From contig JAEOTP010000028.1 of NCBI GenBank assembly GCA_016839765.1, positions 1 to 37,298 on the forward strand: a stretch of 37,298 bases of DNA, read 5' to 3'. A program made the position numbers and the translations under genes. Shown here piece after piece: positions 1 through 37,298 of the stretch. Under the pieces are notes generated by a model. That model was not told where the DNA came from, did no database searches, and worked only from the letters and a program-made list of their open reading frames with translations. Source of the DNA: Promethearchaeota archaeon. GTDB lineage: Archaea; Asgardarchaeota; Lokiarchaeia; Sigyniarchaeales; SOKP01. Each line of letters starts with the position of its first letter. Position 1 is the first letter of the stretch.

Positions 1-113
1 CTCATAGAATTAGGATTTGATTGATTTCAATCATTGATTTTTCATAATCATTTTAATTAATTTTATTATCTTTTATTAAATTAAGTACATTTAAGTAAAA
101 TAGGAGATCACAA

Positions 114-2756
114 TTGATATTAAAGATATTTATAATAGGTCCAGGTGGAATACCTTGTTATTCAAAGAATTTTTTTGAGCAAATTGATATTGAGGACAGT
201 ATTATTAGTGGATTTCTCACTGGAATTAGCCATTTCGCCAAAGAAATTAAAGGAGGAGAGATTAAGGCTCTAATCTTTAAAAATTTTAATTTTATATATT
301 CGTATTCGATTGAGTTTAATTGTATTTTTGTTATTGTTATAGATAAAGATGATTTAGAAGAAGACGCTAGATTGAAAGTTGAATTAATGAAAAGTGAATT
401 TGTTAAAAGATATCAACAATATTTAAAAAACTGGACAGGGAATGTTAGTGTCTTTGAAAGTTTTGATGACTTTATTGAGAAAAACATTTTTATTCCTCCT
501 AAAATAATATTAACTGGAGAAAATGGTGTAGGAAAAACCACTATCATGGATCTATTTCCTGGTGAAACAATTATAGAGTTAGATGATTATTCAAATGAAA
601 TTATCCAAAAGCCGATTGACTTTATTGATTTTGAAGAAATTAAACAGTGTATTATAAGAGAAATTGATTTAGAAGAATTAGTAAATAATACAAATAATTA
701 TAAAGATCTGTTAAATTCTGCAGATATCGTATTAATTGTAACAAATTCGGGAGCAAGTAATTTAGGGAGAACTCAAAAGCTAGCTTCCTTATTAAAACCT
801 AAAGTTCATAAATCAGATTTCTATATTATCGCAAACTTTCAAGATTTAAAAGACACTGCATTTGAGCCGGAAAAAATTGAAGAAATGTTTGATATAAAGA
901 CATTTGGCTTCTCTGCAAATAAAAAAGAATCTAAAAACCAAATAAGTTTTATTCTAAAGGAAATATTGCAGACTTCTATTTTACTTAAACAAGAAAAGAG
1001 ACATTTCATTGCCGAAGAAAAAGTAACTGCAATCAATGCTGAGGAAAAGGCAGGGATTGAGCAACCAGTAGAAAAATTTGAGGTAGACGTGGATTATGCT
1101 GATATTTGGAATCAAATAGAAGAAGCAAGAATGCTAGAAAAACAAGGAGAACATCTTGCATCTGCTGAAAAATTTTCTAGTGCGGCATCTCAGTTTAAAA
1201 ATCTGTGTTCAGATATAATAGATAATCAAGATAGAGAAGAATTAAATGCAATATATTATCTTTGCAAAGCATGGGAGTGTATGGAATTTGCTGAGGAATA
1301 TAATGATTCCAATAAGTTCACAGAAGCTGTGGAGCTATTTGATAAGGCTAGTGAGCACTTTGTTAATAATAAATCGAAGTTATTAGCCTTAGGAAATTCT
1401 GCTTTTTGCCAAGCTTTAGAACTAGGTTCTAAATTTGATAAGACAAGTGAAACATCAATTAAAGCAGAATATTACCCAAAAATTAAGATGATGCTCAGAA
1501 ATGCAGCTAATTTATATAGAAAAGGTGGATTTGAAAATGAAGCTGACTGGGCTTTAGCAACTTCAACTCATTTTGATGCAACGTGGCATATAATAAGAGC
1601 AGATGAAGAATTAAATCTTAATGAAAAGAAAGAACTATTAGAAATTGGTTCTGGCTTATTTAAATCTGCAGCACAATTATTTGGAAAAGCGGGATATAAA
1701 GATAAAGAAAAAGAAGTTTTAGATCGCTTAGACTTAGTAAAAAAAGAAGAAAAAATAATTGTATCAGCACTTAATACGATTAGAGAGCCGTTAATCTCCA
1801 AAGACACGCTGGATATTTTAACTCCTTCAATTCCCCAAAAAGATGAAGTTAAGAAAGTCAAAGAAAAAAGAACTAAAGAACAGAAATATAAATTAATCTA
1901 TAAGGATTTACTTAAAAAATACCCCAAAATTCAAAAAAGAGAATTTAGAGTCGGTGTTGCTCAAATAGGAGTGTCAAGTTCAGGAGATCTCATGAAAGAA
2001 TTTTATGAAGAAAAGGATTCTGGGTTATTAGGACTTCGGGAAGAAAAAGTTGAAATAATATTAGATAAAGTTAGAAATATGATTGAAAATGCTCATAATA
2101 ATGAAGTTAACATTCTCATATTTCCAGAAATATCCATAGATCTCAATTATGGTCACTTTTTAGAAGAAATATCAAATTTAGCAAAATCATTTGAGATGTT
2201 TATTATTCCTGGCTCATTTCACAATCTAGAAACGAAACAAAATATTAGTGTTGTAATTGGACCAGATGGAATTCTTTGGGAACAAGAAAAACATATTCCC
2301 GCAATTATACATTTTGGGGATAAAAAATTTGAAGAAGGAATAAAATTAGATGCATTTCCTAGACAAACTTTTGTTTGTAATACTGAGTTTGGGAGAATTG
2401 CCATAATAATATGCCGAGATTTTCTTGATATGGATTTACGTGTAGAATTAAAAAATTTCGAACCTCCAATAGACCTTATCTTCAACCCTGCATTCACTCC
2501 AGTTACAGAAGATTTCAAAGCAGCACATTTTGATGCCCGAAGATCAATTTATGCTTATTGTTTTTTTGTAAATATTGCTGAATTCGGTAATTCATTAATT
2601 TATACACCAGAAAAGGAACGAACCGAAAGAATTATCCCTCCAAAAGAAGAAAACCTAATTTACAAGGATATTGATCTGTTCAAACTTCGTTCAGAACGTA
2701 AGAAATGGGAAAAAGAAAAGAAAAAAAAGCGTCAATTTATCCAAAGTACACGATAA
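114..2756 (+). CDS. Multidomain protein: longin, degenerate small GTPase, TPR/SNAP-like helical region, nitrilase (carbon-nitrogen hydrolase)
   Basis: N-terminus ILKIFIIGPGGIPCYS..IISGFLTGISHFAKEI is longin-like. P-loop GENGVGKT; G4-like ANFQD; G5-like FSA. Ala-rich helices follow. C-terminal FRVGVAQ, FPE672, QEK726H and IC767RD form the nitrilase Glu-Lys-Cys triad. TTG start with AGGAG upstream. Confidence 0.85.
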   Translation: MILKIFIIGPGGIPCYSKNFFEQIDIEDSIISGFLTGISHFAKEIKGGEIKALIFKNFNFIYSYSIEFNCIFVIVIDKDDLEEDARLKVELMKSEFVKRYQQYLKNWTGNVSVFESFDDFIEKNIFIPPKIILTGENGVGKTTIMDLFPGETIIELDDYSNEIIQKPIDFIDFEEIKQCIIREIDLEELVNNTNNYKDLLNSADIVLIVTNSGASNLGRTQKLASLLKPKVHKSDFYIIANFQDLKDTAFEPEKIEEMFDIKTFGFSANKKESKNQISFILKEILQTSILLKQEKRHFIAEEKVTAINAEEKAGIEQPVEKFEVDVDYADIWNQIEEARMLEKQGEHLASAEKFSSAASQFKNLCSDIIDNQDREELNAIYYLCKAWECMEFAEEYNDSNKFTEAVELFDKASEHFVNNKSKLLALGNSAFCQALELGSKFDKTSETSIKAEYYPKIKMMLRNAANLYRKGGFENEADWALATSTHFDATWHIIRADEELNLNEKKELLEIGSGLFKSAAQLFGKAGYKDKEKEVLDRLDLVKKEEKIIVSALNTIREPLISKDTLDILTPSIPQKDEVKKVKEKRTKEQKYKLIYKDLLKKYPKIQKREFRVGVAQIGVSSSGDLMKEFYEEKDSGLLGLREEKVEIILDKVRNMIENAHNNEVNILIFPEISIDLNYGHFLEEISNLAKSFEMFIIPGSFHNLETKQNISVVIGPDGILWEQEKHIPAIIHFGDKKFEEGIKLDAFPRQTFVCNTEFGRIAIIICRDFLDMDLRVELKNFEPPIDLIFNPAFTPVTEDFKAAHFDARRSIYAYCFFVNIAEFGNSLIYTPEKERTERIIPPKEENLIYKDIDLFKLRSERKKWEKEKKKKRQFIQSTR

Positions 2757-2916
2757 TAAATTTAATGTTTATAATTTTGAAAAATCTAATGATTTTTAAA
2801 AAAAATGTCGCTTGACAAAGATTTCATATTTTCAGTTCTTACAAAAAAATTTAATATCATTGAAAAGGCAATATTGTAATAATAGATGATTAAATTGTAA
2901 TCGCTGGATAAATATA

Positions 2917-3177
2917 TTATAGTTGTCCTCCGACAACCCTTGCCCATAGTGATAATTTGTCATTTTCTTGAAGACCAAATTTATGTATTGCATCTTCAAT
3001 TGATATTGAATTGGGCAATTCTTTCTCATGAAGTACTAAAGTATATGAGCGTTGCTCTGCACTTATAATTCCCATATGCTTAATAACTATATCTATAATA
3101 CGTTCAATTAGATGATGTTCTTTAACATCTAACTTTATTAACTTACCGGTTCTCGTATCTTCAACGGATAATCTCAT
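2917..3177 (-). CDS. Ubiquitin-like (beta-grasp) protein with C-terminal GG plus a 2-residue extension
   Basis: 86 aa. MRLSVEDTRTGKLIKLDV resembles the ubiquitin N-terminal hairpin; GLQENDKLSLWARVVGG-QL resembles the ubiquitin C-terminus. Confidence 0.85.
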   Translation of the reverse strand: MRLSVEDTRTGKLIKLDVKEHHLIERIIDIVIKHMGIISAEQRSYTLVLHEKELPNSISIEDAIHKFGLQENDKLSLWARVVGGQL

Positions 3178-3303
3178 TAAAGTATCATTTTTTATTTTTT
3201 AATGGTTTTAACTTAAATAATAATGAAATAATTTTTAAATTTCATCTATTTGATGTTTCTGTAATATAATAATTATTTTGTAAATCCTCTAAGTAGATGT
3301 TGG

Positions 3304-4344
3304 TTAATCTTTAGTTTTTTCAGGTTTTTTAAAACTTGCTTCAACCTCCTCCATTTCAAACGGTTTAGAAGGCTTAGATTTATCAATTGGCTCATTACAA
3401 GCCCAACAAGCATTTTCCATGGTAGATAAAGTGCGAGCACAGTTTTCACAATATAGAGCATCACAACCAGTGCAAATATACGTATTAAATCCCCCAACTC
3501 CTCCTTTACACACTAAGCATATCTTTTGTTCCTTATAATAAGTAACTTCTTCTTCAGTAATTTGAGCAGGTCTTTTTCTTATTCTAAATAAAGAATCTTC
3601 AATTTTAATTTCTTCTTTAGGTTTTTCTTTTATATGTTTCTCAGGTTCTTCTCTTAATCCCAAATATACAAACAAAAAACTACTCATAGCTCCTATTCTA
3701 ACTAAAACTAAAACTATACTAAATGTAAAACTATCAAGCATCCCAAAAACAAGAACAAGAAAAACTGATACTGATAAATAGACAAATTTTTTTCTAATTA
3801 CACCTTCAGATTTAATTCCTTTGTATATATATACCAATTCTGAAAAACCTAGAAGTATGAGAAAATTGAGTAAACCTAAAAAACTTGAGATAGTTGCTGG
3901 ATTGAGCCCTGCTTTATGAATAAAACCAGTTAGTGGCGGTTCTATAAATATTACGACACCTAATGGATTTAAAATTGTTCCAACCATGGTAAAGCCAATA
4001 TAAGCTAAATACGGAATTAAAATATACCATTTCTTTTTAGCTGCAATAAACTCTGCAGCAATATAAAATAGAAAAATACTAGCAATAGGAGCTGATAACC
4101 ACATTAAATATACATATAGGACCTTATTTATACTAATGGATGTCAACAACACAGAAAAGAATTCAATCACAATTGCCAACCAAGCTGTAGCTACAAATAT
4201 TTGACTTAAACTATAAAGGGTAAGAAGTCTAATTTTTAATTTTCTTGATTTATAGAAGAAATAAATTCCTAAACTATACCCAAATATAAGAATTCCAAAT
4301 GTTGATATACCAATAAGCCAATCTTCAGCTGAAAAGTTTACCAT
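3304..4344 (-). CDS. Seven-transmembrane protein with C-terminal C4C4 RING-like zinc finger (candidate membrane E3 ligase)
   Basis: About 7 hydrophobic segments in aa 1-230, then C-x2-C-x11-C-x2-C-x4-C-x2-C-x10-C-x2-C at aa 276-316. AGGTGA ribosome-binding site upstream. Confidence 0.75.
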   Translation of the reverse strand: MVNFSAEDWLIGISTFGILIFGYSLGIYFFYKSRKLKIRLLTLYSLSQIFVATAWLAIVIEFFSVLLTSISINKVLYVYLMWLSAPIASIFLFYIAAEFIAAKKKWYILIPYLAYIGFTMVGTILNPLGVVIFIEPPLTGFIHKAGLNPATISSFLGLLNFLILLGFSELVYIYKGIKSEGVIRKKFVYLSVSVFLVLVFGMLDSFTFSIVLVLVRIGAMSSFLFVYLGLREEPEKHIKEKPKEEIKIEDSLFRIRKRPAQITEEEVTYYKEQKICLVCKGGVGGFNTYICTGCDALYCENCARTLSTMENACWACNEPIDKSKPSKPFEMEEVEASFKKPEKTKD

Positions 4345-4406
4345 TTTAGAATTTCACCTATTTAAATTTTTATTTTAAATTAAAAGTAATTTAATTAATT
4401 TAGTAT

Positions 4407-4422
4407 TTAGACGAAGTTTTAT
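4407..4422. repeat. Left arm of a perfect 16-bp inverted repeat (TTAGACGAAGTTTTAT)
   Basis: Exact reverse complement at 4883-4898. Confidence 0.85.
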
Positions 4423-4530
4423 AAAAAGTTAACTTTTGTGTTAAAAAAAGTAAAAAATCTTCTTTATATTTCTCTTAGTTTTTATCATATTAAAATTTAA
4501 AAAAAAGAGAGAAAAAAAATTGAACTTTTA

Positions 4531-4761
4531 TTATTTTAAGTCTTTTAATCCAAACTTAAACTTTTCTGGATGCAAAAGATAATATCCCATTGTTTGCTTC
4601 CAATTTTTTATAGTTCTTTGCATTTGTACAGGGTCTTGATCAGTTTCTAAAGTAGTAAATAAATCTACTTCCTTTTTTACTCTCTCTTTTACTTCATCTA
4701 AAACTTTGTATTTAGGAAAATCTTTTAAAATAGGGGTTATTTTTTCTTCAATTACTACCAT
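4531..4761 (-). CDS. Small hypothetical protein (76 aa)
   Basis: ATG start with strong GGAGGAAG site at 4769-4776 on the minus strand; fills an otherwise empty intergenic gap. Confidence 0.7.
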   Translation of the reverse strand: MVVIEEKITPILKDFPKYKVLDEVKERVKKEVDLFTTLETDQDPVQMQRTIKNWKQTMGYYLLHPEKFKFGLKDLK

Positions 4762-4882
4762 TTTTTATCTTCCTCCATATTGTTTTATTTTTTAATTTAT
4801 AGATTGTTTAAAGGATTAATTAATGTTGTGTATAAAATATTAAAGGTTAATCAAGAAGTTTAAACAAATTAAACAATATTAA

Positions 4883-4898
4883 ATAAAACTTCGTCTAA
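4883..4898. repeat. Right arm of a perfect 16-bp inverted repeat (ATAAAACTTCGTCTAA)
   Basis: Exact reverse complement at 4407-4422; ends 9 bp before the ATG at 4908. Confidence 0.85.
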
Positions 4899-4907
4899 TA
4901 AGTAATT

Positions 4908-5798
4908 ATGGAAAGTTTTTTTCGTAAACTGCAAAAAATCAGTGGTTCATTTTTTGTAAGTCTCCCTAAAAAATGGATCGAAAACTTTAATTTAGAAAGC
5001 AAATCACCAGTTAGAATTGACATTCGTAGTGATGGATCTTTATTAATCTCACCAAAAATAATCCAACAAGAAAAATATCTTAAAGATGAATTGATACTTC
5101 AAATTAGTCCATATGTTCCCAGAGAAATTGTAAAGCATAGTTTATCGGGACAAACTAACATCGTTGTAATTTCAGATAAAGAGATTGATAAAGATTTAAA
5201 AAGTGAAATTAGATGGTTAGTTAACGGACTTCCTAATACCGAAATAATTGAAGATCATCGACAAAGGATTGTCATCCAGAATTTTGGATACAAGAAAATT
5301 CCCACAAAAAAATTAATACAACGTCAATTGTATTTAATAACTGATATGTTTGAGAATTTATTGGATAATATTATTGAAGAATTAAAAGATAACTTCAAGC
5401 AACTAAGAAGATTTTATTTTATATTAGTTACCCATATTAGAACATATCTTAGGACAGGAGTATATGTTTCAGAAGATAGTGATTTTACCCCACTCGAAGC
5501 TATGGATCTTCGAATGTTTTGTGAAAAAATTGAAGATATTGGTATTATTTTAAGGGATTTGCGTCTCAGTGAAAATGTAATTGAATTTTTTCAGGAGATA
5601 CAACAATATTTTAATGAAGTAATGACCGCATATCTCAAAAAAGATTTAGAATTGGCACACCATTCATGGTTAAAAAAAGACCAGTTGGTCGTTAAAGCAA
5701 ACTCTTTAATAGAAGAATTAAATTATGACGATAAGGATAAGATTAAGGATATGATAAAAATTGCAAAACATTGTAAAGATATGGCAGCTTTAATTTAG
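4908..5798 (+). CDS. AbrB/MazE-domain, PhoU-family transcriptional regulator
   Basis: RKLQKISGSFFVSLPKKW..DGSLLISP is an AbrB swapped hairpin; the helical C-terminus with EKIEDI is PhoU-like. Confidence 0.85.
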   Translation: MESFFRKLQKISGSFFVSLPKKWIENFNLESKSPVRIDIRSDGSLLISPKIIQQEKYLKDELILQISPYVPREIVKHSLSGQTNIVVISDKEIDKDLKSEIRWLVNGLPNTEIIEDHRQRIVIQNFGYKKIPTKKLIQRQLYLITDMFENLLDNIIEELKDNFKQLRRFYFILVTHIRTYLRTGVYVSEDSDFTPLEAMDLRMFCEKIEDIGIILRDLRLSENVIEFFQEIQQYFNEVMTAYLKKDLELAHHSWLKKDQLVVKANSLIEELNYDDKDKIKDMIKIAKHCKDMAALI

Positions 5799-5893
5799 CT
5801 TATCTTATAATGAGTAGGTCTAATGTTATTTTTTGGTTAGATATGATTAAATGAATTCTGAAAACAAAAAGATTTTATTAATTAATTTAATTC

Positions 5894-6493
5894 TTAATAT
5901 ATTTTGAAAATAATATCGTTTAAAGCTCTTTTTGGAACATGCATGCGCCCCTCCTCATCTTTCCAATATTTAAAAGATTCCTTGAAAGGTTCCATTACTG
6001 ATTTTTCATCAGGATAACCTAAGCTAATTACGTGCGTTATCTTATAAAAATCAGGGATATCTAATAACGTTCTAATTTTATTATGATTTATTGAACCCAT
6101 CCAACAAGTGCCCAGATTAAAATTGATTGCTCCTAATAATATATTCTCGACAGCGGCACCAATATCATAATCAACATAAGATTGTTTAATTTTGGTGTTA
6201 ACAAGTACTATAATATATGCTGTTGGTTCTCTTCCACTTTCAGGAGTTCTTTCATTTTTAGGTAAAGATCTTGCCCATTTTAGCAATGAAAATAATTTTT
6301 TACACATTTCATCATTTTTAACAATAATAAATTCTAGAGCCTGAACATTTCGAGCTGCGGGGGCTATTCGTGCAAAATCTATGAGTTTTTTTAAGATCTC
6401 AATAGATATAGGGTTTTGTTTAAATCTACGAATAGTTCTTCTTTTATATACGATTTCTTCATAATTCATTTTAGTTAAGTAAGAGTTAATCAT
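5894..6493 (-). CDS. Nitroreductase family protein (start possibly the ATG at 6469)
   Basis: RRTIRRF, APAARNVQ, DIGAAVENILL, LGTCWMG and ISLGYP motifs. Confidence 0.92.
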   Translation of the reverse strand: MINSYLTKMNYEEIVYKRRTIRRFKQNPISIEILKKLIDFARIAPAARNVQALEFIIVKNDEMCKKLFSLLKWARSLPKNERTPESGREPTAYIIVLVNTKIKQSYVDYDIGAAVENILLGAINFNLGTCWMGSINHNKIRTLLDIPDFYKITHVISLGYPDEKSVMEPFKESFKYWKDEEGRMHVPKRALNDIIFKIY

Positions 6494-6529
6494 ACTTAAA
6501 TGATATTAATCAAAAGGAAATTAGTTATC

Positions 6530-7594
6530 TTAATTATTCATCGAGGGAATTTTCTTTAATTCTATTAACTGTTTTGCGATATCATAAAATGCATTTTCGA
6601 CATTTTGTCCAGTTAAGGCAGAAATTTCAATATATTTAAGATTTAAGGCTTCTGCTAATTTTGTAGCCGTTGTATTTTTCACTTTTCTTTTAATTACTAA
6701 ATCAAGTTTATTTCCAAAAATAAATCCTACTATAGATATTTTATCACTAAGATGGCTTTTTATGTCTTTATACCAAGCTGAGATATTCTCAAAACTTTTT
6801 GGGTTAGTTAAATCATAAATCAAAATAATACCATTTATCCCTTGGTAAAAATGCTTTCTCATAGTTTGGAATTTACTCTGACCTGCTATATCCCATATAA
6901 TAAGTTCTACAAAGTCATTATCAACCTGAAAATTTTTATCGCTAATATTGGTTCCCATTGTAGGCACGTACACTCTACTAAAAGCGTTATCGGTAAATCT
7001 TAATATTGTTGATGTTTTTCCTACACCTGGATCTCCTACAACAGCTAATTTAAATTTATAGCTAGCTTCTATTCTTTCTTTTTCGATTGATTCTGGAAAT
7101 TCTTCTCCTGTAGTTAGGGATAGTTCTTTTTTTCTTAATTCTTCAATTAAATCAAGAACATTATTTCTTAATTGATTAATTTCTAAAAATATATCTTTAT
7201 CAATAGCGTCAGAGTTTTCTAATTCAATTATTTTTTTAGAAGTATTAGAAAATAAAGTTTCAAGATAGCTAATGTATTTATAAAAAATTACATCCTCAGC
7301 TTGTCTAAATAGAAAAGTAATTGCCGATCTAGCAGATTTTCCTCTTCTTTTATCGTCTTTTCTTTCTATATATTTTACAATTCCTTTCAGTTTAATAGAT
7401 GGAAATGGAAAAATGATTAAAGAATCAGGTGTGTATCCATAGCTACCAGAAAGTAGCGTAACAGCTTTAATACTTACTAACATATTTACATTTTCAGGAA
7501 GATCAGAAGGATAGCAATAAACTGGATTAGGACCAAGTTCATCATGTAGATCCGTATAAATTATTGCATGAATTAACTCTTTACGTGACATCAC
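6530..7594 (-). CDS. uDENN/longin domain fused to a Rab-like small GTPase
   Basis: N-terminal IIYTDLHDELGPNPVYCYP; GTPase motifs GDPGVGKT, YVPTMG, WDIAGQ, GNKLD, EISAL. Confidence 0.9.
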   Translation of the reverse strand: MMSRKELIHAIIYTDLHDELGPNPVYCYPSDLPENVNMLVSIKAVTLLSGSYGYTPDSLIIFPFPSIKLKGIVKYIERKDDKRRGKSARSAITFLFRQAEDVIFYKYISYLETLFSNTSKKIIELENSDAIDKDIFLEINQLRNNVLDLIEELRKKELSLTTGEEFPESIEKERIEASYKFKLAVVGDPGVGKTSTILRFTDNAFSRVYVPTMGTNISDKNFQVDNDFVELIIWDIAGQSKFQTMRKHFYQGINGIILIYDLTNPKSFENISAWYKDIKSHLSDKISIVGFIFGNKLDLVIKRKVKNTTATKLAEALNLKYIEISALTGQNVENAFYDIAKQLIELKKIPSMNN

Positions 7595-7832
7595 TTTCTT
7601 ATACGCTATATCTAATTTGAAAATAATAAAAATATTTTTCCAAATACTAAATACATAAAATGTTTTGATTATTTATATTTGGGTATCTAGAATATTATCT
7701 ACTCAAATATTAAATATAAAAAATTTGTTATATGATTATCATCGCCTAGTTTAATAAAATTAAAGAACCCAACTATTTTCATCTTTAGATTATGGAAGTT
7801 TATAAAAAACATTATTTTAAGACAGTAAAAGT

Positions 7833-9080
7833 TTAATAGAACAAATCTTCTGCTCTTTCCAAAAGTATCTGGTTAATTTCTGGATAGAATTTGTAGAATA
7901 ATTCAATGTCAAAAGCAAAACTTATACCACGATTAAACATCAATATTACCCCAAAGGTGCCCTTTTCATTTTCATTTATAAACATATTAGCAAGGTAACC
8001 TGGAGTTGCTCCATCATGTCCTCGAAAATTATTCTCGTAAATGAGCCAACCTAGTCCATAACCATCTAGATCAAAACCCAAATAAGGGCCAGTAAGCGAA
8101 ACTTGTTTTTCACTCATTAGTTCGACACTCTTTGGTTTTAGGATTTGAGTTTCGTTAACTTTCCCTAGATTCATATGAGCGATCATGTATTTTGCCATAT
8201 TTGGCACAGTACTTCTCAATGAACCAGCCCCTGATGGTGCCCAGTTGTAAAGAGGTATTTCATAAATCCTATTACCAATCCTTTCATAAGGAATAGCATT
8301 CTTTCCAACAAAATCCGTGAAGTTACATCCGCTATTTATCATGTTTAAAGGATCAAGGATGTTTTCTTGATAATAATTTGGTAATGACTGATTTGTAATT
8401 TGTTCAATTAAATATCCAAGTAAAATAAAACCCGTATTAGAATAGAGAAAGTGGGAACCCGGTTCTGAATCCCAATTGTGGGAAGAATAATATAAACCTG
8501 TAGAGGTAAAAGAACCATTTAGGAACTCTTCTAGAGAAGGTCTAGGTTCCCAATAAGTGATATTAGTTCCTAAGTTATTATTCATCCATCCGATTGTAGT
8601 ATTGTCAAAATACCATTGAAGAGCGTAAGAGAGATCTCTTGCTAAACCTGCTGTGTGTGATAAAAGCATTCGAATTGTTATTGGAGTACTAGTATAGTTT
8701 GGGTGCTTCACGTCAAATGGGAGATAATCATTAATATCATCATCTAAATTAAACAAATTACTTTCATTAAGTTGAAGTATTGCAGTTGCTGTAAATGTTT
8801 TAGTAATTGAACCTATCATGTAAACTGTATCTAAATCGGGTTGTTCACCATAACCTTTTGCCCAAACTAGAGTATCATTAATAACAATCCCTGCTGCCAA
8901 TGATGGAATTTTATAGTTTCCCATAATCACCTGAATCTTAATATCAAAAAATTTTTCATCGGTAATAATAAAAGCAGTAATAATAAAATAAGATACAATT
9001 CCAGCACTAACAATACCAGATGCTATAATTAATACAACTAAGAGCTTTTTATTAAGTTTCATTTTTCTAATTTTTTCCAT
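7833..9080 (-). CDS. Membrane-anchored serine hydrolase (beta-lactamase class C/PBP-like)
   Basis: N-terminal transmembrane anchor; SITK (SxxK), YSN, LLSHTAG and GHDG motifs. Confidence 0.9.
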   Translation of the reverse strand: MEKIRKMKLNKKLLVVLIIASGIVSAGIVSYFIITAFIITDEKFFDIKIQVIMGNYKIPSLAAGIVINDTLVWAKGYGEQPDLDTVYMIGSITKTFTATAILQLNESNLFNLDDDINDYLPFDVKHPNYTSTPITIRMLLSHTAGLARDLSYALQWYFDNTTIGWMNNNLGTNITYWEPRPSLEEFLNGSFTSTGLYYSSHNWDSEPGSHFLYSNTGFILLGYLIEQITNQSLPNYYQENILDPLNMINSGCNFTDFVGKNAIPYERIGNRIYEIPLYNWAPSGAGSLRSTVPNMAKYMIAHMNLGKVNETQILKPKSVELMSEKQVSLTGPYLGFDLDGYGLGWLIYENNFRGHDGATPGYLANMFINENEKGTFGVILMFNRGISFAFDIELFYKFYPEINQILLERAEDLFY

Positions 9081-9145
9081 TTTTCTTCTAATTTAATTTT
9101 TTTCATAATTTGAGTATTTATAAAATTCAAAAAATATAATCTGAT

Positions 9146-9382
9146 ATAAAAAGGAATGGCAGTTCAATTTATTTTACTATTCCCTCGGGAGAAGTTCCAG
9201 GAGCTATTAATTTCATTGATGTATATAATAAACGTGGTGAAGTTGATATTCCAGAAGTAGAGATTAATCTCTACTATAATAGATACGGTGAACCAACTCT
9301 AACAGGTCTAGCTGAAGAAGAAATCAAAGCGAGAGAAGAAAAAAAGCGAAATCAAAAAAGAAAAATTAATTCTTTTTTTTAA
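9146..9382 (+). pseudogene. Uncalled 78-codon frame with an AbrB-like N-terminus and no canonical start (gene remnant or non-canonical start)
   Basis: Manual translation IKRNGSSIYFTIPSGEVPGAINFIDVYNKRGEVDIPEVEINLYYNRYGEPTLTGLAEEEIKAREEKKRNQKRKINSFF*; in-frame TAA at 9137-9139. Confidence 0.5.
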
Positions 9383-9546
9383 GAAAACATCATAAAATTG
9401 ATAAAATATAGACATAATACTTAATTTATTTTCATCTCTCTCCTATAAAAGCTAATTTTAGATTTAAATTTTTGATGTGAAACGTTATTAGTTCGATACA
9501 AACAGCTCCAAAGGAAAAATTCAACAAACGCCTCCTAATTATTTTT

Positions 9547-10716
9547 ATGATTCAATTTACTGAAATTTTAGGATTCAGTAGCGTTATGCCCCTAATTCCC
9601 ATTTTAGGAATAAATTTAGGGTTGAATAAGTTACAAGTAGGACTAATTCTTAGTATCTTTAGTTTATGTCAACTTTTTGCTAGTCCAATTACCGGTAAAC
9701 TTAGCGACAGGTTCGGAAGAAAGCCGTTGTTATTATTCAGTCAAACGAGCACTCTTGTAGGATTTTTTCTTCTCGGAATAGCTACTAATGTCTGGATACT
9801 AGTTGCGGCACGTCTTGTAGATGGACTGTTAGGAAGTAATATGACGGTTACTCAAGCATATATTAGTGATGTGACGACACCTAAGCAAAGAACCAAAACA
9901 TACGGTTATTCAAGCGCAGTTTTTGGTGCAGGTTTAATTTTCGGGCCTATGATAGGAGTTGTGTTATTATTAATTAGCTTTTCAGCTCCCTTTTTCTTTG
10001 CAGCTGGGGTTAGTCTTCTCTCTATTATTTTAGTATTCATATTTTTACCCGAATCAATAACAGAAAAAAAGGACAAATTTAGCTTAAAGCTTGGAGATAT
10101 TATACCCATTAAGGAAACTAAGCGTTTCTTTAAATCAGCTGAAAGTCGAGGTATATTAATAACATTCTTCATTTATAGTTTCGGATTTTTTCTCTTTATT
10201 TCAACATTTGCTCTCTATACCACAAGCCAGCTCAAAATATCTGCCCAACAACTTACATTTTATATGGCTTGGATAGGCGTTCTTAGAGTTCTATTTCAAA
10301 GCATTCTGATAAACCCAATATTGAAGAAGGTGAGCGAAAATACAACTCTAAAATTAGGTATTTTTGCATTGGTTTTCACGATGGCGTTTCTTATATTCAC
10401 CAATAACTTCTGGATCGTTTTTATTCCCATTTCCTTTTTAGCTTTTGGAACAGGCGTAACTCGCCCCATTCTCACCAGTAAGTTAACAAAAGTAGTTAAA
10501 AGGGAAGAAACTGGAAGTATACTCGGCGTAAACAATTCGTTAAATAGTATCGCTCAAATAATAACCCCAATTCTTGGAGGATTAATCTTGCAATATTTCC
10601 CTCCTCAAATACTCCCTCTCTTATCAGCAATCATATTCTCTCTTATATTTATCATATGGCGATGGGCATTTATAAAACCATTTCGAAGTAAAGAAAATCC
10701 ACTTTCAGAAGATTAA
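9547..10716 (+). CDS. MFS transporter (TetA/DHA1-like drug:H+ antiporter)
   Basis: GKLSDRFGRKP motif A, AYISD, GLIFGPMIG motif C and about 12 hydrophobic segments. The frame is open upstream to 9481. Confidence 0.92.
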   Translation: MIQFTEILGFSSVMPLIPILGINLGLNKLQVGLILSIFSLCQLFASPITGKLSDRFGRKPLLLFSQTSTLVGFFLLGIATNVWILVAARLVDGLLGSNMTVTQAYISDVTTPKQRTKTYGYSSAVFGAGLIFGPMIGVVLLLISFSAPFFFAAGVSLLSIILVFIFLPESITEKKDKFSLKLGDIIPIKETKRFFKSAESRGILITFFIYSFGFFLFISTFALYTTSQLKISAQQLTFYMAWIGVLRVLFQSILINPILKKVSENTTLKLGIFALVFTMAFLIFTNNFWIVFIPISFLAFGTGVTRPILTSKLTKVVKREETGSILGVNNSLNSIAQIITPILGGLILQYFPPQILPLLSAIIFSLIFIIWRWAFIKPFRSKENPLSED

Positions 10717-10805
10717 AATTTATAATTTTTTTATTAAAAAAATAGAACTTGTTTGTTATATCATCTCCATAATATGAGGATAATATGAGAACATATATGT
10801 TTCAG

Positions 10806-10825
10806 CGTGAAACTCAGCTTTCACG
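10806..10825. terminator. Stem-loop between convergent genes (CGTGAAA-ctcagc-TTTCACG)
   Basis: Perfect 7-bp stem 9 bp past the stop of the minus-strand GTPase gene; a terminator role is inferred. Confidence 0.35.
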
Positions 10826-10834
10826 AATTTTGAA

Positions 10835-11869
10835 TTATTTAAATGTATTATAAAGTTTATTCGCTAAATCATTAAAAGCAGAATCAACGTTTTCACCCGT
10901 TAATGCGCTCGTTTCTATATAGCTGAGATCCTGAGTATTTGCTAATTCAATTGCTTTTTCGGCACTTATTTGTAATTCTTCAGTTAAATCCTTCTTATTT
11001 CCTACAATAAATCCAACTAAATCTGGACGATTTTTTAATTGATTCTTTACATCCAAATACCAATTAGATAAATTTTTAAAAGATTTTTCATTAGTTAAGT
11101 CAAAAACTAAAAGGATGGCATCAGATCCAAGATAAAACTGTTGCCTCATCGTTTCAAATTTAATTTGTCCCGCAATATCCCATAAAACTAATTGAACTGT
11201 TGACCCCTCGACCTTAAAAATCTTATCTGATACGTGGACGCCAAGAGTTGGAATGTAACTTCTTCTAAATGCATTATTAGTATATCTTAAAATTAGAGAG
11301 GTCTTTCCAACTCCAGGATCTCCTACAATAGCTATTTTAAATTTATAATCAACGAGACCAGCCTCTTTTACTTTTTGCTCAGGAAATTCTTTCGCCTGGA
11401 CTTTTTCTTTATTCTTTAATTCTTCTAATAGATTTGATAAATTTAATTCAAATTCTTCTAATGACTCGGAAAAAGTTTCTTTAGGAGCTTTTTTTTTTTC
11501 TAGGTTGATTATTTTTTGCGTAATTTCACCAAATGGAGGAGTAAGCTGATTCATATATTTATAGAAAATAACATCATCTATTTCCCGAAATAATAAGGCT
11601 ATGGCAGATTGACCTATGCCACCTCGTCTATTTGGATCATCCCACTTAATATATTTAATCAATCCTTTCAAGTTTAATGTTGGAAATGGGAGAACTACCA
11701 ATGATTGGGGTACAAGACCCTGCTCACCTGAAAGAACCGCGATGACTTTGATTACAATATGCATTACGTCATTTGGTGAATAATTTGTAGGAAGCCATAC
11801 TAGAGGATTTGGGCCGAGTTCATCATCAAGTTGCGCGTACAAAAGTACTGTAATAACTTCTTCTGTCAT
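10835..11869 (-). CDS. uDENN/longin domain fused to a Rab-like small GTPase (paralogue of 6530-7594)
   Basis: LLYAQLDDELGPNPLVWLP; GDPGVGKT, YIPTLG, WDIAGQ, GNKKD, ETSAL. Confidence 0.9.
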   Translation of the reverse strand: MTEEVITVLLYAQLDDELGPNPLVWLPTNYSPNDVMHIVIKVIAVLSGEQGLVPQSLVVLPFPTLNLKGLIKYIKWDDPNRRGGIGQSAIALLFREIDDVIFYKYMNQLTPPFGEITQKIINLEKKKAPKETFSESLEEFELNLSNLLEELKNKEKVQAKEFPEQKVKEAGLVDYKFKIAIVGDPGVGKTSLILRYTNNAFRRSYIPTLGVHVSDKIFKVEGSTVQLVLWDIAGQIKFETMRQQFYLGSDAILLVFDLTNEKSFKNLSNWYLDVKNQLKNRPDLVGFIVGNKKDLTEELQISAEKAIELANTQDLSYIETSALTGENVDSAFNDLANKLYNTFK

Positions 11870-12108
11870 TATATATAGAAATATTATCTTTTTAATGAAT
11901 TTAAATAGATATTAGCTAAACGCTAGTAATATTAGTTTTTTATAATATAAATTTTAACTTTCTTTTTAATTATTTAATTCAAAATCCTAATTAAAAGAAA
12001 TTAATTTTCCGTTAGGATCACAAAAATTAAATTTAATTATAATTTTAACAGATTAACTGGCTAATTTTTGTTTTTACAACAAATAATATCATAATGGTGA
12101 AATAACCA

Positions 12109-12387
12109 TTGTCACAGAAGTTTAGTGAGGAGGTGGAGAAGGCTTTTAATAATGTTACCCTCTTACTTCAAGGTATGATAAACGATAGAGCAGTACCCAG
12201 AAATATTAAAAGAATAGCCCAAAGAGGAGTAAATGAGCTACAGAGAGAAGATGATTCAGCAGCAGTTCTTGCAAGTAATGTGATGTACATGATGGACGAT
12301 CTAACTCTTGATCCAAATTTACCATTTCACAGTCGAACTACAATTTACAGAATTCTTTCTATCTTAGAAAAAATAAAGGATATTTAA
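12109..12387 (+). CDS. UPF0147 family protein
   Basis: DRAVPRNIKR and DPNLPFHSRTTIY motifs; GGTGA site before a TTG start. Confidence 0.9.
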   Translation: MSQKFSEEVEKAFNNVTLLLQGMINDRAVPRNIKRIAQRGVNELQREDDSAAVLASNVMYMMDDLTLDPNLPFHSRTTIYRILSILEKIKDI

Positions 12388-12454
12388 AAAATATTCTAAG
12401 GTTTAATCTTTTTTCTTTTATATTGAAGTTAAACTATAAAAAATCTTTTTGTAA

Positions 12455-15373
12455 CTAGAATATCCCAAATTGACGAACTTTTTTACTAATTAAAGGAAGT
12501 ATCTTTTTTAGTTCCTTGATTCGGTTGTCACTCTTCGTATATATTATCTCAAAATCATCCACTTGTTCCTTATTAATCTCACCAATAAAATTTTGAGAAA
12601 TATTTGAAATTTCTTCGAAAATTTTATCAAATTTTTGAGTTGTATCTTGAAGTTCAGTATCGATATTCTTATGTTGTTTACGGATCATATTTCTCAATTT
12701 CCCTCTTGGAATTCTTATATTATCTATTAATGTATCACATGCATCAAGTAATTCATAAGCTTTTGTTTTATTCTCTGATGCTAATCTTGATTCTATTATT
12801 TCAGTTCTGTAAGTATTAATCCTCCCTCGTGCATATGTATCAAAATTTAAAGAAATAGAATCAATTCCTTCTCTTACTAAAAATCTTAGGAATTCAGGAT
12901 CATCGCTAGGAGCTTGTCCACAAATTCCTACTTTTTTACCATTTTCATGAGCGACTTTAATTAAATGACTAATAGCCCTTCTTAATGATTCACTATTAGT
13001 TTCATAATTATACTTTTTCGACAATGGGATTAATTTTTCATTATCTCTCCCAACACCATAAATCAGTTGAGTTAGATCATTAGAACCAATAGAAAAGCCA
13101 TCAAAATAATTACAAAATAAATCAGCGCAGAAGATATTTGAAGGTATTTCTGCCATGCAATAAATCTGTAATCCCTCTTTTGTTCTTTCTAATCCTTCTC
13201 TTAACATTATATCTTGAATCTTCTTAGCTTCTTCAGGAGTTCTACAAAATGGAATCATTGGAATTATATTCTTTAACCCCCATTCACGTGCTTTTGATAT
13301 GGCTTTTAATTCTAAAATAAATGCGTTTTGGAAATCATCTGAAACGTAACGTGAAGCTCCTCTAAATCCTAACATTGGATTATTTTCTTCACTTTCATAA
13401 AGCCATCCTCCTAATAAATTCTCATATTCATTAGTCTTAAAATCTGAAAGCCTAACAATACAAGGGGCAATATTTCCATCGGGTAAAGTTTTCCAGACTC
13501 CTGCAGCTATAGTTGCTATGCCTTCAGCTAATTTTTCTATATAAAAAGCTTCTTTGTCATCATAACCAACTGTTAATTCTCGGATTTTATCAAATGTATC
13601 CTTAAGTTTCTTAATTTGTTGATTAAAGGGGTCCTTATGATAAAGATCACTTTTTTTAATACTTTCAATTCTTTTGCGTTGTTCCAAAAGAATATCATAT
13701 CTCATTATTAGAGTATCAAAGTCAATTAAGGCATTTGGATGAATCTGAATCTCATCATTAATTATAAATTCTAACCTTGCTAGACCAGTTCCATCAGGAT
13801 ATTTACCAGAGGATAATGCCCCTTTTGGAATTCCTAAATTGACTAAAACTTGAGTCCTAGTATGGGGGAGTTTAGCAAATTCAATAGTATCAAAATCATA
13901 TTCTACTTCTTTGGTCCAAATTCTTGGCTCACCTTCACTGCAATCAATAGTGACAGTTTTAAGATCTTCTTCACGTTGTTTTTCTTTTATAATTTCTAAT
14001 ATATTTTCAGCTCCGACAATTGAGGCAATATTTAATTCTCTTGAAACAATCGCGGCATGACATGTAGGACCACCCCTCTCAGTTATAACTCCTCCAAGGT
14101 TTTGCATATAAGAGGTCCAATCTGGATTTGTTTCTTCCGTAATTAAGATATCTCCTTCTTCTAATAAATAAGCATCGTTGATAGATTCAACTACTTTTAT
14201 TTTACCATAACCTATTCGACGACCAATTGCTGACCCAGAATTTTCTATTAAATAACCGCTTTTAGTTAATTTATTGGAATCTTCTAATAGATAGAATATC
14301 TCTTCTGTATCTCCTTTTTGGGAATGGACAGTTTCTGGCCTCGCTTGAACAATATAGATTTTTCCATTATTCCCAAGAGCCCACTCAATATCCATAGGTC
14401 TTCTATAATGCTCACGAATTTTTATTGCATAGTCTGCTAAGATTCTTACTTGATCTGAATTCAAGCAGAATGTTTTTTGCTTTTCTGTATCAACTGGAAC
14501 TGTAATAGTTCCACCTTTTTCTTTATCAAATACCATCATTTTTTCTTTTCTTACTAGAGTACGACTGATTATTGGCAACTGTGGGCTATGTTTAAAAACT
14601 ATGAATTCATCTCCCTTTTCAATACCTTGTACTATTAATTCTCCTAATCCAAAAGTTCCTCGGATCACCACCACATTTGGATTTCCTGAATCTGGTCCCT
14701 CTGTGAACATGACTCCCGAGGTTTTTACACCTTTTAAGCCTCCAGCCATTTCTTGCACTCCCACACTTAATTTAACAGCAAAATGATCAAATCCTGCTCT
14801 TTCTCGATACATAGTTGCTCGCGTGGTAAAAACCGACGCCATGTCTTTGAGGATATATTCTAAAATTTGATTTTCGCCAGAAATATTTAAATGGGTATCT
14901 TGTTGACCAGCAAAAGAAGCATCTGGAAGATCCTCAGCTGTGGCTGAACTCCTCACAGCAAAGGTTGTATCTTCCCCTATACGAGCAATAAGTTTAAAAT
15001 AAGAGTCCAAAATCTCATCTGCTAAGCTATCTGGGATTTTTGCTTGTTCTATGGAATACCTAATATCCGCGCAAAATTTATCTACTTCTTTAATTGATTT
15101 AATATCTTCTTTTGTTAATTCATCGGAAATCTTGTTAATAGTTCGGTTAATATATTCTTTAAGTGAAATTTCCTCTTCTTTTATTCTAAAATAGTTAGTT
15201 TCTAGTATATAATCATATGCTGTTGCGGTTACAGCAAATCCTAGCGGGACAGGAATTCCAAATGAAAGTAATTCTCCTAAAGAACTATTTTTACCACCCA
15301 CAAGACCTACATCATTTGATCTAACATCATCAAAAAATTTTATATATCTATACTCGTATTCAGTCATTTCCAA
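12455..15373 (-). CDS. ppsA: Phosphoenolpyruvate synthase (pyruvate, water dikinase)
   Basis: VGGKNSSLGE, AVRSSATAEDLPDASFAGQQDT, DIEWA, QARPETV, phospho-His GGPTCHAAIVSRE, NPMLGFRGA, FSIGSNDLTQ and GICGQAPS motifs. Confidence 0.96.
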   Translation of the reverse strand: MEMTEYEYRYIKFFDDVRSNDVGLVGGKNSSLGELLSFGIPVPLGFAVTATAYDYILETNYFRIKEEEISLKEYINRTINKISDELTKEDIKSIKEVDKFCADIRYSIEQAKIPDSLADEILDSYFKLIARIGEDTTFAVRSSATAEDLPDASFAGQQDTHLNISGENQILEYILKDMASVFTTRATMYRERAGFDHFAVKLSVGVQEMAGGLKGVKTSGVMFTEGPDSGNPNVVVIRGTFGLGELIVQGIEKGDEFIVFKHSPQLPIISRTLVRKEKMMVFDKEKGGTITVPVDTEKQKTFCLNSDQVRILADYAIKIREHYRRPMDIEWALGNNGKIYIVQARPETVHSQKGDTEEIFYLLEDSNKLTKSGYLIENSGSAIGRRIGYGKIKVVESINDAYLLEEGDILITEETNPDWTSYMQNLGGVITERGGPTCHAAIVSRELNIASIVGAENILEIIKEKQREEDLKTVTIDCSEGEPRIWTKEVEYDFDTIEFAKLPHTRTQVLVNLGIPKGALSSGKYPDGTGLARLEFIINDEIQIHPNALIDFDTLIMRYDILLEQRKRIESIKKSDLYHKDPFNQQIKKLKDTFDKIRELTVGYDDKEAFYIEKLAEGIATIAAGVWKTLPDGNIAPCIVRLSDFKTNEYENLLGGWLYESEENNPMLGFRGASRYVSDDFQNAFILELKAISKAREWGLKNIIPMIPFCRTPEEAKKIQDIMLREGLERTKEGLQIYCMAEIPSNIFCADLFCNYFDGFSIGSNDLTQLIYGVGRDNEKLIPLSKKYNYETNSESLRRAISHLIKVAHENGKKVGICGQAPSDDPEFLRFLVREGIDSISLNFDTYARGRINTYRTEIIESRLASENKTKAYELLDACDTLIDNIRIPRGKLRNMIRKQHKNIDTELQDTTQKFDKIFEEISNISQNFIGEINKEQVDDFEIIYTKSDNRIKELKKILPLISKKVRQFGIF

Positions 15374-15545
15374 GGTTAGTAAATGGGTAATTATTTATAT
15401 ATAATTTTAGTTTCTTTTTGACTTTAATTTAATTTATAAGAAGAAAGTAAATAAAACTTAATACTCGTTTCTTCAATAAAATCAATCTATCAATATACAA
15501 ATGGTTAGAAACAAATAAAATGTATGAAGAAATAAAATTTGATTA

Positions 15546-16178
15546 TTAATTCACGAGAATTCCAAATCTTTTTTTATACAAATAGATCCCAACGGATGTA
15601 ATTATTAATGCATAAAAAGCATATGCTTTTGTAAAATCAGTGGAAACTACTTCCCATAAACCCGTTATTATATTAATTCGTTGGTAGTCATCATAGGATG
15701 CCATAAATGCTAAGTAAAATAAAACTCCCCATAATAAGTACCTCTTGCTCATAGGAATCTTAGGATGAAATACGAGAAATATCTGAAAGCATGCTATAGC
15801 GCCATGTAGTATTGGTCCTACGAATACATCAGCAATACTATCTATCGTAAAAATAAATAGTATTGTTACATTTAGGAATCCATAAAAACTTATACACGAA
15901 ATAGTATTTAAAAAAACTGATTCTAATTTAAAGATACAGGAGAAACTTATTAAAATAATTGTAAAATACGTTGTCTCTAAGAGTTCATTAAATCTTTGAA
16001 GTATGAACATATAGAGAATCCAGTATCCTATACATGCAAAAAGCATCAGCCAACCTAATATCTGGATAATTTTTTTAATTCTTTCATCAAAAAGATCGAT
16101 TTTTATTCTGTCCTTTTTAAATAACATTTTAAATTTTTTTAATTTACTATTTGCTTCGGTAGATTCTCCCATTATCAT
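15546..16178 (-). CDS. Hypothetical integral membrane protein (about 6 TM)
   Basis: 210-aa ORF with multiple hydrophobic segments. Confidence 0.75.
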   Translation of the reverse strand: MIMGESTEANSKLKKFKMLFKKDRIKIDLFDERIKKIIQILGWLMLFACIGYWILYMFILQRFNELLETTYFTIILISFSCIFKLESVFLNTISCISFYGFLNVTILFIFTIDSIADVFVGPILHGAIACFQIFLVFHPKIPMSKRYLLWGVLFYLAFMASYDDYQRINIITGLWEVVSTDFTKAYAFYALIITSVGIYLYKKRFGILVN

Positions 16179-16403
16179 GCGACTCTTTATTAGATGGTTT
16201 TAAGTTTCATTTAAAATTACATTTGGAGTGTGCAATTAATGATTGCTATGAAATTTTAAAAACCTTACTGAATTTAATGTCAAATTACAGAAAAAAAATA
16301 AAAAAAGATATAAAGTGATAAAAATATGGAACTGATTCAATAATTAAAATTTTAATATTTATAGATTAAGATAAATGTAATTGTCCTCCTATAAGAAACA
16401 AAA

Positions 16404-16922
16404 TTAAATTAGTTCCTTTTCGAAAATATCAAAATCAGATTGAGTATAAAGGCAGAATATCACTCTTTTAATCTGAGTATCTCCTTTAAGATATTCTTTA
16501 GCAGTGGCGATCATAATTTTTGCGCATCTATCTATAGGGTAACCAAATATCCCTGTGGAAATAGCCGGAAAGGCGATTATTTGCAAATTATTTTCGTCCA
16601 TTAATTTAAGACTATTTAATGTAGCATTTTTTAATTTTTCATCTTCATTTCCCTCCCCCATTCGCGGACCTACTGCATGTATTACATATTTGGCTTTTAA
16701 ATTGCCACCAGTTGTTATAATAGCCCCTCCTACATAAGTGCTCCCTATTTTATTACATTCTTCTTGAATTTTGGGACCCCCTTTCCTCCTAATTGCTCCC
16801 GCTACGCCTCCACCCATAATTAGTTGTGAATTTGCTGCATTTACAATAACATCTGTTTCTAATTCAGTGATATCTCCCTGTTGTAACTTAATTAATGAAT
16901 TTTTAACTTTAATTTCATTCAT
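16404..16922 (-). CDS. Macro domain protein (O-acetyl-ADP-ribose deacetylase / ADP-ribosylhydrolase, YmdB-like)
   Basis: GDIT, IVNAAN, GGGVAGAI, VIHAVGP and AFPAISTGIFGYP motifs. Confidence 0.95.
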   Translation of the reverse strand: MNEIKVKNSLIKLQQGDITELETDVIVNAANSQLIMGGGVAGAIRRKGGPKIQEECNKIGSTYVGGAIITTGGNLKAKYVIHAVGPRMGEGNEDEKLKNATLNSLKLMDENNLQIIAFPAISTGIFGYPIDRCAKIMIATAKEYLKGDTQIKRVIFCLYTQSDFDIFEKELI

Positions 16923-17034
16923 ATTAAACTTCAGTATTTATTTCATATAAAAACGTTATTGACTACTAGGTTAATTTGCATCAAAGCAAATTAAACTTCA
17001 TTTAAAAATTAAGAAAAAGATAAAATTAAACAAA

Positions 17035-17793
17035 TTACTCTGGAGGTTCTCCAACCTCTGGAGTGTTTTCACCAGTTTTTTTGAATATTTCATCCAATTT
17101 TGCACGATCCTCATCTGACATCTTACTCATAGCTTCTAAATTTTGCCTCATTAAATCCATCATGACTTTCTGTGAAACAATTTGATTCAAAACTGGTAAT
17201 GAAATTCGTATTCGTGTTAATTCGTAATACATAGTTTTAGCAGAGTCACGCATTTCTTTTAATTCATCTTTAGTCATTCCCTCCTCTCCTACTCCTGGGC
17301 AATCTACATCAACAATACTAAAATTTTTCCCATCAAATTCGAGTGGATAAACCCTGCAGCTCAATGGTCGATTATCATACACTAAACAATTTTTCTCATT
17401 TTGATTATATAAAGGACACTTAACTTCTAATAAATCTTCAATTGGTGTAATTGAAAAGGGTTCCTTTTTTGATGGATCATCACCTTCTTCTGGAGGTGGT
17501 GGTAAAGGCTTTAGAATTAAATCCATAACTCCATCTGGCTTTTGATATATGTCCAAATATGGCATAAAATTAGCAATTACACCATTTCGGGCCCAAAGTT
17601 CTAAATCCCAAAAAGTAATTGGAATTGGTCCCCTTTCTAAGCAGCATTTATCACAACGAGTACACTTAAACGTAAATTTCGTTTTTGGTTCCTCTTCTTT
17701 ATCTTTTTCTTCTGATTTCTCACTTTCAGAGGGTTTTGTTTCTGTTTCTTCATCTTTTTTAGAATTTTGAGGTTCTTTATTCTTTTTTGGCAT
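17035..17793 (-). CDS. YkgJ family (CxxCxxCC) cysteine-cluster protein
   Basis: FKCTRCDKCC, CPLY, CLVYDNRPLSCRVYP and CPG motifs. Confidence 0.88.
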   Translation of the reverse strand: MPKKNKEPQNSKKDEETETKPSESEKSEEKDKEEEPKTKFTFKCTRCDKCCLERGPIPITFWDLELWARNGVIANFMPYLDIYQKPDGVMDLILKPLPPPPEEGDDPSKKEPFSITPIEDLLEVKCPLYNQNEKNCLVYDNRPLSCRVYPLEFDGKNFSIVDVDCPGVGEEGMTKDELKEMRDSAKTMYYELTRIRISLPVLNQIVSQKVMMDLMRQNLEAMSKMSDEDRAKLDEIFKKTGENTPEVGEPPE

Positions 17794-18006
17794 TATAATT
17801 CTCCCTTTACATAATTAATTTCAATTTTAAACATGAGAATTTATTCTTAAAAAAAAGTTTTATTCTTATTATGAAAAAATTAATTATTTTTTTTATTATG
17901 ATTCAATTTATAATTTTTAAATAAATGAAACGATTTAATTGAGAATTTATGCCATAAAGCTTTTTAGAGTTTAATAATTAACTTTTTTATTATTAGATTT
18001 TGAAGT

Positions 18007-19071
18007 ATGATGAAATTTTCAGATTTGAATAAATATATAATATGGTTAATACTATCAATTCTTTTGATTGGTACCTTCTTTATTGGGGCTTCTATATCTT
18101 CAATTCCTTTGGAATTAACAAAAATAATTTTAATAATTATTGGAATTATTTTATTTCTACTTCAATATTTAGTTATCATTAAATCTTCGATTGGTGCTCT
18201 ACTTTCACGTAAGAAATTTGGAGCAGTAATTATGTATAGTTTTAATTTATTATTTTCATTCATCATAGGATTTACAATTCCTTTAATGGAATCTTACAGT
18301 AGAAATAACTTCGCAATAGTAATGCTGCCTTTATTACTAATTATGAGTTTAATAATTACTGATAAATTCTTTAAGGATTTTGAAAATAGCAAGCATGGAA
18401 ATTCAAAAATAGATATCGATCGAGAATTTAGTAGCCCAGTTATCGAGTTTGAAGGAAAAAAGTATATCTTTTCAATTCGATCTTTGATAGCACTAGCAGT
18501 TGGCACTCCACTATTAGCTCTATTAATTTATTATTTTTTTGATTGGAATGCTAATTACTGGTTGCATGAGCTAGTGGTTAAGCAAACTGTTTATTTTCTT
18601 AATTTATTCTTCGATATGGGATCAGCAGCTAGCTATTTTCCTTTTGGAAACTATCATTGGAGTTTTCTAGTTCCTGGACAGCATGGTATTTTTTTTGAAA
18701 CCTTCTGTACCGGAGTTCAAGCTATTTGTGTATTTGCAGGAATTATAATTTTTATTCCACACTCACAAGATAAAGAAACAAGTAAAGATATAATTTGGAG
18801 AAAGGCTAAATCTCTGGTAATTTCCTCGATTATATTTTATGTGGTAAACATTATTCGAATGCTTATTCAAATTGAATTATATTATCTGGGTTATCCTTGG
18901 GAATCGATTCATGTATCCATAAGCGCAGCATCATCATTTATTGCCGCGATTATAATATTATTAATGCATAAATGGATTCCAGAGTTTATTATAAGTATAA
19001 TTTATACTGGAACTTTAATCAAGAAAAAGCTTGGAAAAGTTGGTAAAACTAAAGAGAGAAATCAAAATTAA
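18007..19071 (+). CDS. Archaeosortase/exosortase family protein with extra N-terminal TM region
   Basis: Multi-TM protein with a Cys-Arg-His triad: FFETFCTG, VNIIR, WESIH. Confidence 0.85.
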   Translation: MMKFSDLNKYIIWLILSILLIGTFFIGASISSIPLELTKIILIIIGIILFLLQYLVIIKSSIGALLSRKKFGAVIMYSFNLLFSFIIGFTIPLMESYSRNNFAIVMLPLLLIMSLIITDKFFKDFENSKHGNSKIDIDREFSSPVIEFEGKKYIFSIRSLIALAVGTPLLALLIYYFFDWNANYWLHELVVKQTVYFLNLFFDMGSAASYFPFGNYHWSFLVPGQHGIFFETFCTGVQAICVFAGIIIFIPHSQDKETSKDIIWRKAKSLVISSIIFYVVNIIRMLIQIELYYLGYPWESIHVSISAASSFIAAIIILLMHKWIPEFIISIIYTGTLIKKKLGKVGKTKERNQN

Positions 19072-19106
19072 TTGACTTTAAATTAAATAAAATAAAGAGA
19101 AATAAA

Positions 19107-20009
19107 ATGTTAGATTACAAACAAGAACAAAAGATTATAGAAATTGATAAGGTAAAAATTGGCGGCCAACCAGGAGAAAATTCAACAGTTATGATTGGTA
19201 CGGTTTTTTATGCTAAGCATTCTGCTTTATTAGATGAAAAGACTGGAAAAATAGACAAGGACCTTGTTGAGAAAGAATTGAATGAGTTTTCTGAAATAAT
19301 TGAAGATACTGGAATGCAAGGAATTATTGACGTTGTTGGAGCTTATTCAGAGGCTCTTATTAAAGAATGTGAGTTTGTTTCAGAAATTGTTGAATATCCT
19401 TTTCTGGTTGATGGGTTAAACGATGGTTCACGCATTCCAGCCATGGAAGGCTTGAAAGAGATTGGATTATTAGATAGAGCAATTTTAAACAGCATTGATG
19501 AAAATACTACTGAAGAAAGTTTAAATAAATTAAAAGAGATTGGAGTCAAAAATGCCGTGCTCTTAACTTTTGGCTCAAAATATATCTTTCCAAAACAGAA
19601 AATTGAATTTTTAAGGAATAAACTTATTCCTAAAGCTGAAAAAGCAGAGATAAAAAATTTCTTAGTGGATACTGCCGTTTTAGATTTACCTTCTATTGGG
19701 ATTAACGTTGAAACTACGCGACTAGTAAAAAGTGAACTTGGGTTACCAACTGGTTTTGCTCCTGCAAATGCAATTTATGGATGGAAATATGGTAAAAAGT
19801 TTGGAGAAACATCGAGATGTGGAGCAATTGCATCTATAATGTCTTATTGTGTAAATGGTGGAAGTGATTTTGTTTTGTTTGGTCCTATTAAATTTGCCAA
19901 ATGTATTGTGCCAGCGATTTCATTAATTTCAGGAATAAATTCCTATTATAGAAAAAGAATTTTAAGGAAGTCTATATCCGAGAAGACACCTTTAAAAAAG
20001 ATTTTTTAG
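19107..20009 (+). CDS. mtrH: Tetrahydromethanopterin S-methyltransferase subunit H family methyltransferase
   Basis: KIGGQPGE..TVMIGTVFY..H, RAILNSI, LVDTAV, LPTGFAPAN and DFVLFGPI motifs. Confidence 0.9.
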   Translation: MLDYKQEQKIIEIDKVKIGGQPGENSTVMIGTVFYAKHSALLDEKTGKIDKDLVEKELNEFSEIIEDTGMQGIIDVVGAYSEALIKECEFVSEIVEYPFLVDGLNDGSRIPAMEGLKEIGLLDRAILNSIDENTTEESLNKLKEIGVKNAVLLTFGSKYIFPKQKIEFLRNKLIPKAEKAEIKNFLVDTAVLDLPSIGINVETTRLVKSELGLPTGFAPANAIYGWKYGKKFGETSRCGAIASIMSYCVNGGSDFVLFGPIKFAKCIVPAISLISGINSYYRKRILRKSISEKTPLKKIF

Positions 20010-21505
20010 GCAATATATCTAATTAATAAATCTTTTGTGCGATTTAAGAAATTTGGTAAATTATTATTTATTTTATCTTTTTTAATTTCATCATCTAAAA
20101 GAAATAAGAGATACATTTCATACCTATAGACATTTATTTTTTTAAAGAGAATGGTGGAGTCAGCAACTTTAAATATAGCCTCACCTTCTTTTATGGCTTT
20201 ATATTTAGAAAAGATTTTGAATAAGATGGCAAACTGAGGTGCTGTTATTTCAAATACGTTTAATAATTCCTCTGTTTTAGGTATATTTGTTAAAGATACA
20301 GCTTCAGGTGTATAATAATCTGCCAGCACTAAACCATCACTGTTTAACATTAAAGTTAAATAAGTACCAGTTTCTCTTGAAAAATTCTCTAAATTATGAC
20401 CTATTAATTCCTTATTAGGACTTAGTTTTGAGATTCCAGAGGAGAAAGCTCTTAAAATTGAAAAGAGACGAAATATACTAGTTATATAAATTTCTGGTTT
20501 ATTATTCGAATCTATAATAATTAATTTTTCCTTAATTATTTTTAAATTATCATTTAGTTCTTTAGATTCAATAATATCAGGGTCTCCCTTCGATAAAATA
20601 TATATAATTGGAGTATCTTGCTTAAAACTTTTTAATACTTTAGTTATATTTTGAAGATATTCAAAGCTCTCTTCAAATCTATTTCTATTTCTAATATCAA
20701 TAAAATAAAATATTAAATCTGCTTCATACAAATAAATTTGAGCTCTTTTAAGATATTTTTCTCTGAGACTTAACTGACCTCCTAAATCCCATAAAAAAAT
20801 TGTTGTGCCAAGTGTTTCAATAGAACTCACTTGGGCTCCAAATGTTGGTTTCAATCCCATTAATTTAGAAAATTTTCTATCTACTGATAATAAATATGAG
20901 GTTTTACCCGAATCATCTAAACCTGCAAATATAATTTTCATTTTTCTCTGGGTTGTAATAGGCGTTGTAGGAGTTTCCTCAATCTTAAGAACTTTTTCTA
21001 AGAAATCTTTTAAGTGGTGCTCTATTTCATCTTGTGATTTAAAATTATCTATAATTTCTTTATCAAAAACTTGAAATAAATCCAAAATAATGTTTTTTAA
21101 CCTATTAATGTTATTATACAAAAAGCTCCTCTTATTCTCATCCACAAATAGAGAAAAAGATGTCGCTAAAGGCTCTTGGCTAAATTTTACATCTATAAAA
21201 TGAAAAAATGTCAGTGAAGTTAAATTGAAATCTGGAAATGGGATTATACCAAAATACTGAAATTTTTCAACATCCACTCTATTAAGTATAGTACTATCAC
21301 CGATTAATAAACTCAAATTTTTTATCGAAATTTGAGTATAATCTCTTAAATTTAAATCGAGAATTTCCTCATGCATAGTATCTTTTGTTTCAGATTTGTT
21401 TTGCTCACTAGGTTTTGGGAACATGTATATCGGCTCAGGACCTAATTTATCATATGCGCTGAATAGAATTCCTCTAACAATTGATGATTTAAGTATTTCT
21501 TCCAT
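20006..21505 (-). CDS. uDENN/longin, Arf/Rag-like small GTPase and roadblock-like fusion
   Basis: ILFSAYDKLGPEPIYMFP; GLDDSGKT, KPT, WDLGGQ, SKGD, TSI; C-terminal LMLNSDGLVLADY. Confidence 0.85.
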   Translation of the reverse strand: MEEILKSSIVRGILFSAYDKLGPEPIYMFPKPSEQNKSETKDTMHEEILDLNLRDYTQISIKNLSLLIGDSTILNRVDVEKFQYFGIIPFPDFNLTSLTFFHFIDVKFSQEPLATSFSLFVDENKRSFLYNNINRLKNIILDLFQVFDKEIIDNFKSQDEIEHHLKDFLEKVLKIEETPTTPITTQRKMKIIFAGLDDSGKTSYLLSVDRKFSKLMGLKPTFGAQVSSIETLGTTIFLWDLGGQLSLREKYLKRAQIYLYEADLIFYFIDIRNRNRFEESFEYLQNITKVLKSFKQDTPIIYILSKGDPDIIESKELNDNLKIIKEKLIIIDSNNKPEIYITSIFRLFSILRAFSSGISKLSPNKELIGHNLENFSRETGTYLTLMLNSDGLVLADYYTPEAVSLTNIPKTEELLNVFEITAPQFAILFKIFSKYKAIKEGEAIFKVADSTILFKKINVYRYEMYLLFLLDDEIKKDKINNNLPNFLNRTKDLLIRYIA

Positions 21506-21583
21506 TACCTAAGACTTTTGATTTAATTTGAATTAAAACACTTATATTATTTTTTAGGATAATTAATTATTTATATATTAGAT

Positions 21584-22546
21584 TTGTATATGCTAGAAAG
21601 AATTGCAGATAGTATTCGAAATAATGAAAATATACTTGAAAAAAAAGAAATTAATCCAATAGTCAAATTTATTGATAAAAATTCCTTTAAAAGTGAGCGT
21701 ATCTTTTCTGACATTGGAGAGGATTCAGCTGCAATAAAAAACAATGCAAGTTATATTTTAGTAACAACCGACCGAATTAAAACAGAATTCGTAGAAAACT
21801 TTCCGTTTGGAGCTGGTTTCAGCTCGATTTTGGTTGGTGTTGATGATATCTATTGTTGTGGAGGAAAACCCATTGCTGTGAGTATAATTCTTTCATATAA
21901 GGATTCTGATGTAGGAAAGAAAATTATTGAGGGAATATGTGAAGGTTCGCAAAAATTCCAATTACCAATAATAAGAGGCCATACTAAACCAGGTAGTAAT
22001 CACTATGAACTTAGTTCTACTCTTATTGGTGAAATTAAAAAAGAAAACTATATCTCTGCACTAAACGCTAAAGAGAACGATGATATAATTTTAGCTGTAG
22101 ATTTTGATGGAAAAGTAGGAAGAGCTAGTGAATATTACTGGGATACAGTTACATTTAAAAGTACTACTACCTTATTACAAATAAGAGAGTCAATGAATCT
22201 TATTGCTGAAAAACATTTGGCTAATTCATCAAAAGATATTTCTAATGGCGGAATTTTTGGAACTTTATTACAATTAATAAAATATTCAAATATGGGTGCA
22301 AATGTGAATATCAATAATATTCATATTCCTGAAGCTTTAATTAAACAAAATTACAATTTAAATAAATATATACAAATGTATTTAACAACCTCCTATATTT
22401 TGACCGCATCAAAATACAATTCAACGAAAATTTTAAATATTTTTTCCAAATTTGGGTTATATTCAAATATTATTGGGAAAATCATAAAAGGAAACCAATT
22501 AAAAATTAATAATGGTAAAGAATCATTACAAGTTATAAGCTATTGA
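21584..22546 (+). CDS. AIR synthase-related (PurM-like) ATP-binding protein
   Basis: IGEDSAAI, TTD, DDIYCCGGKP, IIRGHT and SKDISNGGIFGT motifs. Confidence 0.85.
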   Translation: MYMLERIADSIRNNENILEKKEINPIVKFIDKNSFKSERIFSDIGEDSAAIKNNASYILVTTDRIKTEFVENFPFGAGFSSILVGVDDIYCCGGKPIAVSIILSYKDSDVGKKIIEGICEGSQKFQLPIIRGHTKPGSNHYELSSTLIGEIKKENYISALNAKENDDIILAVDFDGKVGRASEYYWDTVTFKSTTTLLQIRESMNLIAEKHLANSSKDISNGGIFGTLLQLIKYSNMGANVNINNIHIPEALIKQNYNLNKYIQMYLTTSYILTASKYNSTKILNIFSKFGLYSNIIGKIIKGNQLKINNGKESLQVISY

Positions 22547-22597
22547 AATTTGCTAAATTAGATGGGTTTGTGAATAAGGGAGTGAGGATGAGATATT

Positions 22598-23155
22598 ATG
22601 AATTTTAACTATAGAGAAAATATTAAGGGTATTGTTTCAATAATAGGTGCTAGCGAGATTGATATTAAAACAGAAAAACTAACTTTTGAATTGGGAAAAT
22701 TATTAGCACAAAATAAATATGCCGTAGCTTGTGGAGGCTTATCTGGAGTAATGGAGGCAATATGTAAAGGTGTAAAAGAGGAAAATGGATTAACAATAGG
22801 AATTATTCCCTTTATTGAGAAATCTGCTGCAAATAAATATGTTGATATTGTTATTCCTGTCCCTTTTTCTCAAGCTAGAAATATTGTAGTGGTTTTGACA
22901 GGGGATATTTGTATTGCTATTGGCGGAAAAGCAGGCACTTTATCTGAGATTTGCTTTGCATGGATATACCAAAAACCAATAATTGCTTTATCTAATATAT
23001 CAGGCTGGTCATCTAAAATTTCAAATCAAAAAATCGATGATAGAAGACCTGATAAGATACATGGTGTTGAAACTCCTCAAGAGGCAATTAGAAAAATAGA
23101 TGAATTACTTAATTCAAATGCTAAAGTAAGCAGTAGTATTAATGAAAAATTTTAA
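22598..23155 (+). CDS. LOG/Rossmann-fold nucleotide-binding protein (TIGR00725-like)
   Basis: CGGLSGVMEA, TIGIIP, ARN and GGKAGTLSEI motifs. Confidence 0.9.
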   Translation: MNFNYRENIKGIVSIIGASEIDIKTEKLTFELGKLLAQNKYAVACGGLSGVMEAICKGVKEENGLTIGIIPFIEKSAANKYVDIVIPVPFSQARNIVVVLTGDICIAIGGKAGTLSEICFAWIYQKPIIALSNISGWSSKISNQKIDDRRPDKIHGVETPQEAIRKIDELLNSNAKVSSSINEKF

Positions 23156-23205
23156 ATATATTTTGTAACTGAAATAATATTAACTAACAAAATGTTGAGA
23201 ATATC

Positions 23206-23457
23206 ATGGTAAAAATAGCTGGAGGAAATGGAACTTCCTTAGATGATGCTATAATCATTTCCGATTGTTCATATTTTGAAGGTATTGATCAAGAATATAT
23301 TGTATTAAAGAAAAGATTTGGTAATTATAAACTCATAAAACAGAGTTTGATTGAAGAAAGCGGAAAAAGTTATGATCTTTTTGAAATACAATTAGAAGAT
23401 GGGAATAAAGTTGAGGTATATTTTGAAATTACAGATTTCTTCGGAATAGGGTTTTAG
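23206..23457 (+). CDS. Small hypothetical protein
   Basis: 83-aa ORF co-oriented with its upstream neighbours; GGNGTS..AIII and YFEITDFFG look like conserved motifs. Confidence 0.75.
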   Translation: MVKIAGGNGTSLDDAIIISDCSYFEGIDQEYIVLKKRFGNYKLIKQSLIEESGKSYDLFEIQLEDGNKVEVYFEITDFFGIGF

Positions 23458-23654
23458 GATTATGAAATTTCATTTTACTCATGAGTATAATTAAAAATTA
23501 GAAGGAATTTACAAATACGGGAAATATTAATAAATATCAAGATATTAAAAATTTTTTACGAAAGAATTTTATACAATAAGATAATCTATTTTTTTATAAA
23601 AGAATATATTTATATTTTGTTTTAATTATCAAAACCTTAGATAGGTGAATTTAT

Positions 23655-24617
23655 TTGTCAATCCAATATTTAACCAAGAAAAAAGAAGAAAGACCTGCTG
23701 AACCTTCTAAGATTTTGTTCACAGGACTTGACGCAGCGGGTAAGACCACCATCATTTTGGGATTACAGCGCGAATTTTCTAAGATAGCTTTGCTTAAGCC
23801 AACTCGTGGTGCGCAAAGAAGAATATTTGAATTTTTAGGGAGAGATATAGCGGAATGGGATTTGGGAGGTCAAGTTTCTTATCGAATTGCTTATTTAAAA
23901 AACCCGGGAAAATATTTTGATGGCACTGAGATTGCTATATATGTGATAGATATACAAAGTAGGGCTAGAATTCCCGAAGCAATAAGTTATTTTAAAGATG
24001 TTGTTGAGCAGTTTAAGAAACTTGAAATCTCACCTCCTATTTACGTGTTCCTTCACAAGTATGATCCCGCTCTAAGACGTAACGCTTTAAATGAACTAAA
24101 ATCATTAGAGATTGAGATAAAAGAAAGAATTAAAAAGGCTGTTGATTATAGGGAGATCTATTTTTATAATACTTCTATTTATGATTTACCATCAATAATT
24201 AAAGCAATGTCTGAGATTTTGTTGAATTTATATCCAAAATCAGATTTAATAGAGAAAACAATAAATCAATTTGCCGAAAAAGTTAATTCTGAGGGGGTGG
24301 TTATTCTTGATGATAATTCACTTATATTAGGAGCATATTATAAAAGTGATGAAGCACGAAATCTCTTATCAGCATCCACTCCTTATTTCTTGGCGCTGAA
24401 TGACAATCTTCAGTTTACGCAAGTTTTACCTGGAAAAGAATATGATGAAAGTAAAATGGTAGTACAAAGATTTGGTAAAAACTTTATCTTTAAACAATTA
24501 TCGTTAAAGGAAGGAAGCCCTCCTTACTATTTAATTATGCTTAAGCAAGATCCAAATGTACTAAAGGAGGATTTCGACTGTTTTTCTAATTTATTAAGTG
24601 AAATCCTCTATAAATAG
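23655..24617 (+). CDS. Rag/Gtr1-like (Arf-related) small GTPase with C-terminal roadblock-like domain
   Basis: GLDAAGKT, KPT, WDLGGQ, Rag-type HKYD and TSIY; C-terminal VVILDDNSLILGAY; AGGTGA site before a TTG start. Confidence 0.88.
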   Translation: MSIQYLTKKKEERPAEPSKILFTGLDAAGKTTIILGLQREFSKIALLKPTRGAQRRIFEFLGRDIAEWDLGGQVSYRIAYLKNPGKYFDGTEIAIYVIDIQSRARIPEAISYFKDVVEQFKKLEISPPIYVFLHKYDPALRRNALNELKSLEIEIKERIKKAVDYREIYFYNTSIYDLPSIIKAMSEILLNLYPKSDLIEKTINQFAEKVNSEGVVILDDNSLILGAYYKSDEARNLLSASTPYFLALNDNLQFTQVLPGKEYDESKMVVQRFGKNFIFKQLSLKEGSPPYYLIMLKQDPNVLKEDFDCFSNLLSEILYK

Positions 24618-24743
24618 GTTAAAATTAATAACAAAACTTCCCTTTATAAAAAATTTCCTTCTTTTTCTTAAAAAAAAACATTAATAAAATTTGATTTTCA
24701 TTATTATAATACAGAAATTACTTTAAGTTTTAAATTTAAAAAA

Positions 24744-25700
24744 ATGATAATCTGCTCTAATTGTGGTACAACAAATTCTTCAGAAGAACGTATTTGCAGA
24801 ACATGTGGAGCTCTTCTCCCTGTCTCTAATAAATCACCACGTATGAAAATTGGAACTGGCAAAAAAAAAACCAAATCAAAAAAAAAGGCAATTCAAGAAA
24901 CAAAAGTTGAAAAGCCTTCATTATTAGAGCTACAAGAAATACCAAAAGAATTTGATGAACCGTATTTTAAAGAAAATGAATCATCTGAATATAAAGAGAT
25001 TACTCAAGAATCAGTTGAGAATGAAAATATAATTGATGAGGAAGAAAAGGAAATTTTAAAAGAAATAACTCCTAAACCATTTAGAGGTTCAATTATTTCT
25101 TCTAAAGTAATATTCGGAACCCCTCCTGCTAAAGTGACTAAAAAAGTCTCTAAACAAACTACAGAAGATCAAGAATCTACTTTATTAAAGCAAAAACAGT
25201 TAGAGGAGGATATGACAAAAGTTCTTAAATTTCTTTCAAAAAAAATAACAGTTGAAAAATTACCAACTGAAAAAACTAAGGAAAAAAAGAAAGAAAAAGA
25301 GAAGGTTATTTCTCCATCAAGTATGAATGAAATTTTGAAAGATTTATTAAAACTAGACCTCCATATCGAAGCTTCAGCAATTGTCAAAAAGGATGGTACT
25401 ATTCTCGCCTCAGCTATATCTTCTCGCATATCTGATTCTTTATTTGGTACAATTGGTCAAAGTTTGTCTTTAATCGGAATGGATGTAATTGAAAGTTTAA
25501 GTGCTGGAAAACTACTAAATATCTCATTACGTGGTACTAATGGAGTTCTGGATCTAGCACCCATTGACATTAAAACAACTCAAGGGAGTGATATGATTCT
25601 AATTATTCTTTCACATCCGCGAGTTAAGAGTGGAATAATTCATTTTGCAGCAAATATAGTTAAAAAACAAGTTAAGGAATATTTAGGTTTTTCAAAATAA
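24744..25700 (+). CDS. Zinc ribbon, charged linker and roadblock/LC7 domain protein
   Basis: CSNC..CRTC; low-complexity K/E linker; IEASAIVKKDGTILASA and LRGTNG roadblock motifs. Confidence 0.85.
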   Translation: MIICSNCGTTNSSEERICRTCGALLPVSNKSPRMKIGTGKKKTKSKKKAIQETKVEKPSLLELQEIPKEFDEPYFKENESSEYKEITQESVENENIIDEEEKEILKEITPKPFRGSIISSKVIFGTPPAKVTKKVSKQTTEDQESTLLKQKQLEEDMTKVLKFLSKKITVEKLPTEKTKEKKKEKEKVISPSSMNEILKDLLKLDLHIEASAIVKKDGTILASAISSRISDSLFGTIGQSLSLIGMDVIESLSAGKLLNISLRGTNGVLDLAPIDIKTTQGSDMILIILSHPRVKSGIIHFAANIVKKQVKEYLGFSK

Positions 25701-25708
25701 ATTAATCC

Positions 25709-26506
25709 CTAAAAAATCTGTTTTTGAAACGATAGTTTACTAATTTTAAGAGTTCTAAAATATGTTAAATTTTTTCTTAAATCTTGTAGAAAAGAATTAA
25801 ATCTATAAATAGAAACTAAAGGCACAAAATTTTCACTAATTTTAATCCAATTTTCTTCGAGTGTAACCATTAGAGGAATAATAATTATTGGCATTCTTAT
25901 TTTCAAATCACTTCTCTGTCCTATTAAGGATTGAATGAGACTTGATAAAATTTCAGGATTTTTTTGAAGAACTAGCGCTCTTTGATATTGTAAATTCGCT
26001 GCTTTATTAATCATACTATAAATATCTCTCTTTTTCCATTGTTTTGCATCGATAAATAAAACATAATTTTGTTCTAATCCTATAACATCAATTTCATATT
26101 TAGTTTGATTAGTCTTTTTCTTAAAGTATGACTTATCTGAAAACCGATAGTTCTTTATTGTTCTATAACTATTCTTCGTGAGGATTTCTTGGATTAAATA
26201 TTCAAAACCATTATAGTCTATTAAATTGGATAAGTTATTAATATCTAACTTTAAAAAATTAATTGCTTCAATAATAAATAGGATTTTATTAATTGCAAAG
26301 TAGTTATTATAGGGACCTTTTATAATTGAAATAAATTCAAAATTATTCACAAACTCTTGTAATTTCAATTCATGAAATTCTTTTAAAAATCTAATATCAT
26401 ACATTTCACACCAGATCTCAATCGCATCCTTAGCTGAATCTATTAAAATATGGTAAATTTCATTAAAAAATTGTTTTATAGACAACTCTGAAAGTTGGTA
26501 GGGCAT
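25709..26506 (-). CDS. PD-(D/E)xK restriction endonuclease-like protein (Mrr/NERD-like)
   Basis: FEYLIQEIL, EIDVIG and FIDAKQW motifs. Confidence 0.8.
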   Translation of the reverse strand: MPYQLSELSIKQFFNEIYHILIDSAKDAIEIWCEMYDIRFLKEFHELKLQEFVNNFEFISIIKGPYNNYFAINKILFIIEAINFLKLDINNLSNLIDYNGFEYLIQEILTKNSYRTIKNYRFSDKSYFKKKTNQTKYEIDVIGLEQNYVLFIDAKQWKKRDIYSMINKAANLQYQRALVLQKNPEILSSLIQSLIGQRSDLKIRMPIIIIPLMVTLEENWIKISENFVPLVSIYRFNSFLQDLRKNLTYFRTLKISKLSFQKQIF

Positions 26507-26652
26507 ATTAATAATATTTTTATAGCTAAAAATAAACCAAGGAGGCTTTAAGAATAATGATTTTAGATTTAAGTAGATATTTTTATATCATAATTTAATT
26601 AAATTATAATGAATTCATAGTGTTAGCATCGTTAATTTAATTTATTAACATT

Positions 26653-28530
26653 TTGAATAATTTGGAATTAAGAATGCCCCAAGAAAATAGATCTTATTTA
26701 AAACAATTAATGCCAAAAGTATTTAGAACTGAGGGTGATGTTGTTGACTTTGAACCTGCTAAAATTGAACAAAGCTTAATAAAAGAAACAGGATTAAAGA
26801 AAGAAATCGCAGGAAGGATAACAGAATTAGTAGTTAGGAGGATTATATCTTCAGGGATTAAATTTCTTTCTGGTCCACATATTAGAGAAATAGTATGTTC
26901 AATTTTATCAGAACAGCATTTTGAAGAAGAACGTAAGCTGTATACCAGAATTGGTATGCCATTAATGGATTATGAAGAATTACTTGAGAAAGGTTTTAGT
27001 AAGGAGAAGCATAAAATATTGAATCCAGAAAAAATACATCATAAAGCAGCAAATCAATTAGCTGAAGAATATGCATTGCTCAGAATTTTGAATGATGAGG
27101 AATCACATGCCCATTTATATGGAGATATTTACATTCACCAATTAAAATATTTTGATTTAAGGCCTTATAGCCAATTATGGGATCCAAGATTAATTCTACA
27201 TTTTGGCCTTCCACCATTGAAGAATTGGAATATTACCAGTAGAACACAGCCTCCAAAAAACCTAACAGACGCTTGTATTCAACTCGCTAATTGGTTGGGA
27301 ATCATTCAATGTGAGTTCTGTGGAAATCAAGGCTATGATTTTTTTACAATTTTTTTAGCTCCATACGCTACTCATTTATCATACCAAGAGATTAAAACCG
27401 AATTAAGAAGATTCATTAACGAGATTAACCATTTTTCATTGATTTCTGGTAAAGATTTTTTAAAATCTTCCATTGCTTGTTTTCCAACAATTATTGAAAA
27501 TTTAATGAATCTTGATTATATTGATTCACAGGGAAACAAAAAGGGAGTTTATGGAGATTTTGAGGAAGAGTGTTTAAAAATCTTTAATGCTGTTATCGAT
27601 ATTTTTATTGGGGGAGATTATAACAAAAATCCGTTTCTTATACCGAAACATTTAGTATATTTTGATCTGAATTACTTATATCAAGTTAAAGATTCTTATT
27701 TAAAGCTTTTTGAGGAAATCAATAAGACATACACCCCCTATCTTATAAATTTATCAAGTAAATGGATTAAAGATACAATTATTAGAAACATCTCAGATTC
27801 ATATCTTAATCATGGAATTCTTCAAAAAGTATCATTAAATCTTCCTAGGTATGCATATTTAAGCAAAGATGAAGATTTTTTCTTAGAAACATTAATACGT
27901 TATATAAATTTATCTATAGAAATTTTGAATAAGAAATATGATATTATTCAAAAACGGCTGACGACAAATTATTTGCCAATTTGTAGTGGAAGTATAAATG
28001 GGAATCCTTTATATGATTTGAATAGACAAGATTTGTGTCTAGGATTTATTGGATTAAATGAAGCTGTTCAATTTTTAACTAATTGTGAACTTCATGAGAA
28101 TGATGACGCTTTTTCCCTTGGTAAAAAAATATTGCTAGAGCTCAATAAAATATGCAATGAGAAATCTAATCAATTTAATAGAAAATACGCTCTAGTTGAA
28201 AACACTTCAAATGGACTAATGTTTAGATTCGCTAGATTAGACTATAAGCATTTCCCTATGAAAATTAATCCCAAAATTGTAAGGCGTTATAAAAATGGTG
28301 AAAAATTATATTATAATAATTCTGCTCACTTCATTAAGAACACTAACTTAAAGTTAAAAGAACAAATAGCTAAACAGGGGAGATATCAATATTTAATTCA
28401 GAATGGAGTTGTTGAACAAATTTCTCTTAGTAAAAACAAGAGCGAATTTCAAGATGCTCAAGCTTTCCAAAATTTTCTAAAATATACAAGTGAAAAAACT
28501 CAAATTGGATGTCTTAAATTTATTCCTTAA
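26653..28530 (+). CDS. nrdD: Anaerobic ribonucleoside-triphosphate reductase paralogue with ATP cone; catalytically degenerate and lacking the glycyl-radical tail
   Basis: ATP cone (KVFRTEGDVVDFEPAKI..IREIV), AHLYGDIYIH, SLNLPR, GFIGLNEA and RFARLD are present; no RxxGY motif. Confidence 0.8.
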   Translation: MNNLELRMPQENRSYLKQLMPKVFRTEGDVVDFEPAKIEQSLIKETGLKKEIAGRITELVVRRIISSGIKFLSGPHIREIVCSILSEQHFEEERKLYTRIGMPLMDYEELLEKGFSKEKHKILNPEKIHHKAANQLAEEYALLRILNDEESHAHLYGDIYIHQLKYFDLRPYSQLWDPRLILHFGLPPLKNWNITSRTQPPKNLTDACIQLANWLGIIQCEFCGNQGYDFFTIFLAPYATHLSYQEIKTELRRFINEINHFSLISGKDFLKSSIACFPTIIENLMNLDYIDSQGNKKGVYGDFEEECLKIFNAVIDIFIGGDYNKNPFLIPKHLVYFDLNYLYQVKDSYLKLFEEINKTYTPYLINLSSKWIKDTIIRNISDSYLNHGILQKVSLNLPRYAYLSKDEDFFLETLIRYINLSIEILNKKYDIIQKRLTTNYLPICSGSINGNPLYDLNRQDLCLGFIGLNEAVQFLTNCELHENDDAFSLGKKILLELNKICNEKSNQFNRKYALVENTSNGLMFRFARLDYKHFPMKINPKIVRRYKNGEKLYYNNSAHFIKNTNLKLKEQIAKQGRYQYLIQNGVVEQISLSKNKSEFQDAQAFQNFLKYTSEKTQIGCLKFIP

Positions 28531-28745
28531 TCCCTTACAGTTTTACTTTTTACTTTTTATATTGGAATTAAAATAAAAAATTAAATAATAGGACTATTTT
28601 TGATATATTAACATATTATATTGTTTTAAATCAAAAACATTTGAATAAAAAAATAAAATATATCGGTGTTTCTTAAGAGAAAATTATTATAAATATTTCA
28701 GGCTCTCTTTTTCACTAATTAAAATCTAACAATGCCCATTAAATT

Positions 28746-30164
28746 ATGAGTGGTATAGAAAAACAGATCATAAAATCAGTAATTTTAAGTTTATTTGATG
28801 AAGATGGACCTACACCTAAAATATACTGGCCCCAAGATATAGAAGAATCTGCTCGCTTATTGATTGCAATGAAAACAATCAGTCTTTTAATGGGGGATGC
28901 GGTATATCAAAATGGAACTGAGATTGATGGAGTTAACTATTTTGGTATATTACCTTTTCCTGATTTAAAAATGAATGGATTAACCTATTTTTTTTTAATA
29001 TCTGATCCAAAAGCACGCGGAAATGCAACAGCAGCAACCATTACAGTTTTAATTGATGAGAATAACAGGGTTTTTTTTTATGAAAATATGAAATATCTTA
29101 GAATGATTATAGATAAAGCAGCTTCAAGAGTTCAAACTTCAAAAAGTTTCGATGAGAATAAACAAATTATGGAAGATTTAAGACAAGAATTATTTGAATT
29201 TACTAATGAATTAAAAGATCCATTATCAATAAAACGACAATTAAAAATACTTTTTGTTGGACTGGATAGAGCTGGTAAAACAAGCTTTTTACATGGTGTT
29301 AAGAAGCGGTATTCTGAAATTATAAAAATTCTCCCTACTAAGGGTGTTGTTAGAACAGAAGAAAAATTATTTGAAGAGCAAAACTCTCAAATATCAATCT
29401 GGGATTTGGGTGGACAGCAAAAATATCGAGAAAAATTTCTTGAACAGGGTAAAATATATCTTTATAATGTAGATCTATTATTTTATTTTATTGATATACA
29501 AGATTCAAAAAGAATTAAAGAAGTTATTGATTTATTTAAAAAAATCTTAAACTCATTAAAGGAATTAGATGAATTTCCACCAATAGTGATATGTGTAAAT
29601 AAATTTGACCCAGATTTGAAAAAATCTAAAGAGATTAGGAAGAATTTAAAAATCCTTGAAGAAGAAATAATAAAGTGTTCAAGCGATTTCTTTTTTAAAA
29701 TATTTCATACTTCTGTCTTTGATCACTGGTCTTTAATTTCAGCTTATTCTTATGGGCTCTCACAACTTAGCCCCAATCGTGAATTATTTGAAAATCAATT
29801 AAAATTCTTGGCTAATAAGACAAAATCAGATGCATTATTATTACTAAATGACAACGGAATTATTTTATCAAACTACTCAAACGAGAAATCAAAAATTTCT
29901 GAAAAGGTTTTTGAAATATCCGCACCTCACTTCCAAACTCTCTATAAAACATTTAAAGAATTTAAATTGCTAAAACAAGACTTTATTGTATCTTCAGGAA
30001 TAACAGATGAAGAGAGAAAGATCATTTTTAAAAAAATTGATATAGATAAACATAATTTATATTTACTTCTTTTTATGGAGAAATTTGAAGGAATCGAAAA
30101 GATAGAAAAGCAATTACCAAAATTTACTAAAAATGTAAAAGAATTAATCCAAACTTATATCTAA
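28746..30164 (+). CDS. uDENN/longin, Arf/Rag-like small GTPase and roadblock-like fusion (paralogue of 20006-21505)
   Basis: VILSLFDEDGPTPKIYWP, DPKARG; GLDRAGKT, LPT, WDLGGQ, NKFD, TSV; LLLNDNGIILSNY. Confidence 0.87.
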   Translation: MSGIEKQIIKSVILSLFDEDGPTPKIYWPQDIEESARLLIAMKTISLLMGDAVYQNGTEIDGVNYFGILPFPDLKMNGLTYFFLISDPKARGNATAATITVLIDENNRVFFYENMKYLRMIIDKAASRVQTSKSFDENKQIMEDLRQELFEFTNELKDPLSIKRQLKILFVGLDRAGKTSFLHGVKKRYSEIIKILPTKGVVRTEEKLFEEQNSQISIWDLGGQQKYREKFLEQGKIYLYNVDLLFYFIDIQDSKRIKEVIDLFKKILNSLKELDEFPPIVICVNKFDPDLKKSKEIRKNLKILEEEIIKCSSDFFFKIFHTSVFDHWSLISAYSYGLSQLSPNRELFENQLKFLANKTKSDALLLLNDNGIILSNYSNEKSKISEKVFEISAPHFQTLYKTFKEFKLLKQDFIVSSGITDEERKIIFKKIDIDKHNLYLLLFMEKFEGIEKIEKQLPKFTKNVKELIQTYI

Positions 30165-30283
30165 AATTTAGGTTATACTCCTCTCACTTTTTATTTTAGA
30201 TTATTACAAAAAAGGAAAGTAAAGATTCTTAAGAAGATAATTTTATTATTTTGGTAATAAAAATAAATTATCTTCTATAGATC

Positions 30284-30925
30284 TTGATATACAAAATCTA
30301 TCTAATCGATGGGGATAATGGGATTTCCATACTAGAAACAACATTTAAGGAATTTCAGAAAGGAAAACTTGGAAACAATGTAATCCCTGGATTTTTCAAA
30401 GAGCTAAATCAAATTATTGATAATATTCAAGAAGCTATGGCTAAAGGGAAGAGAAGTGATGAAATGATAAGAATACTAGAATCTGAAGATTCCACAATAG
30501 TAATTTATTATCATCCTGCTTCTAGAATTCTTTTTTGCTCCATTTCTGATGCTGATGATAACACGGATAAATTAACCGAAGTTATTCATAAGATCGCGAA
30601 TAGATTTTGGAAAAAACATCAATCAGATATTAAAACATTTCGAACAACAACCGAGAAAAGTAGATTTCAAACTATTGGAACGGACATTGAGAATTTAACA
30701 CATGGAGGAAAAATTGCAGAAACTTTCCCAAACTTATTAATTGTTAAAAGTGTTTTAGAAAAAATTCTGTCTATGGGGATGATTAATGAATTTGACTTCA
30801 AAATAGCTGTAAAATGCACTGGAGATAATTCTCCCCTAAAGATTGCTAGATTTTTTAATAAAACAAGAACCGAAATTAATGAAGTCTTGAAAAAATTAGA
30901 AGAATTAGACATCATTAAAATATAA
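30284..30925 (+). CDS. Longin domain with C-terminal winged helix-turn-helix
   Basis: MIYKIYLIDGDNGISIL..VIPGFF is longin-like; SPLKIARFFNKTRTEINEVLKKLEELDII is wHTH-like. Confidence 0.75.
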   Translation: MIYKIYLIDGDNGISILETTFKEFQKGKLGNNVIPGFFKELNQIIDNIQEAMAKGKRSDEMIRILESEDSTIVIYYHPASRILFCSISDADDNTDKLTEVIHKIANRFWKKHQSDIKTFRTTTEKSRFQTIGTDIENLTHGGKIAETFPNLLIVKSVLEKILSMGMINEFDFKIAVKCTGDNSPLKIARFFNKTRTEINEVLKKLEELDIIKI

Positions 30926-31052
30926 GGTTTGCTTCAAACATTTTATTCAAACCATCGTAAATAATACATTTTCTACGTTAAATAGAAAAGAATAAAAACT
31001 TTCAATATTTATCCTAAATACAACTATTACTGCTAAATTAAGTGTTTGAATT

Positions 31053-31664
31053 ATGGAAACGGAAACTAACGAAAAATTTTATCCAACAATTAAATCACCA
31101 TCTAGAGAACATCATATTAGGAAAGGAACAGGATTCTCATTAACTGAAATTAAAGAGGCTGGAAAAACAATACAATTGCTACATGATTTAAATATTCCGG
31201 TTGATTATTTTAGGAAATCTACTCATAAGGATAATGTAGAAAAGTTAAAAAAGTTAAAAACTGAAAAAAAAAAAGATCAAAAAAAGAAACCCTATGTGTT
31301 TAAAGAAAAGAAACGTACACCATTTAAACCGAAAAAAGAAAAAGTCGTTAAAAAAACAATTAAAAAAGAAGTAGCTGTTAAAAAACCAACGCCTAAAAAG
31401 AAACCAAAGCCTATTAAGAAAGAAAAAATAAAAATTGAACCTAAAAAAGTTAAAAAAGAAAAGATTGAGCTAAAAGGCATGCCATTAACTTCATTAAGTG
31501 GGCTAGGACCAGCAACAGAGACAAAACTTCACGAATTAGGGGTTAATACAGTTGAAGATTTAACAAAAGAAGATCCTAAAGAACTTGCAGCGTTGATTAA
31601 GGGAGCTTCAGAAGAGAGACTCCTAAAGTGGATTGAAGAAGGAAAAGAACTAATCAAACAATAA
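31053..31664 (+). CDS. rpl13e: Ribosomal protein eL13 with Lys-rich linker and C-terminal helix-hairpin-helix domain
   Basis: PTIKSP..RKGTGFSLTEIKEAG..IPVDYFRKSTHKDNVEKL matches eL13; LSGLGPATETKLHELGVNTVEDL is an HhH motif. Confidence 0.85.
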   Translation: METETNEKFYPTIKSPSREHHIRKGTGFSLTEIKEAGKTIQLLHDLNIPVDYFRKSTHKDNVEKLKKLKTEKKKDQKKKPYVFKEKKRTPFKPKKEKVVKKTIKKEVAVKKPTPKKKPKPIKKEKIKIEPKKVKKEKIELKGMPLTSLSGLGPATETKLHELGVNTVEDLTKEDPKELAALIKGASEERLLKWIEEGKELIKQ

Positions 31665-31798
31665 AGCCATCAAACTCTTAAATTAATTTATTCAATTTAT
31701 GTTGAATAACTTCTTTTATCTTAATTTTCATTTTTATAAAGATTTTTAAAGTTTTAATATATTAGAAAAGTAAGTTTTTCTTAATTATACAAAACTTA

Positions 31799-32299
31799 GT
31801 GTTAAGCGTGGAATACAATTATTATATTTATGATAAACCTGAATGTAAATTGACCATAAACAAGATGCCCATTTGGTTTAGAGAAATTAAGTTTGAAGGA
31901 GATTACAATGAAGGAATTATCGTACTTCATTCTCAAAATGACTATGATGAAATTTGGGGTGCCGACGCCAAAATGGAGATTTTTTGGGAAAAAAAAGATC
32001 GCGCAAGTTTGTTTTATGCAAAAGAAATTCAAAAATCTATTGATATATATAATACTATTGGATTAGTTATTATTTCAAAAGAGAATACGTACGTAATGAG
32101 TCATAATTTTACTTTTTGGTATGGACGACGCTCAAAAATGATTAGAAAAAGATATTATAATGAAAAAAGTATCCATGGTATTCTTTATTGTGAAAATACT
32201 GAACGGTTGATTAATATACATACTACTATTGTTGACAAATTATATGAAAACTTTAAGCCATTCATTCTTAAATGTTATAATAATATTTTATGCCATTAA
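31799..32299 (+). CDS. Hypothetical protein
   Basis: 166-aa ORF with GTG start filling the gap; no recognised motif. Confidence 0.65.
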   Translation: MLSVEYNYYIYDKPECKLTINKMPIWFREIKFEGDYNEGIIVLHSQNDYDEIWGADAKMEIFWEKKDRASLFYAKEIQKSIDIYNTIGLVIISKENTYVMSHNFTFWYGRRSKMIRKRYYNEKSIHGILYCENTERLINIHTTIVDKLYENFKPFILKCYNNILCH

Positions 32300-32316
32300 C
32301 TATTCGTTAATTCAAA

Positions 32317-33069
32317 TTATTTATTCATTTTTTGAGCTAAAATAAAAAAGTTGTCTTTCTTATTTGGTCCTCCAAGTTTCTTAAACTCTCTGATTGCAAA
32401 TCCTTTTATAATCTTTTTAACTTCATTTTTAGAGAAAAAATGATAAAATCTATAATAGATTTTGTTATTAGTTGAAATTTTCCAAGAAACAAGTTTATCA
32501 CCGAAGCAATTTAGCCCTTTTTCCTTTTGCTTAATTCTATATTGATTGGAAAACACCCTTTTAATTAAATCTCTAATGAAATAAAATCGATATTTTTTTT
32601 GAAATTTTCTCCATAATGTAATACAACAATAACCACCTGGCTTTAAAATGTTATAAATTTGAGAGAAAAATTTATTTCTTTCTAAATTAGTGTGAATATG
32701 GTGGATGGTTGCTATTGAAAAAACATTATGAAATGATTTCGGTCTTATTGGTAAATAACAAATATCACTCAAAATTAATTGGGGGGTACTTTTCAATGCT
32801 CTAAAAGTTAACTCTAAATCTTTTGACCGTGAAGTAGCGATTTTTAAAAATTCATTAGAATTGTCAATTCCGATCAATTTTTGTGAAAAGGTGGAAAGAA
32901 TTTCAAAATGTCTTCCATTAGCGCACCCCAAATCCATCGTATTTCCAAAAAATTTATAATATTTGTTTTTTAGATGTAATATGAAATTTTCAAAATCTTT
33001 CCAGGGTTTTTTTCTCTTTAAATGATAATCTTTTGCAATTAAATTATATGTAGAATTCTTTAGAGCCAT
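32317..33069 (-). CDS. Class I SAM-dependent methyltransferase (Trm9/ALKBH8-like)
   Basis: MDLGCANGR, IGID, FSIATIHH, LKPGG and RFYHFF motifs. Confidence 0.85.
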   Translation of the reverse strand: MALKNSTYNLIAKDYHLKRKKPWKDFENFILHLKNKYYKFFGNTMDLGCANGRHFEILSTFSQKLIGIDNSNEFLKIATSRSKDLELTFRALKSTPQLILSDICYLPIRPKSFHNVFSIATIHHIHTNLERNKFFSQIYNILKPGGYCCITLWRKFQKKYRFYFIRDLIKRVFSNQYRIKQKEKGLNCFGDKLVSWKISTNNKIYYRFYHFFSKNEVKKIIKGFAIREFKKLGGPNKKDNFFILAQKMNK

Positions 33070-33186
33070 TTTATAAGAAATTATTAAACAATTTACATAT
33101 TTTATGATTAAGAAAATAAATAAAGTCTTTAAAATTTTAATTCATTAGCAGATATTAGATTTTATTTTACTATTTTTAGGAGCAAA

Positions 33187-34809
33187 ATGAAAAACATAAG
33201 TAAAATATTAACAGAATTAACAAATCAGCTTAAACCAGAAATTTTAGACTGTTATAATAAATGCCACACTTACATAAAAGACTTATATTCATATAAGAAC
33301 ATAGATGTTAGTAAAAAATTGTCTGATTTACCTAATAATTTAGTCGAACAAAGCATTTATGCTATAATTTCTGCGACTAATTCAGCTTTAAATACGATTG
33401 GAATTCCGTTTCAAGAATTAATCACTGAGGCTGAAATTTTTAATGGAGTGTTTAAAATTCAAAGAGAAAGATATTCAGATTATAATAGTTTCTTTGAATT
33501 AAGTTTAAAGCCGTATATTAATCAATACATCTTTAAAAGCGTTCTTGAATATCTAGTTGGGTTTGATGATAAAAAAATAAAAAATTTAGATTTGTTTGAT
33601 TTATTACCAAAAAATTTTCTAAAGAAAGTGAATAAAATAAAAAGGCAAAGCGAAAATTATTTAGAAGACAAAGAATACCTAAAAAAAATCATTGAAAAAC
33701 TTAATAAGTTTTATGATGCAACCAACTTTTCAATTAACCAAGAAAATTTAGAGGAACTAAGCAGAAAAATGCAAGAAGATTCGAGTGATGACATATTAAA
33801 ACAACTAGAAGAAGCAAAAAAAGAAAATATTGAATTTCTTAGTAAATCACCCTTATCAGACATGATAACAAACAATCAAGTTCAAATTGACAATACAAAT
33901 GAAGTTATTCAAAGTTTCACTAGTTTTCTTGATTATTTTGGTAATTTTCCTCAATTAAATCAAGATTTAATCGGTAATTTAAATATTAAGGTTAAAGACC
34001 TTATCAATTCTGCAGATAATCTTTTCTCTTTTCTTGATTTAGAAAATCTCTTTTATTTTCTAAGCATATTAAGAATATTAGGAAAACAACTACCTTTTAC
34101 TCAAGAGGAAATATTAAAAGCTTTAAATAATTTTGGAAGTGGAAAAGTATTTAGTACAGGAAAGTATCATAAACCAAATCCAATAAGTAACTTTTTTGGC
34201 CTATCTATTTTGTCTGAATTGGGCTTAATTAATCAAACAGAAGTAATAGATCCTTTAGATATTGAAATGTTTTTAGAAAATGAATTAAATAATTTTTTAC
34301 CGGAAAAAACATCTTTAAATTTTTTTACTGTATTATCCTTAAAAATTTTGGAAAGAAACGGTGGAATAATTATAGATAAATATAATTTAATTAAACCGTT
34401 AATAGAGTTAGACTTAATTAACTTAGAAGACAAAAACTTTCCTGTGGATATGTTATACCATATTGGGCTTTTAAAAATGATTGATAAAGATATAAATTTA
34501 AATATATTTAAAAATCCTTATAATACTGAAATTAAAAAGTTAATATCTCCAGCAGGACTCATAAATAATAATTTAACTGATACTGTTAGAGCATTATTGA
34601 TATATGATTTATTAGAATTAAGAATTGATGAATTTGCAACTATTAATACCTTACTTAATAATATAATTAGTTATTCTAACTTCTTTGAAGAAGTAGATTT
34701 TAAAGATTTTAATTGGATGAAAAATAAACTTGCTTTTAAAGTAGAACTTCGTATGCTTTTCTGGACTTTATTAGCTTTTTTACAATTTTCGGATTATTTA
34801 GTAGGATAA
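33187..34809 (+). CDS. Hypothetical helical protein (C-terminal half possibly an alpha/alpha toroid)
   Basis: 540-aa ORF with AGGAG site; repeated Leu-rich helices such as FYFLSILRILG and FFGLSILSELG. Confidence 0.75.
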   Translation: MKNISKILTELTNQLKPEILDCYNKCHTYIKDLYSYKNIDVSKKLSDLPNNLVEQSIYAIISATNSALNTIGIPFQELITEAEIFNGVFKIQRERYSDYNSFFELSLKPYINQYIFKSVLEYLVGFDDKKIKNLDLFDLLPKNFLKKVNKIKRQSENYLEDKEYLKKIIEKLNKFYDATNFSINQENLEELSRKMQEDSSDDILKQLEEAKKENIEFLSKSPLSDMITNNQVQIDNTNEVIQSFTSFLDYFGNFPQLNQDLIGNLNIKVKDLINSADNLFSFLDLENLFYFLSILRILGKQLPFTQEEILKALNNFGSGKVFSTGKYHKPNPISNFFGLSILSELGLINQTEVIDPLDIEMFLENELNNFLPEKTSLNFFTVLSLKILERNGGIIIDKYNLIKPLIELDLINLEDKNFPVDMLYHIGLLKMIDKDINLNIFKNPYNTEIKKLISPAGLINNNLTDTVRALLIYDLLELRIDEFATINTLLNNIISYSNFFEEVDFKDFNWMKNKLAFKVELRMLFWTLLAFLQFSDYLVG

Positions 34810-35408
34810 TTATTATTTAAAAGAAAATTTAAGAAATTTTTCACTGAAGGTTTAATTTTATTTTCATCGACTAAGGTGTTATACTTATTAATTATATCTT
34901 CATTCAATTCCATATCTTTTAAGGTATTATTTCCTAATTCTAAGTGTTTCTCAATATTAATAAGAGGAGAATCTCCGCCTATTCCGGGACAATATTCAAC
35001 TCCTTTATTACTATAAAATATATCTATTTCACTTTTATGTATTCTCTTAAAAGAAAAGGGAAAAGTTCGACAAAAGTTCGGACGTAAATTATAAATTTTA
35101 CATATTTTATTTTTAGTATCATAAAAATAACATTCTCCAGTCTTTTTCTTGAATAAACCTACAAAAGCGAACCCTTTTTGTGTTTTTATAGGAGATATTA
35201 CCATTTTTTTACGATCTTTTTCATTCAGCTCCGTTTCAAATACATAAAATGCTAATACGTAAATTAACTCATTAAGAGTTAGAGTTAATCCATCTTTAAT
35301 CCTTAATATATCACTAGAACTAATATTTACTATTGTATTACTATCTGTACAACAATTACCACATCTAATACATTCAAATCTAAAATCATGTGATATTTTC
35401 ATTTTCAA
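34794..35408 (-). CDS. YkgJ family (CxxCxxCC) cysteine-cluster protein
   Basis: FECIRCGNCC, CYFY, CKIYNLRPNFCRTFP and CPG motifs. Confidence 0.88.
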   Translation of the reverse strand: MKMKISHDFRFECIRCGNCCTDSNTIVNISSSDILRIKDGLTLTLNELIYVLAFYVFETELNEKDRKKMVISPIKTQKGFAFVGLFKKKTGECYFYDTKNKICKIYNLRPNFCRTFPFSFKRIHKSEIDIFYSNKGVEYCPGIGGDSPLINIEKHLELGNNTLKDMELNEDIINKYNTLVDENKIKPSVKNFLNFLLNNNYPTK

Positions 35409-35435
35409 AATATAAAAATAAAAAGTAAATATAAT

Positions 35436-37298
35436 TTAATTGGTTTTAGGAATAATGACTTTCTTTTGAATTAAAGATTCTAGGGCATCAATGATTTTCT
35501 CTTTATTATGCTCATGAACAGAATCAATAATGAAATCTAAATGAAATTCGCTCTTGTTTTTAGCTATCGAATAGATAACATTGAGAATTCTAGTTTCCAT
35601 GGTGCTTAACTCGCTTTCTTTTCTTATTTTTGCAACTGGTACTGGTTTATTAATTACAAATGGCTCTTTATAATATAGTTCAATATAATCATTGATAATT
35701 GGTGGTACTAAATCTTCAAATTGATCTAAAGAACCATCCCAATTTTCAATATGTTCACTCAACTGTAAAGTTAATCCCAGTGAAAGATGCATTATTTGCT
35801 CTTTTAATCTCTGTGATGCTTTTTCTTTAAGAACAAAAACGATCCGAAGATCTTCCTTATCGAATACTAAGCAGTAGAAATATTTGAAATCTAATTCTAA
35901 AATTCTTTCTTTTGGTTGTATTTTGGATTTAGATTCTTTTTTTTCATAATTTAAGCCTTTCCCTACAATTTCTTCTCCTATTGTCGTAATTGCTTGAATA
36001 AAACCAGAGAATAATTCTTTTTTATGTTTCTCAAGAATTGAATAACTCTTCGAGAAAAGGGGGATTCCACTAATTCTATTAATTACAACAATAGCTTGAA
36101 CATTAGAAAGATCTTTAAATCGTTGAGTTCTTGCGAGTAATTCAGATTCTTTTTTTCTTTTTCTTGGTAGAATCACATACGACCTCAAACTTAAAGCTCC
36201 CAATACTCCTATAATAGCAGTAGCAGCAATTATAATTACCAAAAATAGAATATTTGCTTCATTATTATTGGGTGGGGGATTAACTATATTAAATTGATAA
36301 AGTTCCACTTGTTCTTCGTATCCTGGAGCAGAAAATTCAAATTCCAACATATATGTTCCCGGTATATTGATAAAAACTGTACTAAATTCAATCTCATAAT
36401 AACCATCTGAAAGATCGTGAACAGTGTAATAACTTGGATTTGAGATATTAACAGTTACATATGCTCCAGGAATTCCTTCTTCATCAAAATCTGCATAATA
36501 ATAAAATTTAATCGTGCTATTTGCATTGATTACAATATGAGATTCTGAATCTAATCTCTGTAAGATAGTTTCTTCCCCTAAATTAATACTTAATGTTATG
36601 TTGCTAATCGTATACCCTGTTTTATTCATGTTAATAACTATAGTATATAATCCAAGAGCCCCCAAATCTCCCGTATCGAGAACGGCCTCATAGATTCCCA
36701 AGGCAGCTTGAGTCATATATCTAGTTCCCGAACTCCAGTTAAATATTACAATGGCATCAGATAAAGTAAAATTATTTTCAAAATCCCTTACAAATACTCG
36801 TAATGGGATTATATCACCAACCGATCCTCCTGTTATTAAATCTTCTTTTGCATCATCTGGTTTAAGAAGTGTAATATAACTCTCATGAATAACTGTAAAA
36901 TAGGATTTTAATCCACCTAATGAAGTTCCATTATTCCAAAATAGTGTAAAGTTATAAATACCGCCTGATGTGTTTAAAGAGGAAACACTAAATTCCGGAA
37001 AAATCACGGTTCCATTTGATTCAGGTACTTTTACTTCTTCATACCAAATATCTCCTTGTGGGTTGTATATAGTTAGATTTACAACGGTTTGATCCAATCC
37101 TGTCGGTATATCGTCTGAATAATTTATTTGTGTTTTTATCTTACCAAAATCTCCAGTATAAAATTCCATTGCGTCCCATTGTCCATTTTTAGAAATAAAT
37201 GTATTTTTATCTAGAATATAATTGGGTAAAATTGCCTTGAATTTCCACCAACCAGGGAATATAGCATGCGTTTTATTAATTTTGATATAATTATCTCC
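35436..37298 (-). CDS. Large single-pass surface protein (5'-truncated by the window): beta-rich ectodomain, TM, cytoplasmic longin and wHTH-like domains
   Basis: The frame is open from 37298 with no stop. Many N-x-S/T sequons and GxY beta motifs; TM ILFLVIIIAATAIIGVLGALSL followed by PRKRKK; longin-like AIVVINRISGIPLFSK..LFSGFIQAI. Confidence 0.85.
   Translation of the reverse strand, partial: GDNYIKINKTHAIFPGWWKFKAILPNYILDKNTFISKNGQWDAMEFYTGDFGKIKTQINYSDDIPTGLDQTVVNLTIYNPQGDIWYEEVKVPESNGTVIFPEFSVSSLNTSGGIYNFTLFWNNGTSLGGLKSYFTVIHESYITLLKPDDAKEDLITGGSVGDIIPLRVFVRDFENNFTLSDAIVIFNWSSGTRYMTQAALGIYEAVLDTGDLGALGLYTIVINMNKTGYTISNITLSINLGEETILQRLDSESHIVINANSTIKFYYYADFDEEGIPGAYVTVNISNPSYYTVHDLSDGYYEIEFSTVFINIPGTYMLEFEFSAPGYEEQVELYQFNIVNPPPNNNEANILFLVIIIAATAIIGVLGALSLRSYVILPRKRKKESELLARTQRFKDLSNVQAIVVINRISGIPLFSKSYSILEKHKKELFSGFIQAITTIGEEIVGKGLNYEKKESKSKIQPKERILELDFKYFYCLVFDKEDLRIVFVLKEKASQRLKEQIMHLSLGLTLQLSEHIENWDGSLDQFEDLVPPIINDYIELYYKEPFVINKPVPVAKIRKESELSTMETRILNVIYSIAKNKSEFHLDFIIDSVHEHNKEKIIDALESLIQKKVIIPKTN

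Follow-up and report, generated by a model that had tools for sequence, protein, structure and literature searches.

An 880-residue protein of a Promethearchaeota archaeon is a real and conserved fusion of a longin domain, an Arf-like G-domain, a TPR-like helical solenoid and a nitrilase-superfamily domain. It is encoded in a stretch of 37,298 nucleotides (GCA_016839765.1, JAEOTP010000028.1:1-37298; hereafter the window). The front half belongs to a family of longin plus pseudo-GTPase proteins that provides the lead gene of an accessory ubiquitin operon. The nitrilase is predicted to be catalytically intact and, judged by its partners in other proteins, is a mobile and swappable output domain. 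The reading that suits these findings best, to which we give an even chance, is that of a partner-activated signalling enzyme tied to the accessory ubiquitin system.

Gene architecture and conservation

The features of the gene are listed below, with positions counted from the first nucleotide of the window.

102..106, plus strand: AGGAG ribosome-binding-like site ahead of the TTG start (sequence)
114..2756, plus strand: open reading frame of four modules, 880 aa, TTG start, supported by homologues
114..491, plus strand: longin domain, aa 1-126 (structure match to VAMP7 longin)
492..989, plus strand: Arf-like G-domain with degenerate switch motifs, aa 127-292 (motif alignment, profile and structure matches)
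990..1088, plus strand: variable acidic linker, aa 293-325, holding the fusion junction (identity, pLDDT, dN/dS)
1089..1793, plus strand: TPR/SNAP-like helical solenoid, aa 326-560 (last repeats of the TPR-nitrilase family of about 1276 aa; structure matches)
1899..2753, plus strand: nitrilase-superfamily domain, aa 596-880 (Pfam, PADLOC, fold, alignment)
2127..2129, plus strand: catalytic residue E672 (alignment)
2289..2291, plus strand: catalytic residue K726 (alignment)
2334..2336, plus strand: residue E741 (alignment)
2412..2414, plus strand: catalytic residue C767 (alignment)
2736..2753, plus strand: conserved terminal FIQSTR (alignment)

Each of the four modules that the initial annotation had recognized in this single reading frame is upheld by a sequence, profile or structure match. 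Near-full-length homologues number 35 (at least 90% coverage, 64-94% identity), and those that are named come from Promethearchaeota or other Asgard archaea. The search for the same architecture that the initial annotation had proposed found the fusion in 22 of the 135 genomes of the source Promethearchaeota family, a count that takes in two genes truncated at contig ends and one interrupted by an N-run. Positions 1-2303, across the junctions, are covered by contigs of runs X3 and X4, and the contig of run X7, which comes from a different study, covers 1-2764 with 125 differences and zero gaps. The fear that the fusion might occur only in this assembly, with its junctions unspanned, is dispelled by this wide occurrence and by the spanning contigs; an assembly artefact is ruled out by the homologues, the genome count and the contigs of the other study. 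All domains are under uniform strong purifying selection: compared with two other species, dN/dS is 0.08-0.12 in each of the four domains and 0.2-0.6 in the linkers, and the linker at aa 293-325 combines a dN/dS of 0.4-0.6 with a mean identity of 35% and a pLDDT below 50. The whole-protein model has a pTM of 0.35, and the relative placement of the domains in it is unreliable. A promoter and terminator scan 3' of the fusion gene gave nothing beyond chance, and the matches in an ESM Atlas search were unnamed or generic clusters only.

A longin domain and a degenerate G-domain

The model of the front half (residues 1-295) has a pLDDT of 82 and a pTM of 0.76. By structure comparison its residues 1-129 have a longin fold, matching the longin domain of VAMP7 (4afi_B; Z 14.9, rmsd 1.9, 117 aligned) and Sec22 (3egd_C; Z 14.3), and residues 126-292 match Arf1 (8rsq_A; Z 17.3, rmsd 2.7, 151 aligned). 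The profile of the G-domain matches the Asgard ArfR structure 8oum (E 1.3e-8) together with Arl/Arf proteins. The motifs of this domain were checked in 37 family members, both fused and stand-alone longin-G proteins. G1 (GxxxxGK[ST]) is intact at 516-542, with G135, G140, K141 and T142 invariant in the fusions, and the SA of G5 is retained. The place of G2 is taken by an acidic loop that has no conserved switch-I Thr, whereas outgroups retain PT. Instead of the DxxG of G3, all 37 members have an E-I-D/N-L-type string devoid of Gly (EIDL here), and instead of the NKxD of G4 all 37 have NFQD (834-845), in which Asn and Asp are kept and Lys is replaced by Phe. Related longin-GTPases, unlike the 37 longin-G members, retain PT, WDxAGQ and NKQD. 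Among Ras-family motifs, such losses take away the sensing of Mg and gamma-phosphate. By sequence the G-domain is thus a pseudo-GTPase. Switching between GTP and GDP is unlikely because G2 and G3 are absent and G4 reads NFQD, and some nucleotide binding may be possible because G1, the Asn and Asp of G4 and G5 are retained. As the motif decay is common to the stand-alone genes, it is not a consequence of the fusion.

The initial annotation had placed the amidase under the control of a true GTP/GDP switch. The complete small-GTPase fold and the retained G1, G4 and G5 residues would suit this proposal, yet the switch-I Thr and DxxG are absent in every member checked, the G4 Lys has become Phe, and the related longin-GTPases are canonical. 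We consider it highly improbable, and the notion of switch control in this sense is not supported.

Helical solenoid and origin of the back half

Residues 329-556 form a confident run of long helices in the model and share 57-69% identity with the final repeats of most TPR proteins of about 1276 aa. The best structural matches of this part are Bro1/ALIX domains (PDB 3rau, 2xs1; Z 15.6, rmsd 5.4, 229 aligned); a generic TPR protein scores nearly as well (Z 14.6, rmsd 3.6, within 1 Z), and a sequence search of five genomes gave no match to PF03097 (Bro1). Bro1 kinship is a lead only, drawn from the model. A PADLOC match of the helices to CARF_HEPN (E 9e-5) was read as a generic helical match.

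Residues 326-880 correspond to the last 555 aa of TPR-solenoid nitrilases of about 1276 aa, which are multi-copy and often stand in tandem arrays. In a tree, the back halves of 17 fusions group as a single clade among the TPR-nitrilases (SH-aLRT 100), and the longin-G-TPR-nitrilase fusion therefore arose once; this single origin is read from the back halves, as the longin-G tree does not resolve the front halves as one clade. By this comparison, a single event supplied the back half from the 3' end of a TPR-nitrilase gene. Longin-G-nitrilases that have no TPR part (P0039, P0040) have a separate origin from stand-alone longin-G genes, so that the nitrilase appears to have been joined to longin-G at least twice. 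The output slot is exchangeable on both kinds of scaffold that were compared. The same TPR scaffold ends in a nitrilase, a TIR domain (6), a RING-like finger (11), a longin domain (4) or a phosphoesterase-like domain (1), counts that stem from a TIR-ranked and hand-picked set rather than a random sample, and the TIR in this slot retains its catalytic Glu. Of 120 bacterial alpha/beta-hydrolase sensor homologues, 74 carry a class III cyclase, 20 LuxR, 6 a winged helix and 9 the nitrilase. The suggestion in the initial annotation that an output enzyme under regulation is coupled to a eukaryote-like module is supported.

The nitrilase domain and its kinship

The intact triad E672-K726-C767 that had been claimed for the nitrilase is present as placed, and these residues as well as E741 are invariant in 35 aligned fusions. 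Pfam CN_hydrolase (PF00795) scores above its cut-off (27.1 versus 23.2 bits), the fold matches 2w1v (Z 17.6, rmsd 4.0, 218 aligned), and Foldseek and VIA both match residues 596-880 to the nitrilase fold. Members of this nitrilase family occur in 104 of 301 Asgard genomes and in 4 of 30 families, with up to 8 copies per genome, and remain 42-77% identical across different fusion partners, down to the terminal FIQSTR. Among these partners are bacterial alpha/beta-hydrolase sensors, unrelated TPR arrays (TPR_12), Rab plus kinase, RING plus kinase, NosD beta-helices and a STAND ATPase. A sensor-like fusion partner is present in nearly every copy, most Asgard copies have no ubiquitin genes nearby, and RT-free bacterial forms of 560 aa exist.

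The best PADLOC matches of the domain are RTasNitrilase (3e-13), CARF-nitrilase (1e-12) and UG5 (2e-11). In a PDB profile search DRT1 (9yfd) was the sole match over most of the domain, and Nit2 reached a similar score over the first half only. A tree that took in 26 housekeeping nitrilases (E. coli YafV, Lnt and other bacterial and Asgard enzymes) placed the Asgard family, its bacterial relatives, DRT1 and UG5 on one side (support 100/97). In a 145-row tree this effector-branch split had an SH-aLRT of 89-92, and the Asgard family formed a separate long branch that was not nested among the RT fusions. AU tests rejected a grouping with YafV/Nit2-like (p 0.03) and with ureidopropionase-like enzymes (p 0.017). 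The nitrilase thus groups with the DRT1/UG5 effector nitrilases and apart from the housekeeping enzymes, with the caveat that the split joins two long stems, so that long-branch attraction is possible. Under the same caveat, the identity of a housekeeping amidase is ruled out by the trees and AU tests. The initial annotation had noted a likeness to DRT1/UG-type nitrilases rather than to Nit1/Nit2, a link to defence that was to fail if the domain grouped with housekeeping amidases; PADLOC, the AU tests and the trees, which included RT-fused clades, agree on the kinship, and the domain does not group in that way. Foldseek and VIA rank Nit2 and ureidopropionase top, but this ranking was set aside for questions of kinship, since the nitrilase model is weak in loops and DRT1 is absent from that listing. 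Nta1 is absent among the matches listed by the profile and fold searches, and the tree was built without any Nta1 sequence. Distant relatives of the nitrilase carry LRR, HEAT, nSTAND3 and CARF. No RT domain was found in the fusion protein or in the ten neighboring ORFs scanned, and the fusion protein also has no CARF or STAND. The nitrilase probably resembles a DRT-type effector domain in its working, yet the protein is not a DRT.

The fusion could also be a passenger arrangement of two halves with independent, uncoupled functions, the adaptor still working for the ubiquitin operon and the nitrilase acting as a metabolic amidase. The parent genes adjoin in some genomes, the junction linker is disordered and variable, and Promethearchaeota shuffle such modules freely (bioRxiv 2020.10.19.343400). 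However, the fusion is intact across genera with a dN/dS of about 0.1, this type of G-domain acquired the nitrilase on at least two occasions, the AU tests speak against a metabolic grouping, and the other copies sit almost throughout on sensor-like domains; we therefore judge this explanation improbable.

An accessory ubiquitin operon

Two further genes follow the fusion gene in the window.

2917..3177, minus strand: ubiquitin-like protein (Ubl), 86 aa, precursor form with a GG-QL end (weak ubiquitin alignment through GG)
3304..4344, minus strand: multi-TM (7TM) protein with a C-terminal RING-like finger (zf-C3HC4_3, E 2.7e-5, below cut-off; weak PDB RING matches)

Both genes had been overlooked in the initial annotation, as had the lead-gene role of the front half in the JAB-E1-E2-Ubl operon. 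The RING gene is co-oriented with the Ubl gene and lies upstream of it, an order kept in most fusion loci, and its product is a candidate E3. Most fusion loci have the order Rab, fusion, JAB, E1, E2, followed by the convergent Ubl and 7TM-RING genes, and a member of the Ubl family stands after E2 in 13 loci and on contig C33 of the source genome. The longin-G module lies directly upstream of the operon's JAB gene in 57 of 70 loci (45 as a stand-alone longin-G gene and 12 as the fusion, with a gap of 35-68 bp). It is present in 64 of the 68 genomes with the JAB gene, and JAB is present in 64 of the 67 genomes with the module, counts that include related genomes and are not independent. The operon itself occurs in 68 of the 135 genomes of the family. 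Ubl, E1, E2 and JAB are found in one locus, the latter three above the cut-offs of Pfam ThiF, UQ_con and JAB, respectively, and the Ubl by its weak match and GG end. The best PDB matches of the operon's E1 and E2 are UBA1 and UBC enzymes, and PADLOC gave generic JAB and E1-E2 matches only.

The JAB-E1-E2 trio is missing between fusion and Ubl in this window, as it is in the contig of run X7 and that of P0002, and 7 of 22 fusion loci have no JAB within 6 kb, with some ending at contig edges; ubiquitin coupling is therefore not obligatory. In the source genome the trio is found on C33, where three TPR-nitrilases lie head-to-head with it and a Ubl that is 87% identical comes after it; TPR-nitrilase arrays also stand head-to-head with the operon in G116 and G119. 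Ubl paralogues in the source genome follow the fusion (C95), JAB-E1-E2 (C33) and a G-domain plus TPR gene (C76). As this genome carries two further E1/E2 loci, the JAB-E1-E2-Ubl set is an accessory system.

This linkage raises the possibility that the nitrilase is a protein-directed amidase within the ubiquitin pathway, either an N-terminal deamidase like Nta1 or an enzyme whose targets are Ubl conjugates, the TPR part holding the peptide. Yeast Nta1 is a protein amidase of the nitrilase fold and would be a precedent, the fusion is co-operonic with JAB-E1-E2 in 12 loci, and the RING-like finger on the same TPR scaffold suggests binding of protein substrates. On the other side, the domain groups with DRT-type nitrilases (in the tree that lacked Nta1) and is found near-unchanged in bacteria on small-ligand sensors with no ubiquitin genes around, and we hold a protein substrate to be rather unlikely.

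The main rival to the signalling reading is an anti-virus or conflict effector. The longin-G/TPR part would sense a viral or Ubl-tagged protein, the nitrilase would destroy an essential amide metabolite and so arrest the cell, as proposed for DRT1, and the linked genes would work like the bacterial Bil (ISG15-like) systems, which are Ubl-E1-E2-JAB anti-phage operons. The PADLOC and DRT1 matches point in this direction, as do the LRR, HEAT, nSTAND3 and CARF domains of distant relatives, the TIR with its catalytic Glu in the same TPR slot, and the patchy, multi-copy spread of the nitrilase and the operon. However, the protein lacks RT, CARF and STAND, its domains are under uniform purifying selection, the Asgard family forms a long branch outside the RT-fused clade, and bacterial members occupy cyclase/LuxR slots amid ordinary genes. 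The neighbors of the fusion are DUF998, Rab GTPases, a PhoU-like regulator, a nitroreductase, MFS and PPDK, in a synteny kept across genera; no defence genes were seen among them, and a location in a defence island is not apparent. The defence role suggested in the initial annotation is putative; the locus shows this stable housekeeping synteny, strong purifying selection and no RT. TIR exchange and the relationship to DRT1 are equally compatible with immunity and with signalling, and we regard an anti-virus role as unlikely, albeit a serious contender.

Proposed mode of action

For the partner-activated signalling enzyme that we favor, the observed architecture, origin, motifs, neighborhood and slot exchange suggest a course of docking, activation and substrate use. 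The G-domain would bind a nucleotide, a phosphate ligand or just a protein partner, with no Ras/Arf-like cycling, and longin-G and the TPR helices may bring the protein to a partner or a membrane site at which the Ubl-conjugation machinery acts. Through this docking, or through clustering, the nitrilase domains would be able to oligomerise, and the conserved C-terminal tail may act as a lid on the active site, a role it has in DRT1 and other nitrilases; an oligomer and lid mechanism has been described for the DRT1 nitrilase (PMC13275509). The enzyme would then hydrolyse an amide or amine of one conserved small molecule, probably nucleotide- or cofactor-like, and the resulting signalling or stress output would be linked to tagging by the Ubl. 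More tentatively, and with a clear minority of the likelihood, these parts may belong to an immune-like or stress circuit of Asgard archaea, in which accessory Ubl conjugation, the longin-pseudo-GTPase adaptor and TPR receptors drive exchangeable outputs (nitrilase, TIR, RING, phosphoesterase); in such a circuit the nitrilase would form or degrade a new small-molecule messenger shared with DRT1-type effectors and bacterial sensors.

Comparison with known systems

A literature search that covered few subscription papers found none on the fusion architecture, the nitrilase family or the longin-pseudo-GTPase-headed operon. Longin-GTPase fusions, ubiquitin clusters and effector nitrilases are each known, and their combination seems to be undescribed. 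At least two times a prokaryotic effector-type enzyme has been joined to a longin-GTPase adaptor of eukaryote-like type, the head of a ubiquitin operon, and in the closest relatives of eukaryotes ubiquitin tagging thus comes together with scaffolding by a pseudo-GTPase and with TPR proteins that resemble receptors.

DRT1 (UG1), UG5/DRT11 and the RT-associated and CARF-fused nitrilases share with the fusion a C-terminal nitrilase of the same non-housekeeping branch, placed after helical repeats (PDB 9yfd; PMC13275509, PMC13436386, PMC9226505). They also have the intact catalytic residues and the conserved extreme C-terminus. The fusion differs in having neither RT nor CARF, in its remote sequence similarity and its own long-stem family, and in its longin and pseudo-GTPase front with a ubiquitin-operon and housekeeping context. 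For the question of which substrate DRT1-type nitrilases use (PMC13275509), this family offers a compact, highly conserved and RT-free setting. The housekeeping amidases (Nit1/Nit2/YafV, ureidopropionase, Lnt, NAD synthetase) have the fold and the E-K-C triad in common with the fusion, but they lie on a separate branch (100/97) at 14-24% identity, and the Asgard family is nearly always sensor-fused.

Asgard longin-small GTPase fusions of Rag/Arf-like type and domain shuffling are already known (bioRxiv 2020.10.19.343400), as are Asgard ArfR GTPases (bioRxiv 2024.02.28.582541; PDB 8oum, 8oul). The order of a longin followed by an Arf-like G-domain is the same in these longin-GTPases, a canonical one of which is present in the source genome (C61), whereas the fusion family has lost G2, G3 and the G4 Lys, and the fusion adds the TPR part, the enzyme and the tie to JAB-E1-E2-Ubl. 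The operon resembles known Asgard ubiquitin gene clusters (PMC9192718) in bringing together Ubl, UBA-type E1, E2, JAB and a RING-like protein; unlike them it is accessory, patchy and longin-pseudo-GTPase-headed, with no ESCRT genes seen adjoining. It is like Bil operons in being a compact accessory locus built of the same four kinds of component, but its E1 and E2 are nearest to eukaryotic UBA1/UBC in the PDB, and RING-like and longin-G genes are attached.

Ubiquitin-type loci and pseudo-GTPase genes

The genome of the window (G000) carries several loci with genes of the ubiquitin type outside the window, as follows.

G000:C33:148254-162903 (L133, L255): three tandem TPR-nitrilase genes of ~1276 aa, JAB-E1-E2 and a convergent Ubl
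G000:C76:9312-10812: pseudo-GTPase + TPR gene, with neither longin nor nitrilase
G000:C17:125945-132490: additional ubiquitin-type locus with three Ubl-like genes, E1, E2, JAB and TM-RING
G000:C23:9999-14028: additional ubiquitin-type locus with E2 and a 524-aa E1

At the first of these, the TPR-nitrilase trio is oriented head-to-head with JAB-E1-E2, and the usual longin-pseudo-GTPase lead gene is absent from this locus; genomes G116 and G119 have one at that spot. On contig C76, the pseudo-GTPase + TPR gene is followed by a convergent Ubl with a GG end, an arrangement that recurs at locus L234. Stand-alone longin-pseudo-GTPases before the JAB gene are often found as two to three tandem, diverged copies (G033:C36, G034:C347, G048:C54, G052:C3, G068:C32, G073:C41, G081:C58), in some of which G1 reads GKKT or GKKS.

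Alternative end domains on the TPR scaffold

The solenoid of the TPR-nitrilases also ends in domains other than nitrilase.

L237:4440-7802 (G116:C66), also L244, L245, L260, L261 and L267: TIR domain
L237:1-381: second TIR ORF of this locus
L247, L249, L253, L276-L281, L283 and L284: RING-like finger
L274 (G030:C4): metallophosphoesterase-like domain, its motifs judged by eye

The catalytic Glu is kept in the TIR domain of all six TPR-TIR proteins, and in L237 the TPR-TIR gene adjoins a TPR-nitrilase and the ubiquitin operon. The TPR-RING proteins are candidate E3 ligases; their finger is related to that of the multi-TM protein at window 3304-4344.

Typical TPR-nitrilase genes also lie on contigs from bins titled Pacearchaeota and Nanopelagicaceae (L066, L073). 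Since the gene order of L073 is that of the Promethearchaeota locus L072, the L073 contig is probably mis-binned.

Nitrilases in other protein architectures

P0122 (L228:1109-4381): STAND-type AAA_16 ATPase that the nitrilase interrupts directly behind the Walker A region; the C-terminal domain is an alpha/beta hydrolase
P0154, P0157, P0159-P0161, P0391-P0398 and L286:7001-8761: bacterial alpha/beta-hydrolase + nitrilase proteins
P0189, P0192, P0197-P0200 and L147:3035-4912: one protein family, tandem double nitrilases of ~600-640 aa, effector-type branch
P0218, P0222, P0225, P0242, P0253; P0186, P0220, P0229, P0233; P0216, P0250; P0268: more remote effector-type nitrilases with LRR, HEAT, nSTAND3 and CARF fusions

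The bacterial alpha/beta-hydrolase + nitrilase proteins, whose Atlas cluster is for the most part from Myxococcota, offer a simple test bed for the nitrilase substrate.

Canonical small GTPases of the window

Four canonical multi-domain small GTPases are encoded in the window (6530-7594, 10835-11869, 20006-21505 and 28746-30164), two of them Rab-like with an N-terminal extension and two Rag/Arf-like; the last of the four has a weak folliculin match.

Follow-up and report, generated by a model that had tools for sequence, protein, structure and literature searches.

In eukaryotes, amino-acid signalling to TORC1 is carried by Rag heterodimers and longin GAP complexes, each of the latter with a catalytic and a non-catalytic subunit. 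Among archaea, the longin-GTPase-roadblock layout has been reported in 'Ca. Prometheoarchaeum syntrophicum' MK-D1 (Tran 2024, PMC10933270), where homodimers were modelled for such architectures, and longin-Arf-like GTPase fusions were reported in Lokiarchaeum (Klinger 2016, as cited in PMC4917890). A survey published in Traffic in 2025 (PMC12290439) described a GP motif together with an arginine finger in Asgard 'FLCN/SMCR8-type' longins, reported that among longins the GP motif is confined to the GAP type, and left open which Asgard GTPases the folliculin-like longins serve. The available portions of Tran 2024 and Klinger 2016 do not mention a fused longin of FLCN/NPRL2/SMCR8 type that has a conserved arginine, and describe no linked, conserved pair of arginine-bearing and arginine-less paralogues. 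The closest solved relatives are LokiRagO (8yl2), LokiRagM (8zla, 9m28) and the Loki longin 8yqg, none of which has the longin-GTPase-roadblock fusion; according to the PDB entry titles LokiRagO forms homotetramers, LokiRagM is monomeric, and the 8yqg longin, which belongs to a Roadblock-Longin protein, is homodimeric.

The window analysed here, a stretch of 37,298 nucleotides from a Loki-type Asgard archaeon, carries two genes of this layout, A and B, with the following features.

28746..30164, + strand: gene A, longin, Rag-like G domain and roadblock, arginine-bearing; 472 aa, reading frame without stops
28746..29210, + strand: A N-terminal longin, aa 1-155, FLCN/NPRL2/SMCR8 class by AF2 model and structure matches
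28806..28811, + strand: GP motif (G21-P22) of A, in the loop ahead of strand 2 or where that strand begins, between E9-18 and E21-28
29016..29018, + strand: A codon for R91, a candidate arginine finger; strand 4-5 loop, between E76-86 and E94-104
29241..29762, + strand: A G domain, aa 166-339, with GLDRAGKT, T198, WDLGGQ, NKFD and TSVFD, by motif conservation and fold matches to Rag and Arf/Arl
29778..30158, + strand: A C-terminal roadblock, aa 345-471, model secondary structure a-b-b-a-b-b-b-a
20006..21505, - strand: gene B, longin, Rag-like G domain and roadblock, arginine-less; 499 aa, reading frame without stops
20966..21505, - strand: B N-terminal longin, aa 1-180, with an insert of about 18 aa after strand 2 and the GP motif kept, by alignments
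21173..21193, - strand: B loop DVKFSQE, aa 105-111, in the position that DPKARG has in A, by pairwise and multiple alignments
20009..20941, - strand: B G domain and roadblock, aa 189-499, with GLDDSGKT, T, WDLGGQ, SKGD and TSIF, by motif conservation

BLASTP comparison indicated that A and B are paralogues, with 33% identity over their full length (E 5e-83). The motif D-x2-GP-x-P reads DEDGPTP in A and DKLGPEP in B, and YFGI(L/I)PFPD, WDLGGQ, LSPN(R/K)EL and VFEI(S/T)AP(H/Q)F are common to both, so that the shared architecture and motifs named in the original prediction were all recovered, in two reading frames that are both present. The Pfam family Gtr1_RagA matched A with 86.7 bits and B with 64.1 bits, against a curated cut-off of 22 bits, and the Pfam family Arf was also above its cut-off in both proteins (80.3 bits in A). 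The full-length model of A (pLDDT 76.4) showed three domains, and its residues 165-470 aligned with the whole of RagA, RagC and Gtr1/2 at Z 20-22 and with LokiRagO at 23.9; the predicted longin-Rag/Arf-roadblock layout agrees with these Pfam matches, the model and the whole-length Rag alignment. Both proteins keep the P-loop, the switch I Thr, DxxGQ, (N/S)KxD and TS(I/V)F, including the switch II Gln, and in both the roadblock directly follows a G domain matched by Gtr1_RagA, as in Rag and Gtr proteins. Assignment to the Arf family, taken as stand-alone G domains with an amphipathic helix at the N-terminus, was rejected despite the Arf match and the GLDxxGKT P-loop, given the 155-aa longin at the N-terminus and the roadblock downstream. 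Like RagA/B-RagC/D and Gtr1-Gtr2, A and B have a G domain plus roadblock that can be aligned from end to end, a TS(I/V)F G5 motif and no lipidation Cys; unlike them, they carry an added N-terminal longin and an Arf-like P-loop, and a heterodimer is for A and B only a proposal. The MK-D1 and Lokiarchaeum fusions have the same layout, come from the same archaeal lineage and have a G domain that lies between Rag and Arf in similarity. A and B are best explained as ancient paralogues within one Lokiarchaeial family of Rag-type GTPases.

The AF2 model of the A longin (pLDDT 88.5) has the topology b-b-a-b-b-b-a-a. Structure comparison with VIA gave Z 13.9 for FLCN, 13.4 for Lst4, 12.9 for C9orf72 and 12.1 for NPRL2, while DENND1A/B scored 9.8-10.9 and TRAPP, SNARE and other generic longins at most 9.7. 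The Foldseek ranking agreed, the best non-Asgard matches being NPRL2, Lst4, Npr2, FLCN and C9orf72; the closest solved structure was the Loki longin 8yqg (Z 18.5). The model therefore supports a longin of the FLCN/NPRL2/SMCR8 class, whose nearest non-Asgard structures are FLCN, Lst4, C9orf72 and NPRL2. At the sequence level, Pfam Folliculin (PF11704) matched aa 79-140 of A with 18.9 bits, below the gathering score of 23.3, and relatives with 15-19 bits; it was nevertheless the sole non-GTPase Pfam family to recur, in 25 of 129 family representatives at E <=0.1 (best 1.3e-6). HMMER profiles run against the PDB reached neither FLCN nor NPRL2. A DENN-domain protein (uDENN-DENN-dDENN) was rejected, since a linker of some 10 residues leads from the longin straight into the GTPase domain and no DENN family of Pfam matched. 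The name 'uDENN' given to this domain beforehand is loose as a label, the DENN core being absent and the domain being a longin of the FLCN/NPRL2/SMCR8 class.

The GP motif is invariant in 121 of 121 A clusters and in 121 of 121 B clusters, and HMMER aligned that of A to G68-P69 of SMCR8 with a non-significant E of 0.57-0.66. R91-G92 is likewise invariant in all 121 orthologue clusters of A (at least 71% identical), while none of the 121 orthologue clusters of B (at least 58% identical) has Arg in that column, where S, T, D, E or A is found instead. In B itself S109 aligns with R91. The contrast between DPKAR91G and DVKFSQE, on which the original prediction was built, is thus confirmed by alignment and conserved among orthologues. 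A few deep B-type lineages retain Arg or Lys near the loop. Within orthologue groups the longin is 57% identical for B and 79% for A. R91 lies inside the segment matched below threshold by Pfam Folliculin, and in seven of eight scanned arginine-bearing L-G-R-type sequences that match begins 12-13 residues ahead of the Arg. Residues 7..155 of the A longin model match residues 5..142 of the NPRL2 chain, and R91 lies 64 residues from the end of its range. The known fingers are FLCN R164, SMCR8 R147 and NPRL2 R78, and the last of these would also lie 64 residues from the end of the range matched to A, so that by arithmetic on the ranges the two positions are consistent.

Compared with FLCN-FNIP2, NPRL2-NPRL3 (GATOR1) and SMCR8-C9orf72, A and B have a longin whose fold is nearest to theirs (Z 12-14), with GP before strand 2, and by analogy the same division into one partner with the arginine and one without it, and a Rag/Arf-type client. 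They differ in that the GAP-type module and the GTPase are on one chain and that DENN and the NPRL2 C-terminal domain are absent. GP is kept in both A and B, as in SMCR8-C9orf72 and unlike FNIP2 and NPRL3, and A differs from FLCN in that its match to Pfam Folliculin is only sub-threshold. The Asgard FLCN/SMCR8-type longins of PMC12290439 have the same two motifs and are the same kind of domain as that of A; whereas their client was left open there, the longin of A and B is covalently fused to a Rag-like GTPase, and to a Rab-like one in relatives.

Such relatives, and other genes of the neighbourhood, are found in the same window.

6530..7594, - strand: longin-Rab fusion of the same longin family as A and B, with GP and RRG
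10835..11869, - strand: second longin-Rab fusion of that longin family, with GP and RRG
23655..24617, + strand: longin-less Rag-like GTPase-roadblock protein, LokiRagO orthologue (phmmer E 2.5e-91 to PDB 8yl2)
24744..25700, + strand: zinc-ribbon protein (Zn-ribbon Pfam matches); linker rich in K/E, C-terminal domain possibly roadblock-like
30284..30925, + strand: 213-aa gene directly 3' of A, position conserved in families f1 and f2

In each of the 20 loci holding the whole B-A span, the LokiRagO orthologue is placed between these two genes. The zinc-ribbon gene is syntenic in family f1; a roadblock at the C-terminus of its product is an Atlas lead only (0.89), and hhalign comparison with alignments of the Rag roadblock and of the longin came out negative. 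The 213-aa product had no match in Pfam, NCBIfam or PDB. The RG motif is kept in 49 of 55 longin-Rab clusters of the longin family of A and B, and one longin-Rab copy on another contig of the same genome has neither GP nor RG.

The phylogenetic tree, computed without the longin columns, placed the arginine-less proteins in one clade (SH-aLRT 97) within an arginine-bearing grade, and with this topology the sequences fit a single loss of the arginine, in the B clade. A and B lie no more than 20 kb apart and divergent in 28 of the 29 genomes that have both on one contig. The gene order around them is kept across two families, in which A and B occur one-to-one and divergent at 33-46% protein identity, and in a third family an A-type gene divergently adjoins a solo longin that lacks Arg-Gly. 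Unrelated genes, metabolic ones among them, are part of the conserved block as well (MtrH, AIR-synthase-like, TIGR00725/SLOG, NERD and NrdD-like), so plain collinearity may explain the linkage. One genome that is 99% complete (G135) has kept A and the entire block while B is cleanly gone, with no remnant, which argues against an obligate A-B complex. The arginine-bearing and arginine-less copies, whose co-occurrence had been put forward as a check, do co-occur and are linked, but for the loss of B in that genome.

The reading that we prefer, tentatively and at somewhat less than an even chance, is that A and B are Rag-type paralogues with longins of the GAP class, in which R91 of A is the finger and B the non-catalytic partner. 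R91 would accelerate the GTPase reaction of a Rag-like G domain, which could be that of A itself, that of its dimer partner or that of the LokiRagO-type GTPase whose longin-less gene lies between B and A. By analogy, B would stand to A as FNIP does to FLCN, NPRL3 to NPRL2 and C9orf72 to SMCR8. The two would most likely work together by contacts between their longins and/or between their roadblocks, in an asymmetric assembly with one finger and a partnership that is not obligatory. A larger proposal, which we regard as unlikely, would unite A and B, and perhaps also the products of the LokiRagO-type and zinc-ribbon genes between them, in one asymmetric assembly. Its single folliculin-type arginine, R91 of A, would drive GTP hydrolysis in just one of the paired Rag-like G domains, and the whole would be an archaeal ancestor, complete in itself, of the arrangement 'Rag heterodimer plus FLCN-FNIP/GATOR1'. 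If this were true, the stand-alone GAP complexes of eukaryotes would go back to fusion proteins of this kind that had split.

Dimerisation-activated GTPases offer a model for an arginine acting within oligomers of A alone, in cis or reciprocally in trans. A and B might accordingly be independent switches, each a homodimer or homo-oligomer held together by its roadblock and longin domains, with B slow or differently regulated, the longin of B only a platform and the linkage leftover collinearity of the duplication; we consider this possible, if rather doubtful. The clean loss of B from the 99% complete genome and the unrelated metabolic genes in the block speak for it, as do the longin-Rab fusions, which mostly keep their arginine with no known need for an arginine-less twin, although this genome does hold the longin-Rab copy without GP or RG. 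All three eukaryotic longin GAPs are, to our knowledge, catalytic/non-catalytic heterodimers, which tells against independent switches, as do the one-to-one, divergent linkage across two families that have diverged to 33-46% identity and the solo longin without Arg-Gly beside the A-type gene of the third. The solved Loki relatives are on the contrary homo-oligomeric by their entry titles, and the models of such architectures in PMC10933270 are homodimers.

The role of R91 as a finger, on which the preferred reading depends, can also be disputed. Longin and roadblock domains usually serve as platforms, exchange factors or effector-binding modules, and DENN-type longins are exchange factors; the longin of A might be such a module and Arg-Gly might only steady the loop or bind a ligand or partner. 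DENND1A/B are indeed among the structural matches, the HMMER profiles matched R91 to none of the known fingers at the level of residues, and 8yqg, although closest in structure, has no Arg at the R91 position. We judge a non-catalytic R91 decidedly unlikely, for the GAP-type longins rank above DENN and other longins in Z, the stretch that the Folliculin model matches is precisely the one around the arginine, and R-G is invariant together with GP, a motif of GAP-type longins only (PMC12290439). A last alternative would retain the finger and change the substrate, the two longins acting jointly as a folliculin-FNIP-like GAP for the LokiRagO-type GTPase and the fused G domains being regulatory or sensory. 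That GTPase has no longin of its own, and its constant place between B and A would suit such a role; the fused G domains, however, look like real substrates because no catalytic or binding motif is missing from them, the switch II Gln being kept too, and we hold this alternative to be very improbable.

The original prediction had called the pair an undescribed system, a claim that is weakened since the layout, the longin-GTPase fusions and the GP/Arg motif are separately published (PMC10933270, PMC4917890, PMC12290439). Measured against the available portions of this literature, what is new in A and B is the combination, an FLCN-type arginine-bearing longin fused to a Rag-like GTPase with a linked arginine-less paralogue. 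On the client question of the 2025 survey the pair offers a candidate, the Rag-like GTPase to which its folliculin-like longin is joined, or a Rab-like one in relatives. It also bears on the origin of catalytic/non-catalytic GAP pairing, as an old duplication has given an arginine-bearing and an arginine-less copy that are still linked in the genome, and it offers a small, soluble, two-protein system for the finger mechanism, for action in cis or in trans and for the start of such pairing. With only one of the two copies keeping the key arginine, the A/B pair may represent an archaeal, and possibly testable, precursor of the nutrient switch that eukaryotes build from Rag GTPases.

Analyses of the AT-rich window (G+C about 28%), which derives from the 3.3 Mb, 96% complete genome of a Loki-type Asgard archaeon (relatives in the databases go by Promethearchaeota or Lokiarchaeota), identified two paralogous open reading frames:

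28746-30164, forward strand: gene A, the Arg-bearing paralogue, 472 aa
20006-21505, reverse strand: gene B, the Arg-less paralogue, 499 aa

Full-length alignment of A and B gives 33% identity (E 5e-83), and all motifs quoted for them in the original prediction were found; among these, A has DPKAR91G where B has DVKFSQE. Pfam searches matched Gtr1_RagA and Arf in both proteins far over the curated cut-offs, and Folliculin at residues 79-140 of A below threshold. The AlphaFold2 model built from a 24-sequence alignment showed that residues 1-155 of A form a longin (pLDDT 88.5) consisting of strands 9-18 and 21-28, a helix, strands 64-71, 76-86 and 94-104, and C-terminal helices, with G21-P22 at the turn preceding strand 2 and R91, the candidate arginine finger, in the loop that joins strand 4 to strand 5. 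Modelling of the whole protein (pLDDT 76.4, pTM 0.69) added two domains:

A residues 166-339: G domain, switch I disordered
A residues 345-471: roadblock domain

Only a short linker of about 10 residues, with a Pro that both A and B conserve, leads from the final helix of the longin to the first strand of the G domain. Since the Arf-like P-loop GLDxxGKT, the switch I Thr, DxxGQ, (N/S)KxD and the Rag-like TS(I/V)F are kept across 121 orthologue clusters of each paralogue, A and B both look like working GTPases.

Structural comparison with VIA-align indicated that residues 165-470 of A are closest to whole LokiRagO, a solved Lokiarchaeota Rag-like GTPase (PDB 8yl2; Z 23.9), followed by whole RagC (Z 21.9) and RagA and Gtr1/Gtr2 (Z about 20-21), with isolated Arf/Arl G domains at Z about 17. 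The uDENN label originally given to the N-domain of A and B was ruled out, as no DENN core is present. The top match of the A longin was 8yqg, the longin of a Lokiarchaeota Roadblock-Longin protein (Z 18.5), and the next best was FLCN (8dhb_J; Z 13.9 over 133 residues, 2.5 Å), followed by Lst4 (13.4), C9orf72 (12.9), NPRL2 (12.1), NPRL3 (11.1) and DENND1A (10.9); the TRAPP, Ykt6, VAMP7 and Sec22 longins gave Z of at most 9.7. Foldseek ranked the same families at the top.

Among 129 longin-family representatives, Folliculin was the sole recurrent non-GTPase Pfam family (25 members, best E 1.3e-6). In seven of the eight Arg-bearing sequences scanned of the longin, Rag-like G domain, roadblock (L-G-R) type, the match starts 12-13 residues ahead of the Arg (profile position 48-49), with every score below the gathering score. 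HMMER profiles of the N-domain searched against PDB sequences reached only 8yqg and, non-significantly, SMCR8, whose G68-P69 aligned to the GP motif of A; neither FLCN nor NPRL2 was among the hits, so the profiles give no sequence-level mapping of R91. VIA-align placed model residues 7-155 on NPRL2 residues 5-142, which by range arithmetic rather than residue-level alignment puts R91 64 residues from the end of the range, where NPRL2 R78 would likewise fall. The ESM Atlas returned for the N-domain only Promethearchaeota hypothetical proteins and, as a lead only, one cluster with Pfam NPR2 in 19% of its members (score 0.85).

The predicted contrast between an Arg-bearing and an Arg-less paralogue was borne out, as R91-G92 is kept in 121/121 A orthologue clusters (at least 71% identical) and Arg occurs at the aligned column in 0/121 B clusters (at least 58% identical). 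Neither group shows any variation at G21-P22, and the longin has evolved faster in B (within-group identity 57% vs 79% in A). Searched against 1.84 billion library representatives, the N-domain profile matched only 236 clusters (E ≤ 0.001). Architectures assigned for the best 150 of these were longin-Rab (55 clusters, RG kept in 49), longin-Rag-roadblock (21), longin-Rag (8) and longin only (66, many of them short fragments). Two types are seen among the longin-Rag-roadblock proteins, one with the motif ARGxAKA(A/S)T and one without the Arg. In a tree of the G and roadblock domains, which leaves out the longin columns and with them the Arg trait, the Arg-less proteins group as a single clade (SH-aLRT 97) inside an Arg-bearing grade, which fits a single Arg loss following a duplication. 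The longin-only tree is concordant (B-type clade, support 96). Arg or Lys persists close to the loop in a few deep lineages of the B type.

Four of the five copies of this longin family in the genome fall within the window. The copies other than A and B are longin-Rab fusions:

6530-7594, reverse strand: longin-Rab fusion, GP and RRG kept
10835-11869, reverse strand: longin-Rab fusion, GP and RRG kept
contig 17 of the same genome (L001), 1105-2172, reverse strand: longin-Rab fusion, EP for GP, no RG

Judged by the motifs missing from the contig 17 copy, an apparently 'dead' paralogue is present in the Rab branch too. Weak matches to the same longin type were also found in open frames of 1600-2337 aa in three genomes of other Asgard families (G086, G025 and G123), so other fusion architectures exist. 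Eight proteins of 270-310 aa (P0340, P0351, P0362, P0368, P0369, P0382, P0386 and P0389) carry a longin at about residues 110-260 with a conserved ARGG motif and probably have the Roadblock-Longin layout of 8yqg, whose own longin is without the Arg.

Across the genomes sampled from the phylum, clear orthologues of A were confined to the window's own order, where 57 of 61 genomes have A. B was present in 46 of the 61 at a cut-off of 1e-20, which was too strict for family f2, where a profile search recovered further B-type genes. Both were found in 44 genomes: in 28 they lie on the same contig less than 20 kb apart and divergent every time, in one they are 81 kb apart on the same contig, and in 15, all fragmented assemblies, they are on separate contigs. 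The block order MtrH, B (opposite strand), AIR-synthase-like, TIGR00725/SLOG, Rag-like GTPase-roadblock, zinc-ribbon, NERD (opposite strand), often NrdD-like, and A is kept in 15 genomes of family f1, and most of it is retained in f2 despite 33-49% protein identity, with two more small genes past A. Further genes of the block are:

23655-24617, forward strand: Rag-like GTPase-roadblock gene without longin, orthologue of LokiRagO (PDB 8yl2, E 2.5e-91)
24744-25700, forward strand: zinc-ribbon protein with a K/E-rich linker of about 170 aa, followed C-terminally by a domain of about 120 aa
26653-28530, forward strand: NrdD-like gene between NERD and A, found in many syntenic loci and absent from others
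30284-30925, forward strand: 213-aa gene downstream of A, conserved there in f1 and f2
31799-32299, forward strand: 166-aa gene downstream of A, conserved there in f1 and f2

B and the AIR-synthase-like gene have divergent starts 78 bp apart (21505-21584), an arrangement whose conservation in two families suggests shared regulation. The latter is akin to methanogenesis marker 2 / sll0787 proteins, at scores below their cut-offs, and is followed by the TIGR00725 (SLOG) gene. The zinc-ribbon gene keeps its syntenic position in f1, and no counterpart was detected in f2; its C-terminal domain may be roadblock/LC7-like, a lead from the Atlas (0.89) that neither Pfam nor hhalign bore out. The NrdD-like gene scored 219 bits, well below the NrdD equivalog cut-off of 326. 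The two small genes past A are conserved in f1 and f2 at 35-59% identity; no family was found for either (Pfam, NCBIfam and PDB for the 213-aa gene), and the C-terminal segment of the 213-aa protein is winged-helix-like in appearance.

A GP motif combined with an arginine finger is described in PMC12290439 as a hallmark shared by the three eukaryotic longin GAPs and one class of Asgard longins, represented there by 14 sequences; the A longin has the GP motif and, in R91, a candidate for the finger. Lokiarchaeum is known to encode longin-GTPase fusions (PMC4917890, citing Klinger 2016), proteins with the longin-GTPase-roadblock layout have been published from MK-D1 (PMC10933270), and NPRL2- and FLCN-like longins have been described in Asgard genomes (preprint 10.1101/2020.10.19.343400). 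These four sources, with the Lokiarchaeum and MK-D1 papers covered by selected passages, yielded neither a statement that it is the GAP-type longin to which Rag-like and Rab-like GTPases are fused nor an account of a conserved linked Arg-bearing/Arg-less pair. No paper was found on PDB 8yl2, 8zla, 9m28 or 8yqg.

A and B might alternatively be independent homo-oligomeric switches. Loki relatives with solved structures are either homo-oligomeric or monomeric, which limits the reading of A and B as partners, and the 8yl2 entry is itself titled 'homo tetrameric RagA-like small GTPase LokiRagO'. The recurrent divergent linkage may be plain collinearity, since the block includes genes without obvious GTPase connection. 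A is also able to do without B: in the 99% complete genome G135 the block is intact and B is cleanly absent between the AIR-synthase-like gene and MtrH (L031, 15917-16638), with no remnant at the locus and no B-type gene elsewhere in the genome. No B-type gene was found in family f29, where a solo longin of about 170 aa, belonging to the same longin family, is encoded divergently from the A-type gene at a distance of 1.4-1.9 kb:

L024, 4381-4905 (G157): solo longin, L-G-R type
L025, 4850-5359 (G152): solo longin, L-G-R type
L026, 4477-4986 (G153): solo longin, L-G-R type

These solo longins form a distinct lineage among L-G-R-type longins and are without the Arg-Gly motif in all three genomes, the G157 protein having two arginines immediately ahead of the aligned position. 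Another alternative is that the Arg of A is non-catalytic, to be set against the invariance of R91-G92 together with the GP motif in A. The GAP could also act on a separate LokiRagO-type GTPase, whose gene lies between B and A in 20/20 loci holding the whole B-A span.

Most likely, A would have a built-in GAP module of the folliculin type, and its finger, R91, would be directed in cis, at a dimer partner or at a LokiRagO-type protein; B would most likely be a degenerate, non-catalytic paralogue acting in the pathway of A. The proposed A/B pairing would parallel FLCN/FNIP, NPRL2/NPRL3 and SMCR8/C9orf72.
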